DNA of 64,000 bases from an uncultured Alphaproteobacteria bacterium. GTDB taxonomy: Bacteria > Pseudomonadota > Alphaproteobacteria > Rs-D84. Location: NCBI GenBank assembly GCA_944389555.1, contig CALXMU010000002.1, positions 30,271-94,270 on the forward strand. Direction: 5' to 3'. The notes beneath the pieces were generated by a model, which saw nothing but the letters and a program-made list of their open reading frames with translations, did no database searches and had not been told where the DNA came from. The position numbers were made by a program, and so were the translations under genes. Of the stretch, positions 1 to 64,000 are shown piece after piece; positions within the stretch are counted from its first letter, which is position 1; every line of letters starts with the position of its first letter.

Positions 1-1
1 A

Positions 2-241
2 ATTCAAGCTATTGACGATAAAAAAGGCCATACGGTTTGTGCCGCTTCGTCAAAAGAAAAGGATTTCAAAGGAAAAGGTTGGAACGTTGCTGGTGCAGAA
101 TTAGTCGGCAAGACGTTCGCAGAACGTGCGGTTAAAGCAAAAATTGCTGACAACTGCTATTTTGATCGTGGTGGTTATCGTTATCACGGTCGCGTAAAGG
201 CTCTGTGCGAAGCTATCCGCGCAGGTGGTGTTAGAATTTAA
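2..241 (+). CDS. rplR: 50S ribosomal protein L18 (5'-truncated by window edge)
   Basis: Frame from position 2 reads ...FDRGGYRYHGRVKALCEAIRAGGVRI*, the L18 C-terminal motif; lies directly upstream of rpsE. Confidence 0.95.
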   Translation: MQAIDDKKGHTVCAASSKEKDFKGKGWNVAGAELVGKTFAERAVKAKIADNCYFDRGGYRYHGRVKALCEAIRAGGVRI

Positions 242-272
242 CCAAAGTGTTCTGAATATACGGAGTTTATAA

Positions 273-833
273 ATGGCACGTTTTGATGATAAAAAATTAC
301 AGACGGATAATTTGGTAGATAAATTAGTTTCTATCAACCGCGTTTCTAAAACGGTAAAAGGTGGACGTAATATGTCTTTCTCGGCCTTGGTTGTGGTCGG
401 TGATAAGGCTGGACGCGTCGGTTTCGGTAAAGGTAAAGCGCTGGAAGTACAAAGCGCAGTGCAAAAGGCTACAAAAGCTGCAAAAGCAAAAATGATTCGC
501 GTTCCTTTGAAAGAAGGTCGTACTTTGCATCATGACGCTTCTGCTAAATATGGTGCAAGTAAATTAGTTGTTCGTAGCGCAGTTCCCGGTACAGGTATAA
601 TTGCAGGTGGTGCGTTGCGTGCAGTATTTGATTGCTTAGGCGTGCAAGACGTCGTCGTGAAGTCTCAGGGGTCAAATAATCCTAATAACATGATCCGTGC
701 TGTGTTCATGGCTTTTGCTAAAATGAACTCACCGAAAACCGTTGCTGCGCGTCGTGGTAAGACAGTTGCAGAAATCATTGCAGGTCGTGACGGTAAAAAA
801 ATTGAAAATAACGAAACTGCAGAAGAAAAATAA
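273..833 (+). CDS. rpsE: 30S ribosomal protein S5
   Basis: [24 protein letters not shown] and GTGIIAGG motifs; spc operon order. Confidence 0.98.
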
Positions 834-869
834 TAGCGGGCTTGCGTCAAAAAAAACGGAGAAAGTATC

Positions 870-1049
870 ATGGCTAAAATAGTTGTTAGACAATATAAAA
901 GTATCGTTGGCCGTCCGACGGCACAGCGCAAGGTCGTTGCTGCGTTAGGATTGGGACGTATCGGAAAAACTAAGGAATTAGAAGATACTCCCGCAGTTCG
1001 CGGTATGGTTGCAAAGGTTTCTCATTTGGTTGAAATCGTTGAAAAATAA
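870..1049 (+). CDS. rpmD: 50S ribosomal protein L30 (missing from ORF track, 59 aa)
   Basis: Translated by hand: [59 protein letters not shown]; sits between rpsE and rplO. Confidence 0.95.
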
Positions 1050-1131
1050 ATTTGTTAAACCGAGTACACTAATTTAAGTGTGCGCATAGAATCATATGAA
1101 TTTATGGTTCGCAGGAAAAAGGAAAAATAAA

Positions 1132-1590
1132 ATGAAACTGAATGCTTTGATGGATAATTACGGGGCTCGTGCAAATGCTAAACGCGTAGGACGCGGTATT
1201 GGTAGTGGTATGGGTAAAACTTCTGGTCGTGGTAATAAAGGTCAGAAATCTCGTAGCGGTTCTCGTAAACAAGCTACTTTCCAGGGGGGACAGATGCCGA
1301 TTTTGCGCCGTTTCCCAAAGTTTGGTTTTAATAACCCATTCGCAAAAGAATATGTAACCATCAATTTAGGTGATATTGAAAAGTTTATCGCTGCTGGTAA
1401 AATTGATGCGAAATCACCAATTACAATAGATTCTTTGTTGACAGCAAAAATTGTCAATCGTAAAAAAGACGGTTTGAAAGTTTTAGCTAAGGGTGAAATA
1501 AAATCATCTGTAAATGTCATTGCAGAAAAGTGGTCAAAAGCTGCTGAAGAAGCAATCGTTAAAGCGGGTGGTTCTATTAAAAATAAATAA
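1132..1590 (+). CDS. rplO: 50S ribosomal protein L15
   Basis: KRVGRGIGSGMGKTSGRGNKGQKSRSG motif; start placed at ATG 1132 after a purine-rich RBS. Confidence 0.97.
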   Translation: MKLNALMDNYGARANAKRVGRGIGSGMGKTSGRGNKGQKSRSGSRKQATFQGGQMPILRRFPKFGFNNPFAKEYVTINLGDIEKFIAAGKIDAKSPITIDSLLTAKIVNRKKDGLKVLAKGEIKSSVNVIAEKWSKAAEEAIVKAGGSIKNK

Positions 1591-1647
1591 AAATATATTT
1601 GTATCCAGTTTTTACTGGATACAGATGATAATTAAAAGTTCGTTCAT

Positions 1648-2964
1648 ATGAAATTTTTGAGAGAATTTTTTGGAAATATGTCCGATTTGCAGAAGCGCAT
1701 TCTTTTTACTTTGGGGGCGCTGATTGTATATCGTATCGGTTCTTTTATTCCATTACCGGGGGTAAATGCTTCTGCTGTCTTGCATCTGTTTACAGGTGAA
1801 GGTAGCGGTATGATGGGAATGTTTGATATGTTTGCTGGCGGTTCTTTATCACGTATGTCCGTCTTAGCGTTAAACATTTTCCCGTATATCTCTGCTTCCA
1901 TCGTATTACAATTGTTGACGGCTACAAGTAAATCATTAAACGAACTTCGTAAAGAAGGCGAATCTGGGCGTATTAAAATTAACCAGTATACCAGGTATTT
2001 AGCGGTATTTTTGGCCGTGGTACAAGGGTGGGCTGTTGTGCGTGGTTTGGAATCAATGGCACCTGTTAATGGTGTGGCTGCTGTTGTAAACCCAGGTTTT
2101 TCTTTTGAATTGACCGCAATAATTGCTTTGGTTGGTGGAACTGTTTTTGTTATGTGGTTGGCAGAACAGATTACCGCACGTGGTATCGGGCAAGGCGCGT
2201 CTTTGCTTATCTTTGCCGGTATAATAGCGCAGGTTCCAAGTGGAGTGGCTCAATTGTTCTCTTTGGGGTCTGTGGGACAGATTTCTCCGGCTATGATTGC
2301 CCTAATCGTCGCTTTTGTTGTAGGTATCATCGCTTTAATCGCTTTCTTTGAACAGGCACAACGTCGTATTCAAATACTTTACCCTCGTCAAGTTATGGCG
2401 AATGGTGTTATGAATACGAACGCGTCTTATTTACCGATAAAAGTAAATATGTCTGGCGTTATGGGACCTGTTTTCGCGGCAAGTATTATGATGCTGCCCG
2501 CTTTTGTACAACGTTTCGTACAAAGTGAAAACCCAATAGTACAATCTGTAATGGGATTCTTTACGTATGGTACGTGGTCTTATATCATAACTTATACGAT
2601 ATTGATTGCGTTCTTTGCGTATTTCCAAACTGCCGTTATATTTAATTCTGAAGAAACTTCAACAAATCTTAAAAATGCTGGCGGTTATATTCCAGGCGTT
2701 CGCCCAGGTGAACAAACTATGCATTATTTAGATTCCGTCGTTTCTCGTACAACGGCAATAGGCGTTCTTTATCTAGTTGTCGTATGCGTGGTTCCTATCA
2801 TATTAAACTCTCATATGGGAATGCCTTTGACAATTGGTGGAACAAGTGTATTGATCGTTGCTGGTGTGGTTCTGGATACGATGAATCAGGTTCAGTCATA
2901 TTTGGTGGCGAAACAATATAAAAGTGTGATTAAAAAAGCACAGAAGAAGGGGCGTTTCCGTTAA
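1648..2964 (+). CDS. secY: Preprotein translocase subunit SecY
   Basis: LIVYRIGSFIPLPG, ALNIFPYISASI, GGYIPGVRPG motifs; multi-TM. Confidence 0.98.
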   Translation: MKFLREFFGNMSDLQKRILFTLGALIVYRIGSFIPLPGVNASAVLHLFTGEGSGMMGMFDMFAGGSLSRMSVLALNIFPYISASIVLQLLTATSKSLNELRKEGESGRIKINQYTRYLAVFLAVVQGWAVVRGLESMAPVNGVAAVVNPGFSFELTAIIALVGGTVFVMWLAEQITARGIGQGASLLIFAGIIAQVPSGVAQLFSLGSVGQISPAMIALIVAFVVGIIALIAFFEQAQRRIQILYPRQVMANGVMNTNASYLPIKVNMSGVMGPVFAASIMMLPAFVQRFVQSENPIVQSVMGFFTYGTWSYIITYTILIAFFAYFQTAVIFNSEETSTNLKNAGGYIPGVRPGEQTMHYLDSVVSRTTAIGVLYLVVVCVVPIILNSHMGMPLTIGGTSVLIVAGVVLDTMNQVQSYLVAKQYKSVIKKAQKKGRFR

Positions 2965-3004
2965 AAGGTATTCATTAAAATATCAACGTGAAACGAAACA
3001 AAAT

Positions 3005-3032
3005 TTGACTTTTGCGGCATTTTTTATAAAAT
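3005..3032 (+). promoter_or_regulatory. sigma70-like promoter for rpsM-rpsK
   Basis: TTGACT-N16-TAAAAT about 105 bp upstream of rpsM. Confidence 0.55.
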
Positions 3033-3136
3033 AGTGCAGCAGAATGAAATACGCGTCTGAATCTAATGATGGAACAGAGGCGTTCGTATCGGTCACGATT
3101 TTCGTAGACCGCAGTAAATAAAAAGGGAAATGAAAA

Positions 3137-3514
3137 ATGGCACGTATAGCAGGTGTTAACATTCCGACAGAAAAGCGCATTGAAATTGCGTTGCAGTACA
3201 TTCATGGTATTGGACCAGCCAAAGCGGCTCAGATTTGCCAAGCTTTGAAGTTGAAAGATGGTTTGCGCGCAAAAGACTTGACTGACGAGGATGTTGTTAA
3301 AATTTCGAATTATATCGAACAAAACTTTAAAGTAGAAGGTGACGTCCGTCGTGAAGTCGCAATGAATATCAAACGTCTGCAAGATTTGAAGACGTATCGC
3401 GGTATTCGTCATCGTAACCGTTTACCAGTTCGCGGTCAACGTACTCAGACTAACGCTCGTACTCGTAAGGGTAAGCGCGTCGTAGTTGCTGGTTCCGCAG
3501 TAAAGGGTAAATAA
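3137..3514 (+). CDS. rpsM: 30S ribosomal protein S13
   Basis: [36 protein letters not shown]. Confidence 0.98.
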
Positions 3515-3574
3515 TTTAACAAAGGTAGAGATTAACACGATAGTTAATTGAAGACATCTAAAAAGGTAAAAATA

Positions 3575-3958
3575 ATGGCAGTTACAAAAGCTAAAAAGAA
3601 AGTCGTAAAGAAAGTATCACATGGCATAGCTCACGTGGTCGCGACGAATAACAATACTCGTATTACAATCACTGATCAGTCAGGTGCCGTTTTGACATGG
3701 GCAACCGCTGGGGCAAATAACTTTAAGGGTGCAAAAAAGTCTACACCATATGCTGCAACTGTTGTTGCTGATGCGGTAGGTAAAAAAGTTGCCGAAATGG
3801 GAATGAAGACAGTTGACGTCTTGATGCGCGGTATTGGGCAAGGTCGTGAATCTGCTGTCCGCGGGTTGGCAAATGCTGGTTTAATCGTTCAATCTATTAC
3901 AGATACGACTCGCATTCCTCATAACGGCTGCCGTCCGAAAAAAGTACGTCGTGTTTAA
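3575..3958 (+). CDS. rpsK: 30S ribosomal protein S11
   Basis: FKGAKKSTPYAA, GQGRESAVR, IPHNGCRPKKVRRV; start placed at ATG 3575. Confidence 0.97.
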   Translation: MAVTKAKKKVVKKVSHGIAHVVATNNNTRITITDQSGAVLTWATAGANNFKGAKKSTPYAATVVADAVGKKVAEMGMKTVDVLMRGIGQGRESAVRGLANAGLIVQSITDTTRIPHNGCRPKKVRRV

Positions 3959-3965
3959 GGACAAT

Positions 3966-3996
3966 AAAAAAATCTGCCATATGGCAGATTTTTTTT
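3966..3996. terminator. Bidirectional intrinsic terminator
   Basis: A-tract/ATCTGCC-ATAT-GGCAGAT/T-tract between convergent rpsK and the 4052 gene. Confidence 0.85.
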
Positions 3997-4051
3997 CAGC
4001 TTTTTATAACTTAAAAATAAAAATGCTCGGAAAGAGCATTTTCATTTTTCA

Positions 4052-4456
4052 TTATCGGGCGCATGTCCCACAATGAGGATTAGGGGCGTCAATAAAACGA
4101 CGTGTAGCATAGGTGCCAGCAGGTTTATATGTAACAACTGGCTGATATACTTGATAATGGTCGATGACTTCTGTATATGTTTTTACACGAACTGGCGCCA
4201 TTTTTTTAGGTGCTGGTTTTGCGCAATCACATTTGCGAGCCACTTCTAATGATGTTGCATAACGACATGGCACCGGTTTCGCAATAATAGGTTTCGGTGC
4301 TGGTGCAATATATGCATCGTCATAATATTTTACTGTGTTAATAGAAATTTTTTCGCATGTTTTAACGGTTTCTTGTTCAACGTAACCGTCTGCATACGCA
4401 TTTATACAGGCGCCGACGGCACACGCAAAAAGTCCAAGTAAAAATATTTTTTTCAT
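4052..4456 (-). CDS. Hypothetical secreted protein or lipoprotein (134 aa)
   Basis: Start at ATG 4456: MKKIFLLGLFACAVGAC signal with possible VGAC lipobox; Pro/Lys-rich linker and several Cys; TTGACA-N16-TACTAT upstream on the minus strand. Confidence 0.7.
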   Translation of the reverse strand: MKKIFLLGLFACAVGACINAYADGYVEQETVKTCEKISINTVKYYDDAYIAPAPKPIIAKPVPCRYATSLEVARKCDCAKPAPKKMAPVRVKTYTEVIDHYQVYQPVVTYKPAGTYATRRFIDAPNPHCGTCAR

Positions 4457-4574
4457 ATTGTACCTTTTTCTTTGCCTCTCTCTTTCAAGATAGTAATACA
4501 TTTTTATGGTTTGTCAATGTTATTTAGTCGTTCTGTAAAATGAGAGGATTTGTGCTTGATATAGCAATAATTGT

Positions 4575-4603
4575 TTGACTTTTGAGGATTTGTGCTATAA
4601 AAT
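4575..4603 (+). promoter_or_regulatory. sigma70-like promoter for rpoA
   Basis: TTGACT-N17-TAAAAT, with an overlapping TG-C-TATAAA extended -10 alternative. Confidence 0.55.
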
Positions 4604-4677
4604 TCGCGGGCGCGTTAGGGATAATTCTGGCGTGCCGCATTGGCGAAAATGATAAACTAAGCCGAATGGAGGTTTTT

Positions 4678-5706
4678 ATGATTGAAAAAAACTGGGTTAC
4701 TTTGATTAAACCCAAAAAACTGAACATCAAAGTTGATGAACACAATCCAAATCAGGCAACTTTAATTGCAGAACCTTTGGAAAAAGGGTTCGGTTTGACG
4801 TTGGGGACTGCTTTGCGTCGCGTTTTGTTGTCTTCTTTGCAAGGTTGCGCACCGATTTATATTAAAATAGACGGGGTTCAGCACGAATTTTCTAGCATTT
4901 CTGGTGTACGCGAAGACGTTACAGATATTATATTAAATTTAAAGGGCGTTTATTTCAAAGCTTTGACAGAAGGTCAACATAAAGCATATTTGAAAGTGAA
5001 AGGTCCTGCCGTCGTTACTGCTGGGATGATTGAAACGTCAGGTGGTGTAGAAGTTATGAACAAAGATGCGGAAATTTGCACTTTGGATAACGGCGCAAAC
5101 TTAGATATGGAAATTACTTTATCAACAGGTCGCGGTTATGTTCCTGCATCTGCACATGCCGATGGTCTGCCATTAGGGGTTATACCGGTTGATTCAATCT
5201 TTTCACCGATTTTGAATGTTTCTACGGAAGTTTCAGAAACTCGTGTTGGTCAGAGTACTGATTACGATAAATTGGAAATGGTCGTTAAAACAAACGGTTC
5301 TGTTTCCCCAGAAGATGCAATCGCTTTTGCTGCACGTATTTTGACGGATCAATTGGTTGTATTCATCAATTTTGAAGATCCTGCTCAGATAAACGCGCCA
5401 GCCGAAGAAGAAAAGGCAAAAGACGCGTTGCCGTTCGACCCGAAATTGTTAAAGCATGTTGATGAATTAGAACTGTCTGTTCGCGCAAACAATTGCTTAA
5501 AGAACGATAAGATAAATTGGTTGGGCGAATTGGTTCAAAAGACAGAAGCTGATATGTTGAAAACACCTAACTTTGGGCGTAAGTCTTTGAATGAAATCAA
5601 AGTTCAACTTGAAGCGATGGGATTAAGTTTGGGTATGGAAGTACCGGGTTGGCCACCAGAAAATATTGCTGAATTGGCTAAAAAGTATGAGGACCCATAT
5701 AAGTAA
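4678..5706 (+). CDS. rpoA: RNA polymerase subunit alpha
   Basis: [45 protein letters not shown]; GGAGGT RBS before ATG 4678. Confidence 0.98.
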
Positions 5707-5841
5707 ATTTAACTTTACAAAAACCATGCGATTGATATAATCGCATGGTAAAAAAATCCGTGTTACTGAAAGAAATTTTAGGATGCGGCGTCTCAAAAAT
5801 CCCCGTAGAATGTGCGGGGCGGAAACAAAAAGGAGTAATCG

Positions 5842-6387
5842 ATGAGACATATGAAAGCAGGTCGCACTTTTAATCGCGACACAAACGCTCGTAAGGCATT
5901 GTTTATTGGCCTGGCGAAAAATTTAATTGAAAAAGAACAGATTAAAACGACTTTGCCGAAAGCAAAAGATTTACGTGGTGTCGTTGAGAAATTGATTACC
6001 CGCGCGAAGGTTGATACTGTTGCTAATCGTCGTTTGATTGCAAGTGAATTAGGTAACAATTCTGCGGAAACTGTTAAAAAGTTATTCACTGTTTTGGGAC
6101 CGCGTTATGCCAAACGTCCTGGTGGATACACCCGCGTATTAAAGGCCGGTTTCCGTTATGGTGACGCTGCGCCGATGGCTATTATTGAATTGGTTGACCG
6201 TGATGTGAACGCGAAAAAGGTTGTAAAACCAGCCGCCACCACGGAAGACAAGGCGACAGAAAAGTCCGCGGACAAGGCGCCGAAACAAGAAAAGACCACT
6301 AAAGCACCTGCGGCCAAGGCCGACAAGGATGCCGATGCGGCAAAAGAAAAAAAGCCGGCGACAAAACGTCGCAGCGCGGCAAAATAA
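5842..6387 (+). CDS. rplQ: 50S ribosomal protein L17 with Lys/Ala/Asp-rich C-terminal tail
   Basis: [31 protein letters not shown]. Confidence 0.97.
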
Positions 6388-6414
6388 AAAACGGGGCATT
6401 GCCCCGTTTTTTTT
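6386..6414 (+). terminator. Intrinsic terminator after rplQ
   Basis: AAAAACGGGGC-ATT-GCCCCGTTTTTTTT. Confidence 0.85.
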
Positions 6415-6570
6415 ATGGAATAGATAACAGAGTTTATATATTATCTGCGACCATTTTGGCGCAGTACTTTTTTATTTGTTGAATTGCCACGTGGTGCGAA
6501 ATTGCAAGTTTATAAATAGTAAAATCGACTTTGTGGTTGATTTAATCGTTGTGTATGATAACATACAAAC

Positions 6571-6769
6571 GTCAGTGGGTGTTCCATTGACGGGGTGTAG
6601 TAGCCCTTTGTAATTGTCAGAGATGACATAAAATATCGCCTCCACAATTTAGGTTGGAGGGTTGTGAATATCACGAATAAACAACACTATTATTACAATA
6701 GCTACTAACCTCCAACCACCTGAACTTTTTGGTGGTTTTTTCATTCGCAATGAAAAAAGGAGGTTTAGA
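6571..6769 (+). promoter_or_regulatory. Structured 5' leader / attenuator-like element, copy A
   Basis: Hairpin GTCAGTGG-GTGTT-CCATTGAC; GGTTGGAGG (6652-6660) complementary to CCTCCAACC (6709-6717); terminator AACCACC...GGTGGTT-TTTT; homologous to 25004-25212. Confidence 0.75.
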
Positions 6770-7192
6770 ATGAAAAAACATTTAATAATCGTCGGCATAA
6801 TTTGTGCGGCATCAATCCCACCAGCGTATGCAGTCACAAAATGCGTAAAACTAACGTCATCAACAACGTGTACAAGTTACTCTGGCGCGGTCGGTCAGTC
6901 AAATTGGTCAATGACCTGTGGCGGTATAGAAATTCAGGGTGTTGCATTTTGCAGTTCTCAAGATGGTGGTTCAAAGGGTACAATATCCGAAACTGTCACG
7001 ACCATTTCAACCAGTGACTATAACAAACATTGTTGGTGCAAAATGGTTTCACCCGCGGTTTCGTCGTGGGTGTTCAACAACTCGCGCCCGTCCGCCGGCT
7101 CTTGCGCGTACGCTTGCGCGGGCAGCTGTGCGTCCGCCGCTCGGGACTTTGCGTCTTTCCGGTCGGGGCTGTTTAGTGGACTATCTGACTAA
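6770..7192 (+). CDS. Small secreted Cys-rich protein with putative DGR-type variable C-terminus
   Basis: Signal peptide MKKHLIIVGIICAASIPPAYA; HCWCKMVSPAVSSW then CAxxCAxxCA; AGGAGG RBS. Confidence 0.85.
   Translation: MKKHLIIVGIICAASIPPAYAVTKCVKLTSSTTCTSYSGAVGQSNWSMTCGGIEIQGVAFCSSQDGGSKGTISETVTTISTSDYNKHCWCKMVSPAVSSWVFNNSRPSAGSCAYACAGSCASAARDFASFRSGLFSGLSD
7052..7174 (+). other. Putative DGR variable region (VR)
   Basis: Only 7 adenines in 123 nt, all at codon positions 1-2 of NNC codons and none at position 3; NNC/NNT codons alternate with TGY GCG codons. Confidence 0.6.
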
Positions 7193-7204
7193 ACGGGGGC
7201 GAAT

Positions 7205-7483
7205 ATGAAACGAATATTTATTTTAATTATGGCGATTGCGCCGATTGGCGCATTTGCCGCCGCACCGTCAACGTCGTGTCCCGCTGGATATGTTACCGTG
7301 GTGGAAGAATATATGGAAATCGCGAACAGCACGTGTCCCGCTGGATATACATCCGCCGGCGTGGCGGACAGTTGTCTGGCGTCGTCACCAGCCGGTTCGT
7401 GCATAATGTATGCGCCAACCGGGGTAACTTATACCGACAGCAGTGGTTCATATGAATTTACGTCCGCCTGTCCATTGGAATAA
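7205..7483 (+). CDS. Small secreted Cys-rich protein with duplicated CPAGY motif
   Basis: Signal peptide MKRIFILIMAIAPIGAFA; starts 12 bp after the 6770 gene; exact 16-bp repeat at 7276-7291 and 7333-7348. Confidence 0.8.
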   Translation: MKRIFILIMAIAPIGAFAAAPSTSCPAGYVTVVEEYMEIANSTCPAGYTSAGVADSCLASSPAGSCIMYAPTGVTYTDSSGSYEFTSACPLE

Positions 7484-7484
7484 G

Positions 7485-7508
7485 CAAAACGCCCAAATGG
7501 GCGTTTTG
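7485..7508. terminator. Bidirectional intrinsic terminator
   Basis: CAAAACGCCC-AAAT-GGGCGTTTTG between convergent genes. Confidence 0.8.
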
Positions 7509-8369
7509 TTATCTGGTACGTTGTAATATCACAATCATTTCTGAATTGACATTTGTTTTGTCTTTGCGTATGCAGCCAATACGAGCCCAGCGTTTGAATT
7601 TTTTTACAGCATCACGATATGCCGTAATTTTGTGCGCTATACCCCAGTTGCCGGTTTGGGCTATTATCGTGCCACCCGGACGGACGTGGTTGCGCAACGA
7701 CGCCAATGTCTGGTGTATTTGTTGCGGGGTCATATATTCAAATATATTTGACAGATTTATTGTATCGTATTCACCGATCAGATGTGTGTGCAATGATTTT
7801 ATATCCGACCATATGAATTTGAACGGTTCGTGTATTTTGTTACGCATTTGGGCATATTCGTCGTCTGTTGGTACAATATTCGCATAGTACGACGGGTTTA
7901 ATCCGTTACTGAATATGGGATAATCCGCCATTTGCTTTATAAAATATGCGCTGTTTTGCGGAATGTCATCAATCAATGTTCCGATTTGCTTTATATCCGA
8001 TGCGCGATGTGCGGTATGCATATCGGACAACAGCTGTATATATTCCGCACGGGATAATTTCTTTAACGCAGCGGTTTTAATGTCCATTGCCGCTTTGGCA
8101 CAGAAAGACAGGTCGAATGTATCGATTTTTGTTGCGCCGCGCATAGCATAAAACATAGGATGATCACCAGACGCCGCAACGGTCAAAACGCGCGGACCGT
8201 CATTTTTTGTCAGTTCCGATACCCAACGAATATCTTCGTTTGTCAGGACGTACGACGGGGAATAGTTTGAAAAGCCCAACATTTGATTATAAAATGTTGT
8301 GCCGTTCCCGCCGATAATGTATTCAGCGTGGGCATTGTCAATATTTAATCTTGGTGTTGCGTATTTCAT
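7509..8369 (-). CDS. Class I SAM-dependent transferase-like protein (DUF3419/BtaA-like)
   Basis: RVLTVAASGD Gly-loop, IDTFD, YDTINLSNIFEYM, VRPGGTII; family assignment by eye. Confidence 0.6.
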   Translation of the reverse strand: MKYATPRLNIDNAHAEYIIGGNGTTFYNQMLGFSNYSPSYVLTNEDIRWVSELTKNDGPRVLTVAASGDHPMFYAMRGATKIDTFDLSFCAKAAMDIKTAALKKLSRAEYIQLLSDMHTAHRASDIKQIGTLIDDIPQNSAYFIKQMADYPIFSNGLNPSYYANIVPTDDEYAQMRNKIHEPFKFIWSDIKSLHTHLIGEYDTINLSNIFEYMTPQQIHQTLASLRNHVRPGGTIIAQTGNWGIAHKITAYRDAVKKFKRWARIGCIRKDKTNVNSEMIVILQRTR

Positions 8370-8530
8370 TTCGCTCCCTCAGTTATTCTTTACTCAATAT
8401 TATATAGTACAAAATAACCGATTGTCAATATCTGGCGTTTTTTATGTTAAAAATATAATTGCGACAGAAAAAATGCTTTCAATAAATTCATTAAATGTGA
8501 TAAAATCTGATAAATAGGAAGGGCCTTTTT

Positions 8531-11497
8531 ATGAAAAAAATTGCAATTTTTTGTGCCTTGTTGATGGGGATAAGTTTTAATGCAGATGCTGCAACAGCAC
8601 GAAATCCGCGTGGTGTGGCCGAAAGCTCTGATTCTGCGGCAAGCACAACTGTTGCGCGTAGTGCGACTGTAAGTCGTAGTGCAACAAATACCAGATCTGC
8701 TACACCAGCGGCGACAGCGGCGCGTTCTGCAACTGTCGGTCGTAATACTGTGAGTCGTACACCCACCGCAACGACAGCAACTACTGCTACTAATGCAGCG
8801 CGTAGTGCAACTGTAACTGCGCGTGCCGGTACCACACAGAAGGTTATAAATACGGGTACAAGTGTTGCAGCGGCGAATGAGAATGTTGTCGTTAGCGAGG
8901 CTTGCCGTCAGAAATACTACGGTTGTATGGATTCTTTCTGTATGCTTGATAACGATAGTGGTGGTCGTTGTATTTGTAGTGATAAAAATGCCGAATACGA
9001 TGAAATTTTGGCACAAATTGAAGAATTAGATCTGCAATCTTATCAAATGGCGACATATGGCGTTGAAAGAATAGAAATGGGCGACGCTGCAGATGTTGCA
9101 ATTGCTAATGCAAATGCTGTGGCTCAGTCAATTATGGATGAGGCTTCAAAAGAAGAAGAAAAAAAATCTTTGGATTTAACATCTTGGTTGTCTGGCGTTG
9201 ACTTTACAGAAGATAATATTTTCGCAGACACGGAAGGTTTCCAGAGCCCTATTGAAGGTAAAGAGGGTGATGCTTTATATCGTGCCTCTCATGAAATTTG
9301 TATTGAACAGATGCCTGAATGCGCAAATGAAATTTCTATGTTGCAGTTGATGTATGCACAGCAAATAAGAAGTGATTGCAGCGCATATGAAAATAGTTTA
9401 AAGCAGCAGAAAAATGCAAGTGCTCAAAAGTTATACGTTGCGGAACAAGCGTTGCGTGACGCGGCGTTGGAACAGTACCAAAGCGCAAATAAATATGATT
9501 TGGGGCAGTGTACGGTAGAATTTAAAAATTGTATGATAACAACTGGTGGATGTGGGGACGACTTTTCAGGTTGCGCTTCAATAGCGGCATTCGATTCGAC
9601 AAGTACGCGCGGAAATAAAAAAGCAGATACGTATGAAATTCAAGGTACTGTGACAAGTATCGAAATTCAAGAATCTACATATGATATATTGCTATCTAAA
9701 AAGCCTTTGTGCGAAGGCGTTACAAAGCAGTGTCAATTAGTGGCAGATCAAGTTTGGGATACGTTCTTAAAAGAAGTTGCGCCTCAGGTGAAGTCAGCAG
9801 AACTTATCGCAGAAGATAATGCTCGTCAGAATTGCATTGGAAACATCTCTTCGTGCTTCCAAAAAGCATGTAAAGATACAATGGATCCAAATGATCCAGA
9901 CGGCTCATATGATATGTGCTTGACCAGACCTGAAACAATGTTGAATTTATGCCAGGTTCCATTAAATGCGTGTGGTATTTCAACCACATCTGCATCAAAA
10001 GCGCAAGAATCCGATATTTGGGATTTTGTTGTTGCAAGATTGGCATCAATGAGAGTGAATTCTTGTTCAACTCAATTTAAGGAATGTTTGCAATCAGCAG
10101 ATCGATGCGGTGAAGATTATTCTCAGTGTATTGGTCTTGATACAGATACAATTATGCGTTTGTGTCCGTATGATACATTGGTTGGGTGTCAGCAAGTATA
10201 TGGTGAAACAGATATTCGCGGAGAGGCCGTTTATGACGAACTGTATAATGTTGCTCAGGGTATTTTCTTAAATATAGACAATAACCTGTTGGAACAGTGC
10301 CAGAATGCCGCAAATGAAGCAATGATTAAAGTTTGTGGTGATGCAGAAAGTTGTAATAACCTGACCGTTGATGATAATATCGGTGCTCGTTCACTTGAAT
10401 ATAAGATTTGTGAATATAGTAATAGTAATGACAGCTTAGATATAAATTATTCATTATGCAGAACGGATATTTCGCAAATTATGGATAGCGAACTAGGGCG
10501 TGTAGACGATGGCTCTACTGCAACACTTGGGGCGGTAAAACCGTTTGCAGGTGTCATAGATGGAATCATATATTGGGAAAGTGTTGAAATAGGTGATGAT
10601 GGCCGCCTGATAAGTGTTGATAAATATTTAGATAATATTGGTGAGGCCGCCAATGATACAACAGAAACCCAAAAAGAACAAATTGCCTCTGAATTGGCTG
10701 TTTTGCAAAGTAGTATAGATACGGCAATCAATGCTATAGAGGCAGACCCAGAAGTTCAATTCTGTATGAGTGGGCGTACAATTGACGGTGTAAATAATAG
10801 AAATGTTGTTGACCGTAGTAATGATACAGCTGGACGTTTCCCAGGATTGACGAAACAAATGCGTATGATAATCGCCAATGCCGCATTGAAGGCCGCAAAA
10901 GATAATTATTATAAGAAATATGATGAATTGAATGAAAAGATGCTGAAAGATTATGCAACATTGGGTGAACGAATGGCAGAAATTCAAGGTGAAAATGCTT
11001 TGGATGCCAGAAGAGAAATTGCACGTGAAGCATGTGTGAATTTCGCAGAGTTATCCAGTTTACCGAAATCCCCTAATCCGCCAAAAGGCGCGTTTGGTAA
11101 GATTTTGTCGGCAGTTGCGATAACCGCTGCGGCCGTGGCGATACCGTTTACAGCAGGGTCTTCGGCACTTCTATTAGCGGGTGCAACGACTTGGGCTTCT
11201 GGTGCGGTTGCTGCGGGTGCTGGTGCGGTTGCTGGAATCGGTTTACTTGGTAATGCTGGGTCGGGTGGTGCGAACGGCGCCGATGCGTCCGCACAGTTAG
11301 ATTTAGTTGGTTCAAAGCAATTGAATCAATGGAATTACAAGGAAACAATTACTTCAACATTTGAATGGGATACTTTGGTATGTCATAAGTGCACAAGAAC
11401 ACAACAATGTACAAAAACAAAGAGTCCTTGGTTCGGTAATAAGTATTGTAAAACATGGGCTGACCCAGTTGAAATTTGTGTGGATACCCAGTTCTAA
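8531..11497 (+). CDS. Large secreted Cys-rich protein (988 aa), family member
   Basis: Signal peptide; ARSAT-repeat linker; CRQKYYGCMDSFC...RCICS; ANKYDLGQC; hydrophobic Gly/Ala segment near the C-terminus. Confidence 0.9.
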   Translation: MKKIAIFCALLMGISFNADAATARNPRGVAESSDSAASTTVARSATVSRSATNTRSATPAATAARSATVGRNTVSRTPTATTATTATNAARSATVTARAGTTQKVINTGTSVAAANENVVVSEACRQKYYGCMDSFCMLDNDSGGRCICSDKNAEYDEILAQIEELDLQSYQMATYGVERIEMGDAADVAIANANAVAQSIMDEASKEEEKKSLDLTSWLSGVDFTEDNIFADTEGFQSPIEGKEGDALYRASHEICIEQMPECANEISMLQLMYAQQIRSDCSAYENSLKQQKNASAQKLYVAEQALRDAALEQYQSANKYDLGQCTVEFKNCMITTGGCGDDFSGCASIAAFDSTSTRGNKKADTYEIQGTVTSIEIQESTYDILLSKKPLCEGVTKQCQLVADQVWDTFLKEVAPQVKSAELIAEDNARQNCIGNISSCFQKACKDTMDPNDPDGSYDMCLTRPETMLNLCQVPLNACGISTTSASKAQESDIWDFVVARLASMRVNSCSTQFKECLQSADRCGEDYSQCIGLDTDTIMRLCPYDTLVGCQQVYGETDIRGEAVYDELYNVAQGIFLNIDNNLLEQCQNAANEAMIKVCGDAESCNNLTVDDNIGARSLEYKICEYSNSNDSLDINYSLCRTDISQIMDSELGRVDDGSTATLGAVKPFAGVIDGIIYWESVEIGDDGRLISVDKYLDNIGEAANDTTETQKEQIASELAVLQSSIDTAINAIEADPEVQFCMSGRTIDGVNNRNVVDRSNDTAGRFPGLTKQMRMIIANAALKAAKDNYYKKYDELNEKMLKDYATLGERMAEIQGENALDARREIAREACVNFAELSSLPKSPNPPKGAFGKILSAVAITAAAVAIPFTAGSSALLLAGATTWASGAVAAGAGAVAGIGLLGNAGSGGANGADASAQLDLVGSKQLNQWNYKETITSTFEWDTLVCHKCTRTQQCTKTKSPWFGNKYCKTWADPVEICVDTQF

Positions 11498-11529
11498 AAT
11501 AAAACCGCCAAACGGCGGTTTTATTTTAG
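11494..11529. terminator. Bidirectional terminator containing both convergent stop codons
   Basis: Perfect 16-bp inverted repeat CTAAAATAAAACCGCC-AAAC-GGCGGTTTTATTTTAG. Confidence 0.85.
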
Positions 11530-12504
11530 CTCGTCTAAATTAGTTATAACCATAACCCCTTTTTCAGACCATTCGGAAATTCGCGATTCTAAATCTAATA
11601 TGTTTGTCTGACCTAAGTATAATATCGGGCGTAAACCACGTTCGGTTCCAATCGTTAATACTTTTTCTACAGGTGAAGGTTTCAGCTTACCAGACGCAAA
11701 CCATGCTTCGTTATCTGCAACCCAAAAATCAGGGTCGTTGTGCGCGGCAATTACATCCTGTGTTGTGACTATAATCCCGTCTTCTATTGAGAATTCTTTA
11801 TTTTGGGATTTCAGGTATTCTTTTATTGGCAGCAAATCATCAATTTCTTGTCGCGGCTGCTTTTCTTCTTCTGCTGTATCATCATCAAAATTTATATCCG
11901 AAAAAACAGGAACAAAAGATGGTGTGTCTGAATCAAACATACTTTCACTAAAATCATCTGGTATCGGAAAATCTTCAGACGCTAAGTCATTTTGCCCTTG
12001 TTCAGATGGAGTTTGTGGTTGAGGTGCCGCTTTATTAGACATATTGCCGATGTCAAAGTTTGATTTAGGGGCAGGACCTATATGTGCGCGTGCACGTATA
12101 AACGCATGACGTAATTCTGTCGGAAGTATTTTCTGGGGTTCTTCTTTAATAATACTTTCTTCGGTTTCTTCTATTTCTTTTTCGTCATCTTCTTTGGGTG
12201 TGACATTCTCGTCTAAAACAGGCTGCATAAATTTTGGAATCTTAGGCGTAATTAAAGGTTTCTTTGTCCTGATTATTATTGATGTTGTCGCAACATACAT
12301 AGGAATTGCCGCCAAAATCAATATGCCGAAAACAAATCCTGGGAAACCACGTAGTTTCGCGTGTGCTAAAATAACCCAGTTGCGCATGACGAACATGTCA
12401 AAGTTAAAAAGCCATTTTAATATACACCACATAATCAGGATATAACACATGGTCCATATAATGGCGTATTTGTGGGCCTTGAAAAAATCTAGGACTTTAT
12501 TCAT
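11521..12504 (-). CDS. Hypothetical membrane protein (N-terminal TM helices, acidic linker)
   Basis: 327-aa ORF, hydrophobic N-terminus, TTGACA-N16-TATAAT upstream on the minus strand. Confidence 0.75.
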   Translation of the reverse strand: MNKVLDFFKAHKYAIIWTMCYILIMWCILKWLFNFDMFVMRNWVILAHAKLRGFPGFVFGILILAAIPMYVATTSIIIRTKKPLITPKIPKFMQPVLDENVTPKEDDEKEIEETEESIIKEEPQKILPTELRHAFIRARAHIGPAPKSNFDIGNMSNKAAPQPQTPSEQGQNDLASEDFPIPDDFSESMFDSDTPSFVPVFSDINFDDDTAEEEKQPRQEIDDLLPIKEYLKSQNKEFSIEDGIIVTTQDVIAAHNDPDFWVADNEAWFASGKLKPSPVEKVLTIGTERGLRPILYLGQTNILDLESRISEWSEKGVMVITNLDELK

Positions 12505-12639
12505 CGTTATAAATTATAGACAGTGTATAATATTTGTCAATATTTATCTTGGTTTAAGTAAGAATATGTCTAAAAAATACTTTTTTTTATGCGTTGTTTA
12601 GGGTATAATTATAAAGATAGATTATAAGGGGGAGTTCTT

Positions 12640-14727
12640 ATGCGTTCGTGGTTAAAGTTATTTGGTACATATTTTGTTGGTGTGGGGATTTGTGCCTTTG
12701 TTGGAAATGTGTATGCGGCGACCCCTACGGGAAGGGCTGATTACAGTAATGTTGCTCAATTAAATCGGGCAGGGGCCACAACTTCTGCTTCGTCACAACG
12801 TATGCCGACTATGCCGACTTTACCCAACTTTACAGTTGGAAATATGTCGCCGAATTTACCGTCGGTTACGCCAAGTTATCCTGATAACCCTGATAATCCT
12901 GATGAACCAGATGAACCAACCTCTGAATGTCCTGACGGGGGCGTAAAAGATTCTGAATATACCGTTGATAATTGTATGAATGATATTGAAATGTGCATAA
13001 ATACCGGCGCGTTACCAAACGGTATAAATGATATGTTTAATGAAGATTTACGTAATTCCATTGTGAACGGTATGAACTTGTGCGCCACGCAGGTGGAAAG
13101 ATGTATAGCAGAAGTTCGTAAAAATTGTTCTTATGTTTATCGTTCTTCGGCGGATGTTTGGATCGATTTTAATTCACGTAAAGTACAACCTGCTTATTAC
13201 AACTTTGTATTGCGCAAAACGGGTTTAACACCTAATCAGGCAGAAAACACCTGTCTGTTACTAGATGTTAATACTTATGGTTCCGCTTTCACTGCCGTAT
13301 CTAATGCGGGTGGTGTTACGGCTGAATATAATATTGGTGTGGGGGCATACAATAGCCAAAATGGTAATGTTCTTATAAAGAATAATCCGCAAGGCGTTGA
13401 ATTGAATTACGGAAATTCTGGTGTTGATGGTCAGCGCGGTCATTATGCTCGTTGGGATCCAACAACTGCAGAATGTTGGATTCGCGTTGCAGCCTATAAT
13501 AAAGACAATCAAATTAAAAATAGTTGGTTGTTCGGCGCAGCGGGGGACGATCAACCGGCAGAAGTATGGCGTTTGGCGGGCGATACATTTACATGTAATC
13601 GGGATTTGTTTGGTTTCTCGTTGATGAATAAAACAAGTACCGCAGCAGTTGTAGGTATTGGTGGTGGTGCTGTTGTTGGTGCCGGCGTCGGCGCGATTGC
13701 AGGTCATGGTGCGCGTGATTTTGATTGCTCGTTGGATAAGCATCGTGAATTATTGACCGAAGAATTACGGACAGATGCTAATTTCGGTTCAATAAGTGAA
13801 TATTTAGAAGAAACAATTCCTGCAAATGTGGACGTTATGACAAGAAATCAATGTGAAGAAGTCGTTGATTTGTATAACAGATATATTCAGGTAAAAGAAG
13901 CTTTGAAGAAGTGCAATACAATTGAAGTATCTGGGACAGATGTTTCTATTTATTCTCAGGTAGAGGCTAGTTGTAAAAACTTTACAAGTTTAGAAGATTG
14001 CTTTAAGGGAATTGATATATTGCAACCTTGCATCGGTAAGGGATATACCGATTTGAAGCAATGCACAGACTTTGTCGCGCAACAAAACGCAAATAATGCG
14101 GCATCTCAATTAGAAGGAAGTGCGATTACGGAAGAAAACGAATTCTGTTCTTTCCAACCTCTAAACTTGGCTCGTGCTCGTGGGGAAAGCATATATTGTA
14201 ATTCTGGGGAAACTGGGTGTATAGATTCCGTTAGAATCGAAGTAGACGTTGAACGTTTGGATAAGATTTTCAACAGTGATATTGAAGATTTGTTAAGAAA
14301 TGGTGAGGAATCTAATATCGGTAAAAGCATTGCTATTGGTACAGGTGTCGGTGTCGGCGCAGGTGGTTTGGCAACTGCAATTACCGCATTCGTTGAACGC
14401 AGCAACATAAGTTGTCATGTGGGTGACGGTTTGGCACAGGTTGGATATGGTAAGTCTTATTCTATAGAATCCTTAAAAGACTTCTATGTAAAATGGAATT
14501 TGAATTTACCAGATACAATAACACCGACAGGAACGGCCGTTGATTGTGATTCTTGGAAACGTGCATGTGGGACAATAAAAGACTTAAATCAATGTAAATC
14601 TGCACAAATAAACTATAAACCGGCAGATGCAGCAACGATAACATTGGTTCCTACGGCTTGCACAGTATCGGGCAGCGCGTGTATAGAAAACTATCCTGTC
14701 GCAAAGTCTTATGGTGCTTGTGAGTAA
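12640..14727 (+). CDS. Secreted Cys-rich protein with two glycine-zipper segments (695 aa)
   Basis: Signal peptide; PDNPDNPDEPDEP linker; GIGGGAVVGAGVGAIAG and GTGVGVGAGGLATAITA. Confidence 0.85.
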   Translation: MRSWLKLFGTYFVGVGICAFVGNVYAATPTGRADYSNVAQLNRAGATTSASSQRMPTMPTLPNFTVGNMSPNLPSVTPSYPDNPDNPDEPDEPTSECPDGGVKDSEYTVDNCMNDIEMCINTGALPNGINDMFNEDLRNSIVNGMNLCATQVERCIAEVRKNCSYVYRSSADVWIDFNSRKVQPAYYNFVLRKTGLTPNQAENTCLLLDVNTYGSAFTAVSNAGGVTAEYNIGVGAYNSQNGNVLIKNNPQGVELNYGNSGVDGQRGHYARWDPTTAECWIRVAAYNKDNQIKNSWLFGAAGDDQPAEVWRLAGDTFTCNRDLFGFSLMNKTSTAAVVGIGGGAVVGAGVGAIAGHGARDFDCSLDKHRELLTEELRTDANFGSISEYLEETIPANVDVMTRNQCEEVVDLYNRYIQVKEALKKCNTIEVSGTDVSIYSQVEASCKNFTSLEDCFKGIDILQPCIGKGYTDLKQCTDFVAQQNANNAASQLEGSAITEENEFCSFQPLNLARARGESIYCNSGETGCIDSVRIEVDVERLDKIFNSDIEDLLRNGEESNIGKSIAIGTGVGVGAGGLATAITAFVERSNISCHVGDGLAQVGYGKSYSIESLKDFYVKWNLNLPDTITPTGTAVDCDSWKRACGTIKDLNQCKSAQINYKPADAATITLVPTACTVSGSACIENYPVAKSYGACE

Positions 14728-14747
14728 TAAGAAATTAAAAGGTGTTC

Positions 14748-14776
14748 AAAAATCCCGCTTAGATGCGGGATTTTTT
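14748..14776 (+). terminator. Intrinsic terminator
   Basis: AAAAATCCCGC-TTAGAT-GCGGGATTTTTT. Confidence 0.8.
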
Positions 14777-14981
14777 ATGTTCGCTTGTTTTTGTAATAAT
14801 GTAACACTTAACCATATATATAATATCAATATTTAATCTAATGAATTGTGATGAGTAAGAGAAGATATATATTATTTTTTGTAATGTAATATTACTTATA
14901 TAAATCAATAAAGTTGATTGTTTTATATTGTTATAAGTGAAAGAAACCCCACAAAACTTTGTGGGGAAAATAAAAGCTTTT

Positions 14982-17438
14982 TTATGATTGGCAAGAACTA
15001 TTAGACATTTTTACCTCAACCTTGCGGCAACTTTTATCATAAGTTTTGTCACTTTCGCATTGAGATGAACCGACACCTTTTGCAGTTATATTATTGCTTT
15101 GTATACCACTTGATACTAAGGCTTTCTTTACCGCTTCGGCACGTTTTTCTGATAAAGGAATATTTACCGCGTCAGAACCACTTTTATCGGTATGACCAGT
15201 AATAGAAATGCAATAATTTGTGTCGTCTTTCATTACGTTTTTGACTTCTGTGGCGAAAGTATTTAAGGTTTGCTTTGCCTCTGACGTCAGTTCATACGAA
15301 TTTAATTCAAACATGTTTCCTGTGGATAAAGTTATAGGTTGTATAATTTCTTCAATGGCTATATCTATAACTGTTGTCGGAGTTTCTGGCGCTTTTTCTA
15401 CGCATTTTCCGTCTGAATTGACCTCATGTGTATCCGTTGGGCATTCGCACTTTGGTAATTGGTCTTTACTTAGACTATATCCATCAATACATGTACACTC
15501 ACCAGTAGTTTCATCAACAGTTACGTGACCTGCTGTTGTATCACATTTTGCGGTAACTTCTGGTTGGGGCGTTACGCATGTGTCATTCGCACTTGGAATT
15601 GTTCCTGGCGCACAGTCACATATGTTGTTTATTGCGACTTTATCACCCGGACATGCTTCGCATAAATTCGTATTGGCATTGTGAATATATTTATTATTTG
15701 TACATGAACAATTGGGGTAGGTACCAGTTGAATCAGACGGACATTTTGCCGTTAATTCTGTGTCAGGTAGTTTAGCGGTATTATCGCGCAATTTTTTTAG
15801 CGGTTCATATTTTGCAATAATTTCAGCAGAAATTTCTTTTGGTTTATCACCGACTTCATTTATCAGAACATTTCCAACAACACCGACAAGTGCTCCGGCG
15901 CCCGCAACAATTGCACCAGTTTTTAATTGCGATGATGTATCTGCTTTCTGTGCGGCCCATTCTGCTGCATCTGCACTATTTTCATCCATTAAAGCACGTG
16001 ATAAAGATGTAAATGCACCGTCTGTTATACCCGTGGCAGCGTTATCATATAAACCGGACGTTGCCGCATCCAGTACAACTTCTGATTCTATACCAGGGGT
16101 CATACCTAGGGCTTCTTTACGTACTTTTAAATCTGCGGCTAAACTTGTATACTCGTTGTATATAGGTAACAGTACGTTTGCACCTGGTAAGGTTATATTA
16201 GACTCGCCGCCTTGGATGGTTGCACCTTGTCCATAATCACATTTGAAAGTTGCTAAATATGCAGCCATTTCACGTTCGGTATCTGCATCAGCGTTTTGTT
16301 CCGCTAATGCGGAAGCGACTTGCATGCCACCAATTCCCATAGAACCTATACTAGCGGCACCTAGTAATTTATTCGCAGTTGACTGCTCTTTTTCTTTCAT
16401 GGCATCGGCATTTTTTTGCAAGTCTGCAATCTTTGCTTTTGAATCTTCTTCAGATAAAGTTGGGGTTATGCAAGATTTTTTGTCGTTACTTACGCTATAA
16501 CCATCTTTACAAGAATCAATGATACAAACTTCTGCGTTAATAGTGGCGTCCCATTCACGATGTGCGGATACAGCGTTTTCCGGCATAGGATTACAGTTCC
16601 CAGAAATGGCAACGCACTTACCGTTAGAAGGTTCGTATCCCCCCTCGCATTCCGTCGCATAACAGATAGCATCTTTTAATTCGCCAGCAGTTGCATGCTC
16701 TATTTTCGCTAACTGTTCAGTAGAGCAAGGACCTTCACTGACAATACAAGCAGAACCATCGTCGTTTGGTATATACCCGTCATTACATTTTTTTATTTCA
16801 CATATAAGTTGGTTGTTTTCCCATTTGTATTCAGCAGCCTTATAGTTTGGGTCGTTTGCAGTACATTTTTGTCCGACTTGGTCTTCGCAATGTGTGCCAA
16901 CAATAATCTCTTCGCACTGTACGCCCTCACAAACTTCGCTGCTTTTATTAAAGGCTATCAATTTATTATTTCTGTATGCTTGTTTTGTTCCCACCAATTT
17001 GTAACGTTCAGATGCACATTCAATAACATAGCATGTTTGAGTATCTATATCTTTTACTACTTCTTTTTCATTTTGCTTTGGTTCACATTGCTGCACTTTT
17101 TGTGCAGTTACAACAACGGTTTCTAGTTCTGTGTCTGGTTGCAATGTTATTTCAAGTTCATCACCGAGAGATACAATTTGATCTTTATAACCTACATAAG
17201 AAACTTCTAATTTAGCATCGTCAGATATATTATCTGTGTTTACGTTTATAGAGAAAACGCCATCAAGATTTGTTGAAGCGCCTGTTGTAGTGCCTGTAAT
17301 CATAACCGCGGCGCCAATTAAAGGATTATTATTTTCATCTAACACTTTGCCAGAAATTGTAGATAATTCTGCTCTTGCCGATGATAGCGTTGGCAGGATA
17401 AATAATAATGTAAAGATGCTTACTAAATGTTTTTTCAT
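14982..17438 (-). CDS. Multidomain protein: carboxypeptidase-regulatory-like N-domain, Cys-rich repeats, glycine zippers, OmpA-like C-terminal domain
   Basis: ISGKVLDENNNPLIGAAV...LEVSYVGY...LETVVVTA; C-terminal FELNSYEL...ITGHTDKSG...LSEKRAEAV. Confidence 0.85.
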   Translation of the reverse strand: MKKHLVSIFTLLFILPTLSSARAELSTISGKVLDENNNPLIGAAVMITGTTTGASTNLDGVFSINVNTDNISDDAKLEVSYVGYKDQIVSLGDELEITLQPDTELETVVVTAQKVQQCEPKQNEKEVVKDIDTQTCYVIECASERYKLVGTKQAYRNNKLIAFNKSSEVCEGVQCEEIIVGTHCEDQVGQKCTANDPNYKAAEYKWENNQLICEIKKCNDGYIPNDDGSACIVSEGPCSTEQLAKIEHATAGELKDAICYATECEGGYEPSNGKCVAISGNCNPMPENAVSAHREWDATINAEVCIIDSCKDGYSVSNDKKSCITPTLSEEDSKAKIADLQKNADAMKEKEQSTANKLLGAASIGSMGIGGMQVASALAEQNADADTEREMAAYLATFKCDYGQGATIQGGESNITLPGANVLLPIYNEYTSLAADLKVRKEALGMTPGIESEVVLDAATSGLYDNAATGITDGAFTSLSRALMDENSADAAEWAAQKADTSSQLKTGAIVAGAGALVGVVGNVLINEVGDKPKEISAEIIAKYEPLKKLRDNTAKLPDTELTAKCPSDSTGTYPNCSCTNNKYIHNANTNLCEACPGDKVAINNICDCAPGTIPSANDTCVTPQPEVTAKCDTTAGHVTVDETTGECTCIDGYSLSKDQLPKCECPTDTHEVNSDGKCVEKAPETPTTVIDIAIEEIIQPITLSTGNMFELNSYELTSEAKQTLNTFATEVKNVMKDDTNYCISITGHTDKSGSDAVNIPLSEKRAEAVKKALVSSGIQSNNITAKGVGSSQCESDKTYDKSCRKVEVKMSNSSCQS

Positions 17439-17448
17439 TGTTTATCTT

Positions 17449-19209
17449 TTAACGTGCTGTTACTCCGCGTGTGGTTACACTTCTTGTAGTTTCATTTGCG
17501 TTTAATAAATTGATAGAAGTATTTGTTTTAAGTGCTTGTGATAAGTCGGTATTAAGCTTTGTTACACATTTGCCGTTTTCAAGTTTTTGGTTTACACCGC
17601 ATTCACAAACACCTGTGGTCGTATTAAATGTACCACCATTAGAACAGATACAATTTAAACTACTGCTATTCCAAATGCCTCCTGCAATTTTACAACGATT
17701 TTCCATTTCGTTATGTGGGATAGAGGTATCTTTTTTGCAACCTCCCATAAAGTCATCGTATATTTCTCCATCTGGACATTTAGGTTCTTTACAGAAATTA
17801 TTTTCCCATGTGCCGCCAGTTGCTTCACACTTTTTCTGAAGTTCTTCGTAGGTGGGGCGCTCATTATTAGCGCTGTCTTTTTTGTCTGATTTATCTTCTT
17901 CGGTACTTTGGGTTTTTGTGTCTTTTTTATCGTCTTCTTCAGCAGACGCATTACCATAATTTTCTTCGTGTTCTTTTTCTGCGTCCTTTAGCGCGTTTTC
18001 TGCTTTTTGACGATCTATGGCACGGCTAATCGCACCAGATGTAATCGCACCTGCCGCAACACCTAAACCAGAACCCAGTAAGGCAGATGATGCAGATGTT
18101 TGTTCGCGGGTTAAACGATAAGCATTTTCCATAAATGTCGTTACATCTATACCAAACCAATTGGGGGTGCAACTGAATACATCACCGGCGTACAATTTTT
18201 TAGACGCATATAACGTAGCGTCGTCCCCAGCATAGAAGTTTACCGTAAATACGCAACTGAATGTACGTTCATCAAACATTGCGCCAAGACTTGTACATTG
18301 CTGTGCCATTTGGTCGCGTAACTCGTACAAGCGTTCTTCATCTTTCTGAATTTGAACCTCTGCATCTTGACGTAGATTTGCAAAAACTTGCATTGCTCGA
18401 CTGGCCAAACCGCTGTCTTGCTGTACACAGTTGTCGGCAATGGTTTTACATTTTGCGATTGCGGCGTCACCGGCAGTCTTACCAAGGCATTTACTGAACG
18501 TTTCTCCGCATTCTGTCATAATGCAATTGTTATATTGATTCCCGCAGTTTATTACGGCATTATAAGATGCCAAACGAGCATTCATATCGCGGTCAGCTTT
18601 TATTTCAGCGGCAAACAGTCTGTATTCTTCACCCGTACAATCCAATTGAAGACGGCAAGATTCCATTTTGTTGCCCCAAGATGTATCTGTATCACCGCTG
18701 CATTGCGTAAAATCTTGACCACATTTATTTTGCATACAGGTACGTAGCCCTGCGTCACACGCGTTAACGCTGCCTGATTGCGTTTTTTGTGTGGCTGTAG
18801 TTATTGCAGATTGCGCGTCAAGTTCTGCGCGTTGCTGACGGACAAGTTCCGCAAGATTATCAGCAGAAGAATCTGTTTGGGGGGTGCCCGAAGAAGATAA
18901 TACTGCATCAAATTGAGATGATTTATTCTCAATAATTTCTTCTGTTTCCGTTACGGTTTCAGTTTCAGGTTCTTCTTCTGTTTCGCTTGTTTCATTCGTA
19001 CTGGTTGTTGCGCTTACAGTTGTTGTCGGCATGCGGCCAATATTGCTTCGAGTAGAGGTATTAACTGTCGGGCGAGACGATGCGCCTGTACTACGGGATA
19101 CAACAGCGGCCCCTTGGGCACTAAAAGCAAGTAATGCAAGCATAGTTGCGCATAAAGTTATACGAACTGTAAAATAATCTTTATAAAAATTACGTTGCGT
19201 TGTATTCAT
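17449..19209 (-). CDS. Secreted Cys-rich protein with glycine zipper and acidic/Lys linker (586 aa)
   Basis: CDAGLRTCMQNKCG, LYAGDVFSCTPNWFG, LLGSGLGVAAGAITSG, EGF-like Cys tail; 10 bp from the 14982 gene. Confidence 0.85.
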   Translation of the reverse strand: MNTTQRNFYKDYFTVRITLCATMLALLAFSAQGAAVVSRSTGASSRPTVNTSTRSNIGRMPTTTVSATTSTNETSETEEEPETETVTETEEIIENKSSQFDAVLSSSGTPQTDSSADNLAELVRQQRAELDAQSAITTATQKTQSGSVNACDAGLRTCMQNKCGQDFTQCSGDTDTSWGNKMESCRLQLDCTGEEYRLFAAEIKADRDMNARLASYNAVINCGNQYNNCIMTECGETFSKCLGKTAGDAAIAKCKTIADNCVQQDSGLASRAMQVFANLRQDAEVQIQKDEERLYELRDQMAQQCTSLGAMFDERTFSCVFTVNFYAGDDATLYASKKLYAGDVFSCTPNWFGIDVTTFMENAYRLTREQTSASSALLGSGLGVAAGAITSGAISRAIDRQKAENALKDAEKEHEENYGNASAEEDDKKDTKTQSTEEDKSDKKDSANNERPTYEELQKKCEATGGTWENNFCKEPKCPDGEIYDDFMGGCKKDTSIPHNEMENRCKIAGGIWNSSSLNCICSNGGTFNTTTGVCECGVNQKLENGKCVTKLNTDLSQALKTNTSINLLNANETTRSVTTRGVTAR

Positions 19210-19218
19210 TTCTTCTGT

Positions 19219-20088
19219 TTATTCTAGTACATCACATGCTACGTCATAAAAGTTACAAAATAGAGTTGCAGTTGCGCGTTCTGATGCATATCCTGCTTCA
19301 CATTTATTCGGCATGCTTCGTTGACATATAGTTTCTATGCAATTTTCTAATGCGGCATCATCTTTGCAAGAAGCCTGAGCAGATAATAATTTCTGTTCGC
19401 GAGCATTTTGATAACTTGCCACAATGCTTTCTATTAAAATATCAGCGTTCTTTATTGCCGTGTCTCGTGCATTTGTCAGATTAGTACGAATGTCAGCAAT
19501 ATAATTAGCGCAACCAGTTGCTTCTACGCTGCATGCCGAAAAGAAATTATTAAAGCTGCTAGCGTCTTCACAGGCGCTATAATCTGATCCGCATCTTTTA
19601 TCTTCTATCATACAAGCCCGAATCGATGATAAGCAAGTTGAAGCACTGGCGGTTTGCTTATTTGCATCGGCAATCGTTGACGCCATTTGGGCGCTAACGC
19701 CTGCCGCACGACAAGATTGTTCTATCAATTCATCATATACGTCAGAAACGTCGTCCGCCGTGCAACCTTCAACTTTTTCAATACAGCGTCTTGCAGCCCA
19801 TATATAGCGTTGACCAGGATCCGATGGAGCGTCTTCTAATTCATCTTCTGTAATCGTGTATCGTGCAGATAATCCTAATGATAAAGCACGCATACCAGAT
19901 GAAGCAGGCGGTGTTCCGGCGTTTGCACTGCCGCAATATTGACATCTGGCTGCAGGATTCGAGGATATGTTTATCGCACATACGGAATCCAGACAACGCG
20001 TTAAATTCATTTGGGAACACGTGGCCGCCAACGTGACGCTGGGGCAGGTCATTAAAATACAAATAAAAAATAGGCTACTTTTTTTCAT
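19219..20088 (-). CDS. Secreted Cys-rich protein (289 aa), first gene of a 3-gene minus-strand operon
   Basis: Signal peptide; LTRCLDSVC...RCQYC resembles the family CMDxFC motif. Confidence 0.85.
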   Translation of the reverse strand: MKKSSLFFICILMTCPSVTLAATCSQMNLTRCLDSVCAINISSNPAARCQYCGSANAGTPPASSGMRALSLGLSARYTITEDELEDAPSDPGQRYIWAARRCIEKVEGCTADDVSDVYDELIEQSCRAAGVSAQMASTIADANKQTASASTCLSSIRACMIEDKRCGSDYSACEDASSFNNFFSACSVEATGCANYIADIRTNLTNARDTAIKNADILIESIVASYQNAREQKLLSAQASCKDDAALENCIETICQRSMPNKCEAGYASERATATLFCNFYDVACDVLE

Positions 20089-20171
20089 TTCTCTCTTTCA
20101 TAAAAGTATATCAAAAAAACAAAAGCCCTGCAAAGTGAAAAATGCCACCAAAATTTATTTGTTAGTTTTTA

Positions 20172-20200
20172 TTGACAAAATAATATATTTGTCTTATATT
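20172..20200 (+). promoter_or_regulatory. sigma70-like promoter
   Basis: TTGACA-N17-TATATT, 28 bp before the 20229 ATG. Confidence 0.65.
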
Positions 20201-20228
20201 ATAGTGTGTAATAATAAAAGGTTATAAA

Positions 20229-20936
20229 ATGAATTGGGACAAAGTTATCTCTTATGGGTCAGGGGTTATCGCAACAGTTGCGTTTGCTGTCGTTTGTATA
20301 AATGCTTGCTCTGACCGTAATAAAGATATAGAAAATTTAAAAAAAGCCAATGAAACAATAAAAAGTGCTAGCGAAGCAGTTGAAAAAAGTCGGAAAATAA
20401 TAAAAATTCTTGATGAAGAGAACGAAGCTTTACGTGATTCTGTTACAATGTGGCGTGATTCAACGGCAATCTACCGCGATTCAACGGCGTTTTATAAAGA
20501 TGCTTGGCAAGATTGTGAAAAGGGTAAAAGGTGTGTAAGAAAAACTACGCCGGTTAAAACAAAACCTGTGCCTATAGTAACACCAAAACCTGTTCGCCCA
20601 GCAGAACCGAAGAAAGAAAATTGTTCAAATAATGACAACGTTACGAAAATTGATGTACGTGACAATTCCGTAAATAATGGAAATATAATTGTTAGCAATG
20701 ATAATAATGGTAACAGTAATACCGAAATTACTCTTGGAAATGGCGCTGTCAACGAAGGTAACATTGTTGTGAATAACGGTGGTAATGTGACAATCAATGG
20801 TGATAATAATTGTGCAATTGATTCTTTACGTAATGTGGTTGATTCTTTGAAACAAAATACCGCAAAAGGAAATTATGCCGCCGCATCAAGCGTTGTGGTT
20901 CTGAGAAAAGTGAAGACTTATCGTCGTACTCGTTAA
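20229..20936 (+). CDS. Hypothetical membrane-anchored protein (coiled coil, Pro linker, Asn-rich beta-repeat)
   Basis: N-terminal hydrophobic helix; 3 x RDS heptad; NNGNI/NEGNI repeats. Confidence 0.75.
   Translation: MNWDKVISYGSGVIATVAFAVVCINACSDRNKDIENLKKANETIKSASEAVEKSRKIIKILDEENEALRDSVTMWRDSTAIYRDSTAFYKDAWQDCEKGKRCVRKTTPVKTKPVPIVTPKPVRPAEPKKENCSNNDNVTKIDVRDNSVNNGNIIVSNDNNGNSNTEITLGNGAVNEGNIVVNNGGNVTINGDNNCAIDSLRNVVDSLKQNTAKGNYAAASSVVVLRKVKTYRRTR
20433..20495 (+). repeat. 3 x 21-bp in-frame tandem repeat (RDSxxxx)
   Basis: cgtgattctgttacaatgtgg / cgtgattcaacggcaatctac / cgcgattcaacggcgttttat. Confidence 0.75.
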
Positions 20937-20954
20937 GTTATTACGTGATTTATT

Positions 20955-20986
20955 CACCCCGAGTTATGTGCTCGGGGTGTTTTTTT
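20955..20986 (+). terminator. Intrinsic terminator
   Basis: CACCCCGAG-TTATGTG-CTCGGGGTG-TTTTTTT. Confidence 0.85.
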
Positions 20987-21052
20987 AGAAAGTTTTTTCT
21001 AGACATATAATTTAGATGTATGTTAAAATAATTCGCATAGAGAGAATTGTTT

Positions 21053-24000
21053 ATGAAATACATCAGATTATTATTATTAGCATTATTTTTAATTCCCGCT
21101 GGTTCTTTTGCAGCAAGTTCTACTAATAATGAGTTTATGGTTGCTGCTCAATTATTGTCTGCGGCAAAAAATGCCGATATTCAGCAAGTTCAGATTCTGA
21201 TAAATAGTGGTGCAAATGTAAATTATGTTGATAGTACGGGTTTGTCTTTGGTTTGTACGGCATTGATGAATAATGATATTCGTGCTGCGCAAATTTTGCA
21301 GATGTATGGTGCAGATGCTTCTCAATGTGACAGGCAAATAAAGCAATATGAATCTAGAAATAAGCCCGAAAGTAGTGGGGGGCTGTTTAGCGGATTATCC
21401 TCCGCCCATACGATTTCTTTGGCGGCGGCGGGAGCCGCCGTTGTTGTAGGTGGGCTTTTTTTATTAACTGATTGGTTGGACCCTGGTAACGAAAATAGTG
21501 GTGGTTCATCAAGTGAAAATCGTCCTGGCGGTGATGGCGGTGGAAGCGGTGGTGATAGTGAAGTTATCGTTTCAGAGGCAATTCCTGTGGGACCCGCATA
21601 TTTTACTTCTAGCGGTGAAATTTCTTATTCAGAGGCTCAATATCAATCAAATCTAGCGCAATGGGACCCAAGTGCTGGTGGAGTACGAGAAGCAGATTTT
21701 AATTATTTTAGACCGACAGAACAACCGACGAATAATTATATTATAGATGGTATTGCCGTCCCATTACAAAATTATTTGTTGATTATGCATGGGTATTCTT
21801 CTTTCGCAAACGGTTATATGGGGCAGACGACGTTTCGCGATGCTTCACATAATCCAATTAAAGTCTTAAATGAAACAGGTGGGGGAAAACCTATTCTTAC
21901 TACGTTGATTACGGCAAATGGGATAAATCCAACTGGTTCTGCAGAACGTACAGTCGAAGGTATTACTTGGTCTGATTCAACGGCTGCTACATCAAATACG
22001 TATACGTCTGATAAATATGCTAATTATAATAATCCGTCTGGTAATAATTTGGGAAATGAAATAGCTGGTTTTGATTTATCTGGCAGCGGTACAGCAATGA
22101 ATCCTTTCGCAACGGCAACGGAAACTGCGCTGGCAAAGATTATAGGCGGGTGGGAAGCTGGTGGGCGTGCTTATGGCGATTTATACGGTTTTACTCCGAA
22201 TGGGCAGTTAGCAGTATATAGAACAGGCGGTGGCGGTAAATGGGTGGATGTAGAAAAACCGACCGAAGGTGCCGTTGTAGGGACTTTGACAGATTCTGGT
22301 ACTGCTGGGACAGCCGGTGTTATTAATACTGGGGATACGATAACGATAAACGGGGTGACATACACTATATCGTCTGCATTGGATGATGCAGGGGTTACCA
22401 ATCCTACAATTACAATAGGTGATACAACCTATAAACTTGGTGCAGGCAGCAATTTGTTAAAAGGTTCTTGTACAGGTGATAATTGCGAAGACGTTTCTGA
22501 TATAGCTATTTATCAAGGTACTGATGGTTATTATTATGTAAATACTTCTGGTGGCGATAAACCTGATGCGGTTTATGTTATAAATAATAATAATATATAT
22601 ACTCAAAAAGAATGGCAGGAATCTGACGTTAGAAATTATGAGGCGATATATAACGCTAGAACAAATGGTTCAAGCGTAATTGCAAACGCAACTTTAAATC
22701 CAGACTCTCGGCAAGTTTCATATACTAATATCGGTGAAATAGAGTCCTATTTTGCTTTGGGTGGGGATTCAAACAAGAAAATATTGTTTGGAAATTTGAT
22801 AAATAATTATTATGAAAAAGATTCTAGTGACGCAACAAGTCAGGGGGGATATGCTAACTCGATATTTAATGGATATAATAACACTTTGCCGATATTGGTA
22901 AACCCGGCCGGTGAGTTTGCTTGGGGGCAGGGTGAAGGTAAAACAATGAATGTTTTAGATGCAACGTTTGAAAACTATGCACCTGCTTTATACGATTCTA
23001 ATTTAGAACACATGTTTATGACTATCGTCGCTGTTCAGCATTCTAAAGGAACTTCTAATGCGGATAGTATTTCTGGATATGGAAATGGAACGGGCAGTGA
23101 TTATGGTCCTTTATATTTATCTATGTGGAAAGACAGCGAAGGTAATCAATATATGTCCAGAAAATGTGGTGTTGCGGGTTTAGGGATAAATGGTGTTGAT
23201 CCATGGTGTTTCTCAGCGGCAGGACCAACGGCAGAAATGGCAACGGCATCTGCAGCGGGGGCCGTGGCCGCATTAAAAGGCGCCTTTAATTATATGTCTA
23301 ATACAGATATATTCATATTGATGGCGTTGACGGCAGATGGTCCTTATTTGGGAACTGATAGCGCAGGAAATGCTTTCACTGTTGATAGTTTGGTTAGTTA
23401 TCTAAAGAATATGTATTCTTTGCCGCCTGATTATCATTCTGACCAACTGTTTGGGCAAGATTATCTTGATGCGTTTGCAGAAGTATACGGTTATGGTATG
23501 ATAAACTTAGAGCGTGCTATGAAGCCTGGTAATAAAATTTATTTCTATGACGGGAATACAATTGTTTCGGATAATGGTAATGCATATTGGCGCGCAGCAT
23601 CAAATACTATATTCCGTGCGTCGTCAGCGTTTAGTCCTTCTACTGCGAAAATTAGCGCACCTTTTTATGACATCGTAGAAAGTTTAGACGGTGAAATTTC
23701 TTTACCAAGAATTTGGAAAAATGAGTTTGCTTTGGGGGCTTCCAGCAGGCGCGGTTTATATATGGGTGATGTTCTTGGTGAATTTAAGACACGTAACGAT
23801 GCGACAGAGCGCGTGCAGTTTGGTAATTTTGGTTTTTCTATGTCTTTGTCTGAAAAACCGTATGCCGATAACTTAGACGGTTTGGATAATATGGAATTAG
23901 ATTATACGTATGGTAATTGGAATTTTGCAGCTAGTTATCAAAGGCATTTTACAGATGGGGCATCTAGGTTTGATGGTATGTCCAACCCGATTTTAGGTTT

Positions 24001-24760
24001 GACTTCAAATGCAGTTACATCTGACATTGTTTATAATATGGGGCGTTGGTCTTTTGGTGGTCGCGCTTATTCTGGTGCTATCACTGATGAAACGATGTTG
24101 GATAACGACCCGACATTGGCCTCTCAATATTTGCCGGCTCGTCTTGGTATGATGCAGGGTGCACAGTCCGACGTTAATTGGCAGGGCGAAAAAATTGGTT
24201 TTTCTGCATCTGTCGGGGCGGCGTATGAAACAGATACTTTATTGGGGGCTCAGACTGGTGGACTATTAGATATGGGTAACGGAGAAACAATGTACGTTGA
24301 TACTGAGTTCCGTTATAGCCCAACGGAAAACATTACAATGAAATTGCGTTCTACTTTTGCGCGCACAACAACAGATGCCGAAGGGCAGTTCATACTTGGT
24401 ATTTCTGATATTGATTCTAATGCTTTTGCGTTTGGTGTTGACGCCGGTAATTTTAGTTTCAGTGTGGCTCAGCCGTTAAGTGTAAGCGGAGGAAGTTTGC
24501 AATATCCGTATGCGGACTATGAAATTGTAGATTTGGGTGACGGAAAGTATGATATTTCTATAAGTAATATGCATATAGAAAACGTAGATTTACGACCAGA
24601 AAACAGAGAGGTTCGTTTTACCGGTAGTTATCGTCATAATTTCGGAGAATTCACAGATGGTGCAATTGGGTTTATATATCGTGTGAACCCGAATAATACA
24701 AATGAATTCGGTAATGAATCAATCTTTATGATGAAATTGAGCCATCGTTTGGGGATTTAA
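21053..24760 (+). CDS. Large secreted protein: ankyrin repeats, degenerate subtilase (S8)-like region and beta-rich outer-membrane-like C-terminus
   Basis: LINSGANVNYVDSTGLSLV...LQMYGAD (ankyrin); MATASAAGAVAALKGAFNYMS and VYGYGMINLERAMKP (S8-like); alternating aromatic/Gly C-terminal strands. Confidence 0.75.
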   Translation: MKYIRLLLLALFLIPAGSFAASSTNNEFMVAAQLLSAAKNADIQQVQILINSGANVNYVDSTGLSLVCTALMNNDIRAAQILQMYGADASQCDRQIKQYESRNKPESSGGLFSGLSSAHTISLAAAGAAVVVGGLFLLTDWLDPGNENSGGSSSENRPGGDGGGSGGDSEVIVSEAIPVGPAYFTSSGEISYSEAQYQSNLAQWDPSAGGVREADFNYFRPTEQPTNNYIIDGIAVPLQNYLLIMHGYSSFANGYMGQTTFRDASHNPIKVLNETGGGKPILTTLITANGINPTGSAERTVEGITWSDSTAATSNTYTSDKYANYNNPSGNNLGNEIAGFDLSGSGTAMNPFATATETALAKIIGGWEAGGRAYGDLYGFTPNGQLAVYRTGGGGKWVDVEKPTEGAVVGTLTDSGTAGTAGVINTGDTITINGVTYTISSALDDAGVTNPTITIGDTTYKLGAGSNLLKGSCTGDNCEDVSDIAIYQGTDGYYYVNTSGGDKPDAVYVINNNNIYTQKEWQESDVRNYEAIYNARTNGSSVIANATLNPDSRQVSYTNIGEIESYFALGGDSNKKILFGNLINNYYEKDSSDATSQGGYANSIFNGYNNTLPILVNPAGEFAWGQGEGKTMNVLDATFENYAPALYDSNLEHMFMTIVAVQHSKGTSNADSISGYGNGTGSDYGPLYLSMWKDSEGNQYMSRKCGVAGLGINGVDPWCFSAAGPTAEMATASAAGAVAALKGAFNYMSNTDIFILMALTADGPYLGTDSAGNAFTVDSLVSYLKNMYSLPPDYHSDQLFGQDYLDAFAEVYGYGMINLERAMKPGNKIYFYDGNTIVSDNGNAYWRAASNTIFRASSAFSPSTAKISAPFYDIVESLDGEISLPRIWKNEFALGASSRRGLYMGDVLGEFKTRNDATERVQFGNFGFSMSLSEKPYADNLDGLDNMELDYTYGNWNFAASYQRHFTDGASRFDGMSNPILGLTSNAVTSDIVYNMGRWSFGGRAYSGAITDETMLDNDPTLASQYLPARLGMMQGAQSDVNWQGEKIGFSASVGAAYETDTLLGAQTGGLLDMGNGETMYVDTEFRYSPTENITMKLRSTFARTTTDAEGQFILGISDIDSNAFAFGVDAGNFSFSVAQPLSVSGGSLQYPYADYEIVDLGDGKYDISISNMHIENVDLRPENREVRFTGSYRHNFGEFTDGAIGFIYRVNPNNTNEFGNESIFMMKLSHRLGI

Positions 24761-25003
24761 TAAAAGAAATTCGTCCGGCAAGTTGTCTCACAGAAAAAGT
24801 CTGTGGGACAATTTTGTCTTACGAAATGTTTGTTTACTTTATAATCTATCTTTTTAATCGTTATCATAATATTAACACATTTATTGTAAAACTTTAGTGA
24901 GCAATAATTGCAAGATTGATGGCAAATTTAATAAAAAAGTATCTATACCAAGGAAGTTTTTAAGGTCTTTACTAGATTTATTTTTTGTATTAAACTAAAA
25001 ATG

Positions 25004-25212
25004 TCTGGGGGTGTTCCCTGGATGAGGACTTGAAACCTCTCATAGAACGTGGGGCATATGCGTTAGTATGCCGAAGTAACTCCATCCAAATTGGTTGGAG
25101 GGTGGCGATATATTTGAATAAGCCCGCTATTTTCTATGATAGTTTCAAGCCTCCAACCGCCTTCAAAATTTGGCGGTTTTTTCATTCTTTCAAATCAAAA
25201 AGGAGGTTTTGA
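25004..25212 (+). promoter_or_regulatory. Structured 5' leader / attenuator-like element, copy B
   Basis: TCTGGGG-GTGTT-CCCTGGA hairpin; GGTTGGAGG (25093-25101) with CCTCCAACC (25150-25158); terminator AACCGCC...GGCGGTT-TTTT; TTTACT-N17-TAAACT promoter at 24968-24996. Confidence 0.75.
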
Positions 25213-25755
25213 ATGAAAAAACTTATATTTGGGTTTGCTATCGTATGTTTGTATAGTTCGGTCGCTTATGCGGCACAGGATTGTTGCGCAAAATGTGGAG
25301 CAATTCCACATAGTGCATCTTGTAAAAACTCCGATATTTGTAATTGTGAAGACATTGTTACAACTGATTATACTTATGGAATTGTTACAACGCAAAAAGG
25401 AGAACTTTTGGTAAATTGTAACACTATAGCTACCGCTTTTTGCATACACGGCATAGAAAGTTATTCTTGCGCAAGCGGCTTTTATGGGACCGCAAACAAT
25501 TCAACATCTGGATGTACTAAGTGTCCGAGTAACGCCACATGCCGTGGAGGGAACTTTTCTGTTTTTGTCTGTCTACAGGGGTATTATAAAAATGGGGATA
25601 CGTGTTCACGTTGTCCTGGTTTTGGTAGTACAAATGGTACAACAGCTGGTAACGGCGCAGATTCAATAACAGATTGCTATTTGCCGGCTGGGACAAGTGG
25701 AAGTGATGCAACGGGTTCTTTTACGTATACATCTGATTGTTATTATGTGCAATAA
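25213..25755 (+). CDS. Small secreted Cys-rich protein (TNFR/GCC-like Cys modules)
   Basis: Signal peptide; SCASGFYG...CTKCPSNATCRGG, CLQGYYKNGDTCSRCP, ADSITDCY; AGGAGG RBS. Confidence 0.85.
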   Translation: MKKLIFGFAIVCLYSSVAYAAQDCCAKCGAIPHSASCKNSDICNCEDIVTTDYTYGIVTTQKGELLVNCNTIATAFCIHGIESYSCASGFYGTANNSTSGCTKCPSNATCRGGNFSVFVCLQGYYKNGDTCSRCPGFGSTNGTTAGNGADSITDCYLPAGTSGSDATGSFTYTSDCYYVQ

Positions 25756-25756
25756 A

Positions 25757-25776
25757 AACGCCTCTTGCGAGGCGTT
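25757..25776. terminator. Bidirectional terminator
   Basis: AACGCCTC-TTGC-GAGGCGTT between the 25213 gene and grpE. Confidence 0.75.
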
Positions 25777-25777
25777 C

Positions 25778-26308
25778 TTATTTACTTACTATTACCATGG
25801 CGGTACGCATAACCGTGTCACCAAACATATAACCAGGTTGTAATTCTTCAATTATTGTGTTTGGAGCTGGTTTTGGATTCGCATCTGCTGGGGCGTCAAT
25901 TACTTGTATAGCATTATGAAATTGTGGGTTTAAAATTTGACCGACCGATTCGATTTTTGTTATACCAATCTGAGTAAATGCATCATTCATTGCCATTGCC
26001 ATAGACTTTATACCTTCATCTTCCGGAGAATGTTTCTGTGCCGCTTCAATAGCATCCATAACTGGTAAAAATTTTTTCGCAACGGACATTGCTCGATTTC
26101 GTGCGCTGGATTCTATATCTATCGTTGCACGACGACGAGTGTTTTCCAGTTCCGCAGCAAGGCGAAGGTATTTATCTGTAAGTTCTGTTATTTGATCATT
26201 TAATTTTTCAATTTCGTTATTATCTATTTCAACTTCTTGTTCTGGTTTTGTGTTCGTGTTTTCTTCCGAAATTGAAACTTCATCGATTTTTACGTCTTTT
26301 TCTTCCAT
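25778..26308 (-). CDS. grpE: Nucleotide exchange factor GrpE
   Basis: YLRLAAELENTRRR, LNPQFHNAI, LQPGYMFGDTVMRTAMV. Confidence 0.95.
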   Translation of the reverse strand: MEEKDVKIDEVSISEENTNTKPEQEVEIDNNEIEKLNDQITELTDKYLRLAAELENTRRRATIDIESSARNRAMSVAKKFLPVMDAIEAAQKHSPEDEGIKSMAMAMNDAFTQIGITKIESVGQILNPQFHNAIQVIDAPADANPKPAPNTIIEELQPGYMFGDTVMRTAMVIVSK

Positions 26309-26368
26309 ATTGATACCTATTGTCCAGTAAAGGGGGTGGCGGATGACACCCCCATTTTTACTATAAAT

Positions 26369-27073
26369 TTATTTTACGCTGGTTATTATAGGTATGAAGT
26401 CGTCGGGTTTCAAGGATGCGCCACCCACTAATACTCCGTCTACGTTTGGAATAGACATAATTTCAGCTGCGTTAGAGCCCTTTACACTAGCCCCATATAA
26501 CACTGGTGTACCCGACAAACCCATTGAAGTAAGCGTATCCGCAATCAATTTATGGGCTTCTGCGATTTCTTCCGGCGTTGGTGTTAAGCCGGCTCCTATC
26601 GCCCAACGCGGTTCATACGCAACAATAATATTTTTATCTACATCGTTTGGGATGGATTCACGAACGCCGGATTCAATAATTTCCATTGTCTTCCCAGCTT
26701 GCTTTTCGTCCATCGTTTCGCCAACGCATACAATCGGCGTTAAACCAGCAGATAAGGCTGCGGATGCTTTCTGACGAACTATGTCGTTTGTTTCATTATG
26801 GTACTGACGCCGTTCACTGTGACCGACAATTACATACTTTGCACCAGTATCGGCAATCATTTGTGCAGAAACTTCACCTGTATAAGCCCCGTGGTCATGT
26901 GTGCTAACGTCTTGAGCGCCTAAAGATACTTTGCCGCCATCCAGACCTAACATAGTATACGGTACGCATAACACAACTTCATTTCCCGTTTCTATGTTTT
27001 GTAGCGCCGTAACCATATCAACAAGTCCTGTACGAGTCCCGTTCATTTTCCAGTTACCAGCAATAACTTTCAT
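26369..27073 (-). CDS. tpiA: Triosephosphate isomerase
   Basis: AGNWKMN, VIVGHSERR, VAYEPRWAIG, GVLVGGASL. Confidence 0.98.
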   Translation of the reverse strand: MKVIAGNWKMNGTRTGLVDMVTALQNIETGNEVVLCVPYTMLGLDGGKVSLGAQDVSTHDHGAYTGEVSAQMIADTGAKYVIVGHSERRQYHNETNDIVRQKASAALSAGLTPIVCVGETMDEKQAGKTMEIIESGVRESIPNDVDKNIIVAYEPRWAIGAGLTPTPEEIAEAHKLIADTLTSMGLSGTPVLYGASVKGSNAAEIMSIPNVDGVLVGGASLKPDDFIPIITSVK

Positions 27074-27142
27074 TGTTTTTCCCCTTTATTTTGATTGATT
27101 TTTTCGCTATCGTTTTGCTATGGTATCGCAAAAGGGGATTAA

Positions 27143-28555
27143 ATGCTAGAATATTTACGTAATGCGGCGGATAAACCAGTCGCAAAGATTCTGATTGGAA
27201 TTTTGGCTTTTTCTTTCGTCGGGTGGGGTGTTGCAGAATGGATTTTCAGTAACGTTGCCGGTGATACTACTTTGGTACGTGTCGGGGATTCTGAGGTTAC
27301 TATGCAACAGTTTGGTTTAGAAAAAAATCGTCAGTTAGCGGCAATGTCTCGTGAGCAGCAAAGGGCAACTTATGCAGACCCGATATTGACGCAAAAATTA
27401 AATGAAGACGTTATGTCGACTTTGACGACGCAAGTAATGACTGATAATAGGGCAGCGGATTTAGGTTTCGTCGTGTCTGATGCGCAAATTGCACGTGAAA
27501 TTCGTGAATTCCCAGAATTTCAATTGGATGGTCAATTTTCTACGTATATGTTTGATAATGTTTTAGCAAATAGTGGTTATAGTGAGGCTTCTTTTGCAAA
27601 CATTTTACGTCACCAAGTTTTGCGCGGTTATGTCTTAGGGGCTATGTCTATTCCCGTGGCCGTTCCAGATTTTGTCGCGCAGGCGGTATATGACGCTCGT
27701 TATAGTCAGAGGCAGATAGATTATGTAACCGTTAATTATTCTGATTTTGATGTGGCGGATCCGACTGATGAACAGTTGCGTATATACTATGAACAAAACC
27801 CGCACGTTATACCGGAACAACGTACTGTTTCATACGTGCTGATTCCGGCCGATATGGAAAAACCAGATAGTTATGACGCGGCTTATGACCAAGCTATTTT
27901 GGTAGAAGACGATATAATAGCCGGTGAAACGATGGCTGACGCGGCGTCTCGTCATAAGGCAAAGTTTGTTTCGTTGGGAACTTTTGATGCTGATAATCGT
28001 CCGGTTGATGAGGTTTTGACTGATAATATGATGAACCAGATTTTTGATATGGAAGAGGGTTTGGAAAGCGAACTGATTGAAACTAAAAAAGGTTTTGTTA
28101 TTGTTCGTGTTGATAAAGTGGTCCCATCTCATAACGCTGAATTTGATAAGGTAAAGAAAAATTTGGTTTCTGATTGGAAAAAAGCAGAACAACGGAAACA
28201 GGCTTATGTTCATGCAAATGAATTATTGGTTGATTTGAATAAAGACGGTGGTTTGAAAGGAAAGAAAACTGTAACCGTTACCCGTGCGTCTGGGGCGCCG
28301 TTGGATGTTTTAAGTGCCGCCTTTAATTCTGAAATCGGCAGTAATTCGATAGTAAATGGGCAGAATTCTTTCTATGTGTTACATATAGAAAAAGAAATTG
28401 CACCGAAAGCCGATGAAAATAAATTAGCGCAGATTGAAAAAGAATTAGAGAAATCAGTAAATAAAGAAATTATTGATGATTACAATGCATTTCTTATTCG
28501 TGAATATCCCGTAAAGGTAAATGAGAAAGTATTTAATCGCTTCTTTGCAAAATAA
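27143..28555 (+). CDS. PpiD/SurA-like periplasmic chaperone (peptidyl-prolyl isomerase family)
   Basis: MLEYLRN...ILIGILAFSFVGWG N-anchor, VSDAQIAREI, PEQRTVSYV. Confidence 0.8.
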   Translation: MLEYLRNAADKPVAKILIGILAFSFVGWGVAEWIFSNVAGDTTLVRVGDSEVTMQQFGLEKNRQLAAMSREQQRATYADPILTQKLNEDVMSTLTTQVMTDNRAADLGFVVSDAQIAREIREFPEFQLDGQFSTYMFDNVLANSGYSEASFANILRHQVLRGYVLGAMSIPVAVPDFVAQAVYDARYSQRQIDYVTVNYSDFDVADPTDEQLRIYYEQNPHVIPEQRTVSYVLIPADMEKPDSYDAAYDQAILVEDDIIAGETMADAASRHKAKFVSLGTFDADNRPVDEVLTDNMMNQIFDMEEGLESELIETKKGFVIVRVDKVVPSHNAEFDKVKKNLVSDWKKAEQRKQAYVHANELLVDLNKDGGLKGKKTVTVTRASGAPLDVLSAAFNSEIGSNSIVNGQNSFYVLHIEKEIAPKADENKLAQIEKELEKSVNKEIIDDYNAFLIREYPVKVNEKVFNRFFAK

Positions 28556-28563
28556 TTCGTTAA

Positions 28564-28591
28564 ATAAAACGCCCCTTTTGGGGCGTTTTAT
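28564..28591. terminator. Bidirectional terminator
   Basis: ATAAAACGCCCC-TTTT-GGGGCGTTTTAT. Confidence 0.8.
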
Positions 28592-28595
28592 TTTT

Positions 28596-29834
28596 TTATG
28601 ATAACTTATGAATTACCAATCCACTACGTAATTTAGGTTCGAACCATGTGGTTTTTGGTGGCATAATATTACCCGTATCGGCAATATCTATAATTTGACG
28701 CATTGTTACCGGATATAATGCGAAAGCGGCCGCCATTTCCCCAGAATCAACACGTTTCTGTAATTCGCCAAGACCGCGAATTCCACCAACAAAATCAATA
28801 CGTTTGCTGGTACGTAAGTCGCCTAAGTTTAATATTTTATCAAAAACAAGATTTGATAATACCGTTACATCTAAGACACCGATTGGATCGTTGTCATTAT
28901 ATGTTCCTGGTTTGGCGGTTAGTGAGTACCATTTACCGTCTAAATACATTCCAAAATTATGTAGTTTATTCGGTTTGTAAATTTCCGTACCTTTTTCTTC
29001 GACATCAAATGATTCACGTAATTTACCCAAAAATTCTGCCGGCGTTAGACCGTTTAGGTCTTTGATTACGCGATTATAGTCAATGACTTTCAATTGGCTT
29101 TCTGGGAATATTACGGCCAGAAAATAATTATATTCTTCATTGCCCGTATGATTCGGATTTGCTTTACGTTTTTCTTCGCCAACCAAAGCCGCCGCCGCCG
29201 TTCTATGATGACCGTCTGCGACATACATTGCAGGAATGTCTTTGAATATTTCTGTTATACGTTTATTGATTGCGTCATCGTCTATTTTCCAAAAAGTATG
29301 ACCAAAGCCGTCAGGTGCAACAAAGTCGTATTCTGGTGCATGAGTCGCAACATAGTCAGAAACAATTTTATTCATTTCTTCAACGTCGGGGTACGCAAAG
29401 AAAACAGGTTCAATGTTTGCATCTTGAATGCGAACGTGAATCATTCTGTCCTCTTCTTTATCTTTACGAGTCAATTCATGCTTTTTTATTTTACCTGTCA
29501 TATAATCGTCTACATTTGCCGCCGCTACAAGACCGTATTGAGTCCGACCATCCATTGTCTGCGCATATATGTAATACATTTCTTTTTCGTCTTGAACCAA
29601 CCAACCGCGTTCTTGCCATAGTTTGAAGTTTTCAACGGCTTTATCATATACTTGTTGGCTGTGCTCATCGGCAATCGGGTCAAAATCAATTTCTGGTTTT
29701 ATTATATGCAATAGTGACTTTTCACCGGCTTCTGCCTTTGCTTCTACAGAATTTAGTACGTCATATGGACGAGACGCTACTTCTGCTGCAAGTTCTTTCG
29801 GTGGACGTACGCCAGCAAATGGTTTTATCTTCAT
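28596..29834 (-). CDS. DUF1015 family protein
   Basis: VASRPYDVL, IKKHELTR, YVADGHHRTAAA, MPPKTTWFEPKLRSGL. Confidence 0.9.
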   Translation of the reverse strand: MKIKPFAGVRPPKELAAEVASRPYDVLNSVEAKAEAGEKSLLHIIKPEIDFDPIADEHSQQVYDKAVENFKLWQERGWLVQDEKEMYYIYAQTMDGRTQYGLVAAANVDDYMTGKIKKHELTRKDKEEDRMIHVRIQDANIEPVFFAYPDVEEMNKIVSDYVATHAPEYDFVAPDGFGHTFWKIDDDAINKRITEIFKDIPAMYVADGHHRTAAAALVGEEKRKANPNHTGNEEYNYFLAVIFPESQLKVIDYNRVIKDLNGLTPAEFLGKLRESFDVEEKGTEIYKPNKLHNFGMYLDGKWYSLTAKPGTYNDNDPIGVLDVTVLSNLVFDKILNLGDLRTSKRIDFVGGIRGLGELQKRVDSGEMAAAFALYPVTMRQIIDIADTGNIMPPKTTWFEPKLRSGLVIHKLS

Positions 29835-29961
29835 TTAACGACTCCTTTATGTGTTATGAGTTAAAACTTATTATACACCATTATTTGCAAAATCATTTGA
29901 TTTATTTTCATTAAAAAAACGCGCTTAGTTTGTATAAGCGCGTCAATTTAATTTGAGACTT

Positions 29962-31053
29962 TTACATATCAACCCGAGCCGGTATGATGGTTTCCGTTTT
30001 CGTCTCATCTAACGGATAAGACTGAAAAGGTACGGTTGCAAAATCAATCTTGTTCATATCTATAGAGCGAATGACGCGATTATACATTGTGTGATAATAT
30101 ACAATACGATCGTGCATATCTGTTGCAATTGTCCATTGTGTAGCCGATGGCATATTTACAGGATATTTATCAACCGGAAACTCTGTCCCAATCGGTACGT
30201 CAAAGTTATTCAATATGTGAAATGCTTCTAATACCGAATCGTAAGATGTGTCTTGTTTAATAGAATAAGTCTGTAAAAAAGATGCTCTAACGAATCGGGA
30301 AGGAGGGGTAAAATCACCCGGTAACCCCAGAAAACCAGAGCCGGCACCAAAAGCCTGTAATTTTACGGCCCCCATTTGAACTGGACCTGCTGTACCTGGT
30401 GCAAGGTTTACATAATTATTAAGGTTTTTTAATTGCCATGGATATTCTGGAGAATTGGTTAAAACGCCTAATTCGCTGTCATAAACATTAGCTTTACCGT
30501 TTACGATTTCTATGATTATTTGTTTGCCTGAAGGTTCTGTTACACGCCAATGCGCTGTTGATGCACGTGGGTCTATGCTTGTTACGCGAATGTTTTTTAT
30601 TGCGGCTTTAACCTGGTCAACTGTTGAAAATCTGGATAAAATCCATGATACTAACTGAAAGTCAGAAATTGTATTTGCTTTATCGTCTGGATTATATTCT
30701 GGGTATTGACCATAACCTGGGAAATAGAATAAACCTGCTGATAATCCAGCTTCGTTCATACCATCTACAACCCATTCAGGTTTTACAACCGCCAGACCAA
30801 CATAACCATACATGCTTGAAAAGGCCATACCACCTGTTTCACCGTCGGGCAACATAGATTGTTGAATATAACCACGCGGAACAATGGTGTATAAATTTTC
30901 CATTTCCGATTCGCCCCATTCAATTGTACGAGCAGTAACTACACCATCATCTTTTGATTTTAAGGTTATACCTGTACAGGCATCAGCCTTACTCATGCAG
31001 ATTGTGCCTAATACGGCGACAAAAGCAGAAATTATTTTTTTCCCATCCATCAT
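29962..31053 (-). CDS. Choloylglycine hydrolase / penicillin V acylase family Ntn-hydrolase with signal peptide
   Basis: ADA-CTGITL (N-terminal nucleophile Cys), ARTIEW, VDGMNEAGL, LTNSP, GLPGDFTPPSRFVR. Confidence 0.92.
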   Translation of the reverse strand: MMDGKKIISAFVAVLGTICMSKADACTGITLKSKDDGVVTARTIEWGESEMENLYTIVPRGYIQQSMLPDGETGGMAFSSMYGYVGLAVVKPEWVVDGMNEAGLSAGLFYFPGYGQYPEYNPDDKANTISDFQLVSWILSRFSTVDQVKAAIKNIRVTSIDPRASTAHWRVTEPSGKQIIIEIVNGKANVYDSELGVLTNSPEYPWQLKNLNNYVNLAPGTAGPVQMGAVKLQAFGAGSGFLGLPGDFTPPSRFVRASFLQTYSIKQDTSYDSVLEAFHILNNFDVPIGTEFPVDKYPVNMPSATQWTIATDMHDRIVYYHTMYNRVIRSIDMNKIDFATVPFQSYPLDETKTETIIPARVDM

Positions 31054-31112
31054 GTGAAAAATTATGCATTATCAGTATAAAATATTCCACAGGAAAGAAG
31101 TCGCGTTAAAAT

Positions 31113-31631
31113 TTATTGAATTTGTTCCCAGATTTTTTTTACGTCATCGTAATCGGCATGCTGTGAAATTTTTTCAATCAAACTTTTTATCAATTTTTTT
31201 TGTTCGTTTGACCAATCTAAGTGAGCCATGGCTTTATCAAAAAAATCAGAAACGCAGGAAAACTCATTTGCGTGTGTTATGCAATTCTGTTCAAAGTTTG
31301 CACTATGCCAATCGCAAATCATTTCTATTAGGAATATATCTGGAACATCTTTAACAGAATCATAATGCTCTATGTGGTGGGGTTGCATTTTATGGTGTTC
31401 GTCATGAACTTTGTCAAACGCTTCTTGCTGCTGCGGCAATAGGACGCAATTTTGATGATGTTTTGCATAATTGCAATATGCGTATCCAGTTATGTATGGT
31501 TCTGAAAATTTATCTTTATCATGTTCTGGAAAATGATAACCTAAGATTTCCGCGAAATAATTTAAGGTCTGTATATGACAGTTAGTTCTTTTAATATGAA
31601 AGGCGATGATTTCTTCTATTGGTATATTCAT
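31113..31631 (-). CDS. HD-like metal-binding protein (DUF5662-like)
   Basis: EHDKDKF, HHKMQPHHIEHY, IEMICDW; family by eye. Confidence 0.6.
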   Translation of the reverse strand: MNIPIEEIIAFHIKRTNCHIQTLNYFAEILGYHFPEHDKDKFSEPYITGYAYCNYAKHHQNCVLLPQQQEAFDKVHDEHHKMQPHHIEHYDSVKDVPDIFLIEMICDWHSANFEQNCITHANEFSCVSDFFDKAMAHLDWSNEQKKLIKSLIEKISQHADYDDVKKIWEQIQ

Positions 31632-31674
31632 GATTTACATATTATATCATAAAACGTATTATGAGAACGGTAAT

Positions 31675-32709
31675 TTATTTATCAACAGGGAAAAACTTAC
31701 CATCCAAATGGTAACCGTATATTCCGTTAATAATATGATAAAATTTGTTATCCATATTTTCTTTTCTTATAACGCGTGGTTTGTTCATAACTACGACTGA
31801 ATTATCAGGAACGTCTGTGACTACTACGGCATTTGCTCCTATACGAACATTATTCCCAATCGTGACTTTCCCTATGATTTTTGCCCCAGCGCCAATATAA
31901 ACATTATCGCCTATTGTTGGTGCACCACGAGACGAAGAGTCCGATAGAGTATTAGAACCAATAGTAACTTGTTGAAATATAACACAGTTTCTCCCGATTT
32001 TTGCACCACCAGAGATGAATATACCAGATATGCCATGCGGGAAAATTGGTTCAGATATAATTTTTGCGTTATGAGCAATCCAAGAATTTCTATTATCTAA
32101 ATATGCATAGTATTTATGTAAAGCATCTGATTGTTTGGATGCGTCTAATTTAAGCATTTGTGTGCGATATTTCCAAAAATTTTCTATTTTATTTAATTGC
32201 GTGGAAGATTTGAAATCGCTAATAAAATCATCAAATCTTTCTTCTATATATTTTGAATTAATTACCATTAAACCATTTAGGAACTCTTCTTTTGTATAAG
32301 AATATGGTTCTTGGACGATTTTAATAGCAATTTCACCAACTTGGTCGCAATCTAAATTATATGTATATGGAAGTTCATAAGAACAGAGAATTGGGGTGTC
32401 ATTTAATTTATTACCATCAATGGCGATGGTTTTATAAATAACTTGGATTGGTATTCTGGTATTTTTAATTCGAATGTCTGGTCCTTTGAACCCGATACGT
32501 AATTTACATTTCTTATGAACTTTTATATGAATGGTTTCTTCTTCGTTTTTACCGACAAGAATAAAACCTTCGCCATTATTCTGAAACCAGTCAGGTTTTG
32601 ATATTTCACATTCTGTAGTTTCTATATCTATGCAATCTGTATCGTTAACACATAAAACATCTATTCTAAAAGAAGGTGAGAAGGAAAAAGTTTTTTGTAA
32701 TGTGTCCAT
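31675..32709 (-). CDS. Serine-acetyltransferase-like hexapeptide acetyltransferase with unknown N-terminal domain
   Basis: PHGISGIFISGGAKIGRNCVIFQQVTIG, PTIGDNVYIGAGAKIIG. Confidence 0.8.
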   Translation of the reverse strand: MDTLQKTFSFSPSFRIDVLCVNDTDCIDIETTECEISKPDWFQNNGEGFILVGKNEEETIHIKVHKKCKLRIGFKGPDIRIKNTRIPIQVIYKTIAIDGNKLNDTPILCSYELPYTYNLDCDQVGEIAIKIVQEPYSYTKEEFLNGLMVINSKYIEERFDDFISDFKSSTQLNKIENFWKYRTQMLKLDASKQSDALHKYYAYLDNRNSWIAHNAKIISEPIFPHGISGIFISGGAKIGRNCVIFQQVTIGSNTLSDSSSRGAPTIGDNVYIGAGAKIIGKVTIGNNVRIGANAVVVTDVPDNSVVVMNKPRVIRKENMDNKFYHIINGIYGYHLDGKFFPVDK

Positions 32710-32925
32710 TTTTTGCCTTTTTATAAGTCAAATCGCAAAAAAATAACGATATAGAACGATGCGTAATAAAACGAAAAACGCATATTTTTACTTTATTAAA
32801 GCCTACAAACTTTGTATTATTCTAACAGGAAAAAAATCATATTTCAACGAATAATCAAAACATAAATTTATAAACGATAAAATTTGTCCTTTGAAAAAAA
32901 ACCGCGCAAAGGCGGGTCAAAATTT

Positions 32926-32999
32926 TGGTTGGGGCAGCTGGATTCGAACCAACACTGACGGAGTCAGAGTCCGGAGTTCTACCATTAAACTATGCCCCA
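32926..32999 (-). tRNA. tRNA-Gln (anticodon CTG)
   Basis: Reverse complement TGGGGCA...CCGGA-CTCTGAC-TCCG...GGTTCGAATCC...TGCCCCA-A-CCA; cloverleaf with encoded CCA. Confidence 0.93.
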
Positions 33000-33168
33000 A
33001 TTGCGCCTCATTATATATTGCACTTTTACCTTTTGCAATCTATTTTTTGCCGGTCTCATCCCTGTTCGTGGCGGTATATGAATACTTTTCCAAATATTTT
33101 ATATTGAATATTAGCTTGGCTGTGATACGCTCAAAGTCATAGGAGTTGTTTTATAAAAGGAGATTTTT

Positions 33169-35439
33169 ATGGCTACCGATAACCGCATTCTGGCGTTATT
33201 AAAAGTATCTTTCTTTATATCGGCTTTTTTTGTTGGGCCCGTATTCGCAGAAGGGCAAATTGTTGTCGGAAGTGGGGAAACTTATAATTTAGAAGAAGAT
33301 CAATACGAAGGTTATGATAATGCGTCTTTGAATGGAGGCGTCGTATCTGTTAGCGGAACTTTAAATGTTGCAAGTAATGTCTCATTCAAAAATAATAAGG
33401 GCGATAATGGTGGCGTCATTTATAATGAAGGTATAACTTCTATAACCAGTGAAAGCGGTAATTCTTTATTTGGTGCAAACGTGGCAAATAGTGGTGGTGC
33501 CATATATAACGCCGATACAGGAAACATTAAAGAAATTTCTCATGTTTTATTCCAAAGAAATCAGGGGCAGTCTGGTGGGGCAATAAATAATTCTAATTCA
33601 ACTGGTGCCGTCGGAGGCGGTGTAATAGATAGAATTGCCAATGCGTCTTTCATTGAAAATTCTGCAGGTACAAATCAGGGGGGGGCGATTCGTAATCAAG
33701 GTTCTATTGGTAATATAGAGACCGTTGCTTTTATAAGCAATGTTGCCGGAGAAGGTGGTGCCATAAGTAACGATTCATTTGGAATAATAAAAAAAATAGA
33801 TGCACAGTTTAATGGTAATCGTGCTTTGTCTGGTGAGGTAAAGCAAGGTGGTGCCATTTTTAATGCCGGTACAATCGAATCGATTACCGATTCGTCATTT
33901 GTTGGTAATCAGGCCGGTACTTCAGGTGGGGCAATTTATAATGCAAAAACTGGTAGTATAACTTTTAATGGGGATAATTCTTTTACAGGTAATATCGCAG
34001 ACGGCGATGCAAATGATATTTATAATAGTGGCAATGTAACAATTGCTGACGGTACAACAACAATCGGTGGCGGAATTTCAGGTAACGGTATTTTAACAAT
34101 AGAAAACGGTGCAACGCTTAGTATCGGTTCCACAACGTTAGAGCAGGGGACTTTGAATCTATATGGTACTTTATCTGCGTCAATTGTAAATGAACAAGCA
34201 TTCGGTAAAATTGATGTTGCAGCAATAAACGTTGGTGAAAACGGTAAACTTGATTTGATGTTAGGTTCAACGGGTAAGTATGATTTTGGCACAAAAATTA
34301 GTATTGATAATATCGTCTATAACGATTCGATTTACAATCTTTCAATAGATGGAACAAATATAATCGTTGAAACAAAAAATATTGATGAAATTTCTAGTAC
34401 TTCAAATCTTTCTTCTGATGCCGCGCTTGCATTAGTTGGTTTGGCTAATAGTTCTGATTATTCTATGAATATCGCTTCTTTGAATGCTCAATCCGCTTTG
34501 GATTCTGGAAATATAAGTTATGTAGAAAACGAATCGGAAAAATTATTGGGCGATGATAAACCTGTACTTCAATCCATAGAGACTGAGGTTCAAAATCAGA
34601 TTTTATCTTTGGCTTCTTCCCGTATGGGGGGCGGTAACATAGGTCGCAGCGGCGGAGACGTGGCTAATATTGATTATGGCGTCTGGGCGCAAGGACTAAT
34701 GAATAGAACAAAGTACGGAGATAGTTTTTCTGGTGACACTAATGGAATCGCGGTTGGTTTAGATGCGCTGGTAAAAGGTAAATATACCATCGGAATCGGT
34801 TATACTTATAATGAAGCAAATGTGGATTCAGGGGCTCGAGATATTGAAATAACCAGTAATAGTTTGTTTTTATATGGTCAATATAAACCTTCTAAATGGT
34901 ATATCAATACTACTTTGAATTATACGATGTCCAATTATGCTGAAATGGCGACTGCTTTCGGAATTATTGTAAACCCAGAATATGATGTCGATTCATTTGG
35001 AGGACAGATTTTGACTGGTTATAATTTTGCGGCGGGCTTGACACCAGAATTAGGCGTTCGTTATTTGCACATAAATCAAGATGATTATAATAACGGTTTT
35101 GCTGATATAGAAGGTCTGAATACAAATTATATTACAGGTGTTGCAGGGATTAAATATTCTTTCTCAATCGAATCGGAGGGACGCTTATACATTCGACCCG
35201 AAGTTCGTGTGGCGGCGACTTATGACGTTATGGCGGATGAAGCGGTTACAACAGTAATAGTGCCTGGGGCAGCGCCATATATTGTTACCGGAGAACAATT
35301 GTCACGCTTTGGTGGAGAGTTGGGAATTAGTTTAAGCGCAATGTATAATGAATGGGAATTTTCCGTCGGGTATGATTTAGATTTGCGTGATAATTATACC
35401 TCGCATACAGGAATGTTTAATGTGAAATATAAATTTTAG
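33169..35439 (+). CDS. Autotransporter with Pmp-like GGAI/FxxN passenger repeats
   Basis: Repeated GG[AV]I(YN) with FxxN; beta-domain GVWAQGLMN...TIGIGYTY...; terminal Phe (VKYKF). Confidence 0.9.
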   Translation: MATDNRILALLKVSFFISAFFVGPVFAEGQIVVGSGETYNLEEDQYEGYDNASLNGGVVSVSGTLNVASNVSFKNNKGDNGGVIYNEGITSITSESGNSLFGANVANSGGAIYNADTGNIKEISHVLFQRNQGQSGGAINNSNSTGAVGGGVIDRIANASFIENSAGTNQGGAIRNQGSIGNIETVAFISNVAGEGGAISNDSFGIIKKIDAQFNGNRALSGEVKQGGAIFNAGTIESITDSSFVGNQAGTSGGAIYNAKTGSITFNGDNSFTGNIADGDANDIYNSGNVTIADGTTTIGGGISGNGILTIENGATLSIGSTTLEQGTLNLYGTLSASIVNEQAFGKIDVAAINVGENGKLDLMLGSTGKYDFGTKISIDNIVYNDSIYNLSIDGTNIIVETKNIDEISSTSNLSSDAALALVGLANSSDYSMNIASLNAQSALDSGNISYVENESEKLLGDDKPVLQSIETEVQNQILSLASSRMGGGNIGRSGGDVANIDYGVWAQGLMNRTKYGDSFSGDTNGIAVGLDALVKGKYTIGIGYTYNEANVDSGARDIEITSNSLFLYGQYKPSKWYINTTLNYTMSNYAEMATAFGIIVNPEYDVDSFGGQILTGYNFAAGLTPELGVRYLHINQDDYNNGFADIEGLNTNYITGVAGIKYSFSIESEGRLYIRPEVRVAATYDVMADEAVTTVIVPGAAPYIVTGEQLSRFGGELGISLSAMYNEWEFSVGYDLDLRDNYTSHTGMFNVKYKF

Positions 35440-35452
35440 CGAATATAATATT

Positions 35453-35483
35453 ATAAAAAATCCCGCATCTGCGGGATTTTTAT
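35453..35483. terminator. Bidirectional terminator
   Basis: ATAAAAAATCCCGC-ATCT-GCGGGATTTTTAT. Confidence 0.8.
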
Positions 35484-36187
35484 TCGTTTGTAAAATATAT
35501 TGCTCTTTGAGATTTAGATACAGATTCCATTGCATCAAATATTTTTGATGCTGCCGAAGCATCTGACGGGACGTTCCCAGAACCAGACATATAATCAGCA
35601 CCGTTCAAAATTATTATGCGACTTGGGGTAACGCTACTGCCATTACATTCTATATAATATTTGGCAAGATCATAATATTTCCCATAGCATTTCCCGTTCT
35701 CTGCAGCAACATAACCATTTTCAGCCAATTCTGTACAGGTTGGTTGTGCGCTATATGTAATTTCACCATTTTCTAAGAATTCGTCCGGATTATTTAGAAT
35801 TCCGTTGCACCATACGCGAACGTATTCACCGTTAACAGATGCCATTGTACCGTTTTCTTTGGTCTTGCGTACGCCAAAGCAATCGCCATTCAGTACATTT
35901 GTATCAAAATCTTTATTTATATTTGTACCCTTAGAAATGTCTTCGCGACCCATTGCTACGGGTACATATTCACCGTTAGTCAAAGCTTCCGGGCAAATCA
36001 TTTTCATTCCCCAGCAACCAGTACTTTGATCCCACAATTCACTGTCATAACCAGCACCCATACTTGCATAACAATCTGTTGGATCCAATTTACAAACCGT
36101 TGGTTGTTCCCACCAAGGAAGTGTTGCGGCAAAAGCCGCCGGTGAAAATATTAAACAGTATATTGAAAATGCTAATGTCTTTTTCAT
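35480..36187 (-). CDS. Hypothetical secreted Cys-containing protein (235 aa)
   Basis: Signal peptide MKKTLAFSIYCLIFSPAAFA; multiple Cys; downstream of the 36262 gene on the same strand. Confidence 0.8.
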   Translation of the reverse strand: MKKTLAFSIYCLIFSPAAFAATLPWWEQPTVCKLDPTDCYASMGAGYDSELWDQSTGCWGMKMICPEALTNGEYVPVAMGREDISKGTNINKDFDTNVLNGDCFGVRKTKENGTMASVNGEYVRVWCNGILNNPDEFLENGEITYSAQPTCTELAENGYVAAENGKCYGKYYDLAKYYIECNGSSVTPSRIIILNGADYMSGSGNVPSDASAASKIFDAMESVSKSQRAIYFTNE

Positions 36188-36261
36188 CTTTTTCTCTTCT
36201 TAATAAATTTTAACAAAAAAATTTTTTTAAGGCAAGAACACATATTTTATAAAAGTTGCTT

Positions 36262-38832
36262 TTATAAACTTAGTGTTGCTGTTGTAACGCTTTCTGGATC
36301 AGCGCAATATCCCCACTTTGTGTTAGCCCCCGTCTCATCATAGAAATATTTGAATAATTTATGTCCTGTTTTATCGTGTATATCATCTGTATCTTCTTCG
36401 CCTTCGTCGTCGACTTCACCGGTACCTTTTTCGTTTATCCATGGTGTATTAACCCATGTACCACCAAGGCGTTCGCATTCTTCCGATAAAGCCGTTGCCA
36501 TATCGACGCGAATAGAATCCATGACTACATTGACGTCTTCCAATACATTCATAGGTATAGCTTCTGTTCCGTTCATGATTTTATCATAGTCTGATGGACG
36601 AACGCATACCTGAGTTGCGTATTTTACAACTTTCTGGTATAAACTACCCGCATAATCCGTACCGCAATCTGTTTCTTTATTATATACTTCTTCTTCCTCT
36701 TCTTCGTCTCCTTCTTCTTTTATTTCAGGTGCGGCGGTTCCACCAGCGCATGTCGCGTTTGCAGGACAGAGCTCACAGGAGTTACCTATAACAGGCGTGC
36801 CGTTATAAGTCCACTCGTTATTTTGGTCTTTTGTGGCTAGATAATAACCAGAGTTGCATGAAAGATATTTTTTATATACATTGCATGAGTAGCCCTTGAT
36901 TGTGCCTGGTTGGTCGTCTCCTCCTCCTTCTCCCGGGTTTTCAGATGGTGGTGTCGAAGAAGATGTGTTATTCCACTGCAATTGATTACAATAAGATTTT
37001 GATGCATATATTGCATCACCTGGTGCATAAACTCGACAAGCATAAGGATATGAATGTAGACTATCATTGCTGGGTACTGTACACATATCTGTTGCGAAAG
37101 CTTCTAATAAAGAACGGCACTCCGCGGCAATCTTTTGGTCCGTTATGTCGTGCATCGCGGAAAGCAATAATTCTAATCCGTCGCCGTTAGGGTCACCATA
37201 TAGATTACTACAAGCGTTTAACTTTTCTTTACATAATTCTTCGGAAAGTTCTAAACGAGAACCTAATAATAATTCTTCTTTGACATTACTAAAGTCTTTT
37301 AATGATTCTGTTTGTTCATCGTAACATGCGTTTACAACGTCCAAGCAATTATTTTTTACGTCACGTATTTTTTCTTGTTGTCCTTGATATATCTCAACTA
37401 TAGCCTGTCTTACAAATTCGTCCCATACTTCATTAGCTATGTCACGACAGGTCTCTAAACCACGCTCTGCATATATACGTTTTTTATTTAGTTCAGCAAC
37501 AATTAAACGATTATTCGCGTTAGTCAGAACATCACCTTCTAATGATATTTGATTGCCCAATTGATAAAAGTTCTGGGTGTATATTGGTTCACCGGTGTCT
37601 CGGTTTAAATAAAGCCCTGTTATGTCTAGGCAATGTACATAATCTGTTCCACATGCGCTTTCTGCTGTAATATCTTTCCTTACTTGGGCAATACAGTCAT
37701 TTATGGCGGTTGAGTTATGAGCATTATAATTTTCTAATCTGGCTAAGTTCATCTCTCTTTCTGTTTCTCGTATAGAGCTGTTTGCCTGAACAAGTTTTGA
37801 ATCCAAAGCGTTTAATAATGTAGAACAATCGTTTTCAATATACATGCCATAAGCCGAAACGACCATGTCTAAGGTGGAAGAAGATGGACATTGTTCAGAA
37901 ATTAAATTTACGCATTGGGCATGAACTGCATTATATAATGCCTCGCCAGTTAAATTTGCAATGTTTTGTCCAGAGGCCAAATCAGTAGTTGCCCATATCT
38001 GATTTATATCTCCTGCAATATCTAATGTGCCAAGCGTAGATAACGCTTTATTCTTTGTTGATGATAAAACTTCCTGTATCCCCGCAAGTTGTTGAGATGA
38101 GGCAGAATTATCTTCTATTATTGCTAATTCTCCTTCGCTTGCATTAAGCATTGCGTTTACTTCCGCGGCTGTTTTAGGAATTACTTCTATATTTAAGTCT
38201 GTAAAGTCTTGTAATTGGCTTGACGTTTGAGAAAGAGCACGTTCTCGTTCTTGTACGTCGGTCAATCTTGAAGAGCATATGCAACGACGATATGTATCAT
38301 TTGCTGTCGCGCAAAACTGATCCATGCAAGTAAAATAAGCGTTTCTACAAGTGTTATAACCTGTACCGAATGTGTTAGTTACAGTTGTTGGGGCAATTGT
38401 TGTTGCGCGGGAACTTCTTGAAGGTGACGATATGGCGCTTCTTGCTGTACTTGTGGTTCCACTCCTTACAACGTTATTATTAGTGGCGCTTCGCGGAGAA
38501 CTAGTTGTTGTATTTGTCGTTGTGCTTCTGGCAATTGCGCCCGATCTTGCGGAAGTGGTTTGAGAAGATGCTGCGCTTCGAGACGTAGAACTGGATATGC
38601 CAGAAGTTCTATTCACCGTATTTGTTGTGTCACCGCGTGTGCTTAAAGTATTTGTGCGATTTGAGGTTTGAAGTGCGGGCGTCGTACGCGTTGTCGTTCT
38701 GGCAATGATATTTACATTATTATCGTCTGTAGATGTCTGTTGACGATTGATACTATTTTCACTACGAACGGCAGCCTCGACATTCGCGATGCCGATGCAA
38801 CACGCAACGATAAAGAATAAAATATTCCTCAT
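36262..38832 (-). CDS. Large secreted Cys-rich protein (856 aa), family member
   Basis: Signal peptide; T/S/R-rich linker; CRNAYFTCMDQFC...RRCICS; SCNSGYY...CELCPANATCAGG module. Confidence 0.88.
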   Translation of the reverse strand: MRNILFFIVACCIGIANVEAAVRSENSINRQQTSTDDNNVNIIARTTTRTTPALQTSNRTNTLSTRGDTTNTVNRTSGISSSTSRSAASSQTTSARSGAIARSTTTNTTTSSPRSATNNNVVRSGTTSTARSAISSPSRSSRATTIAPTTVTNTFGTGYNTCRNAYFTCMDQFCATANDTYRRCICSSRLTDVQERERALSQTSSQLQDFTDLNIEVIPKTAAEVNAMLNASEGELAIIEDNSASSQQLAGIQEVLSSTKNKALSTLGTLDIAGDINQIWATTDLASGQNIANLTGEALYNAVHAQCVNLISEQCPSSSTLDMVVSAYGMYIENDCSTLLNALDSKLVQANSSIRETEREMNLARLENYNAHNSTAINDCIAQVRKDITAESACGTDYVHCLDITGLYLNRDTGEPIYTQNFYQLGNQISLEGDVLTNANNRLIVAELNKKRIYAERGLETCRDIANEVWDEFVRQAIVEIYQGQQEKIRDVKNNCLDVVNACYDEQTESLKDFSNVKEELLLGSRLELSEELCKEKLNACSNLYGDPNGDGLELLLSAMHDITDQKIAAECRSLLEAFATDMCTVPSNDSLHSYPYACRVYAPGDAIYASKSYCNQLQWNNTSSSTPPSENPGEGGGDDQPGTIKGYSCNVYKKYLSCNSGYYLATKDQNNEWTYNGTPVIGNSCELCPANATCAGGTAAPEIKEEGDEEEEEEVYNKETDCGTDYAGSLYQKVVKYATQVCVRPSDYDKIMNGTEAIPMNVLEDVNVVMDSIRVDMATALSEECERLGGTWVNTPWINEKGTGEVDDEGEEDTDDIHDKTGHKLFKYFYDETGANTKWGYCADPESVTTATLSL

Positions 38833-38945
38833 ACTTCTTTTATATATAAAATAATGATAGCAAAAATATATTTTTATGGAAAGTAATATTTCGTCGGGTT
38901 ATAAGGATTTTTATCAATAAAAAATCCCGCTGTCGCGGGACTGGT

Positions 38946-39200
38946 TTAATTATTTTCTGCATTTGCTTCATTTGTGCTGCGTACGCGTTCTACAAATGTT
39001 ATGCGACCTTTATCCAAATCATAAGGAGTCATTTCCACGCGAACGTGTTCCCCTACGTTTACCCATATGCGAGCTTTACGCATCTTTCCGCATACAGTTG
39101 CCAGAATTTCGTGTCCGTTTTCTAGTTTTACGCGAAACATAGTGTTGGGCAGCTTGTCTTCAACAACGCCGCTAAAAACTATTACATCATCTTTTGCCAT
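38946..39200 (-). CDS. infA: Translation initiation factor IF-1
   Basis: MAKDDVI...[14 protein letters not shown]...[13 protein letters not shown]. Confidence 0.96.
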
Positions 39201-39345
39201 AAATTATCCTATGTATTTACTTAAAAAAATTTCGAGGTCTATGATATTATTTTGCAGAAAAAATTGCAAGTTGTTTTTATCTGCTTGCACATTGGGGGGG
39301 CTTTTGATAAAATTATATGTAAATATAAAGCGTAGGAAGGGACAT

Positions 39346-41502
39346 ATGAAACTAGGACTTTTTTTAGGTTTGTTGTGTCTGTTACCTGGATTTGCGGGTG
39401 CAGCAACGCGTGACGATTCAGCTGTTCGTGTGGGGGTAAGTCGTGTATCGCAGGCTGGTGTTCATGCTCCTAATATGTCGCCAAATTTATCTAGTACATC
39501 AACTTCTATGCCAACATTAAATGTCAACCCAGGGGTAACAAGGCCGTCTGCAGGTGGAGAAAGTAGTAAGCCAGAAGCAGGTGGAACTTCCGATGAAAAT
39601 AAAGATGATAGTGTTGTCACAAGTCAATCGTGTAGAGATGCTTATAGAGCTTGTATGGATGAGTTTTGTTTATTGGATGAATCAGAAGGAAATCGTTGTG
39701 CGTGTTCGTCTAATATAAATCAGTCAAAATCTTTAATACAAGAGATTCAAGAAATTCAAGAGGAAGCAGATAAACTTTATACAGAGGGCGTTGAACGCGA
39801 GCAGTTGGGGGCTCAGGCTAAGTTGGTTTTCGGTGAAAGTGAAGCCGCACAAAAAAGTTCTCGTATATCAGGTATAAGTTTTTCTGATTGGATAAAAAGC
39901 GGTACAGAAGAAGAAGTAAGTTTGGGTATGGATAGTGATATAGGTGACCCTTTATATGCTATGGCTTCCGAGTATTGCGCGGACAGATTGGCGGCATGTG
40001 GTAAAGATGCGGAAATGGAGGAAGTTTTGTATGCACGCCAAATCGTACAAGATTGTAAAAACTTTGAATCTTACTTAAAAGATCAAAAATCAATTGCGGA
40101 ATTAAATAAACGTACAGCAGAAGCGGCTGTGCGCCAAGCTCGTTTAGAAATGCTGGATACAACCAATAAGTATAATCGAGGGGAATGTCTGTTAGCTTAT
40201 CGTTCTTGCATTTCTGATAAAGGTGGTTGCGGTGTAAACTTTGAAAACTGTCTTGATGCTGATTTGTTGTCTCGTCGTGCAAATGCTTGTGAAAATGTTT
40301 TGGATCAATGTATGGCTGTACGCGAATATGTTTTGCAAGATTGGGAAGACGAAGCGGTAAGTATTTTAGCTGATGCCGCAAAATATGCGGATCGTAATGC
40401 TCGTGCAACTTGTTTGGCAAGAATTCAGTTGTGCTTGGAAGACAGTTGTTCTACAGAAACAAATTCTGCGTGTTTAACAGATGTAAATGTGGCGGCCGGT
40501 ATTTGCCCGGTCATTGATGAATGCGAAGAAATGATTCCTGGTATAAAATCTGCAGTAAATGATAAGTTAGGCTATCTGCGCACACAGTTTTGTCAAAACG
40601 ATATAGATGCTTGTTTGCGTGATAGATGCGGTGATAACTTTACGGCTCCAGAATGTGTAGGTAAAAGTGCTTTGGAAATTGCAGATATGTGTCCGCAAAG
40701 TATGTTCCCATCATGTAAAAACGAGACCCAGTTTGATATAATAGTACAGGCGGCAATGTTGCAGATGGATTATCAAATGTTGCAGGGGTGCTTGAATTAC
40801 TTTAGTGAACAACTTGGTAACGTTTGCGGTACAGATATGTCTTGTTTGCCAACGGATACTCAAATTACTTCATTAGTTGCAGTGCCTGATACTCAAGAGG
40901 GTTTGGCGGCTTTGCGTGAAACAGTTCGTTCAAATACAGAAAATGCGGTTGATGAATTCTTTAAGCAGTTTGAACAAGATAAAACAGTTGCTGCATGTCA
41001 AGACAGTCAGAAACCGGCAGATAGAGACAGTTTAGGCGATAGTGTGTTTAATAGCGCAAAAATGATTGCTCAGATAAGCGCAGAAAATCGTGCAATGCGT
41101 GAGTTAGAATCAAAAATTGCTGAGTTGTCTCGTCAACAAGATTTAGAACAGGCAGAAGAAAATTGTTATAATACATACCAAGTAGAAACGCCGGACAAGT
41201 CAAGTAAGAATTATAGTTATATTCGCAGCGTTTCGTTTGAGCCGGCTTTACGTAATTGCCACGTATGCCGTATGCAACAGGTTTGTGAAACTGGCGGACA
41301 ATCAAAAGGTACGGCTGGTTTGCAAGGCGCAGCAGGTGGTTTAGCAGCTGGCGCGTCTGCCGGTACGATGGTTTCACCGGGTTGGGGAACGGCAATCGGT
41401 GCTATCGTCGGTGGGGTTGGCGGATTCTTTGCGGGAAGAAGCGCTGGTGGTGAACAAGAGTTCTGTCAAGAAATTGAAAGCTGTGAAGATATAAATATGT
41501 AA
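39346..41502 (+). CDS. Large secreted Cys-rich protein with C-terminal glycine zipper, family member
   Basis: Start placed at ATG 39346 (MKLGLFLGLLCLLPGFAGA, after GGAAGG); CRDAYRACMDEFC...RCACS; NKYNRGEC; GWGTAIGAIVGGVGGFFAG. Confidence 0.88.
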   Translation: MKLGLFLGLLCLLPGFAGAATRDDSAVRVGVSRVSQAGVHAPNMSPNLSSTSTSMPTLNVNPGVTRPSAGGESSKPEAGGTSDENKDDSVVTSQSCRDAYRACMDEFCLLDESEGNRCACSSNINQSKSLIQEIQEIQEEADKLYTEGVEREQLGAQAKLVFGESEAAQKSSRISGISFSDWIKSGTEEEVSLGMDSDIGDPLYAMASEYCADRLAACGKDAEMEEVLYARQIVQDCKNFESYLKDQKSIAELNKRTAEAAVRQARLEMLDTTNKYNRGECLLAYRSCISDKGGCGVNFENCLDADLLSRRANACENVLDQCMAVREYVLQDWEDEAVSILADAAKYADRNARATCLARIQLCLEDSCSTETNSACLTDVNVAAGICPVIDECEEMIPGIKSAVNDKLGYLRTQFCQNDIDACLRDRCGDNFTAPECVGKSALEIADMCPQSMFPSCKNETQFDIIVQAAMLQMDYQMLQGCLNYFSEQLGNVCGTDMSCLPTDTQITSLVAVPDTQEGLAALRETVRSNTENAVDEFFKQFEQDKTVAACQDSQKPADRDSLGDSVFNSAKMIAQISAENRAMRELESKIAELSRQQDLEQAEENCYNTYQVETPDKSSKNYSYIRSVSFEPALRNCHVCRMQQVCETGGQSKGTAGLQGAAGGLAAGASAGTMVSPGWGTAIGAIVGGVGGFFAGRSAGGEQEFCQEIESCEDINM

Positions 41503-41554
41503 CTCTTAATTTGTGTTACGTATGTCGTTTATCGGCATGTCGGGAGAGAAGATT

Positions 41555-44065
41555 ATGAAGTTCAAAACAATTTGTACTTATTTAGTTAGTTTGTGCGCAT
41601 TGATGGTGGTAACAAACTCTTATGCCTTGACGACTTCTAAGACTAGTCGTCAATCCGCAATTCAGCAGGGTACAACTGTTAGAACTAAAGTTGAAGCAAC
41701 CGGTTTATATGATCAGGCCTGTTATGATGCTTACTTTGGATGTATGGATCAGTTTTGCATTACGGATAACGCTAGTGGCGGGGCATGTAATTGTAGTGAT
41801 AATATTGCCGAATATGATAAAGAATTGGCCGAAATACAAGATATTTTAAGTGAAGCTAATCGTTTGAGAACTGAAGAAGTTGAACGTGTTAAAGCCGGAG
41901 CCGATGCAGATATTGTCTTTACTGGTGAAAGACGTTATGATGCAGACGGTAACATTTTGGCAGAAGGTGAATTGACAGAAGAAGAACAAAAAGCACAAAA
42001 ACGCGCAGATTTATTGGCCATATTTAATACAAATTTATATGAAGATGATATTTTTGAAGACCAGAGTACTGTTGCCAATATGGCTGATATGACGGGAAGT
42101 GAGTTATATAATGCTGCTAATAATTTGTGCGTGAATCAGGTACCAGATTCTTGTGCGGGGGATATAGTTTTCTTACAACAACTTTATTCACGACAGATAA
42201 CATCCGATTGTTTAGGGTACAAAAATTCTTTGGCGCAGCAACGTGATAATGCAGAAAACGAATTAGCCGCAGCAGAGTCCGAAGTCAGAGCCGCGTTGCA
42301 AGAAAGTTTTGAAAGCGCAAATAAATATGACCTAGGGCAATGTATGGTTGAATTTAAGAAGTGTATGCAAACAGATGATGCCTGCGGTGAAAATTGGGAA
42401 AATTGCGTTGCAACAATAGCAATGGAAAATATGCAAAATAATACTGCGACAAGTACCGCTGGAACAACTGTTGCGACGGTTGATACGTATGATATAACGA
42501 CTTCTACAATGAATATATTGAATACGAAACGTCCGATTTGTGAAAATGTTTTGGATCAATGCGTTGCCGTGCGTGACTTGGTATGGCCAAATTTCTTACG
42601 CGAAGCCGCCCCTACAATTAAAGTCGCAGAATCTCAGGCAGAATCAAAATTTCGTCAGTCTTGTTTAACGAATATTTCAGATTGTATTCAAACTGCCTGT
42701 AAAGATGATATCGCTGGCAAGGGAATTGCAACGATGGACGCTTGTTTATCCCGTCCGGAAATGGCGCGTAGTTTTTGTAAGGTTGAAATAGACCCTTGTG
42801 AGCGCATGGAACCTTTGATTTGGGGATATGTGGAAGATAAATTGGCGGCAATGCGTGTAGACGCTTGTACACAAGAAGTTAAAGATTGCTTTACCGCAGA
42901 TACCCGTTGCGGACCGAATTTTGAAAACTGTATCGGTATGGATTATGATTACATTCATGACATATGTCCGATAGACAGTTTAGTCGTTTGTAAAGCCAAT
43001 AACCCTAATTTCTCTATGGATGATTTAGATAGTATGTTGATGGGGTTGTATTTAAACATAGACAATGCGATGATGGAGCAGTGCCAGAATTTAGTTGATA
43101 AGAAAATGGCAGAAGTTTGTGGCAGCACCACAGATTGTAATAGATTTGCATCTGATGATACTATCGGAACGGGTTCGTTACGTTCACAGAAAGACGGGAC
43201 AATATATCGTGTAACTGGAATGATTTCTTTCGGTAGTATTAAAATGGGTGACGCTAGCGGGCAAACAAGAATAGACGATGGTGAGGGTGGAACAACTGTT
43301 CTTGGGGCCGGAGAAATAGGGGTTTCTGAATATCTGGCAAAAATTAAAGAAAGTAATGCTGGCGTTGCAAATGCAGATGGTATCATTTCTTCTATAGAAG
43401 AAGAATTGAATAATATTGCCGGTACAATAAATCGTACTATAGAAATGATAGAAAGCGACCCAGAAATACAATATTGTGTAAGCGGACGGGATTTATCGCA
43501 AATTACTGGTGAAAAGGGTGCGTCAACAACTGGACGTTTCCCAAACTTATTAAATCAGGTAAAAATGCAGATAGCCGTTGCAGCTTTACGTCAGGCGCAG
43601 GATAATTATAATACCAAATTAAATTACGAGATTGCAGAGGCAACTAAAAATGCTTCTACAGATTTAGCGCAATATATGTGTCAGAAAATAGCCGAAAATG
43701 GTGGGGCAGGTGGCGGTGATATAAACGCTTCAACGCCTTTGACGGGACCATATGCCATAAGTTATGATGTTGGTTCTGGCCTGTCCACTGAAGATTTGGC
43801 CAAAGGTGGTGCTGGCGTTTTACAGTCTGACGGAGTAACCTTTAAGAATAGCGGATATTTAGGTGGCTCAAGCATGAATGGTGGCGGTGTGACGAAAACA
43901 GTTAGGGCGATATTTAGTCGTGATACTAGAACTTGCCACATATGTACACAAACGACTTCTCAAAATTGTAAGACTACGGGTAGTAGCAGTTGGTTCCATA
44001 ATAACCGTAATACTAGCTGTACTACAGATGTATCCGAAGAAGTTTGTGAAGATATAGTTATGTAA
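41555..44065 (+). CDS. Large secreted Cys-rich protein, full-length paralog of the 8531 gene
   Basis: Start placed at ATG 41555; CYDAYFGCMDQFC, ANKYDLGQCMVEFKKCM, DPEIQYCVSGR, GRFP. Confidence 0.88.
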   Translation: MKFKTICTYLVSLCALMVVTNSYALTTSKTSRQSAIQQGTTVRTKVEATGLYDQACYDAYFGCMDQFCITDNASGGACNCSDNIAEYDKELAEIQDILSEANRLRTEEVERVKAGADADIVFTGERRYDADGNILAEGELTEEEQKAQKRADLLAIFNTNLYEDDIFEDQSTVANMADMTGSELYNAANNLCVNQVPDSCAGDIVFLQQLYSRQITSDCLGYKNSLAQQRDNAENELAAAESEVRAALQESFESANKYDLGQCMVEFKKCMQTDDACGENWENCVATIAMENMQNNTATSTAGTTVATVDTYDITTSTMNILNTKRPICENVLDQCVAVRDLVWPNFLREAAPTIKVAESQAESKFRQSCLTNISDCIQTACKDDIAGKGIATMDACLSRPEMARSFCKVEIDPCERMEPLIWGYVEDKLAAMRVDACTQEVKDCFTADTRCGPNFENCIGMDYDYIHDICPIDSLVVCKANNPNFSMDDLDSMLMGLYLNIDNAMMEQCQNLVDKKMAEVCGSTTDCNRFASDDTIGTGSLRSQKDGTIYRVTGMISFGSIKMGDASGQTRIDDGEGGTTVLGAGEIGVSEYLAKIKESNAGVANADGIISSIEEELNNIAGTINRTIEMIESDPEIQYCVSGRDLSQITGEKGASTTGRFPNLLNQVKMQIAVAALRQAQDNYNTKLNYEIAEATKNASTDLAQYMCQKIAENGGAGGGDINASTPLTGPYAISYDVGSGLSTEDLAKGGAGVLQSDGVTFKNSGYLGGSSMNGGGVTKTVRAIFSRDTRTCHICTQTTSQNCKTTGSSSWFHNNRNTSCTTDVSEEVCEDIVM

Positions 44066-44067
44066 GT

Positions 44068-44089
44068 TAAACCCGCTTAGGCGGGTTTA
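44068..44089 (+). terminator. Intrinsic terminator
   Basis: AAACCCGC-TTAG-GCGGGTTT. Confidence 0.7.
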
Positions 44090-44183
44090 TAATTAGTATA
44101 AAAAAATTCCTAGATATTTATTAAAATAAATGTGATATTATTATCGCAAGGTTAAACATAAAAAGTACAAAAGGGGGAAGTAT

Positions 44184-44567
44184 ATGAAAAAAGTTTCTGT
44201 TATGGCTATTGCTAGTATCTTAACAGTTGGTTCCGCATTCGCCGATTTCCAACCGAATAATCCATCTGCGGTTAAGACATCTCCTATGGGTGGTTTCGTT
44301 GGAGGTAAAGAAACAATCGTTACTGTAAAACAAGTAAAAGAAATGCGTGATGATGTACCAGTGGTTGTTCAAGGAAATATCTTGCAACGTATGGGAGACG
44401 ATAAATATTTGTTTGAAGATTCAACTGGGTCTATAACCGTTGAAATAGATAATGAAGATTGGCGCGGTCAGACTGTTTCGCCGGCAGATACCGTAAAATT
44501 ATATGGTGAAGTTGATGCAGGTCTATTCAAAACAGAAATCGATGTAGATTATGTTGAGAAAATATAA
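44184..44567 (+). CDS. YgiW/YdeI (bacterial OB-fold) periplasmic protein
   Basis: Signal peptide; RDDVPVVVQGNIL, DDKYLFEDSTGSITVEID, VKLYGEVD. Confidence 0.88.
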   Translation: MKKVSVMAIASILTVGSAFADFQPNNPSAVKTSPMGGFVGGKETIVTVKQVKEMRDDVPVVVQGNILQRMGDDKYLFEDSTGSITVEIDNEDWRGQTVSPADTVKLYGEVDAGLFKTEIDVDYVEKI

Positions 44568-44580
44568 ATAGATTTTTATA

Positions 44581-44610
44581 AAAAAGCGCGCCGTTTTTAG
44601 GCGCGTTTTT
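44581..44610. terminator. Bidirectional terminator
   Basis: AAAAAGCGCGCC...GGCGCGTTTTT. Confidence 0.7.
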
Positions 44611-45680
44611 TATCTATTAGTTAATTGTAATTCTATTCTGCGATTTTGTTGCAGGCTTTGATCGTCTGTTCCCAATGCAACGGGATGTAAATCTCCGAAC
44701 CCACTTGGGACTAGTCTACGACGAGAAACACCATCTTTTGCTAGCTCTTTAGCTACCGCGTTCGCGCGTAACAAAGACAATTCCATATTGTTAGAATACC
44801 CACGTGTGCCGGGTACAACTTGCTTACGATCCGTATGACCGTCAACGCGGATAATCCAATTTACGTTTGAAGGTATTTTGTCTTCTAAGTCTTTTATCAC
44901 ATTTGCTATCAAACGTAATTGGTTTTTACCTTCTTGCGACAAAGTATAAGAACCGCTGCCGAATAAAATGTCACTAGATATTATAAAACGGTCACCTTCT
45001 GTTTTTATGAAACTATCTTCACCCAAAGCGTCTTTTATCGCTTTATAAAATGCGGACTGATATTGTGCGACACTATTTAATTCGGCAACTTTATCGGCCA
45101 AAGCTTTATTCAGTCGCGTAGACATTTCTACATATTGAATGTCTTTTTGATGAGATTCTTCTTCGGCGGCATCTAATGCTGATTGCAATTTATTCAGTTG
45201 GTCCGCCAAAGCTGCGCGTTGCGACGCCATTTGTTCTTGTAATTCACGACGTTCTTGTTCTAATTCCGCTGTGCGCTGTTTGTCCAGATTCGCTTGATTT
45301 AATTGCGCGGTTAAATCTGAAACTTTTTGTTCGTAATCTGCAATAAGTTCTTCTAAGCTAACATCAACTCGCTCAAGTTCCGAAGTAAGTTCTTCATTAT
45401 TTGCAGATAAATTTTCTAATTCGGCGCGTGCCAATACCAATAAGCGTTTGGCTTCTTCTTCATCAGCACTCATTTGTACGATTCGTTGCGCTTGTTCTTC
45501 ATTAGTGCGTTTAAGATCTGCAACCGTTTTTGCTCCAGTATCTTTATTAAATACGCTGGTTGTTGTCCACAAGAACACAAATACTATAAGTAGAAAGATT
45601 AGTATAATTACCAGATTCGAGAATAGATCTACGAAAGCCGGCCATGTGTTTGTCTTTTCACGAAATCTTATATTTAACAT
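44610..45680 (-). CDS. MotB/OmpA-like peptidoglycan-binding protein with long coiled coil
   Basis: TM motif WPAFVDL; ILFGSGSYTL, IRVDGHTD, LSLLRANAV, NRRIEL. Confidence 0.88.
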   Translation of the reverse strand: MLNIRFREKTNTWPAFVDLFSNLVIILIFLLIVFVFLWTTTSVFNKDTGAKTVADLKRTNEEQAQRIVQMSADEEEAKRLLVLARAELENLSANNEELTSELERVDVSLEELIADYEQKVSDLTAQLNQANLDKQRTAELEQERRELQEQMASQRAALADQLNKLQSALDAAEEESHQKDIQYVEMSTRLNKALADKVAELNSVAQYQSAFYKAIKDALGEDSFIKTEGDRFIISSDILFGSGSYTLSQEGKNQLRLIANVIKDLEDKIPSNVNWIIRVDGHTDRKQVVPGTRGYSNNMELSLLRANAVAKELAKDGVSRRRLVPSGFGDLHPVALGTDDQSLQQNRRIELQLTNR

Positions 45681-45710
45681 ATTTTCCCTCTCGCTTGACG
45701 TTAGTTTTTA

Positions 45711-46487
45711 TCAGGCTATTTCTGAAAAAGTTTGCTTCAGTTCTTTTACGCTTTTATTTAATTCATTTGTTGCGGTTTGTATCTGTGGCAGAACGGTCGC
45801 GACGGTATCTGTTGATGCAATGCTGGTATGCGCAGATAAATAATCTTCTAATTCACGGAAAATTCCGTTTTGTGCCAATTGAACCTGTAAGCCAAGAAAT
45901 CCGATTGTTAAACTGCCGGCTAGCCCCATTAAAGAACTTGTAAACGCAGTTGCCATACCAGATAATGGGCGCGTTAAACCGTTCTGCATAGTTGTCATTA
46001 CAGCGTCATCGGCAAAATTTAAATTACCGATTAAATCGGCAAAACCGCCAACTGTGACTATCAACCCCCAGAATGTTCCAAGTAAACCTAAAAATATAAG
46101 AGTATTTGTTATGTAACGAATAGATTCACGAGAATCTTCGAAACGTAATAAAATCATATCTAACATACCGTTAAGTGTTGCGGCAGAAATACGAACGGGA
46201 CGGGCGCGAAGAATTAACGCAACCGGTCTTAATAAACGTGGGGGCAGGGGAGCATTTTTACGCCCAGAAAAATATGCTTTTGCCCATCTATATTCTGGCA
46301 AAAGGCGGAACATTTCAACAAAACACAAGCCAATTCCAAATATTGCCGTACCAATTATGATGCCGTTTAATAAGATATTAGCAGCGGCAACCTGTAAGAA
46401 CGGGTCATAAAACAAAATTAAACCAGCAACTAAAAAAGCTGTAAATAACGCCATTCTGTTCAAAGCGTGATGGAACTGATTTGTCAT
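45711..46487 (-). CDS. MotA/TolQ/ExbB-like membrane protein
   Basis: LIFLGLLGTFWGL, LSGMATAFTSSLMGL; directly upstream of the MotB-like gene. Confidence 0.8.
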   Translation of the reverse strand: MTNQFHHALNRMALFTAFLVAGLILFYDPFLQVAAANILLNGIIIGTAIFGIGLCFVEMFRLLPEYRWAKAYFSGRKNAPLPPRLLRPVALILRARPVRISAATLNGMLDMILLRFEDSRESIRYITNTLIFLGLLGTFWGLIVTVGGFADLIGNLNFADDAVMTTMQNGLTRPLSGMATAFTSSLMGLAGSLTIGFLGLQVQLAQNGIFRELEDYLSAHTSIASTDTVATVLPQIQTATNELNKSVKELKQTFSEIA

Positions 46488-46688
46488 ATGATCTCTCTTC
46501 TTTATTATAAGATGATAGTAAACTTTACAGATTTAAGTCAACAAAAGATTACAAAGAAATGTTTAATAAAATCTCTGTCTAGTATGAAGCATAGAAAATG
46601 CTTGATTTTATTAAAAAAATCGGCATAATGTGGGAAGTTCCTGCTAATAGTAATGGTACTATTGGCTGTATAAACCAAAGGAAAAAAA

Positions 46689-47027
46689 ATGGCTTATTAT
46701 GAAAGCGTCTTGGTTTTTCGCCAGGACTTAACAGAACCGCAGGTTAAAGAAAAAGCGGCAAAATACACAGAAATTATTAAGGAACTGGGCGGTGACGTAA
46801 AATCCACAGAATTCTGGGGTTTGAAAAACTTAGCCTATGTAATCCGTAAAAATCGTAAGGCTCATTACGTTATGTTTAACGTAGAATTAGCCGGTGATAA
46901 AATCGCGGAATTAGAACGTCGTGCGCGTATTGACGAAGACGTTATTCGTTTCTTGAACGTTCGCGTTGCTGCGTTGTCAACAACACCGTCTATAATGATG
47001 AAGAAAAATAATGAAGAGGTAGAATAA
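46689..47027 (+). CDS. rpsF: 30S ribosomal protein S6
   Basis: [30 protein letters not shown]. Confidence 0.97.
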
Positions 47028-47254
47028 TGGCAGTTCGTGCAGCAATTTATCGTAAAAAATCAAACCCGTTGAAGGGCAAGGTTATTGATTATAAAGATAT
47101 TAAAACATTATCGCACTATATCACAGAACGCGGGAAAATTGTTCCGTCTCGTATAAGTGGTGTTTCACAAAAGGACCAACGTGCAGTGTCTACAGCAATT
47201 AAACGCTCTCGTCATTTAGGTCTATTACCATTTGTGCGTAACAATTTGGGATAA
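47027..47254 (+). CDS. rpsR: 30S ribosomal protein S18
   Basis: [30 protein letters not shown]. Confidence 0.97.
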
Positions 47255-47310
47255 TGGCAGATTACAAATATTTGGGTTTTACCCTAACTTGAGATAAAGG
47301 ACAGATAAAA

Positions 47311-47904
47311 ATGAAAGTTATTTTGACAGAAAAAATTACTAAATTAGGTAATATCGGTGACACGGTTGATGTAAAAACTGGTTTTGCGCGTAATTATTTA
47401 TTGCCGACAGGTAAAGCCATGCGCTGGTCTCGTGAAAACGTTGCTTTGTTTGAAGCCAAAAAAGCAGAATTGCAGGCTCGTCAAGAAGCGGCTAAAAAGA
47501 CAGCCGAATCAAATGTTGATGCAGTTAAGAACGCAAAACTTTATATGATTCGTCAGGCCGGTGATACGGGGCAATTGTATGGTTCTGTATCAACGCGTGA
47601 TATTGCACGTATGTTAAAGGAAATTGCAAACGTTTCCGTTGAATCTGCTCAGGTTATGTTGGGTGCACCAATTAAATCCGTTGGTGTATTCGATACAAAG
47701 ATTGCTTTGCATCCAGATGTCATCGTTCCTGTAAAAATTTATGTTGCTCAAAGTCAGGACGAAATAGAAGCTTTGGTTGCAGGCAAAGTTTTGACCTTTG
47801 GTACTAAAAAAGTAGACGAAGATGCCGCTGAAGAAAAATCAGAGGTAAAAGTTGAAGAAAAAGCTGAAAAAAAGGTTGAAGAAAAAACTGCTGATGCAGA
47901 ATAG
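47311..47904 (+). CDS. rplI: 50S ribosomal protein L9
   Basis: MKVIL...LGNIGDTVDVKTGFARNYLLP, LYGSV. Confidence 0.97.
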   Translation: MKVILTEKITKLGNIGDTVDVKTGFARNYLLPTGKAMRWSRENVALFEAKKAELQARQEAAKKTAESNVDAVKNAKLYMIRQAGDTGQLYGSVSTRDIARMLKEIANVSVESAQVMLGAPIKSVGVFDTKIALHPDVIVPVKIYVAQSQDEIEALVAGKVLTFGTKKVDEDAAEEKSEVKVEEKAEKKVEEKTADAE

Positions 47905-47930
47905 TAAAAACGCCCGAAAGGGCGTTTTTA
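47905..47930 (+). terminator. Intrinsic terminator
   Basis: TAAAAACGCCC-GAAA-GGGCGTTTTTA. Confidence 0.85.
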
Positions 47931-47970
47931 ATTTTCATTTTTTTATAAAAAATTATATAATCTATTTTAA

Positions 47971-48624
47971 ATGAAATTAGAATCTGTCGGTGTTTTAATA
48001 AATTTGCGTCCGTTGGGGGAGCGTGATTCGGTTGCACGTATTTTTACATCAAATTATGGTGTCCTATGCGGAATGTTGCGGGGAGCGCAAGTTGCCCGTA
48101 AAAATAAACCTCTTGTCGGGCAGGTAGGGGGCGTCGTTTGGAATGCCAGATTAGATTCTCAGTTAGGAACTTTTCATTGGGAGGCCGAAAAAAATTTAGC
48201 CGCAGTCGCCATGCTAAATAGAAAAACGTTAGCATATATGAACAGCGCTTTTGCTTTAATATCAACTTTACTTCCAGAAAGAGAACAATACCAAAGTTTA
48301 TATTTTAATACGATTGATTTATTAAGGAACTTGAATGCATCGGATTGTGATGACGAATATTTGCGATGGGAAATGTCGTTGCTTTCTGAATTAGGGTATG
48401 CGTTGAATTTAAGCGCTTGTTCTGGTTGCGGAACGACCGATGATTTAGAATATTTATCACCGCGCACGGGAAGGGCGGTTTGCAAAAAATGTGCGGAACC
48501 ATATATAACCAGATTATATAAGTTACCGATAAATTTAGAAATAACTCGTTCATTTATAGAAAAAGCTTGCCGAACCCAAGGAGTAGAATTACCACCTGCG
48601 CGTAATGCGTTATCAAACATATAA
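47971..48624 (+). CDS. recO: DNA repair protein RecO
   Basis: LGERDSVARIFTSNYG, LLSELGY, CSGCG...YLSPRTGRAVC. Confidence 0.9.
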   Translation: MKLESVGVLINLRPLGERDSVARIFTSNYGVLCGMLRGAQVARKNKPLVGQVGGVVWNARLDSQLGTFHWEAEKNLAAVAMLNRKTLAYMNSAFALISTLLPEREQYQSLYFNTIDLLRNLNASDCDDEYLRWEMSLLSELGYALNLSACSGCGTTDDLEYLSPRTGRAVCKKCAEPYITRLYKLPINLEITRSFIEKACRTQGVELPPARNALSNI

Positions 48625-48711
48625 TTTTTATAAATTTTATTGATTTATTTCTTGCGAATGGGATTTTTTTGGAGTATTGTATTTGCGTTCAACAGATAAA
48701 GGAGAAAAACT

Positions 48712-49539
48712 ATGACTTGGACAATCTTGGTTCTAGTGGTTGGTATTCTTCTGTTCCTGTTTGGTGGTATGTTGCTGCCGAAGGGTGACGAGAAAAAACC
48801 GTCTGCTGGTAAAATATTTGCAAAAAAATGTATCACTTTAATCGCTATCGTTCTGATTTCAGGTAGCATGTGTCGTTTGTATACACCGTTTTATCTGACG
48901 GCTGTAAACCCAGCTATTGTTCAGGAAATGGTAAACGGTATGCAAGAACAACAGCAGGCCGAAAAGAATAAACAAATTCGTAAATTCGTTCGCTCTGAGG
49001 GTGAACAAATGATGAAAGATGCACCGGTATTAGGTAACCGTGATGCAAAGAAGACAATCTATGTATGGACTGACTTCTCTTGCCCATATTGCCGCCGAGT
49101 ACATGGTGAAATTGAACGTGTATTGGCTGATCGTGATGATACACGCGTAGTTATTAAGAACTTCTCAATCCATGGTGCTTTGTCTGATGCTCCGGCAAAA
49201 GCGGTTATTGCTGCTAATTTGCAAGATCCGGCAAAAGCTGCTAACCTGACAAATATGTTGATGACTCGTGAATTTTATACACAAGAAGATTTACAAGATC
49301 AATCAAAGTTGGCAGAAAAAGTTGAAGCCAATGTTATGAAAATGGCAGAAGAAGCTGGCTTGGATACAGCAAAGTTGAAAGAAGACATGAATGGGGAAGT
49401 AGTTGCACGTGAATTGAGAAATGTTCGTGATTTGGCACAACGTTTTGAAATTTCTGGTACTCCGTTCTTAATCATCGGTGAACAGGCGTTCCCGGGTGCA
49501 ATCCCAGCCGAACAAATCGAAGCCGCTTTGGATGAATAA
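48712..49539 (+). CDS. Membrane-anchored DsbA/Com1-like thioredoxin-fold protein
   Basis: TDFSCPYCRR (CPYC), ISGTPFLIIG (cis-Pro), N-terminal TM helices. Confidence 0.9.
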   Translation: MTWTILVLVVGILLFLFGGMLLPKGDEKKPSAGKIFAKKCITLIAIVLISGSMCRLYTPFYLTAVNPAIVQEMVNGMQEQQQAEKNKQIRKFVRSEGEQMMKDAPVLGNRDAKKTIYVWTDFSCPYCRRVHGEIERVLADRDDTRVVIKNFSIHGALSDAPAKAVIAANLQDPAKAANLTNMLMTREFYTQEDLQDQSKLAEKVEANVMKMAEEAGLDTAKLKEDMNGEVVARELRNVRDLAQRFEISGTPFLIIGEQAFPGAIPAEQIEAALDE

Positions 49540-49555
49540 GTTTTATTCAAAGAAT

Positions 49556-49589
49556 AAATAAAAAACCGCCAATTGGCGGTTTTTTATTT
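49556..49589. terminator. Bidirectional terminator containing the pgk stop codon
   Basis: AAATAAAAAACCGCC-AATT-GGCGGTTTTTTATTT. Confidence 0.85.
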
Positions 49590-50753
49590 GTCTTCTAGTA
49601 TCGCTATACCTGGTAAGGTACGTCCTTCTATAAATTCTAGAAATGCACCGCCACCGGTTGATACATATGTAATGTCATCTTTTACCCCGCAGGCAGTTAG
49701 TGCTGCAACTGTATCACCGCCACCGACAATACTTTCTAGTTTACCAGCGCGAGTTTGTTCTGCAATTGTACGCGCAATTGCAAAAGAGCCGTATGACCAC
49801 GTTGGTTGCCATTCTGCCATGCCAACCGTTCCATTCCAAATTACGGTTGCAGCATTTCTTATGGCATCTGTGTCCCGTTTCGTTGTTTCTTCACCAGCGT
49901 CAATGATAATGTCGTCGTCTTCCATTTCTGTAAAGTTTTTATTTTCTCGTTTCGCGGTCGGCGTAAATTCTTTCGCGACACCTTTATCTAAAGGAAGTAA
50001 TACTTCACAATTATTTTCTTTGGCATATTCCAGAATTTCAAGAGCCGTATCTTTATGGTCTGCTTCATATAATGAATTACCGACTTTGCCACCCAAAGCA
50101 TAATTAAATGTGGTTCCCAGTGCTCCACCAATAATCATTTTATCTGATAATTTGGCAAGTGCTTTTAATACACCTATTTTCGTTGATACTTTACTTCCCG
50201 CAACAATGGATAATAAAGGACGTTTGGGGTCCTCCATAACTGCAGATAATTGTTCAATTTCAGATGCTAATAATTTACCAGCATAAGATGGTAAAATTTC
50301 TGCAACGCCAACGGTGCTTGCGTGGGCACGATGGGATACCGCAAAAGCGTCGTTTATAAATATATCAAAACCCTCGGCCAGTTTTTTCGCAAAATCTGGG
50401 TCGTTTGATTCTTCACCTGGATAAAAACGAACATTTTCTAAAAGAACTAAATCGCCATCGTTCATTTCTTTCATAAAGTCTTTGTCCAGACAATCTTTAA
50501 TCAATGGTATTTTCATGTAATCGGCAACCGGTGCCATCGAAAATTCCATGTTTTTCGTACCTTTGGGGCGCCCCAAATGTGCACAAATAGCAACTTTTGC
50601 CCCCGCGGTGCGTAACGCATTTATTGTCGGCATGCTTTGTTCAATTCTGAACGCATCGGTAATCTTACCGTTGACAATTTGTACGTTAAAATCATCTCGT
50701 AACAAAATGAATTTTCCCCGCACGTCTATGTTATCAATCTTGCGTAGTTTCAT
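49584..50753 (-). CDS. pgk: Phosphoglycerate kinase
   Basis: LLRDDFNV, AHLGRPKG, DAFAVSHRAHAS, VSTGGGAFLEF. Confidence 0.98.
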   Translation of the reverse strand: MKLRKIDNIDVRGKFILLRDDFNVQIVNGKITDAFRIEQSMPTINALRTAGAKVAICAHLGRPKGTKNMEFSMAPVADYMKIPLIKDCLDKDFMKEMNDGDLVLLENVRFYPGEESNDPDFAKKLAEGFDIFINDAFAVSHRAHASTVGVAEILPSYAGKLLASEIEQLSAVMEDPKRPLLSIVAGSKVSTKIGVLKALAKLSDKMIIGGALGTTFNYALGGKVGNSLYEADHKDTALEILEYAKENNCEVLLPLDKGVAKEFTPTAKRENKNFTEMEDDDIIIDAGEETTKRDTDAIRNAATVIWNGTVGMAEWQPTWSYGSFAIARTIAEQTRAGKLESIVGGGDTVAALTACGVKDDITYVSTGGGAFLEFIEGRTLPGIAILEDK

Positions 50754-51360
50754 TTTTATTCATCCTTTCTTTTATGGGTTTATAACTTTTTCTATAATGT
50801 TCGTTTATACCATATTTATCAATTGCTTGCAAATGCTCCGCCGTCGGATAACCCGCATTTTTATCCCAGCCGTACATCGGGAATTTCGTTGCTAATTCGT
50901 GCATTATTTTGTCCCTAGTTTCTTTCGCTAAAATAGAGGCGGCTGCAATGGATAACGACTTAGCGTCACCTTTTACTACAGCAATACCATCTAAATCTAT
51001 CGGCAATTTGTTCCCGTCTATTAAACAAAATTGTGGTGCGCAGGATAGTTTTTGTATGGCGCGTTTCATTGCCGTTAAAGACGCTTGTAAAATATTCATT
51101 TCGTCAATTTCTGTTGGGGTGCATTCTGCAACTGCCCATATCGTATTTTGAGTTATCCAGTCATATGCGGTTGCGCGCATATAAGCGGTCATTTGTTTTG
51201 AATCACGGATTACCACAGGAATTTCTATATCTCTATTTGGAAATATAACAGCAGCTGCAACGACGGGACCGCACAAAGGACCACGACCAGCCTCGTCCAC
51301 GCCAGCAACGATTTCGAATCCACAATTATTTTCTATCTCAAATGTTGGTTTAGTTTTCAT
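50734..51360 (-). CDS. rnhB: Ribonuclease HII
   Basis: AGVDEAGRG, RDSK, LIDGN, KGDAKS...IAAASILAK; 3' end overlaps the pgk start by 20 bp. Confidence 0.97.
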   Translation of the reverse strand: MKTKPTFEIENNCGFEIVAGVDEAGRGPLCGPVVAAAVIFPNRDIEIPVVIRDSKQMTAYMRATAYDWITQNTIWAVAECTPTEIDEMNILQASLTAMKRAIQKLSCAPQFCLIDGNKLPIDLDGIAVVKGDAKSLSIAAASILAKETRDKIMHELATKFPMYGWDKNAGYPTAEHLQAIDKYGINEHYRKSYKPIKERMNKNETTQD

Positions 51361-51423
51361 CGCTATAAAAAGATACCACCATTATGGTGGTAATAAAATA
51401 GAAAAATGAAATTGTACACAAAC

Positions 51424-53154
51424 TTAAATGGCCATACGGTCTTCGATTTGTTTCTGTACATATTCGTCTTCACTATTATAAAGAGGCCATTCACCTTTCG
51501 CTAATTCTTTCATGGTAGTCAAAGGTTGATCTAGGCGCGCACGGTATAACCACATGTTAGACATAACACGCTTAATATAACTACGCGTTTCATAAGTTGG
51601 AAAACTTTCAATATAAAGTAACGGGTCATATGTATCAAAGTTTTTTTCAAATTCTACCAACGTTCCCATGCCAGCATTGTAAGCAGCCAACATTTTTATT
51701 ATGTTATTGTTAATGTTCGGGTGGGCTAATAAATCTACTATATATTGTTGACCAAGGAACATATTATGCTCTGGTTTTGACATATCAATTTCTGAAATAT
51801 TTACTTTATTTTCACGAGCAACTTTTTTAGCGGTACTTGGCATAATTTGCATCAAACCGTTTGCACCCGCACCAGATTTCGCGTTTGCACGAAAGCCGCT
51901 TTCTTGCTTTGTAATTGCTAACAATAGCGCACGGTCAATAGACCAACCGCCCATAGGTTCCCAGTCGGGCAGGGGATATTGCGCAGAATAAATGATGTTA
52001 TCATCAATTTCTAGAATGCCACGGTCTTGAATTAAGCTAGATGCTTGAATAGAAACTCTGGGTAAACCGTATGCCGTTGCAACGGAATTTATTGCGTGCA
52101 AAGTACGGTCGCTTACATTTGAAGTAATCATATACTTTAAGTATAATTCGGCGCGGTCTTTTTGACCGATTTGCAATAAAGCCAAAGCTTTTTTTCCATA
52201 TTTCGTTTCGCGCAGGGTGTCGACATCCTCATCCGTATAGTCTTGTTCAAAAAATTCATATTTTGGTGTATGCCCCAACATTACTGAAGCCAATGCGCCG
52301 TAAAAAGCCATGGGGTGCGCCGAAGCGATTTTCCAATATGCTTTTGCGTCTGTCTTGTTTCCGCTTGCTTCGGCGGCTCGACCCGCCCAAAAAGCTGCTT
52401 CTGTTTTTCGAGCATTATTTATTTGTTCAAGGTCTAGAATTGCGCTGAAATATTTTTCGCTTTCTTCGAATTTTTCTTCTTTGAAATATAATAACCCCAT
52501 TGCCCATAGACCGTATTCTGATTTTGCGTCAGAAGCCACAAAACCCCACTTTTTAGCCAGTTCAAATTCACCGTTTGTGTAATATATAAAAGATAAACGA
52601 CCGGCCAGACGACCATAGTCTGATTCTGTAAGTTTACTTTTAAATGACGGGTCTTCTAATATTTGACGAGCATTTTTTGTTGAACCGCTGCGTATCGCTC
52701 GCTTAAATTTATTTATTTTAGTATTTGTTGCACCTGTATATTTTTTTGCCGTCCAAGTTTCTGATTGCGCCGTTTCTATAGATGCGCCACCACTGATGGT
52801 ACGAGGTATATAGGCTTTTCTAACAGTGGCTTGCTTTATCTTCGCAAGTTTTACCATTCTTTCTGCACCAGGCATGTCATAATATTTTTCCATCCAGGCA
52901 GCGATTTCTTTACCGCGAGTTCGATATGTGTCTGAAATATAACGTTGATATAAAACCTCGTTCATCAGTAACGGGTCTGTAAGTTGCTGTTCTAATTTCT
53001 GGGCAGCGGTAATTTCTTCTTCTGATTGCAGTAAAAATATTTGAGTATACAAACTGGCATCTGCGTCGGATAATACATCAATGTTAGGTAAATCGGCACC
53101 AACCGCCGCAAACGGCAAGAATATTGCTATCAAAAATGTAAATATTTTTTTCAT
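51424..53154 (-). CDS. Soluble lytic murein transglycosylase (Slt family)
   Basis: AITKQESGF, GANGLMQIMP, AAYNAG, ETRSYIKRV; TPR-like N-terminal part. Confidence 0.92.
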   Translation of the reverse strand: MKKIFTFLIAIFLPFAAVGADLPNIDVLSDADASLYTQIFLLQSEEEITAAQKLEQQLTDPLLMNEVLYQRYISDTYRTRGKEIAAWMEKYYDMPGAERMVKLAKIKQATVRKAYIPRTISGGASIETAQSETWTAKKYTGATNTKINKFKRAIRSGSTKNARQILEDPSFKSKLTESDYGRLAGRLSFIYYTNGEFELAKKWGFVASDAKSEYGLWAMGLLYFKEEKFEESEKYFSAILDLEQINNARKTEAAFWAGRAAEASGNKTDAKAYWKIASAHPMAFYGALASVMLGHTPKYEFFEQDYTDEDVDTLRETKYGKKALALLQIGQKDRAELYLKYMITSNVSDRTLHAINSVATAYGLPRVSIQASSLIQDRGILEIDDNIIYSAQYPLPDWEPMGGWSIDRALLLAITKQESGFRANAKSGAGANGLMQIMPSTAKKVARENKVNISEIDMSKPEHNMFLGQQYIVDLLAHPNINNNIIKMLAAYNAGMGTLVEFEKNFDTYDPLLYIESFPTYETRSYIKRVMSNMWLYRARLDQPLTTMKELAKGEWPLYNSEDEYVQKQIEDRMAI

Positions 53155-53162
53155 TGTGGATT

Positions 53163-53663
53163 TCAGAATAGTGATGTTTTCGGCAACTTACAAACGGCGG
53201 CGCCTTCGTCTGCCTCTGGTATCTGGTCAAGAATTTTCTTAAAGTCCGATATGCGCGAGAATTTACGATATACCGAAACAAACCGCACGAATGCAATAGG
53301 GTCCAAGTTTAATAAAGAATCTGATACCATTTGACCGACCAATGCACTGCTAACTGTATCATCAGCGGTTTCTGTTTCTAATCTGCGGTGTATAGATGTA
53401 ACTAATTTTTCAATTTGCTCGTCACCGACATCACGATTACGGCATGCCAACTTAATACTGCGCCGTAGTTTTTCACGGTCAAAAGCTTCTAACTTCCCGC
53501 TATTTTTACGTACCATTAAGTCGCGCATCTGTACGCGCTCAACGGTTGTGAATTTCGCACCGCATTGGTTGCATACGCGACGACGGCGAATAATCGCGTC
53601 TTCTATATCGGGACGAGAGTCGGTTACCCGGCTGTCGGTTGAGTTACAATATGGACATCTCAT
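53163..53663 (-). CDS. nrdR: Transcriptional repressor NrdR
   Basis: MRCPYC...IRRRRVCNQCGAKFTTVE, AFVRFVSVY; start placed at ATG 53663. Confidence 0.96.
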   Translation of the reverse strand: MRCPYCNSTDSRVTDSRPDIEDAIIRRRRVCNQCGAKFTTVERVQMRDLMVRKNSGKLEAFDREKLRRSIKLACRNRDVGDEQIEKLVTSIHRRLETETADDTVSSALVGQMVSDSLLNLDPIAFVRFVSVYRKFSRISDFKKILDQIPEADEGAAVCKLPKTSLF

Positions 53664-53827
53664 AGTGATATACGGTAGCAATCAAATCCCTTTCTGTAAA
53701 GCAGAAAGTGATTTTGTGGGGTAGGGGTAAAAAATGCGTTTTTTATAAAAATCAAGCACTTTATTTCATTTCAATTGTGTTGGGGCGGCTTTTTAATGAA
53801 GGCTTTTTATGATAAAATGTGTTTTGA

Positions 53828-54940
<1,113 letters not shown>

Positions 54941-55071
54941 AATCGCTCTTTTAAGGGCGATTTTTGTTCGTGTACCTTGTTTTTTGCTTATAAATGACTA
55001 TATATATGATAAATTCGCGAATCGGGTTTTTGTGTGATATAGTTTTATGTATAAAATAAGGAATTTATGTT

Positions 55072-55653
55072 ATGGCTTTGATACCTGTTGTTATAGAAGA
55101 ATCACCGCGTGGTGAGCGTTCTTTTGATATTTTTTCAAGATTATTACGTGACCGTATAGTCATGATAAATGGGCAAATTGAACCTAATATGGCTAGTACT
55201 GTGGTTGCGCAGTTGTTATTTTTGGAATCTGAAAATCCTAATGCGGAAATTTCGGTATACATAAACTCTCCTGGTGGTGACGTTTCTGCCGGTTGGGCAA
55301 TTATGGATACAATGCAATATATAAAATCCCCTGTTTCTACAATCGGAATGGGATTGGTTGCTTCTATGGGCTCGGTTTTATTAGCTGCCGGTGAAAAAGG
55401 GAAAAGATTCGTGTTACCAAATACTCAAATTATGATACATCAACCATTGGCTGGGGCTGAGGGGCAGATTACTGATATGGAAATTCGTATGGCTCAATAC
55501 CAGAAAAATAAAAAGACTTTGATTAAGCAAATGTCTGAATTTACCGGGCGTAAAGAGAAAGAGTTGTTTGACGCAATGGAACGCGATAATTGGATGAACC
55601 CGGAAGAAGCCAAGGATTTCGGTTTGATAGATGGTGTGTTAAAACGTAAATAA
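55072..55653 (+). CDS. clpP: ATP-dependent Clp protease proteolytic subunit
   Basis: DIFSRLLRDRI, YINSPGG, ASMG, MIHQP. Confidence 0.98.
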   Translation: MALIPVVIEESPRGERSFDIFSRLLRDRIVMINGQIEPNMASTVVAQLLFLESENPNAEISVYINSPGGDVSAGWAIMDTMQYIKSPVSTIGMGLVASMGSVLLAAGEKGKRFVLPNTQIMIHQPLAGAEGQITDMEIRMAQYQKNKKTLIKQMSEFTGRKEKELFDAMERDNWMNPEEAKDFGLIDGVLKRK

Positions 55654-55683
55654 TTTTTCGGAACGTGTGGGAGATTAGTGGAT

Positions 55684-56958
55684 ATGAGCGACGATAAAAT
55701 CAAATCTGCAGACGAAACGCAAGATACAGCGGCACCTCAGTTTTGCAGTTTCTGTGGTAAAGCTGTTTATGAAGTAAAGAAATTGGTCAGCGGTAGAAAT
55801 GTATGCATTTGTGACGAGTGCATAAATTTATGTAATGATATAATGGCCGATGATTTGCGGGCAGAGGCGGGACATGATACGTCTAAGTTACCGACGCCGC
55901 GGCAGATTTATAATTTCTTAAATGAATATATCGTCGGGCAAGACGACGCAAAACGTACTTTGTCCGTCGCTGTATATAATCACTATAAACGCCATAGCGT
56001 TGCGATAAATACTAACGTTGAGATTCAAAAATCAAACGTTCTTTTAATTGGTCCTACGGGTACTGGCAAGACCTTGTTCGCGCAAACATTGGCGCGTATT
56101 TTAGACGTACCTTTTGCTATTGCGGACGCGACTACTTTGACTGAGGCTGGTTACGTCGGTGATGATGTGGAAAGCGTTTTAACGCGGTTGTTACAAAATG
56201 CTAATTTTGACGTGGAACGTGCCGGACGTGGGATAATTTATATTGATGAAATAGATAAAATTGCCCGTAAGTCGGAGAATCCGTCTTTGACACGTGATGT
56301 TTCCGGTGAAGGTGTTCAACAAGCTTTATTGAAATTGGTTGAAGGCACAGTTGCTAATGTTCCAGCAGGTGGGGCGGGGCGGAAGCACCCAGGTGAAGCG
56401 ACTGTTCAGTTGGATACAAGTAAGATTTTATTTATATGTGGCGGTGCTTTTGACGGTTTAAATAAAATTATTGGTGCACGTAAAAGTGAGCGTGCAGGTA
56501 TCGGTTTCGGTGCAAATGTTCAATCCAAAAAAGAACGAGAAGCGAAAAATTATTTAGAAGATGTTCAGCCAGAAGATTTAGTAAAATTTGGGATAATTCC
56601 AGAATTGATTGGTCGTATGCCGATAGTTACAACTTTGCAGGAATTGGACGAGGCGGCTCTGGTCAAGATTCTGACAGAACCTAAGAATGCAATTGTAAAG
56701 CAATATGCGGCTATGTTGGACATGGACGGAGTAAAATTGACAATTACTGAAGATGGACTGCGTGAAATTGCTAAACTGGCTGTGGCACGTAAAACAGGTG
56801 CTCGCGGTTTGCGTAGTATATTAGAAAAATTATTATTACAACCTATGTTCGAGGCGCCGGAAAAAGAAGACTTGGCCGAAATTGTCATTGATAAAAATGT
56901 TGTTGCTGGGAAAAAAGCACCCATAGAAATATTACGTGAAGCAAAGAAAGCGGCTTAA
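55684..56958 (+). CDS. clpX: ATP-dependent Clp protease ATP-binding subunit ClpX
   Basis: CSFCG zinc domain, [32 protein letters not shown] loop; start ATG 55684 (GTG 55678 is an alternative). Confidence 0.98.
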
Positions 56959-56970
56959 GAAGAAAGTACA

Positions 56971-57006
56971 AATAAAAAAATCTGCCGATTTGGCAGATTT
57001 TTTATT
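56971..57006. terminator. Bidirectional terminator
   Basis: AATAAAAAAATCTGCC-GATTT-GGCAGATTTTTTATT. Confidence 0.85.
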
Positions 57007-57212
57007 TAGAATCCGAAAACCATTCGTTGTTTTGATTGACGTTTCTTTTCGTTACGAACAGCTTCTTCTTTCAAACGTTTGCGTTTTGTTGTTGGTTTTT
57101 CATAACGCTGACGTTCTTTCATTTCGCGATACAGACCTTCTTTCTGTGATTTACGCTTTGCAACGCGTAATGCCTGTTCAACGTTATTATCGCGAACTAG
57201 AACTTTTACCAT
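57006..57212 (-). CDS. rpsU: 30S ribosomal protein S21
   Basis: [26 protein letters not shown]. Confidence 0.95.
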
Positions 57213-57244
57213 CGGTTATTCACCCCCTTTAACGCAATTTATTT

Positions 57245-57320
57245 TGGTGGAGCCAATCAGACTCGAACTGACGACCCCCTGCTTGCAAAGCAGGTGCTCT
57301 ACCAACTGAGCTATGACCCC
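57245..57320 (-). tRNA. tRNA-Ala (anticodon TGC)
   Basis: GGGGTCATAGCTCAGTTGGTAGAGCACCTGCTTTGCAAGCAGG...TCCACCA; G3:U70 pair; 76 nt. Confidence 0.96.
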
Positions 57321-57462
57321 AAAACTTTGCTTTCTTACTTTTTTACTCTTAAAGCCCACAGATTTTATACACTTTTGATTATATTGTCAAATTAAAAATG
57401 AAAAATCGTACGGTTAATCTTTTACTAGACAGGTTTTAAGATGATACATATAATATATTACC

Positions 57463-59268
57463 ATGTTTAAGAATATAAAGAAAAGTTTCAAGAAACTTAT
57501 AAAAGGTGACGAAACCAATCGTCGTATAAAATGGTCTTTGTATGCTCGCGTTTGGCGTGAAATTGGACGACCGCAGTTAAAATGGCTTATTGGTGGCGTT
57601 GTGGCAACCGTTTTTGCTGCGGCAGCAGAGGCATATACAATCACTCTTGTTCAGCAAGTTGTTGATAAGGCTTTCATCCAGAAAAGTATGACGAATATAT
57701 ACTTTTTCGGTTTGCAGGTCATCGCCGCGTTTGGTTTTAAGGGGGTATTTAGTTATGCTAAATCGCTGCTTATGGCAAAAGCGGGTTTGAACGCAAGCGC
57801 AAAGTTGCAGCAACGTATTTATGACCATATGGTCAGAATGAACATCTCAAAGTTTTATGGAGACGGTATCGGAAAGCATTTAAATTATTTCAGCGTTCAA
57901 GCGGGGGCGGTGTTAAATCTTGTTACAAGTACTTTAATAAGTACGGTACAGCAATTTGCTACCTTGGTTATGACGTTGGGGTTGATGATTTATTATGCGC
58001 CTCAATTATGTGCGGTGCTATTGTTCTTGGTCCCTGCAATTATGATACCGATGGTTCTGATTATGCGGAAACGTCGTAAATTATCACGTGAATCTTTCGG
58101 TATAGCAAACGACGTATCACAACATTTGAATCAGACGCTGCACGGAATAAAAACCATACAATCTTTCGCTAATGAAAATGCCGAATCTAAAAAATTTGCA
58201 AAGGTTTTAGATGCTTCTATGGTGAATTCTTATAAAGGAACGCAAACTTTTGCGTTGCAATCGCCGTTGCTTGAATTGATGATATCTATTGGTTTATGTT
58301 TGGCGTTGATTGCGGGTGGGCATTTCATAGTTACTGGGGCAATCACAACCGGTGACTTTACAGCGTTCTTATTGGCGTTGACTGCGGCCTATAAACCAGC
58401 GCGTAGTATAACTGGTACCAGCAATACGGTACAGCATGGTTTATTAGCGGCAGAGGTATTGTTTGACTTTTTGGATAGCAAGCCAGATATTCAAGATTTA
58501 CCAAATGCTAAAGAACTGAAATCAGGTGAGCTTTCTGTGAAGTTTAATAAAGTTTCGTTTGAATATGTTCCAGGGGAACCGGTGTTACAAGATATTAGTT
58601 TAAATGTTCCGGCAGGTAAGGTTTGTGCTTTGGTCGGGCCGTCTGGTGGCGGTAAAACGACGATGTTTAATTTAATTGAACGTTTTTATGAACCTCAGAA
58701 GGGGAAAGTGGAAATAAATAACACTGATATTCGTAAATATACTTTGCAGTCTTTGCGGGAAAATATTGCAGAGGTTTCTCAGGACGTATTCCTATTTAAT
58801 GGTACGATAGAAGATAACATAAAATACGGAGCCCCAGATGCCACGCAAGAGCAAGTCATTGCGGCAGCAAAGGCGGCGAATGCGCATGATTTCATTATGG
58901 GTTTCCCGCATAAGTATAAATCCAAAGTTGGTGAAGGTGGCGCTTTGTTATCTGGGGGGCAGAAGCAACGTATCGCCATCGCACGTGCAATATTAAAAGA
59001 CGCGCCTGTTTTGCTGTTAGATGAAGCCACCTCTGCGCTGGATACTCAAAGTGAAAAATTGATTCAAGCCGCATTAAACGATTTGATGAAAGGGCGTACG
59101 ACGTTCGTTATTGCACACAGATTGTCAACTATTTTGGATGCGGATATAATATGCGTCGTTAAAGGCGGACGTATTGTAGAGCAGGGAACAGACGCCGAAT
59201 TGGTGGCGCTTGATGGTGAGTATAAAAAATTGCGTGATATACAGTTTAAAAGTAAAAAAGGGAAATGA
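57463..59268 (+). CDS. msbA: MsbA-like ABC exporter (TMD-NBD fusion)
   Basis: GPSGGGKT, LSGGQKQRIAIARA, LLDEATSALD, IAHRLST; lipid-A substrate is not proven. Confidence 0.8.
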   Translation: MFKNIKKSFKKLIKGDETNRRIKWSLYARVWREIGRPQLKWLIGGVVATVFAAAAEAYTITLVQQVVDKAFIQKSMTNIYFFGLQVIAAFGFKGVFSYAKSLLMAKAGLNASAKLQQRIYDHMVRMNISKFYGDGIGKHLNYFSVQAGAVLNLVTSTLISTVQQFATLVMTLGLMIYYAPQLCAVLLFLVPAIMIPMVLIMRKRRKLSRESFGIANDVSQHLNQTLHGIKTIQSFANENAESKKFAKVLDASMVNSYKGTQTFALQSPLLELMISIGLCLALIAGGHFIVTGAITTGDFTAFLLALTAAYKPARSITGTSNTVQHGLLAAEVLFDFLDSKPDIQDLPNAKELKSGELSVKFNKVSFEYVPGEPVLQDISLNVPAGKVCALVGPSGGGKTTMFNLIERFYEPQKGKVEINNTDIRKYTLQSLRENIAEVSQDVFLFNGTIEDNIKYGAPDATQEQVIAAAKAANAHDFIMGFPHKYKSKVGEGGALLSGGQKQRIAIARAILKDAPVLLLDEATSALDTQSEKLIQAALNDLMKGRTTFVIAHRLSTILDADIICVVKGGRIVEQGTDAELVALDGEYKKLRDIQFKSKKGK

Positions 59269-59311
59269 AAATAAGTCTTAAAGGAGAGAGAAACTTTAAA
59301 GAGAAGCGATA

Positions 59312-59737
59312 ATGGCGAACACGGTAGATAAAGATAAGTTAGTCAAGCATTTAATAGAAGAATTATTAAAAGAACCTGCTGTTGCTAGTGCGTTTAACGA
59401 TTTACAACGTTCAGTTAGTTCGCTGTTACCAGAAATCGTAAAGAAAGTTACGGATAAATTTATAACAGAGATAGTTATTACTCAGGCAAAAAATATTCAA
59501 AATCCTTTGGGGAGTTGCTTTTTGGCAAAAGAAAAAACAGATAAACTAAGAAAACCCTCTAAAGATTGGTCAAAAATTTCAGATAATTCTATACGCTCGG
59601 CATACAGCTATCGTAAAAGAAAAAAAATAGACATAGAAGATATTTTAAATGAAGAGCTTGCGAAGCGCTTTTCAAATTATAATAAAGTAACTAAAGAATT
59701 TTTTAAAAGCGCAGATAGGAAAAAGAGACAAGATTGA
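59312..59737 (+). CDS. Hypothetical protein (141 aa, Lys-rich)
   Basis: ORF with upstream GGAGAG; no recognisable motif. Confidence 0.55.
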   Translation: MANTVDKDKLVKHLIEELLKEPAVASAFNDLQRSVSSLLPEIVKKVTDKFITEIVITQAKNIQNPLGSCFLAKEKTDKLRKPSKDWSKISDNSIRSAYSYRKRKKIDIEDILNEELAKRFSNYNKVTKEFFKSADRKKRQD

Positions 59738-59794
59738 TCAAATGCCTCAAAAGGTAATTTATATTCTTCTTATCATTATCGCAAAAGATTAGAA

Positions 59795-60964
59795 TTGCCT
59801 ATAGAAGATAACTTAAATGAAGTCTTAGCAAAGACATTCCCACTTTATGATAAAGAAACAAAAAGTTTTAATAGAAAAAAACGGGACTCAAAACTTGTAA
59901 AATTAAAAAAAAGAAATACTGGAAAAGTAACAAACGGTTTAAAGGTTCCGTTATTTTCGATTCGTACAGAGGGTAATAAATATAGTTTATATTTTAGTAA
60001 TGGTATCAAAACATCAAACGTATTAAAAATGTCAAAAACTCCTTATGAATTATTGATGTTTGATGAGTTGCTTAAAATGGCCGTAGTAAGAAAAAAAACA
60101 GAAAGTAGTTCTTCTTTATTATATCTTGTAAATCTTAAAACAGGTTCGGTTTACAGCGCATTAAAACTTGGGGCAAAAGTAATAAGGTATATACCAAAGA
60201 CTCACGAATTGTTTTTGGCTGGTGATAATTCGCGTTTATATACGGTTTTGTCTCATAATGCGGATGTGAAAAAGATTATAAATGTTCCTATTGGGGCAGA
60301 ACTGCTTAAGGCAGAATCAATTAGAAAATATACTTCGATCATAGATAAAGACGGTAAAGAAATGACTTTACCGTTGATAGAGATAGGTGATGAAAGTTTT
60401 ATGCAAAAGTACAATCATCTGATTGATTCTTTGCTTGGTAATTCAGAGAGAAAAATTATCGCGGTAAGAAAACAACCGCAACCCGAAGAGCAGATATCAC
60501 AAATCTCTGAAATTAAAGAACCTATTATTGAGAGGGTGAAAGAGAAAGAAGATAAATCTATTGCGTATGATAATATGCTTGTGACGCTTAAACATGTAAA
60601 AACAACATTAGAAGGCGTTTATAACGACGTATGGATTAACGGCAGAAAAGTATTGTCAAATCATATAAATACGACGTTAAAGACATTTGGTGGTGGGGTA
60701 ATTTTAGGGGTACATGGTATAGTTACAGATGATAAAAGATTCCCTTTGAAACCAATTTGGATGGTATATGACACATCTTTGAAATTAAGGGTACCAGATA
60801 GAAAGCAGGCGTATTCAGATTATAATATTCAGGTAATGAACGTTTTAGACTGTGGTAATAAAATACGTTTAGATTTGAGTAATAAATCAAATTTATTTTT
60901 AGATATGGATCGCGTTATAAAAAATGCGGTCGGCAAAAGGTTCTTAATCGCTAAAGAAAAATAA
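59795..60964 (+). CDS. Hypothetical protein (389 aa, basic; start uncertain, TTG)
   Basis: Long ORF in AT-rich DNA ending at a terminator; no recognisable motif. Confidence 0.6.
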   Translation: MPIEDNLNEVLAKTFPLYDKETKSFNRKKRDSKLVKLKKRNTGKVTNGLKVPLFSIRTEGNKYSLYFSNGIKTSNVLKMSKTPYELLMFDELLKMAVVRKKTESSSSLLYLVNLKTGSVYSALKLGAKVIRYIPKTHELFLAGDNSRLYTVLSHNADVKKIINVPIGAELLKAESIRKYTSIIDKDGKEMTLPLIEIGDESFMQKYNHLIDSLLGNSERKIIAVRKQPQPEEQISQISEIKEPIIERVKEKEDKSIAYDNMLVTLKHVKTTLEGVYNDVWINGRKVLSNHINTTLKTFGGGVILGVHGIVTDDKRFPLKPIWMVYDTSLKLRVPDRKQAYSDYNIQVMNVLDCGNKIRLDLSNKSNLFLDMDRVIKNAVGKRFLIAKEK

Positions 60965-60994
60965 AAAGGTGGCATTTCGCCACCTTTTTATTTT
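60958..60994. terminator. Bidirectional terminator containing both stop codons
   Basis: AAAATAAAAAGGTGGC-ATTTC-GCCACCTTTTTATTTT. Confidence 0.85.
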
Positions 60995-63045
60995 ACGGTC
61001 AGTTCTTTGCCGTGAACGTCTACATATACGGTACTTCCTTCTCCGACCGTTCCAGATAAAATCAAATCTGCGATTTTATCTTCAACGGCGGACGTGATCA
61101 GACGTTTCAATGGGCGGGCGCCAAAGACCGAATCATAACCGTTATCACCCAGCCATTTTATCGCTTTGTCTGAAACGTTTAATTCTATGCGGCGTTCAGC
61201 CAGACGTTTTTCTAGGTTGTGAAGTTGAATCTTTACGATACCTGCCATTACGTCTTTGCCTAATGGGTTAAAGAATACGATTTCATCAATTCTATTTATG
61301 AATTCCGGACGAAAATGTTTCTTTACTGCTTCCATATCAGGTAAGTTACTGGTCATAATGATTATGGTGTTTGTAAAGTTTACTACATGTCCCTGACCGT
61401 CCGTTAAACGACCATCGTCTAGTATCTGTAAGAATACATTAAATACATCCGGGTTTGCTTTTTCAATTTCATCAAACAGCAAAACTTGGTATGGACGACG
61501 ACGAACACTTTCTGTCAAAACGCCACCTTGCTCATAACCGACATACCCCGGAGGACTGCCAATCAGACGAGATACGGAATGTGGTTCCATATACTCACTC
61601 ATATCAATTCGAGTCATGGCCGTATCATCGTTAAATAGATATTCAGCCAAGGCTTTTGCAACTTCTGTCTTACCAACACCCGTCGGACCAAGAAACATAA
61701 AACTGCCGGCAGGACGATGAGGATCTGATAAACCCGCACGACTGCGACGAATTGCACGTGCGATTACATTTAACGCATGGTCTTGCCCGACAACTCGTTT
61801 ACGTAATTCATCTTCAATATTTAGCAATTTAGATTGTTCTTCAACGCTCAGCTTATCTGCCGGAACACCTGTCCATTTGCTGACCACGGCTGCAATATGC
61901 TCTGGTAATACGGTTTTATATTCCTTTGATTCTGCGTTCATCTTTTTAATTTGTTCTTCTAGCTCAGGAATTTTACCGTACTGTAACGCAGAGGCTTTTT
62001 CATAATCGCCGTTACGCATAGCCGTTGCAACTTCGGCTTTTGCAGCGTCTAATGCCGCCATGGCGTCTGATAAACCACGCATTTTTTTCTGTTCTTCGCG
62101 CCATTCCGCGGTCAATTTATCAGATTCGGCTTCTGTTTCTTTGATTACAGACTCTAATTCTTTTAATCGCTTTTTAGAATCTTCGTCTTTTTCTTTTTTC
62201 AAAGCTTGCTGTTCAATTTTCAGTTGCATTAAATGACGGTCAATTTCATCTAACTTTTCTGGCTTTGAAGCAATTTCAATACGAACGCGAGCTGCTGCTT
62301 CGTCAATTAAATCTATTGCTTTATCTGGCAAGAACCTGTCTGTGATATAGCGGTTTGATAATTTTACAGCTGAAACTAATGCCGCGTCAGAAATACGAAC
62401 ACCATGGTGTCCTTCGTACTTTTCTTTCAGACCGCGCAGGATAGAAATAGTGTCATCAACAGTCGGTTCTTCAACATAGACTGGTTGAAAGCGACGCGCC
62501 AAAGCAGGGTCTTTTTCAATATATTGGCGATATTCATCCAATGTCGTCGCGCCAAGACAGTGCAACTCACCGCGAGCCAACATAGGTTTTAATAAATTAC
62601 CAGCGTCCATACTGCCTTCGCCTTTGCCGGCACCAACTAATGTATGTAATTCGTCAATGAACAAAATGATTTGCCCGTCAGAATCTTTAACGGCCTTTAA
62701 TATCGCTTTGAAGCGCCCTTCAAATTGACCGCGGAACATAGCCCCAGCCATCATCGCACCCATGTCTAGCGATAATAATTTTTTCTTTAATAAATTTTCG
62801 GGGACGTCACCAGATACGATTCGCTCGGCTAAACCTTCCACAATTGCAGTTTTCCCGACACCTGGGTTCCCGATAAGGACGGGGTTGTTTTTTGTACGAC
62901 GAGATAAAACTTGTATCGTTCGGCGTATTTCGTCGTCACGTCCTATAACTGGATCTAGTTTACCGTCGGCCGCTAATTTTGTGAAATCAGTAGTATATTT
63001 CGCAATCGCTTGTTCCGGTGTTTCTTGCATTTCTTCTGGATTCAT
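60988..63045 (-). CDS. clpB: ClpB disaggregase lacking the N-terminal Clp-repeat domain
   Basis: [22 protein letters not shown], coiled-coil M domain, [23 protein letters not shown]; AAAGGAGA RBS before ATG 63045. Confidence 0.93.
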
Positions 63046-63262
63046 AGTATATAAATCTCCTTTATTTTTCTCTATATATAGTAGCATAAAGCGCTTTTTC
63101 AAGGTACAGGAATCAAAACGTTGATTTTTTATAACGGCTGGATTTCGTATTTTTTTGTGATATAATTAAAAGGTTACAGGAAAATGCGCGAATAATAAAA
63201 CAAATCTTGACTTTTCTTGATTTTTATTATAAATTATGGCGCAGTTATTAAAGGATTATGAT

Positions 63263-63637
63263 ATGCCACGTGTATGTAAAGTTACAGGTAAGAAAACACA
63301 AGTTGGGATGAATGTGTCTCACTCAGAACGTCATACGAAACGTACATTCTTACCGAATTTGCAAAAATTAAAGTTTCACAGCGATGTTTTGAATCGCGAT
63401 TTTTCGTTACGTATTTCAACGGCTGGTTTACGTACATTGACAAAGCATGGCGGTTTGGACGCTTATGTTATGTCAAAGTCACCATCCCGTTTGACACCAG
63501 AAATGGCGGCGATAAAGAAAGCTATAAACAAGAAACTGGGGGTGGCAGAAAAGCCTGCTAAGAAACCAGCGCACAAAGCAAATCGTAGCGCTCGTTTAGT
63601 GAAGAAGGTTGAAGCCCGCAAAGCAGCAGCAAAATAG
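63263..63637 (+). CDS. rpmB: 50S ribosomal protein L28 with Lys/Ala-rich C-terminal extension
   Basis: MPRVCKVTGK...NVSHSERHTKRTFLPNL; start placed at ATG 63263. Confidence 0.93.
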   Translation: MPRVCKVTGKKTQVGMNVSHSERHTKRTFLPNLQKLKFHSDVLNRDFSLRISTAGLRTLTKHGGLDAYVMSKSPSRLTPEMAAIKKAINKKLGVAEKPAKKPAHKANRSARLVKKVEARKAAAK

Positions 63638-63655
63638 TTTGTTGAATTGCGTTTT

Positions 63656-63740
63656 GGCCCCGTGGCGGAATTGGTAGACGCGCTTGACTCAAAATCAAGT
63701 TCTGCAAGGAGTGTCGGTTCGAGTCCGACCAGGGCCACCA
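63656..63740 (+). tRNA. tRNA-Leu (anticodon CAA)
   Basis: GGCCCCGTGGCGGAATTGGTAGACGCG-CTTGA-CTCAAAA-TCAAG, long variable arm, GGTTCGAGTCC, ends ACCA; 85 nt. Confidence 0.95.
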
Positions 63741-63747
63741 GAATAAG

Positions 63748-63773
63748 AAATACCCTGTAGCGGGTATTTTTTT
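63748..63773 (+). terminator. Intrinsic terminator after tRNA-Leu
   Basis: AAATACCC-TGTAGC-GGGTATTT-TTT. Confidence 0.75.
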
Positions 63774-63827
63774 ATTTTTGTAAGTATTTATGATATAATG
63801 ATTATTATCATAATAAAGGAGAGTGCT

Positions 63828-64000
63828 ATGCCAAAAGTTGTGAAAAAATCACAGAAACAATCAGAGGTTAAAGAAAGTAAAAAGTACGCCAATATGATAG
63901 AAGCTTATGGTGCCTTCTGGCGGCGTGGTTATAAAGAATGGGCAGGAACTTCTTCGCGTTCAGAATATTGGTGGTCTTACCTGATGAACTGGATAATTTG
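63828..64000 (+). CDS. DUF805-like membrane protein (3'-truncated by window edge)
   Basis: Hand translation MPKVVKKSQKQSEVKESKKYANMIEAYGAFWRRGYKEWAGTSSRSEYWWSYLMNWII; the SRSEYWW motif is typical of DUF805; AAAGGAGAG RBS. Confidence 0.7.
   Translation, partial: MPKVVKKSQKQSEVKESKKYANMIEAYGAFWRRGYKEWAGTSSRSEYWWSYLMNWII

Follow-up and report, generated by a model that had tools for sequence, protein, structure and literature searches.

Two leader RNAs encoded in the 64,000-nucleotide (nt) stretch of DNA analysed here (hereafter, ‘the window’; GCA_944389555.1, contig CALXMU010000002.1, positions 30,271 to 94,270 of the forward strand) are members of a family of more than 120 folded leader RNAs that is probably undescribed and whose function, as we infer it, is most likely that of a riboswitch-like switch acting on both transcription and translation. 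Copies A (6571–6769) and B (25004–25212) are the only two in the window; all coordinates are window positions on the + strand. A covariance model built from relatives scores copy A at 87.2 bits and copy B at 79.9 bits, with the next match in the window at 17.9 bits. The exact 9-mer GGTTGGAGG and its complement CCTCCAACC, found in both leaders, are absent elsewhere in the 64 kb, a 25-nt block around the Shine–Dalgarno (SD) sequence occurs twice against zero expected from shuffles, and both leaders fold better than 200 of 200 shuffled sequences (z = −5.2 for A and −4.8 for B).

Beyond A and B, a pattern scan and the covariance model together reveal about 120 further copies. The pattern scan of genomes gave at least 119 loci, and the model gave 131 hits in the 789 kb searched, about 120 of them scoring at least 58 bits. 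Species-level genomes that carry the family number at least 35, all smaller than 1 Mb, and come from gut Alphaproteobacteria of the order Rs-D84, namely Candidatus Enterousia and its relatives; one genome holds at least 12 leaders. Lengths range from about 170 to 250 nt, and the elements are strand-specific, always oriented towards a gene. We distinguish two subfamilies, the window-type leaders, which resemble A and B, and the canonical leaders. As the copies are paralogues, their sequence changes are not all independent events. About ten pattern matches outside the lineage, in genomes labelled Clostridia, Oscillospiraceae, Acutalibacteraceae, Peptococcaceae, Bacteroidales, Anaerolineaceae and Dehalococcoidia, were rejected as chance rather than family members; six of them have the stretch CCAATAATCGTAGTG in common.

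Sequence and covariation establish the promoter block and all helices of the leader. Each leader has its own sigma-70 promoter, with −35 and −10 blocks conserved just 5′ of the first hairpin in the family alignment (cTTGcA, 17 nt, TATAAT). Aligned to this block, the putative copy A promoter (6531–6559) comprises a −35 TTGTGG at 6531–6536, a 17-nt spacer and a −10 TATGAT at 6554–6559, and the transcript is predicted to start a few nt 5′ of 6571; a simple promoter scan does not call it, the −35 matching consensus at only 3 of 6 positions. The putative copy B promoter (24968–24996; TTTACT, 17-nt spacer, TAAACT) is likewise inferred by alignment. We take a promoter-like site at 6744–6771 to be a chance match because its start would fall inside coding sequence. 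Hairpin P0 forms the 5′ end of the transcript, with an 8-bp stem in copy A (6571–6591) and a different stem in copy B (25004–25022) around an identical GUGUU loop. All 112 leaders compared have a P0 of at least 5 bp, built from 64 distinct 5′ stem sequences; 47 have a GUGUU loop and 12 a GUAUU loop. Pairing of this loop with the junction described below was rejected, as the complementary ACAC is absent from copy B.

P0 is followed by hairpin Pb, at 6592–6607 in copy A (GGGG...CCCU, with loop UAGUAG at 6598–6603) and at 25024–25039 in copy B (GAGG/CCUC, with CUUGAAAC at 25029–25036); its stem varies among GGGG/CCC, GAGG/CCUC and GGAG/CUCC. The middle domain that comes next is 11–85 nt long across the family (median 68 nt) and is short in 17 leaders, A and B included. 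In copy A, a short hairpin at 6615–6628 (UGUCA GAGA UGACA) replaces the long middle domain of canonical relatives, and copy B has a hairpin at 25053–25072 (GGCAUA...UAUGCC). Most canonical leaders carry an extra terminator-like hairpin, T1, upstream of the switch region; the window copies have none.

The core of the leader is a three-way junction. Its outer helix, P1, pairs the 9-mer GGTTGGAGG at 6652–6660 and 25093–25101 with CCTCCAACC at 6709–6717 and 25150–25158. In copy A, the P1 5′ strand (6652–6660, GGUUGGAGG) is an SD look-alike, and the P1 3′ strand, within an element at 6707–6717, is CCUCCAACC (6709–6717). The spacer between the P1 strands is exactly 48 nt in both copies, with GAATAA at spacer positions 15–20 and ATAG at 38–41, and resolves into two covarying hairpins, P2 and P3. 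Copy A P2 (6662–6684) has a UUGU/ACAA stem and a conserved 15-nt loop, GAAUAUCACGAAUAA, in which AAUAA is invariant in the seed alignment; across the family the stem covaries as UUGC/GCAA, UCGUU/AACGA, CGAUU/AAUCG, CUGUU/AACAG and GGC/GCC. Copy A P3 (6687–6701) is CUAUU/AAUAG. The copy B junction spans 25093–25158, with P1 at 25093–25101/25150–25158, P2 at 25104–25124 and P3 at 25127–25142.

Base pairing in this core is strongly supported by the family. P1 is paired in 97.5% of alignment cells, with compensatory changes at 7 of 10 pairs, and P3 in 96.8%, with compensatory changes at 6 of 6. For the three-way junction plus the short terminator, 96.7% of cells are paired and 19 of 22 pairs show compensatory changes, compared with 7.6 ± 1.5 for shuffles and no more than 10 for slid partners. 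Part of this count rests on an alignment fitted to the structure of the model itself; a structure-unaware MAFFT alignment gives 93.3% paired, with a covariation score of 0.182 versus 0.110. Sequence and covariation also show a pseudoknot between the Pb loop and joining segment J3/1. Its 3′ strand in copy A, CUACUA at 6702–6707, pairs with the Pb loop at 6598–6603; in copy B, GUUUCAAG at 25142–25149 is the counterpart of the 5′ strand at 25029–25036. All four variable positions are Watson–Crick in 109 of 112 leaders, which use 20 distinct, fully Watson–Crick sequence pairs (permuted mean 7.9, maximum 17). Minimum-free-energy folds instead draw a single long helix between GGGGUGU plus loop and J3/1 plus CCUCC, the outer part of which is unsupported. 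Given that the Pb 5′ strand (GGGG, GAGG or GGAG) changes in step with its local 3′ partner in Pb and that CCUCC is constant, we prefer the hairpin-loop pseudoknot.

The P1 5′ strand has two covarying partners, an upstream ‘anti-P1’ strand and the P1 3′ strand, and both pairings are shown by sequence and covariation. The anti-P1 strand of copy A, CCUCCA at 6639–6644 (CTCCA at 6640), can pair with UGGAGG at 6655–6660; that of copy B, CUCCA at 25080–25084, with UGGAG at 25096–25100. Across the family 92.5% of cells in this pairing are paired, with compensatory changes at 5 of 8 pairs, in a strand that the model treated as unpaired, and RNAalifold predicts the anti-P1 hairpin together with a full terminator from the structure-unaware alignment.

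That terminator, T2, overlaps P1. In copy A it lies at 6714–6741 (AACCACC, a 10-nt loop, GGUGGUU and U6), its first 4 nt within P1; in copy B it lies at 25155–25182 (AACCGCC...GGCGGUU, U6), with the same 4-nt overlap, and the GC stem with T6 is found at 6716–6741 and 25157–25182. Alignment columns 165–168 belong to both helices, the overlap being only these 4 nt, and T2 is paired in 97.8% of family cells. With a G+C-rich stem of 5–7 bp followed by U6, T2 meets the criterion for an intrinsic terminator; that it terminates is inferred. A simple terminator scan calls T2 in canonical relatives, where the stem begins at GACC, and misses it in the window only because a 10-nt loop is longer than the 8 nt that the scan allows.

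Downstream lies the SD/start block, at 6754–6778 in copy A (AAAAAGGAGGTTT(A/T)GAATGAAAAAA; SD GGAGG at 6759–6763, start codon ATG at 6770) and at 25197–25221 in copy B (SD GGAGG at 25202–25206, start codon ATG at 25213). AACCUCC at 6707–6713 of copy A is complementary to the SD region GGAGGUU at 6759–6765. The terminator tails are also exact complements of the start region: UUUUUUCAUUC at 6736–6746 matches GAAUGAAAAAA at 6768–6778 in copy A, and 25177–25187 matches 25211–25221 in copy B. Across the family, the SD flank covaries with the P1 3′ strand: of the 94 canonical leaders (P1 3′ strand CUCCUG), 54 have the flank CAGGAG, which none of the 10 window-type leaders and 2 of 128 other, background genes have.

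A first-pass annotation of the window had listed the 5′ hairpins, CTCCA, the paired 9-mers, the 48-nt spacer, the terminator and the SD block, all of which are present where it placed them. Its ‘further short hairpins’ hold as Pb and the variable middle hairpin; it did not recognize Pb as such and missed the pseudoknot with J3/1. The mutually exclusive pairings it proposed are those that covary, and the further copies and covariation by which it suggested the idea be checked were found, with about 120 copies and covariation in every helix. Its reading as a combined transcriptional and translational switch is supported, with termination, switching and any ligand still inferred.

We consider it likely that the leaders work as a two-state switch; no transcript, termination, probing or binding data are available, and termination, switching, the identity of the ON fold and the trigger are all inferred. 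In this model, every leader, driven by a sigma-70 promoter of its own, forms the 5′ untranslated region of the mRNA for a small, secreted Cys-rich protein and could adopt either of two mutually exclusive folds. The OFF fold would be favoured by the order of synthesis and slightly by energy. In it, the upstream CUCC(A/UGA) strand would form a hairpin with the P1 5′ strand, leaving the P1 3′ strand free, so that T2 can form in full and halt transcription; in any read-through transcript, this CCUCC strand would pair with the SD, and in the window copies the terminator tail would additionally pair with the start codon. In the ON fold, the two P1 strands would pair to close the P1/P2/P3 junction, which the pseudoknot between J3/1 and the Pb loop would lock; the terminator stem would lose 4 nt and the anti-SD strand would be hidden, permitting read-through and translation. 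The choice would be set by whatever stabilizes the pseudoknotted junction, and a likely contact site is the invariant P2 loop GAAUAU..GAAUAA with the 1-nt junctions.

Constrained folds of the two states are nearly isoenergetic, with E(OFF) − E(ON) = −1.75 ± 3.4 kcal/mol (n = 115), and the OFF fold contains the anti-SD:SD helix. In the ON fold, RNAfold pairs the released upstream CUCC strand with the SD, to which it is complementary, which leaves the translational activity of the ON fold unsettled. No trigger has been identified. A small-molecule or second-messenger ligand is possible, if less likely than not, and a dedicated protein or other factor is only slightly less so. T1, present in most canonical leaders, is not explained by the two-state model and would also fit factor-dependent antitermination.

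The regulated genes are alike in kind. An open reading frame (ORF) follows 122 of 127 leaders, usually 35–60 nt downstream, and encodes a small protein that almost always has a signal peptide and about 8–25 Cys. The 140-residue product of gene A (6770–7192) carries a signal peptide and 10 Cys, and a conserved 92-residue ORF lies just after the gene at 7205–7483; gene B (25213–25755) encodes a 180-residue protein with a signal peptide and 18 Cys, from a small, fast-evolving family for which 8 homologues were found. Pfam and NCBIfam contain no family for protein A, protein B or the 92-residue ORF. About 85 of 102 downstream proteins have no Pfam family, and the matches among the 102 are limited to scattered Ephrin_rec_like, trypsin, OmpA and PKD domains. 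The AlphaFold2 model of protein A (mean pLDDT 52) is too poor for a fold search. Neither the Pfam and NCBIfam searches nor the structure model of the regulated genes examined gives any clue to a ligand or a candidate for one.

The first-pass annotation had also claimed novelty, to be refuted by a match to a known Rfam family. Neither of the two copies nor any canonical relative scanned scores at or above the gathering cutoff of an Rfam 15 family, and a gathering-threshold scan of the whole window returns only three tRNAs. The claim thus stands, qualified by a sub-threshold resemblance of the junction core to sRNA-Xcc1 (RF02221), the sole Rfam similarity and one confined to the window-type subfamily. 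RF02221 matches copy B at 35.2 bits (E = 1.7e-4; threshold 53), aligning over 1–87, exactly the P1-to-P1 span, and four relatives at 37.5–43 bits, end to end over that span; it has no match at E ≤ 10 on copy A or on the canonical members tested. The two RNAs share a three-way junction in which a G+C-rich outer helix of 9–10 bp (GGyyGGrGG/CCyCCrrCC, followed by (A/G)CC and a U-rich stretch) closes two hairpins, and both are multi-copy, Xylella having 7 copies of sRNA-Xcc1, of which 5 are spaced by about 380 nt (PMC12189769). sRNA-Xcc1 was detected in Xanthomonas as an 88-nt RNA with its 5′ end mapped at the outer helix (PMC2996969), whereas the predicted leader transcript begins about 80–150 nt before that point and additionally contains P0, Pb, the pseudoknot and the anti-P1 strand. 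The promoter block precedes P0 and, in the window copies, lies about 80 nt from P1, which argues for a transcript longer than 88 nt, without transcript data to confirm it.

The settings of the two RNAs differ as well. sRNA-Xcc1 belongs to Xanthomonadaceae and mobile elements and is described as trans-acting, whereas the leaders lie on Rs-D84 chromosomes before different genes and are read here as cis-regulatory. sRNA-Xcc1 has itself been placed upstream of small genes: of symE in Xanthomonas integron cassettes, both in the same orientation and against the cassette promoter (bioRxiv 10.1101/2025.06.18.660453), and of an ORF6N-protein gene in APSE phages (bioRxiv 10.1101/2020.03.17.996009). Searches for genuine sRNA-Xcc1 sequences yielded no verified example within their scope. 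BLAST of the Rfam sRNA-Xcc1 consensus found nothing in E. coli genomes and one weak Kingella plasmid match (E = 10), a putative Xcc1-like element, which the leader covariance model scores at 4 bits. A pattern scan of viral contigs for sRNA-Xcc1 gave 29 matches, and none of the 13 scanned with Rfam reaches the RF02221 threshold; the symE loci of plasmids, enterobacterial or otherwise, have SymR or isrA rather than Xcc1.

The strongest rival to the switch is factor-dependent antitermination, processive or protein-mediated, in which P0, alone or with Pb, would load a protein that lets polymerase read through T1 and T2, and the CCUCC/GGAGG pairings would tune translation only. The position of P0 at the extreme 5′ end, its freely varying stem (64 versions) and kept pentaloop (GUGUU or GUAUU in 59 of 112), the tandem terminator-like hairpins T1 and T2 of canonical leaders, and the lack of ligand-related genes under leader control all speak for this view. 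We nevertheless regard it as unlikely: no candidate factor has been identified, no boxA-like element is seen and none of the processive antiterminator RNAs in Rfam matches; the whole switch is retained in the window copies even though T1 is missing there; and antitermination needs neither the covariation among anti-P1, P1 5′ and P1 3′ strands nor the P1/T2 overlap, yet both are conserved. Less probable still, and in our judgement very improbable, is an independent gene for a trans-acting small RNA, in which the terminated RNA of about 170–230 nt would be the product and its position before a gene incidental, or one half of a dual role. The unit does have its own promoter and a strong predicted terminator, resembles sRNA-Xcc1 below threshold and, like it in Xylella (PMC12189769), is multi-copy. 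Against this, the usual 35–60 nt before the ORF that follows 122 of 127 copies leaves too little room for a separate promoter, the SD flank of that gene covaries with the leader P1 3′ strand, and the variable pseudoknot strands pair within the same RNA rather than with a common target. A dual role of the leader is still not excluded.

Two further explanations can be all but discarded. In one, the leaders are a repeated DNA element, a duplicated promoter cassette or recombination substrate without folded-RNA function, alike through recent duplication or gene conversion. Many copies occur per genome, and identical leader–gene modules lie in differing upstream contexts, with breakpoints at or within the leader. 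But compensatory changes in every helix, including 20 pseudoknot sequence pairs and 64 P0 stems, imply selection on base pairing, and the strand specificity and constant orientation towards a gene do not fit a mere repeat; recombination between leader copies may possibly be a side effect. In the other, the leader is an attenuator of known type, that is, leader-peptide attenuation, a T-box or a described riboswitch class, as a terminator with competing upstream pairings and the AUG that opens Pb in 86 of the 112 leaders might suggest. ORFs from that AUG range from 3 to 72 codons with no conserved frame and no SD, and copy A lacks the AUG; with no conserved short ORF preceded by an SD, the leader-peptide attenuator was rejected. 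On copy A, copy B and a canonical leader, Rfam 15 gives no T-box match at E ≤ 10 and, sRNA-Xcc1 on copy B excepted, no match to riboswitch or leader families at that cutoff. The first-pass annotation had likewise recognized none of these known types.

Further parallels to the switch reading come from known riboswitches. The leader meets two of their criteria: its putative sensor domain is conserved and structured, with helices that covary and nucleotides that are invariant in the junction and loop, and its platform has terminator and SD pairings that exclude the sensor-domain helix P1. Platforms that combine a terminator with SD sequestration are known, and the multi-copy c-di-GMP-I/II and c-GAMP classes control surface and secreted proteins. 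Like these, the leader places a covarying, pseudoknotted, aptamer-like domain directly 5′ of an intrinsic terminator, its P1 competes with that terminator, one strand is complementary to the SD, and many copies per genome precede genes for extracellular proteins rather than one biosynthetic operon. Unlike the second-messenger riboswitches, it has no Rfam sequence or structure match and no known ligand, and it adds an anti-P1 strand and, in many members, a second, upstream terminator-like hairpin. In the ZTP (pfl) riboswitch, a linker of variable length lies between a 5′ hairpin and a 3′ domain, which a pseudoknot joins. The leader shares this two-part plan, with a very variable linker (11–85 nt) and a pseudoknot joining the parts, but differs in its conserved nucleotides, in having no Rfam match, in a downstream domain that is a three-way junction and in a gene context with no tie to purine or folate metabolism. 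Among the antitermination elements known from leader RNA are phage nut/boxB, put RNA and the hairpin required by LoaP. The leader resembles them in a 5′-proximal hairpin with a small conserved loop and freely varying stem and in the tandem terminators downstream in canonical members; it differs in showing no boxA and no identified partner protein, and most of its conserved structure is a switchable junction overlapping one terminator and the SD.

To our knowledge, no mechanism of gene regulation or partner interaction has been described in Rs-D84 bacteria. Their Cys-rich secreted proteins are the likeliest candidates for interaction or surface factors, and a single RNA device before at least a dozen such fast-evolving proteins per genome would define the main regulon of the lineage and offer an RNA handle for finding the signal that these bacteria sense. 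A bolder reading, which we offer only as a possibility, is that a signalling molecule, or a cue from a host or partner, binds the pseudoknotted junction, making the leaders a novel class of riboswitch, with sRNA-Xcc1 as a minimal form of the same sensor. If this were true, an uncultured, reduced-genome gut symbiont would devote one regulon of at least 12 genes in a genome below 1 Mb to hypervariable Cys-rich secreted proteins, and sRNA-Xcc1, treated as trans-acting and virulence-linked in Xanthomonas, Xylella and mobile elements, would regulate the small genes downstream of it in cis, so that what is widely annotated as an ‘sRNA’ would be a cis-regulatory element. Represented by over 120 examples, with a pseudoknot that covaries strongly and a dual platform, the leader is a well-supported orphan RNA, and its three-register CUCC/GGAG set is unusual. 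The leader contains three CUCC-type strands and three GGAG-type strands.

A leader RNA at 6571-6769 (copy A) and a second at 25004-25212 (copy B) carry the same elements in the same order, as the first-pass annotation had claimed. Both open with a 5' hairpin whose stem differs and whose GUGUU loop is identical (6571-6591 and 25004-25022, confirmed by a scripted check), followed by CTCCA, found at 6640 and 25080, and GGTTGGAGG (6652-6660 and 25093-25101). The claimed spacer of exactly 48 nt holds in both copies, with GAATAA at spacer positions 15-20 and ATAG at 38-41, and leads into CCTCCAACC (6709-6717 and 25150-25158), a terminator with a GC stem and T6 run (6716-6741 and 25157-25182) and the block AAAAAGGAGGTTT(A/T)GAATGAAAAAA (6754-6778 and 25197-25221). 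These shared elements are not due to chance: the exact 9-mer with its complement occurs nowhere else in the window, the Shine-Dalgarno (SD) block occurs twice against zero expected, and the folding of each copy beats 200 of 200 shuffles (z = -5.2 and -4.8). A scan of the window with R1, our covariance model of the leader core, returns only copies A and B, at 87.2 and 79.9 bits, the next match scoring 17.9. The proteins encoded downstream are 23% identical in a MAFFT alignment, with little in common beyond the signal peptide; what is conserved is therefore the leader and not a duplicated gene.

The same leader accompanies genes homologous to A and B in further assemblies, and one of these (L008) shows compensatory changes in P1, P2 and P3, the helices of a three-way junction. 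A pattern drawn from the conserved core and scanned over one genome per bacterial species gave at least 119 loci; about 110 of these 119 are true members. The first 80 loci come from at least 35 assemblies; copy number reaches at least 12 in one MAG and at least 6 in another. Run over 789 kb of fetched loci, R1 finds 131 matches, of which about 120 score 58 bits or higher, and several loci hold two or three copies inside 8 kb. The hosts are nearly all Ca. Enterousia, or MAGs labelled uncultured Alphaproteobacteria or Rickettsiales; Candidatus Enterousia belongs to the uncultured alphaproteobacterial order Rs-D84 of the animal gut, with genomes below 1 Mb (PMC12306168). Three member loci were binned as Bacteroides fragilis (L049, L082) or Muribaculaceae (L057), and for the two that are nearly identical to alphaproteobacterial copies mis-binning is the probable explanation. 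Six pattern matches labelled Oscillospiraceae, Clostridia, Bacteroidales and Acutalibacteraceae (L026, L038, L046, L051, L065 and L091) were rejected as members; all carry CCAATAATCGTAGTG between GGAGGG and GCCTCCAGACCGCC, apparently part of the conserved coding sequence of an enzyme gene, unrelated to the leaders.

The commonest ('canonical') form of P1 is GGUCAGGAGG / CCUCCUGACC, and the window form, GGUUGGAGG / CCUCCAACC, is a minority that we call window-type. Both occur together in single genomes (L033, L041, L061 and L102); only the minority form is present in the window's 64 kb. A divergent member at L061 2540-2740 (+), with P1 GGUUGGAG / CUCCAACC, a long P2 and an intact pseudoknot, was missed by the core pattern and by R1 at E <= 1e-3.

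Across the family, a sigma-70 promoter block (cTTGcA, 17 nt, TATAAT) ends approximately 7 nt 5' of the first hairpin, P0. P0 is present in 112/112 leaders with 64 different 5' stem sequences, its pentaloop being GUGUU in 47 and GUAUU in 12. It is followed by a short hairpin, Pb, with stem versions GGGG/CCC, GAGG/CCUC and GGAG/CUCC. An AUG stands at the first position of Pb in 86/112 leaders, including copy B (25023-25025) and excluding copy A; its conservation may be structural. The middle domain beyond spans 11-85 nt and is only a short hairpin in copies A and B; a TTTT run lies inside it in 87/112 leaders, usually after a GC-rich hairpin. A terminator scan called this second, upstream terminator-like hairpin, T1, in both canonical relatives checked (L016 3382-3399; L053 6166-6180, minus strand). 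T1 lies upstream of the switch and is absent from both window copies. Next come an A-rich linker and the anti-P1 strand, ACUCCUGA in the family and CCUCCA or CUCCA in the window, and then the junction of P1, P2 and P3, in which J1/2 and J2/3 are 1 nt each and P2 bears a conserved 15-nt loop, GAAUAUAUUGAAUAA. In the joining strand J3/1, AA or AG comes after a variable stretch. The terminator T2, (G)ACCACC...GGUGGU(U) plus a U run, takes as its first 4 nt the last 4 nt of P1, and the SD and start codon lie approximately 20-30 nt beyond it.

Covariation supports the junction. On the model-derived alignment of 131 sequences, P1, P2, P3 and a short T2 are paired in 96.7% of cells, with compensatory changes in 19 of 22 pairs; shuffles give 7.6 +/- 1.5 pairs (0/500 reach the observed value) and slid partners at most 10. 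The same structure imposed on a MAFFT-only seed is paired in 93.3% of cells and has a covariation score of 0.182, compared with 0.110 when shuffled and at most 0.075 when slid. In 109/112 leaders the Pb loop and J3/1 match each other by Watson-Crick pairing at all four of their variable nucleotides (partners permuted: mean 7.9, maximum 17), through 20 fully Watson-Crick sequence pairs such as GAGA/UCUC, AACG/CGUU and GACU/AGUC. The variable pairs in the window are AGUA/UACU and UGAA/UUCA, within helices that join UAGUAG (6598-6603) to CUACUA (6702-6707) in copy A and CUUGAAAC (25029-25036) to GUUUCAAG (25142-25149) in copy B. RNAfold draws copies A and B with a single long helix instead. Because the Pb 5' strand varies jointly with its local 3' strand while the distal CCUCC is invariant, we rejected that drawing and read the element as a hairpin-loop pseudoknot.

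The P1 5' strand also has a competing partner. The anti-P1 strand is unpaired in R1, so the alignment there was not fitted to any pairing, and a hairpin between it and the P1 5' strand is nevertheless paired in 92.5% of cells, with compensatory changes in 5/8 pairs (UA to AU in 16 sequences, GC to AU in 8 and AU to CG in 9). As the pairing with the P1 3' strand likewise covaries, the P1 5' strand has two covarying partners. RNAalifold, given a structure-unaware alignment, predicts the anti-P1 hairpin, P3 and the full 7-bp terminator. At the other end of P1, the 3' GACC (AACC in the window) is shared by P1 and T2 and is at least 95% paired in each. When the two folds are enforced, the OFF fold (anti-P1 hairpin plus T2) and the ON fold (P1-closed pseudoknotted junction) are close in energy, E(OFF) - E(ON) being -1.75 +/- 3.4 kcal/mol (n = 115), and the enforced OFF fold pairs the P1 3' strand with the SD around the terminator hairpin.

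The flank of the SD provides independent support for this last pairing. Leaders with CUCCUG as the P1 3' strand have the SD context CAGGAG in 54/94 cases and CAGGGG in 7 more; among window-type leaders CAGGAG is found in 0/10, AAGGAG in 7/10 and UUGGGG, which fits CCUCCAA, in 2/10. Other genes of the same loci have CAGGAG in 2/128 cases. The SD pairing proposed by the first-pass annotation held closely: in copy A, AACCUCC (6707-6713) complements GGAGGUU (6759-6765), near what had been claimed. In addition, both window copies have a terminator tail, UUUUUUCAUUC, that complements GAAUGAAAAAA at the start codon exactly (TTTTTTCATTC at 6736-6746 with GAATGAAAAAA at 6768-6778; 25177-25187 with 25211-25221). 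In 44% of family leaders such a helix could reach 8 bp or more, versus 11% with shuffled tails, and it may constitute a third layer of control that masks the start codon.

The earlier reading of a cis-acting transcription and translation switch thus held computationally, and we consider a switch of the anti-P1/P1 kind likely, its function being inferred and not shown. In this model, the anti-P1 hairpin could form immediately on transcription; in the default state the P1 3' strand would be left free, T2 would form and transcription would stop. Transcripts that escape would have their SD paired with the same P1 3' strand and, in the window copies, their start codon additionally covered by the terminator tail. 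Stabilization of the pseudoknotted junction would let P1 form, taking 4 nt from T2 and hiding the anti-SD strand. One difficulty for the ON fold is the freed upstream CUCC strand, which might also be able to pair with the SD. A trigger would likely be recognized at the invariant P2 loop and the tight junctions. A small molecule is possible as the trigger, and a protein or other factor only slightly less so; none has been identified. Terminator/antiterminator control with SD sequestration is a familiar type of mechanism, and the closest functional analogy is with multi-copy second-messenger riboswitches that control surface proteins. The fold, regulon and trigger are likely new, in a family that appears undescribed, large and strongly covarying.

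An open reading frame follows the leader in 122/127 cases, usually 35-60 nt beyond T2. Nearly all the encoded proteins are 45-750 amino acids long (mostly 100-270) and carry a signal peptide at the N terminus, usually with 8-25 Cys; their sequences are highly diverse. Pfam offers no family for approximately 85 of 102; among the remainder, Ephrin_rec_like Cys repeats, trypsin, OmpA and PKD occur sporadically. Protein A (6770-7192, +; 140 aa, signal peptide, 10 Cys) has 365 homologues at E <= 0.001, of which at least 120 are 70-99% identical and one is named from Candidatus Enterousia intestinigallinarum. Its AlphaFold2 model (pLDDT 52) is too uncertain to use. Protein B (25213-25755, +; 180 aa, 18 Cys) belongs to a small, fast-evolving family. 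A conserved 92-aa ORF (7205-7483, +) begins 12 nt 3' of gene A in all six related loci, making a two-gene operon under the leader probable. Pfam and NCBIfam hold no family for protein A, protein B or this ORF. Upstream of copy B lies a 1237-aa ORF with a weak ankyrin-repeat match (21047-24760, +), an arrangement kept in L007 and L008; proteins with ankyrin repeats are typical of bacteria living in association with a host.

Leader and gene A recur as an identical module behind three different genes, rplQ, LemA and a flavodoxin gene, depending on the assembly. Among homologues of window 6500-6790 (L001, L002, L003 and L006, each at 2731-3021), the identical stretch of L002 starts precisely with the first hairpin, and that of L003 and L006 starts within the leader; the latter two have a different P0, a short middle domain and an unchanged core. 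Recombination between leader copies clearly occurs, and it probably shuffles promoters and contexts.

Such recombination, with breakpoints at or inside the leader, is what could be said for mere repeated DNA, an explanation ruled out by the covariation and all but excluded. An independent trans-acting sRNA is very unlikely given the short fixed gap to the ORF, the covariation of the SD flank with the leader and the intramolecular pseudoknot. Factor-dependent antitermination through P0 and tandem terminators is compatible with the evidence and suits T1 of the canonical leaders, which the two-fold switch leaves unexplained; we consider it unlikely, and it could coexist with the switch. A leader peptide, T-box or known riboswitch is practically excluded. 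The ORFs opened by the Pb AUG run for 3-72 codons in no conserved frame, and a leader peptide was rejected on this ground. As to known RNAs, no Rfam 15 family is matched at threshold, so the earlier suggestion of novelty is not refuted, and the only repeated sub-threshold match is sRNA-Xcc1 (RF02221; threshold 53 bits).

sRNA-Xcc1 is an 88-nt RNA of Xanthomonas (PMC2996969) that is multi-copy in Xylella (PMC12189769). Integron cassettes carry it upstream of symE (bioRxiv 10.1101/2025.06.18.660453), and in APSE phages it precedes an ORF6N gene (bioRxiv 10.1101/2020.03.17.996009). Its model scores 35.2 bits on copy B, 38.6 on L007, 43 on each of L033 and L102, and 37.5 on the divergent L061 (2635-2716), so membership by score is not met. 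The matches span exactly P1 to P1 and are confined to the window-type subfamily. We found no described counterparts of P0, Pb, the pseudoknot, anti-P1, the platform, the host lineage or the regulon, and literature naming Enterousia or Rs-D84 included none on RNA, judged by titles and abstracts. Both RNAs have a GGyyGGrGG / CCyCCrrCC outer helix enclosing two inner hairpins, which, with the sub-threshold matches, makes distant common ancestry of the junction plausible and unproven. The divergent L061 member, whose P3 loop is of the CUUUG type, as in the Xcc1 consensus, could bridge the two families. A further Xcc1-consensus-like element, weakly supported (BLAST E = 10), lies on Kingella potus plasmid NZ_CP091517.1 (L163 556-632), on the same strand as a KilA-N domain gene located 45 nt downstream. 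Its outer helix is GGCGGG / CCCGCC and its hairpin loop CUUUGUA, and the 3' strand of that helix overlaps a downstream hairpin.

Follow-up and report, generated by a model that had tools for sequence, protein, structure and literature searches.

A DGR-type variable region in a small secreted protein of gut alphaproteobacteria and the cassette family that carries it

A two-gene cassette with an adenine-poor 3′ segment

The cassette described here lies on the plus strand of the window, that is, the whole 64-kb stretch of DNA that was analysed, and it consists of a structured leader, two genes encoding small secreted proteins and a closing hairpin. The 5′ leader (6645..6769, + strand) starts with an outer stem (GGTTGGAGG/CCTCCAACC) and an inner hairpin, continues with an intrinsic-terminator-like hairpin (CCACC-N11-GGTGG and a T-run) and reaches the SD sequence AAGGAGG just upstream of the first gene. 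The same leader recurs in the window at 25090-25212 and precedes every window-type cassette found at the related loci L037, L038, L113, L114 and L117. Its consensus fold contains 22 pairs, 6 of which display compensatory changes, and a comparison with Rfam at the gathering threshold matched no known RNA family.

The first gene, hereafter the target (6770..7192, + strand), encodes a protein of 140 amino acids with an N-terminal signal peptide, which on the basis of the sequence would span approximately residues 1-21 (MKKHLIIVGIICAASIPPAYA), and a mature domain that is rich in Cys (nine among about 119 residues). The protein belongs to no Pfam, NCBIfam or PHROG family; nevertheless, 365 homologues are found at 70-99% identity. 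Towards the 3′ end of the gene lies the variable region (VR; 7055..7174, + strand, codons 96-135), in which NNY codons are set on a scaffold devoid of A; it is homologous to the VRs and template repeats (TRs) of the two loci L107 and L108 discussed below. It overlaps a span of 13 hypervariable codons (7076..7150, + strand), delimited by column entropy and by differences between codon positions, and the conserved end of the gene (A-S-FRSGLFSGLSD and the stop codon; 7151..7193, + strand), which occupies an IMH-like position and is nearly identical across window-type cassettes.

The partner gene o92 (7205..7483, + strand) encodes a secreted, Cys-rich protein of 92 amino acids with CP(A/S)G(Y/F) repeats, for which searches of Pfam, NCBIfam and PHROG returned no family. 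A homologue of o92 follows every window-type target, and its start is always located 12 nt downstream of the target gene. Proteins named Candidatus Enterousia intestinigallinarum are present both among the target homologues and in the 90%-identity cluster of o92, and a metagenome scaffold of 495 kb shares 99.7% identity with the window; the source is an Enterousia-like alphaproteobacterium of the gut. A terminator-like hairpin of repeat family D1 (AAACGCCCAAATGGGCGTTTT; 7481..7512, + strand) closes the cassette, and the next gene, encoding a DUF3419 methyltransferase, is convergent on the minus strand.

The composition of the 3′ part of the target gene is distinctive. Positions 7052-7174 correspond in frame to codons 95-135 of the 140-codon plus-strand ORF, and their 123 nt comprise 7 A, 42 C, 42 G and 32 T, so that GC reaches 68% versus about 40% window-wide. 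No other 123-nt stretch on the same strand of the window contains fewer A. The binomial probability of finding at most 7 A is about 6e-11 when the A fraction of the window is used and 2e-12 with that of the gene's own 5′ part. All seven adenines (7076, 7077, 7079, 7080, 7110, 7124 and 7146) fall at codon positions 1 or 2 (AAC AAC TAC AGC GAC); none of the 41 codons has A at the third position, versus 33 of the 94 preceding codons of the same gene. TGY GCG and NNY NNY codons alternate along the segment, which terminates in the GC-rich sequence TTC CGG TCG GGG CTG. This composition (7 A in 123 nt, none at a third position, the alternation and the GC-rich end) had been pointed out in a first-pass annotation of the same DNA, and a recount of the sequence found it correct in all details.

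Hypervariable codons and the predicted fold of the variable domain

In an alignment of 120 homologues of the window target, variation is concentrated at codons 103, 104, 106, 107, 111, 114, 115, 118, 119, 122, 123, 126 and 127, where column entropy amounts to 2.8-3.6 bits versus approximately 0 on the scaffold. Residues 1-102 and 130-140 are nearly invariant, C112, C116 and C120 are invariant, and the 13 hypervariable codons are set on a near-invariant CAxxCAxxCA scaffold. At 12 of the variable columns (codon 107 was omitted from this count) the residues K, E, Q, M and W represent just 1.9% of 1,446 residues versus 17% elsewhere in the protein, a rarity which implies that the third base stays C or T. 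The dominant residues in the same columns are Y, N, S, G, R, D, A and T, with N or Y being the commonest, while Cys accounts for 0% and Pro for 0.5%. Pairwise comparison of seven cassettes leads to the same picture at the nucleotide level: hypervariable codons differ at positions 1, 2 and 3 with frequencies of 0.69, 0.70 and 0.15, respectively, the last value being that of the background (0.10-0.15). Moreover, no base is commoner than A at the variable positions of the family, where it makes up 31% of position 1 and 51% of position 2, and the related TRs read AAY at 12 of the 13 hypervariable codons, the exception being codon 107 (GGT in TR107 and GGA in TR108, the TRs of L107 and L108). The saturation of positions 1 and 2, with position 3 at background, points to adenine mutagenesis of AAY codons and is unlike the outcome of ordinary mutation and selection.

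These features (a 3′-terminal VR in the target ORF, a scaffold free of A and variation limited to positions 1-2 of AAY-derived NNY codons) are those by which a DGR VR is recognised, and they are shared with the BPP-1 system (mtd VR, TR, avd, brt). The family signature, together with the homology to DGR-linked VRs, supports the identification of 7055-7174 as a genuine DGR-type VR. The proposal of the first-pass annotation that a VR of this type is present has in this way been upheld, both by the hypervariable NNY codons on an invariant scaffold in 120 homologues and by the existence of related TR and RT loci.

An alternative is that no retroelement was ever involved, and that ordinary mutation, strong diversifying selection and a local codon bias shaped the gene of a surface protein. 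In line with this, the N-terminal domain diverges about equally at codon positions 1, 2 and 3, and the whole cassette, beyond the VR, is a hot spot of divergence between near-identical genomes; specifically, L038 and L110 are 98.2% identical over 18 kb, whereas the entire cassette, o92 included, is 6-24% diverged. Point mutation, however, is unable to saturate positions 1-2 of 13 codons while position 3 stays at background. It also leaves unexplained why 98% of the variable residues are of the NNY type and why the scaffold is A-free in an A-rich genome, and the homologous VRs are accompanied by a TR that carries AAY at all hypervariable codons except 107 and differs from them at A only. This explanation is strongly disfavoured, and we regard it as very improbable.

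The structure of the variable domain was approached by prediction. The AlphaFold model of the mature protein (signal peptide removed, 121 sequences) reaches a pLDDT of 91.9 and a pTM of 0.85, and supersedes a model in which the signal peptide was kept (pLDDT 63). Five strands (34-39, 45-50, 53-62, 87-94 and 100-105) and two helices (109-126 and 128-134) are modelled. The VR would form the last of these strands (100-105), a loop and both helices, with the CAxxCAxxCAxx motif placed on helix 109-126; the period-4 pattern of two conserved and two variable residues, as well as the near absence of Pro, fits an amphipathic helix. In other words, 7055-7174 would encode the C-terminal strand-loop-helix of a small secreted protein with probable disulfides, in which a buried Cys-Ala stripe (C112, C116, C120) may pin the predicted helix to the β-sheet while the pairs of variable residues face outward. 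The variable face presumably constitutes a ligand-binding surface, with the co-transcribed, secreted o92 as its partner.

No known structure resembles the model. A Foldseek search of the mature model against 350,542 PDB chains, a method that may overlook small folds, gave no match (best E 3.4, TM at most 0.29), and a profile search of PDB sequences gave 0 matches at E<=10. In particular, no similarity to the CLec, FGE-sulfatase or DUF1566 group, nor to Mtd, TvpA or AvpA, was detected by sequence, profile or Foldseek. The expectation, already expressed in the first-pass annotation, that the protein has no C-type lectin features and displays its variable residues on a helix holds at the level of prediction: AlphaFold places them on helix 109-126, searches of Pfam, NCBIfam, PDB and Foldseek bring no match, and Pro and Cys are nearly absent from the variable columns. 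Prediction thus supports a helix-display fold unlike the C-type lectin. Like the C-type lectin DGR proteins (Mtd, TvpA, the archaeal AvpA and the Thermus TaqVP), the window protein would offer a small stable domain with a dozen variable surface positions near its C-terminus; unlike them, it would present these residues mostly on one face of a long α-helix pinned by three Cys. The same difference, a variable domain of predicted β-sheet and helix instead of a C-type lectin, separates it from the BPP-1 system.

VR classes of DGR targets have been described (PMC5758913), and surveys find that annotated VRs are systematically C-type lectins, the uncharacterised ones being taken as probable lectin variants (PMC8144416). 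On the strength of the model, the VR module looks like an exception to this lectin rule. The module is not confined to small proteins: the C-terminal pattern (…C.C(K/R)…WVF…AG.CA..CA..CA…FR.A) also ends secreted proteins of 180-850 amino acids from rumen and gut metagenomes and one protein of an IMG/VR contig, and in none of these does a Pfam domain cover it. A literature search on DGRs and on predicted structures found no description of the window target family, and the 15 best-matching papers of a full-text search do not mention Enterousia. If confirmed by a structure, this confidently modelled domain of about 95-120 amino acids would represent a second, independent way to tolerate massive variation, and it could serve engineered diversification as a compact scaffold.

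Genuine DGRs beside paralogous targets in related genomes

Targets of this family occur in two settings, here called type 1 (DGR-linked) and type 2 (window-type). Type 1 emerged from a scan of 185,579 species-representative genomes with a TR-specific pattern, in which the scaffold is combined with A-first codons; its only true match was L107. Two other candidates of the genome scan, L105 and L106, were chance matches to tandem repeats. A separate TR candidate, L126, proved to be no template but a second coding VR, paralogous and with numerous non-A mismatches. The TR of L107 translates as AVSSWVFNNDNGSAGNCANNCANNCANNVQNNADFRSALFSGLG, and the template repeat of the related genomes (L107 and L108) reads WVFNN.N..AGNCANNCANNCANN. 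A template of the pattern ...TGCGCGAACAATTGCGCGAACAAC... had been predicted from the window sequence, and exactly such a TR is present in these genomes.

The gene order at L107 is target (147 amino acids), TR, o129, an o92 homologue and RT. The TR and the VR in cis differ at 13 positions, each of them an adenine of the TR. Beyond these, there is an indel of 3 nt as well as a GG>TT substitution close to the 3′ end; the latter falls where IMH and IMH* are expected to differ. The RT contains the motifs IGNLTSQ and YCDD. Its best PDB match is 8ub7_A, which we take to be the Bordetella phage bRT, with E 9e-44 over the full length and IGNLTSQ aligned to IGSLTSQ, while group II intron RTs score 3e-18. 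By sequence, the RT of the L107 DGR is Bordetella-bRT-like. L108/L109, from a human-gut genome, shares this DGR layout as well as the chromosomal site (ftsH, lactamase_B, methyltransferase, M23 ... TK, M48). Its TR differs from the cis VR by 20 mismatches, all at A, and its cis target is frameshifted by a 1-nt insertion.

The two loci resemble BPP-1 in their bRT-like RT (IGNLTSQ, YxDD), in TR-VR mismatches at template adenines and in the GC-containing hairpin that follows the VR. In DGR targets, the IMH is expected to be followed within 4-34 bp by a GC-rich hairpin of 7-10 bp with a 4-nt loop, and in BPP-1 homing requires such hairpins (PMC3240598). The cis VRs of L107 and L108 are both followed by GC-containing hairpins of 8-9 bp (GCGTATGC-GAAT-GCATACGC at L108; a 9-bp stem at L107), which agrees with the target-site element of BPP-1. 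The loci differ from BPP-1 in that two ORFs, o108/o129 and a secreted o92 homologue, separate the TR from the RT, and in that Pfam searches of the small ORFs recognised no Avd-like protein.

Identity between the window target and the cis targets at L107 and L108 is 44-54%. No gene is common to the window and the M23-flanked loci, and the distribution of the DGR is sporadic. Specifically, it is missing beside the M23 peptidase gene in two related species, reached through P0256 and P0273, the first of which (L129-L132) keeps the gene order around the site.

Template searches, recombination and the origin of the window VR

Within the 64-kb window, no 60-nt part of the VR finds an ungapped match better than 31/60, so that no TR-like repeat is present, and tblastn with the L107 DGR RT finds no RT; the first-pass annotation had reported as much. 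With neither TR, RT nor GC hairpin in the window, the locus differs from BPP-1. The same holds for the surroundings of other type-2 cassettes, as no RT or TR is located within 10 kb on each side of six further places (L037, L038, L110, L113, L114/L117 and L127).

The search was extended to sequence collections. A cognate type-2 TR would match both the TR-specific and the general scan pattern, each of which requires an exact scaffold match, so that a TR whose scaffold is altered or interrupted by an indel would escape detection. Scans on this basis found no cognate TR in the 185,579 species genomes, in the viral contigs, or in the phage and plasmid collections. The metagenome collection gave none either, though the general scan recovered from it four type-2 VRs, three of which derive from one human-gut assembly, and these serve as a positive control. 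Patterns built on the periodic CAxxCAxxCA-type DNA had returned just 12-nt tandem repeats in viral contigs, and aperiodic anchors were then added.

The known templates do not fit the window VR. TR107 and TR108 differ from it by 21-23 non-A mismatches, versus 0-2 between each TR and its own VR. A direct comparison is offered by LIJU14 scaffold_178, on which the L108 DGR and a type-2 cassette occur together: the resident TR shows 26 non-A mismatches to the type-2 VR, the 3′ end included, and 0 to its cis VR. The central 39 nt of the window VR (codons 111-123) nonetheless fit TR107 at every non-A site, third positions included, which demonstrates common descent of the window VR and TR107. Downstream of the window VR, only a weak A/T inverted repeat (TTTAGT...ACTAAA, stem of 7-9 bp, 10-nt loop) is found, and the DNA at the 3′ end folds no better than shuffled sequences (z -1.3). 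Type-2 VRs in general lack the GC hairpin; GC-containing hairpins follow DGR-linked VRs only.

These data bear on the possibility, raised in the first-pass annotation, that the retroelement acts in trans. According to this explanation, a DGR-clade RT and a cognate TR, which may lie elsewhere in the genome of about 1 Mb, would rewrite 7055-7174 as an active remote target, and the TR should read ...TGGGTGTTCAACAACTCGAACACGTCCGCCGGCAATTGCGCGAACAATTGCGCGAACAACTGTGCGAACAACGCTCAGAACAAT... (also given as CCCGCGGTTTCGTCGTGGGTGTTCAACAACTCGAACACGTCCGCCGGCAATTGCGCGAACAATTGCGCGAACAACTGTGCGAACAACGCTCAGAACAATGCGTCTTTCCGGTCGGGGCTG). Chromosomal DGRs with targets over 100 kb away from their RT have been described (PMC5758913), an RT of the right clade exists in related species, and the divergence of the family needs a template that fits the window-type scaffold. 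As in multi-target chromosomal DGRs (the TvpA family of Treponema denticola, LdtA of Legionella, cyanobacterial DGRs), scattered paralogous targets share one VR scaffold, the genome is small and the targets are secreted or surface proteins. In those systems, however, every remote VR differs from the single TR at adenines only, whereas window-type VRs differ from the known TRs at 21-26 non-adenine sites and the window VR is constant across assemblies. In particular, the exact 140-amino-acid target protein is encoded on 27 contigs from many samples with one and the same VR. The failure to find a cognate TR in collections that did yield window-type VRs, the misfit of the resident TR on the LIJU14 scaffold, the missing hairpin and the absence of the DGR from its usual M23 site in two related species, in one of them with gene order kept, count in the same direction. 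On balance, rewriting of this copy in trans is disfavoured, and we consider it rather unlikely, though it is the chief competitor of the reading preferred below.

In the cluster of the window target (7 members), six agree at every one of the 13 hypervariable residues, and in five the entire VR is identical. VR mosaics, on the other hand, occur within clusters of at least 90% identity, and their 3′ halves are found again in other cassettes. Examples are c4 type ii, which shares its 3′ half with L117, and P0427/P0429, which agree with c8 save for N versus K at codon 127. Between L038 and L110, too, the divergence of 6-24% affects the entire cassette within 18 kb of otherwise 98.2% identical sequence, in line with recombination. 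The sites occupied by cassettes also differ between close relatives. L037, for example, is syntenic with the window at 42-57 kb (88-95% amino-acid identity) and has three cassettes where the window has none, the region after rplQ being outside this comparison. Cassette copies thus demonstrably exchange segments by homologous recombination, breaking within the repeated TGCGCG scaffold, and this is one source of the present variation. A multi-copy family with variable segments between short conserved repeats (here TGCGCG) and segment-sharing mosaics recalls pilE/pilS of Neisseria and vlsE of Borrelia. Two differences stand out. The cassette copies examined each come with a leader, an SD, a full-length ORF and a partner gene of their own, which implies that silent copies and a single expression site, as known from pilE/pilS, are absent. 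Moreover, the diversity of the cassettes bears the DGR signature (NNY codons, A sites).

The explanation that we are inclined to prefer, by a modest degree of confidence, is that the window VR is DGR-born and now resides in an orphan, multi-copy, recombining cassette. VRs homologous to 7055-7174 are written from an AAY-rich TR by a bRT-like RT in related gut alphaproteobacteria, and the window VR would descend from past mutagenic retrohoming from a template since lost or unsampled. Leader, target and o92 form a multi-copy cassette family, which would be devoid of a cognate template and in which VRs are probably inherited and reshuffled by homologous recombination between copies instead of being rewritten. 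Against the orphan state stands the fact that the VRs are saturated while background divergence is about 10%: this suggests that a scaffold-fitting template was in use up to relatively recent times, in which case one would expect it to persist somewhere. In either case, gut symbiont genomes of about 1 Mb in which no matching template was found maintain, multiply and recombine VRs of DGR signature at numerous loci, which implies that RT-centred surveys undercount DGR-shaped proteins. Orphan cassettes also make it possible to test the fate of VRs after retroelement loss, or a novel mode of writing.

One such mode would dispense with a dedicated template altogether. An RT acting in trans might copy cassette mRNAs while mutating their adenines, and the cDNA, homing via the shared 3′ end, would replace the VR of the same or of a paralogous cassette. 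The lack of a dedicated TR in searchable data, the nearly identical 3′ end of all window-type cassettes, the VR segments that they have in common and the extreme A-poverty of the VR, silent sites included, would be consistent with such VR-to-VR copying. Yet the mechanism is without precedent, no RT was found in the 64-kb window of the source genome, and plain homologous recombination accounts for the shared segments. Furthermore, the variable positions carry A more often than any other base, in contrast with what long-running adenine loss would produce. We attribute to it a slim probability, higher than that of an origin with no retroelement.

The substitutions seen among close variants of the window VR, which are skewed to adenine states, speak against the orphan reading and are drawn on by both explanations that involve continued writing. 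An adenine state is involved in 10 of 12 inferred substitutions, and changes cluster on the remaining adenines, with about 7 events on the 7 A sites versus 3 on the 19 non-A variable sites. A rough calculation gives P of about 0.001 for this bias, the events being few and interdependent, which weakens their weight as an argument for VR-to-VR copying. As such, these adenine-linked substitutions are hints of continuing adenine-directed change; at site 7079, four close variants carry A, C, G and T.

Apparent mobility and possible replacement of the target-o92 cassette

The genome of locus L037 is closely related to the window, with 88-95% amino-acid identity and synteny over 15 kb. It carries in its intergenic gaps three cassettes composed of a target gene and o92, the gene of a 92-aa secreted Cys-rich partner, whereas the corresponding gaps of the window (43.8-44.6 kb, 49.54-49.58 kb and 54.97-55.06 kb) contain none. 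Judging from this difference in occupancy, the cassette behaves as an insertable unit. The genomes of loci L038 and L110 are 98.2% identical over 18 kb, yet at L038 10000-10700 they diverge by 6-24% along the entire two-gene cassette, including o92 and the half of the target outside the variable region (VR). This looks like replacement of the whole cassette or, alternatively, a very strong hot spot.

A conserved structured leader

The target and o92 of the window are preceded by a conserved structured leader (6645-6769), placed directly before the Shine-Dalgarno sequence, and all window-type cassettes of other genomes have this leader upstream as well. Its outer stem pairs GGTTGGAGG with CCTCCAACC, and it further contains an inner hairpin as well as a terminator-like hairpin with a T-run, followed by the Shine-Dalgarno sequence. 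Compensatory changes are found in 6 of the 22 consensus pairs, and a comparison with Rfam returned no match. The cassette leader may be regarded as a candidate riboswitch or attenuator of a new kind. A second copy (25090-25212) lies ahead of an unrelated ORF (25213-25755), encoding a small secreted Cys-rich protein of 180 aa; over its final 21 residues this protein shows weak similarity to the C-terminal end of o92 (pairwise E 6e-4).

Variation in the VR and the related DGR loci

Among close variants of the window VR (7076-7146), which differ at sites 7076, 7079, 7080, 7088, 7136, 7145 and 7146, almost every substitution has adenine as one of its states; at site 7079 A, C, G and T all occur. 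Current explanations account for these adenine-linked changes at best in part.

In the human-gut DGR locus L108, the cis target (8369-8815) carries a 1-nt insertion within the VR relative to the template repeat (TR), resulting in a frameshift, and the cis VR of the DGR locus L107 has a 3-nt insertion. These insertions reflect either assembly from a mixed population or a decaying DGR target. In addition, both loci contain an ORF of 108-129 aa between TR and o92 (L107 1567-1956; L108 9361-9687), with no family match, which is 90% identical between them, while the reverse transcriptases of the same genomes are only 68% identical. This ORF could encode an accessory factor in place of Avd, or could overlap the RNA spacer required in priming.

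Larger VR proteins and other features of the window

In L115, L116, L118-L126 and L128, the VR module forms the C-terminal end of much larger secreted proteins, some of which contain Listeria-Bacteroides repeat domains. L116 and L126 each harbor two tandem paralogous VR genes, and the module also ends one protein encoded on an IMG/VR contig.

The window also encodes two large secreted, very Cys-rich paralogues of ~990 aa (8531-11497 and ~41.7-43.5 kb), in which no Pfam domains were found and which have DNA blocks in common, ~70% identical. Finally, in ribosomal protein L17 (ORF 5842-6387) the C-terminal extension is rich in Lys and Ala and is encoded by the lowest-T stretch of the window (6184-6412; 5 T in 123 nt).

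Follow-up and report, generated by a model that had tools for sequence, protein, structure and literature searches.

We tentatively propose that two gene clusters in the window (the whole 64,000-nucleotide stretch of DNA that was analysed) encode a lineage-specific, disulfide-stapled, multi-protein envelope assembly, whose main role would most likely be that of an envelope-spanning contact or uptake structure. The window comes from Candidatus Enterousia (order Rs-D84, Alphaproteobacteria), an uncultured bacterium represented by gut and rumen MAGs of less than 1 Mb in which biosynthesis and classical transporters are missing (PMC12306168). Cluster 1 (8531–20088) contains, as the original prediction had it, six open reading frames (ORFs) for five Cys-rich proteins with signal peptides (A, B, C, D and E) and one Cys-poor membrane protein (M). 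The large proteins of cluster 2 are paralogues of A (Table 1), and sequence comparison and gene order place this cluster in the same system.

Table 1. Genes and regulatory elements of the two clusters and their surroundings
Feature	Position	Strand	Description	Basis
A	8531..11497	+	988 aa, exported Cys-rich helical protein	ORF
M	11521..12504	-	327 aa, Cys-poor inner-membrane protein	ORF
Promoter, M	12513..12540	-	sigma-70-type consensus, TTGACA-16-TATAAT, 12/12	
B	12640..14727	+	695 aa, exported Cys-rich protein	ORF
Hairpin	14947..14966	-	terminator-like, 8 bp stem, 5 GC pairs, T-run	
C	14982..17438	-	818 aa, subunit with OmpA-like peptidoglycan anchor	ORF, Pfam
D	17449..19209	-	586 aa, exported protein	ORF
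E	19219..20088	-	289 aa, exported; first gene of E-D-C unit	ORF
Promoter, F	20172-20200		11/12	
F	20229..20936	+	235 aa, N-terminally anchored, coiled-coil and Asn/Gly-rich repeat	ORF
Terminator, F	20955-20979			
G	21047..24760	+	1237 aa, signal peptide, ankyrin pair 29-96, TM-like segment 122-140	ORF
Cluster 2	35480..44065	mixed	large proteins are A paralogues	
c2_235	35480-36187	-	cluster 2 member	
c2_856	36262-38832	-	A paralogue (blastp vs A 3e-23)	
c2_811	39067-41502	+	A paralogue (blastp 2e-47); true start probably ~39346	
c2_850	41513-44065	+	A paralogue (blastp vs A 2e-138)	
DsbA-like oxidoreductase	48712..49539	+	membrane-anchored, CPYC at residue 124	Pfam DSBA 5.5e-20

Cysteine patterns and architecture of the encoded proteins

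A, B, C, D and E begin with signal-peptide-like segments and contain 39, 27, 37, 26 and 22 cysteines, respectively, which at 3.9–7.6% is 5–10 times the window background of 0.71% (mean of the other 38 window proteins). Most of these cysteines lie in even, locally paired C-x6-C patterns, a local pairing that suggests intramolecular staples. Compared with 2000 shuffles per protein, C-x6-C showed an enrichment reported as 5–7 fold in A (11 observed against 1.5 in shuffles; 0/2000 shuffles as high), B (5 against 1.0; 5/2000), D (5 against 1.05; 7/2000) and E (6 against 1.6; 4/2000); the shuffle test found no excess in C, whose cysteines form different, EGF-like repeats. The predicted CxxxYxxCMDxFC-type domains held only in part, the literal motif being confined to A (C125) and its cluster 2 paralogues. 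A related module, C-x6-C-[ML]-x4-6-C-G-x-D-[FY]-x2-C, occurs in D and E, and the domains are absent as such from B, which has C-x6-C pairs only, and from C.

The model of A places an S/T/A/R-rich disordered leader (21–118) after the signal peptide, then disulfide-rich helical bundles (119–610 and 696–845) around a small beta domain (~611–695), a Gly/Ala hydrophobic segment (846–925) and a C-terminal 5-strand Cys-rich beta domain (926–988). Where the original prediction had coiled coils, AlphaFold predicts helices of 48–67 residues in A, and it gives the core a pLDDT of 70–90. Nearly all of the 38 mature cysteines of A are conserved at 96% or more, even across paralogues of 22–35% identity, and A has more than 1000 unannotated homologues. 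E is probably a 'mini-A', since hhalign finds it collinear with A residues 248–482 (190 columns, E=9.9e-5, probability 58%). All 20/20 mature cysteines of E are invariant, and this invariance, like that of the D core, holds at 40–76% identity. D has an S/T/R leader with an RMPT motif, an acidic stretch, a conserved core (119–375) that carries two Cys modules and in which 15 cysteines, an odd number, are invariant, a Gly/Ala segment, a hypervariable charged region and finally lineage-specific Cys repeats (identity 0.11). Its variable region differs in repeat content among orthologues, and D shares with A and E the Cys module only.

In B, the N-domain (97–331), Gly/Ala segment 1 (332–356), middle domain (357–562), Gly/Ala segment 2 (563–584) and C-domain (585–695) have identities of 0.80, 0.86, 0.38, 0.82 and 0.78; the middle domain is hypervariable yet keeps its cysteines at 0.89. 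The B leader carries the motif RMPTMPT, with R[ML]PT in 66/76 homologues, and AlphaFold models B with low confidence only (pLDDT 54.6). M has two strong TM helices (15–33 and 60–78; dG -0.6/+0.8), which an acidic linker of variable sequence connects to the conserved C-terminal domain (236–327), and the large C-terminal part is probably cytoplasmic. M orthologues carry 0–5 Cys, and an exhaustive phmmer search returned only 181 representative clusters, nearly all of them full-length orthologues or fragments.

Named domains occur in just one of the cluster 1 proteins, C, which has an N-terminal extension of the SusC type (CarbopepD_reg_2, 8.5e-16) and the C-terminal OmpA-like domain that had been foreseen for one protein (PF00691, 8.3e-19, 68.2 bits with the cut-off at 27.2). 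The SusC/RagA-type extension (CarboxypepD_reg-like, 27–110) ends in a TonB-box-like strand and is followed by a variable number of EGF-like Cys repeats, a conserved centre (331–529) with two Gly/Ala segments and C400 as its sole invariant cysteine, further Cys repeats and the OmpA-like domain (709–797). Repeat number varies among orthologues, which contain 23–81 Cys, and the hypervariable parts of C, like that of B, for the most part retain their cysteines.

The minus-strand genes proved as closely spaced as predicted, with junctions of TAA+9 nt+ATG (E>D) and TAA+10 nt+ATG (D>C), and the hairpin just downstream of C appears from its sequence to close the E-D-C unit. The consensus promoter lies directly upstream of M in the divergent M/B intergenic region, and A, M, B, F and G each have an apparent promoter or terminator of their own. 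F, which matches no family in Pfam or sub-domain scans, is usually found beside E-D, and its membership in the system is uncertain. G almost always adjoins E-D(-F) and is, on this gene order, a probable member; its ankyrin-repeat pair is real (E=2e-16 to designed ankyrins), and no family was found for its large C-terminal remainder. The DsbA-like enzyme, with a strong N-terminal anchor (dG -4.0), is an accessory outside the cluster that likely catalyses disulfide formation in the Cys-rich proteins. A PpiD/SurA-like chaperone is also encoded in the window, as is, beside cluster 2, an autotransporter with a Chlamydia PMP repeat. A MotA/ExbB-type and MotB-type gene pair recurs near the loci.

Hydrophobic segments, relatives and co-conservation

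Gly/Ala-rich hydrophobic segments are present in the expected four proteins, at 853–910 in A, 358–380 and 507–529 in C, 376–395 in D and the two positions given above in B, and their conservation is among the highest (0.86 and 0.82 in B, 0.74 in D, 0.73 in C). On the Hessa scale their dG sums to +2.3 to +3.5 kcal/mol, whereas true single-pass anchors of the same window reach -4.0, -5.2 and -0.6; the test is approximate, and marginal SecY helices score like the Gly/Ala segments. Because Cys-rich domains flank the segments on both sides in B, C and D and the signal peptide would be cleaved, an inner-membrane-spanning topology does not fit, and we infer that the segments are functional but not classical inner-membrane anchors. 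The idea of pore-type glycine-zipper hairpins found no support: Pfam glycine-zipper models matched no cluster 1 segment even at E<=10, AlphaFold leaves the segments disordered in A and B (pLDDT<50), and the one alpha-pore-forming toxin among the Foldseek hits, SmhA, was noise (E=3.1, probability 0.02, TM 0.05). Among the A paralogues, the segment sits elsewhere in c2_811, where it comes close to the Pfam model Gly-zipper_Omp (20.2 bits), and c2_850 has none below the dG threshold. The region between the two segments of C is conserved, not variable, so that the rule that sequence between zippers is exposed and thus variable does not extend to all subunits.

A, B, D, E and M matched nothing in Pfam, NCBIfam, PHROGs, PADLOC or PDB sequences; sequence profiles against the PDB gave nothing below E=0.28, and the AlphaFold models of A and B had no Foldseek match in the PDB or BFVD. 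Known envelope machine families were absent from Pfam/NCBIfam results (E<=0.1 / 0.01) and from sub-domain scans (E<=10). No ATPase, secretin, pilin or relaxase-type gene lies within or adjoins the cluster, which also contains no energiser or outer-membrane beta-barrel. These searches bear out the earlier view that no named secretion system can be assigned.

Across ~80 species-level loci the genes are co-conserved as four modules (A, M<>B, E-D-C and F,G) that stay within ~20 kb of each other but change places. Almost without exception, a locus with both M and B has them side by side in divergent orientation, and E-D-C, with its 9–10 nt gaps, is an invariant unit through the rearrangements. A is tandemly duplicated in one locus (L034), and the cluster 2 block directly adjoins A or A-M-B in seven others (L047, L009, L041, L024, L026, L031 and L068). 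Cluster 2 orthologues were recovered at 48–72% identity in several loci; the A-family paralogues are only 22–35% identical, which marks them as ancient. By sequence, A, c2_850, c2_811 and c2_856 form one superfamily, to which E probably also belongs. A match to a known family and genes not conserved together were the two findings named beforehand as counting against the prediction; both were looked for and neither was found.

Proposed assembly and rival explanations

In the scheme that we envisage, the Sec pathway would carry the five Cys-rich proteins of cluster 1 and the A paralogues out of the cytoplasm by their cleavable signal peptides. There they would be oxidised, and their C-x6-C helices and Cys module would be locked intramolecularly, probably by the nearby DsbA-like enzyme. 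This locking is suggested by the invariant cysteines, their heptad-like spacing and the presence of DsbA, and the extracytoplasmic location that had been predicted is supported by the signal peptides, these cysteines and the CPYC oxidoreductase. The Gly/Ala segments of A, B, C and D may pack against one another at or within the outer membrane and keep the subunits joined, and C would tie the assembly to peptidoglycan by its OmpA-like domain. As a lead, its SusC-type extension and TonB-box-like strand could be gripped by an inner-membrane energiser. The conservation pattern suggests that the hypervariable parts (the B middle domain, the C-terminal repeats of D and the arrays of C) face the outside or a partner, and the invariant M<>B pairing that M, the only member likely to face the cytoplasm, serves B specifically, as a partner in assembly or regulation at the inner membrane. 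Embedding of alpha-helical or Gly-zipper segments in the outer membrane is rare, and with no evident known route across or into that membrane, a purely periplasmic location is the default. Of the predicted multi-subunit, wall-anchored surface machine, the co-conserved set and the peptidoglycan anchor stand, but the cluster contains no ATPase or other energiser that would mark a machine; 'surface machine' or 'pore' is at most a plausible label.

A less likely possibility, which nevertheless deserves serious attention, is static armour, a disulfide-cross-linked lattice in the periplasm or outer membrane that stiffens the wall like the chlamydial complex and has no direct part in contact or uptake. 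The Cys density resembles that of chlamydial Cys-rich envelope proteins (for background, see PMC6752827 and PMC2229832), a minimal genome has retained the DsbA-like enzyme, C carries a peptidoglycan anchor, an autotransporter with a Chlamydia PMP repeat is a neighbour, and the strong conservation of A and B suits a structural role. The odd number of D core cysteines and the single C400 would also allow an intermolecular D-C disulfide. However, Pfam scans reveal no relationship to chlamydial outer-membrane families, the even, locally paired cysteines suggest intramolecular staples, and hypervariable Cys-keeping domains and variable arrays are unexpected in a purely internal lattice. Extra stiffening is moreover not obviously needed in an organism with ordinary peptidoglycan and rod-shape genes (PMC12306168). 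It is rather unlikely that there is no assembly at all and that these are independent secreted, periplasmic or surface paralogues (adhesins, antigens) kept as neighbours by a tiny, highly syntenic genome. Synteny in a very small genome can be retained without functional linkage, A, c2_850, c2_811, c2_856 and E are paralogous like expanded surface-protein families, several genes seem to have their own promoter or terminator, the modules shuffle relative to one another, and A can be duplicated. Yet B, C, D and M, which are families unrelated to that of A, have stayed close to it across many rearrangements, M<>B and E-D-C as fixed units. In addition, four different families conserve a Gly/Ala segment, and the age of the paralogues and the recovery of cluster 2 orthologues in several loci are typical of distinct subunits, not variable antigens.

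We consider it improbable that the proteins are secreted alpha-helical pore formers or translocators whose Gly/Ala hairpins enter a partner or host membrane. Such a function would fit the long helical bundles, whose internal Gly/Ala segments are marginally hydrophobic, the dependence on a partner in a cell with no known transporters (PMC12306168) and the SmhA entry in the Foldseek list, but that entry is noise, C is tied to the producer's own peptidoglycan, no secretion system was seen for release past the outer membrane, and the Gly/Ala segment is relocated or, by the dG threshold, absent in A paralogues. Dense stapling would also oppose the large refolding of alpha-pore formers. F-type TraN is likewise Cys-rich, and an envelope location, a peptidoglycan-binding subunit and the recurrent nearby MotA/ExbB-type and MotB-type pair could recall a diverged known machine (type IV secretion VirB6/Trb, F-type TraN-like, Tad/type IV pilus, type II secretion, S-layer or Tol-Pal). 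We regard this as very improbable given the empty family and profile searches, the empty fold searches with A and B and the lack of ATPase, secretin, pilin and relaxase-type genes in or beside the cluster.

Comparison with known systems and significance for Rs-D84

Our best reading of the sequences is that the proposed assembly is new and resembles no known system. It shares with the chlamydial outer membrane complex (OmcA/OmcB, MOMP, Pmp) several exported envelope proteins of ~4–8% Cys, a reduced-genome, partner-dependent bacterium keeping a DsbA-type oxidoreductase, and the Pmp-repeat autotransporter beside cluster 2; OmcB also serves as an adhesin (PMC2229832). Unlike that complex, the Enterousia proteins have their cysteines in helical C-x6-C modules, are much larger, carry Gly/Ala segments and one OmpA anchor and show no sequence relationship to it, and Enterousia has normal peptidoglycan and no known developmental cycle. 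C joins Gly-rich hydrophobic segments to a C-terminal OmpA-like domain as YiaD does, and its best NCBIfam match is YiaD_Gzip_OmpA, via the OmpA part only (76.9 against a cut-off of 175 bits). Scores against YiaD, SlyB/Pcp and Rickettsia 17-kDa antigen families are all far under the family cut-offs, and the Enterousia proteins differ from these families in having no lipobox, in being 3–10 times larger and in their Cys-rich, multi-domain build.

C residues 27–117 correspond to TIGR04056 (SusC/RagA) positions 2–90 only (E=1.8e-20). Where SusC-type proteins have their TonB box, C has the strand L-[DEN]-x-V-V-V-T-A, kept in most of 19 aligned sequences. In contrast to SusC, C lacks both the plug and the 22-strand barrel and scores 72.9 bits where the cut-off is 368; its remainder consists of Cys repeats, Gly/Ala segments and the OmpA domain, and no TonB was identified in the sequence examined. 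In Myxococcus, the Cys-rich repeat stalk of TraA and its OmpA-domain partner TraB mediate contact and the exchange of outer-membrane lipids and proteins, and Enterousia likewise combines Cys-rich proteins with an OmpA-domain subunit. This analogy is attractive because Rs-D84 is reported to be without lipid synthesis (PMC12306168). However, only the generic OmpA domain of C matches TraB (32.5 against a cut-off of 700 bits), and the Enterousia set has no PA14 domain, Myxococcus-type Cys repeat or MYXO-CTERM. Twin-Cx9C/twin-Cx3C proteins of the mitochondrial intermembrane space similarly carry Cys pairs on one helix face (i, i+7 in Enterousia) and staple antiparallel helices in an oxidising compartment, as the connectivity presumed for Enterousia would; the Enterousia spacing is x6, the proteins are far larger, multi-domain and bacterial, and there is no sequence similarity.

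Rs-D84 has no transporters for sugars, amino acids or peptides and lacks most biosynthetic pathways, and 'hypothetical membrane-bound proteins' have been put forward as what might serve in transport or in cell interaction (PMC12306168; PMC13196213). Clusters 1 and 2 together take up ~20 kb, about 2% of the DNA of a genome of less than 1 Mb (PMC12306168), the circular MAG OZ007020.1 having 958,618 bp, and the system is present in hundreds of species-representative stretches, 356 of them confirmed. This share of a tiny genome and this spread across species suggest that the system is important to the organism, and the Cys-rich set is a good candidate for the structure with which a cell that depends on partners makes contact with its surroundings or feeds on them.

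Gene content, paralogy and genomic context

All six ORFs named in the original prediction lie exactly where it placed them. The five exported proteins A–E have signal-peptide-like N-termini and contain 3.9–7.6% Cys, against a mean of 0.71% in the 38 other proteins of the window, which bears out their description as Cys-dense and secreted-type. By the positive-inside rule, the large C-terminal part of the membrane protein M is probably cytoplasmic. Across A, D, E and their cluster-2 relatives, Cys residues are most often spaced as C-x6-C (46 of about 150 consecutive gaps), 5–7 fold over shuffled sequences (A, 11 vs 1.5, 0/2000; D, 5 vs 1.05; E, 6 vs 1.6). With such i/i+7 spacing, the two Cys of each pair would point to the same side of a helix, the arrangement of helix-helix staples. 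A recurrent module of ~22 residues, C-x3-[FY]-x2-C-[ML]-x3-5-C-G-x-[DN]-[FYW]-x2-C, is present in three copies in A, two in D and one or two in E, and also in the cluster-2 proteins. The tight packing described for the minus-strand genes is real, with gaps of 9 nt between E and D and 10 nt between D and C. A terminator-like hairpin lies 3' of C and a perfect TTGACA-16-TATAAT match lies in front of M, the apparent transcription units being A, M, B, E-D-C, F and G. Four more small signal-peptide proteins with 5–10% Cys are encoded in the window and gave no family match where scanned; Cys-dense exported proteins seem generally abundant in the Enterousia genome.

Features of the window, with strand and main characteristics
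Feature	Position	Strand	Characteristics
Small Cys-rich protein	4052-4501	-	signal peptide
Small Cys-rich protein	6770-7192	+	signal peptide
Small Cys-rich protein	7205-7483	+	signal peptide
Methyltransferase-like gene	7509-8369	-	DUF3419 family, SAM-dependent; perfect consensus promoter 8399-8428
A	8531-11497	+	39 Cys, signal-peptide-like start
M	11521-12504	-	two strong TM helices, almost Cys-free
B	12640-14727	+	27 Cys, signal-peptide-like start
C	14982-17438	-	37 Cys, signal-peptide-like start
D	17449-19209	-	26 Cys, signal-peptide-like start
E	19219-20088	-	22 Cys, signal-peptide-like start
F	20229-20936	+	neighbor of E-D-C, membership uncertain
G	21047-24760	+	1237 aa; signal peptide, ankyrin pair (29-96), TM-like segment, ~1000 residues without family
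Small Cys-rich protein	25213-25755	+	signal peptide; 18 Cys in 180 aa
Choloylglycine (bile-salt) hydrolase family protein	29962-31053	-	signal peptide; kept in a minimal gut-symbiont genome
Autotransporter	33169-35439	+	beta-domain E=1.6e-29; passenger with Chlamydia polymorphic-membrane-protein repeat; directly upstream of cluster 2
Cluster 2	35480-44065		Cys-rich exported proteins of 235, 856, ~718 and 850 aa; all but the smallest are A paralogues
infA	38946-39200	-	overlapped over 134 nt by the c2_811 ORF call (39067)
MotA/ExbB/TolQ-type channel and PRK09039-type MotB-like protein	44610-46487	-	258 and 356 aa; long coiled coil in the latter
DsbA-like thiol oxidoreductase	48712-49539	+	membrane-anchored, CPYC motif

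A and the three large cluster-2 proteins (c2_850, c2_811 and c2_856) form one superfamily, with a collinear Cys pattern that consists of C-x3-[FY]-x2-C-M-D-x-F-C near the N-terminus followed by C-x6-C-x4-6-C-G-x-D-[FY]-x2-C modules. Their blastp E-values range from 2e-138 to 3e-23 (2e-138, 2e-47 and 3e-23 for A against its paralogues). A 70-sequence alignment of A has 21 invariant Cys columns, and the Cys of A are at least 96% conserved, including against paralogues at 22–35% identity. In profile-profile comparison (hhalign), residues 93–286 of E are collinear with residues 248–482 of A (E=9.9e-5, probability 58%), and E is likely a short member of the superfamily; D has the Cys module alone in common with it (probability 27–37%), and B is unrelated. 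The true start of c2_811 is probably near 39346, because its orthologues are ~717 aa long and the signal peptide begins at Met94. The infA gene lies between two divergently oriented Cys-rich genes in the window and in two other loci (L041 and L031), and A is present as a tandem duplicate in L034.

None of the >1000 homologues of A or the >750 of B carries an annotation; those with a named source belong to gut or rumen MAGs called 'Alphaproteobacteria bacterium'. Among GTDB species representatives, 356 stretches were confirmed by a scan. Of these we kept 77 loci, one from a circular 958,618-bp MAG; their titles read Candidatus Enterousia or uncultured Alphaproteobacteria/Rickettsiales, with the exception of two contigs (L025 and L049). 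These two are labelled Bacteroides fragilis and Muribaculaceae yet carry Enterousia-type A genes, and so are probably mis-binned; L025 also has rplQ, and L049 also has C, D and E. With M as query, exhaustive phmmer across 1.84 billion representatives returned 181 proteins, nearly all orthologue-like, and we dropped the idea of M relatives outside the clade.

For synteny, the proteins of the window were run by tblastn against 81 loci. M and B always form an adjacent divergent pair, and E and D are always adjacent and co-oriented, usually with C next. F and G have their usual place beside E, G being nearly always adjacent to E-D. A mostly adjoins M-B, behind rpoA-rplQ and the DUF3419-type methyltransferase gene, which in the majority of genomes sits directly upstream of A. 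Module order differs in many genomes (for example L010, L013, L039, L042 and L055), yet everything remains within ~20 kb. The modules kept across 81 loci clearly contradict a lack of co-conservation. The cluster-2 block directly adjoins A or A-M-B in seven other species (L047, L009, L041, L024, L026, L031 and L068), which argues that clusters 1 and 2 are one system; in L047 they lie in a single super-cluster of ~22 kb, ordered D-E, G, methyltransferase, A, c2_235-c2_856 and c2_811-c2_850. A prophage or mobile element was rejected, since base composition is near that of the rest of the window, the place after rpoA-rplQ is conserved and phage families are absent.

Conserved scaffolds, variable domains and Gly/Ala segments

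All 20 mature Cys of E and all 15 Cys of the D core are invariant (orthologues at 40–76% identity). Together with the signal peptides and the DsbA-like CPYC protein, this invariance makes structural disulfides the natural reading. The DsbA-like gene is retained in an anaerobe genome of less than 1 Mb; no DsbB/VKOR partner was seen within the window, and the enzyme would have to be re-oxidised in a cell without quinones or respiration. The odd Cys count of the D core and C400, the one invariant Cys in the conserved centre of C, might even allow a D-C intermolecular disulfide, although this is speculative. Mean identity in B is 0.80 in the N-domain, 0.38 in a hypervariable middle (0.89 for its Cys) and 0.78 in the C-domain. 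D is hypervariable beyond its Gly/Ala segment, with lineage-specific Cys repeats (0.11), and the EGF-like Cys repeats of C vary in number across orthologues (23–81 Cys, 595–1236 aa). At no more than 83% amino-acid identity, even the closest orthologues have probably reached saturation at synonymous sites, which would limit dN/dS analysis of the hypervariable domains.

Some 30 residues past the signal peptide, an R-[ML]-P-T(-M-P-T) motif is found in 66 of 76 B sequences (residues 54–60) and 20 of 28 D sequences (59–62). As a signal common to all subunits, an R-[MT]-P-T leader motif was rejected, being kept in B and D only (7 of 70 A sequences; not in C or E). A, D and c2_856 have low-complexity leaders that are rich in S/T/A/R and poor in acidic residues, and the C-terminal tails of several D orthologues finish in similar basic T-R-G-V-type sequences. 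The leader motif and basic tails may serve as a shared docking or sorting signal.

The Gly/Ala-rich hydrophobic segments reported for four of the proteins are present in A (853–910), B (332–356 and 563–584), C (358–380 and 507–529) and D (376–395). With mean identities of 0.86 and 0.82 in B, 0.74 in D and 0.73 in C, they are among the best-conserved stretches, which argues that they are functional elements and not linkers. They are marginally hydrophobic, with a summed Hessa dG of +2.3 to +3.5 kcal/mol compared with -4.0 for the anchor of DsbA, -5.2 for that of the MotB-like protein and -0.6 for that of M. In B, C and D the segments have Cys-rich domains on either side, which, once the signal peptide has been cleaved off, is at odds with a simple topology spanning the inner membrane. 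These hydrophobicity sums and flanking Cys weaken the case for ordinary inner-membrane helices, and we infer for the segments a location at or within the outer membrane, or else at interfaces between proteins. Pfam glycine-zipper models (Gly-zipper_Omp, Gly-zipper_YMGG, Gly-zipper_OmpA and Rick_17kDa_Anti) gave no match to the seven cluster-1 and G segments at E<=10, and the c2_811 segment scored 20.2 bits, under the cut-off of 25.

Domains of C and searches for known families

One of the proteins was expected to end in an OmpA peptidoglycan anchor, and C carries a C-terminal OmpA-like domain (PF00691) above the curated threshold (68.2 bits vs a cut-off of 27.2; residues 709–797 against model positions 1–87 of 98). 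At its N-terminus lies a CarboxypepD_reg-like domain (PF13715; 58.2 bits vs 32.2; residues 28–110 against positions 1–88 of 88), which corresponds to the first ~90 positions of the SusC/RagA model. As a full SusC/RagA transporter (TIGR04056) C fails, matching positions 2–90 of 981 only at 72.9 bits vs a cut-off of 368. An N-terminal extension of this type is typical of Bacteroidota transporters; the module is unusual here in that its host protein is alphaproteobacterial and non-barrel. The strand that closes the extension (residues 27–112), L-[DEN]-x-V-V-V-T-A, is kept in most of 19 aligned C sequences and resembles a TonB box; no TonB gene was found within the 64-kb window.

The MotA/ExbB/TolQ-type channel and its MotB-like partner, of a peptidoglycan-binding type, adjoin c2_850 in the window, C in L034 (21172–23083) and A in L071 (3253–5181), three different genomes, and it is possible that the pair energises the system. 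The TonB-box-like strand and this pair hint at energisation from the inner membrane, a lead only because the pair travels together with rpsF-rplI as one block and TonB was not observed. We therefore regard the placement of the pair as suggestive and do not count it among the components of the system.

Elsewhere, assignment to known families was empty except for the two domains of C and the ankyrin pair of G (residues 29–96, E=2e-16 to designed ankyrins in a single-sequence PDB search). A, B, D, E and M matched no Pfam (E<=0.1) or NCBIfam family, sub-domain Pfam scans at E<=10 also gave nothing, and PDB sequence-profile searches from their alignments returned chance matches only (E>0.28). In PHROGs and PADLOC, the sole domain matched was the OmpA domain of C (MotB/ZorB-type models), and the low-complexity leader of A had one weak match, to a PHROG without assigned function. 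For A, the AlphaFold2 model from the 70-sequence alignment (mean pLDDT 64.9, folded core 70–90) has long helices (48–67 residues), a small beta domain at ~622–678 and a five-strand C-terminal beta domain, with leader and Gly/Ala segment disordered; the Foldseek check called for by the original prediction gave no hit at E<=0.001 in PDB or BFVD, with TM on the query below ~0.1. The B model (mean pLDDT 54.6) likewise had no Foldseek match in PDB at E<=0.001, again with TM below ~0.1, a negative that means little because the model is too weak. No curated family or structure library contains a relative of five of the six cluster-1 proteins or of the cluster-2 paralogues.

A putative envelope assembly of Enterousia

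Enterousia (Rs-D84) are widespread in human, livestock and poultry gut communities and have genomes below 1 Mb with no respiration, almost no biosynthesis and no recognisable uptake systems found (PMC12306168; PMC13196213). The losses include amino-acid, nucleotide and lipid biosynthesis, and standard sugar, amino-acid and peptide transporters are absent (PMC12306168). The genus is reported to lack flagella, and its describers proposed an obligate symbiont or parasite lifestyle. We found no published description of the cluster-1/2 proteins, which the organism literature leaves as anonymous hypotheticals.

Our preferred reading, held tentatively and with a little less than even confidence, is a lineage-specific, disulfide-stapled, hetero-oligomeric envelope assembly. 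Its subunits would be exported by Sec and oxidised by the DsbA-like enzyme, the conserved Gly/Ala segments would hold them together in or at the outer membrane, and C would fasten them to peptidoglycan. B, C and D would turn their variable Cys-rich parts outward or toward a partner, and M could be a cytoplasm-facing assembly or regulatory partner of B. Composition, the domains of C, co-conservation, paralogy and the patterns of conservation are read directly from the sequences, whereas disulfides, location, assembly, exposure and function are deduced from them. Alternatively, the proteins could be paralogues that act independently at the surface or in the periplasm and are neighbours through synteny alone, which we consider unlikely given that unrelated families travel together invariantly and that the paralogues are conserved and anciently diverged. 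A static disulfide-cross-linked lattice, like the chlamydial outer membrane complex (PMC6752827; PMC2229832), is a plausible analogy: the odd Cys number of the D core and the single invariant Cys in the centre of C hint at intermolecular bonds, although the Cys patterns look intramolecular and homology to chlamydial proteins is lacking, with no OmcA/OmcB or other chlamydial OMP family among the Pfam matches at E<=0.1 for any of the proteins.

Secreted alpha-pore formers are very improbable. The best match of A to a ClyA or Hbl-Nhe-Smh fold was SmhA (E=3.1, probability 0.02, TM 0.05–0.11), a subunit is anchored to the wall, and such dense stapling works against the refolding on which pore formers rely. 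The original prediction could assign the genes to no named secretion system, and this stands: T4SS (VirB6/TrbL, TraN), Tad/type IV pilus, T2SS and S-layer families are absent from A–G and M in Pfam and NCBIfam, and no ATPase, secretin or pilin gene of T4SS, Tad or T2SS type occurs among the window proteins scanned. With neither a component nor an ATPase matched, a diverged version of such a machine is barely credible. The nearest comparisons are the chlamydial Cys-rich envelope, Gly-zipper/OmpA lipoproteins, the SusC N-terminal extension and Myxococcus TraAB, all of them analogies or single-domain matches whose membership tests failed, and we rate the putative system as outside every known kind.

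A bolder version of the envelope assembly, and a distinct long shot, is a new outer-envelope gate or contact organelle. Here Gly/Ala zipper segments would keep disulfide-stapled helical subunits in the outer membrane, the OmpA domain of C would pin them to peptidoglycan, and a proton-driven inner-membrane stator, for example the MotA/ExbB-like and PRK09039 MotB-like pair, would actuate them through the TonB-box-like N-terminus of C. The organelle would stand in for the absent classical transporters, drawing metabolites, and perhaps lipids as well, from a partner cell.

Clusters 1 and 2 together account for ~2% of this minimal genome. They are conserved throughout the genus, whose cells have no recognised uptake routes. 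This ~20-kb set of at least 10 exported proteins, apparently strongly promoted as judged by consensus promoter matches, is a concrete candidate for how diderm Enterousia feeds. Its architecture is defined (a peptidoglycan anchor, conserved hydrophobic zipper segments and hypervariable domains on a Cys scaffold), and the question of feeding and dependence therefore becomes testable. Should the proteins form an alpha-helical, disulfide-stapled outer-membrane assembly, envelope architecture would gain a new principle. If they are only armour or adhesins, they would still represent new protein folds and, within an uncultured gut clade, the dominant lineage-specific antigens of the surface or envelope.
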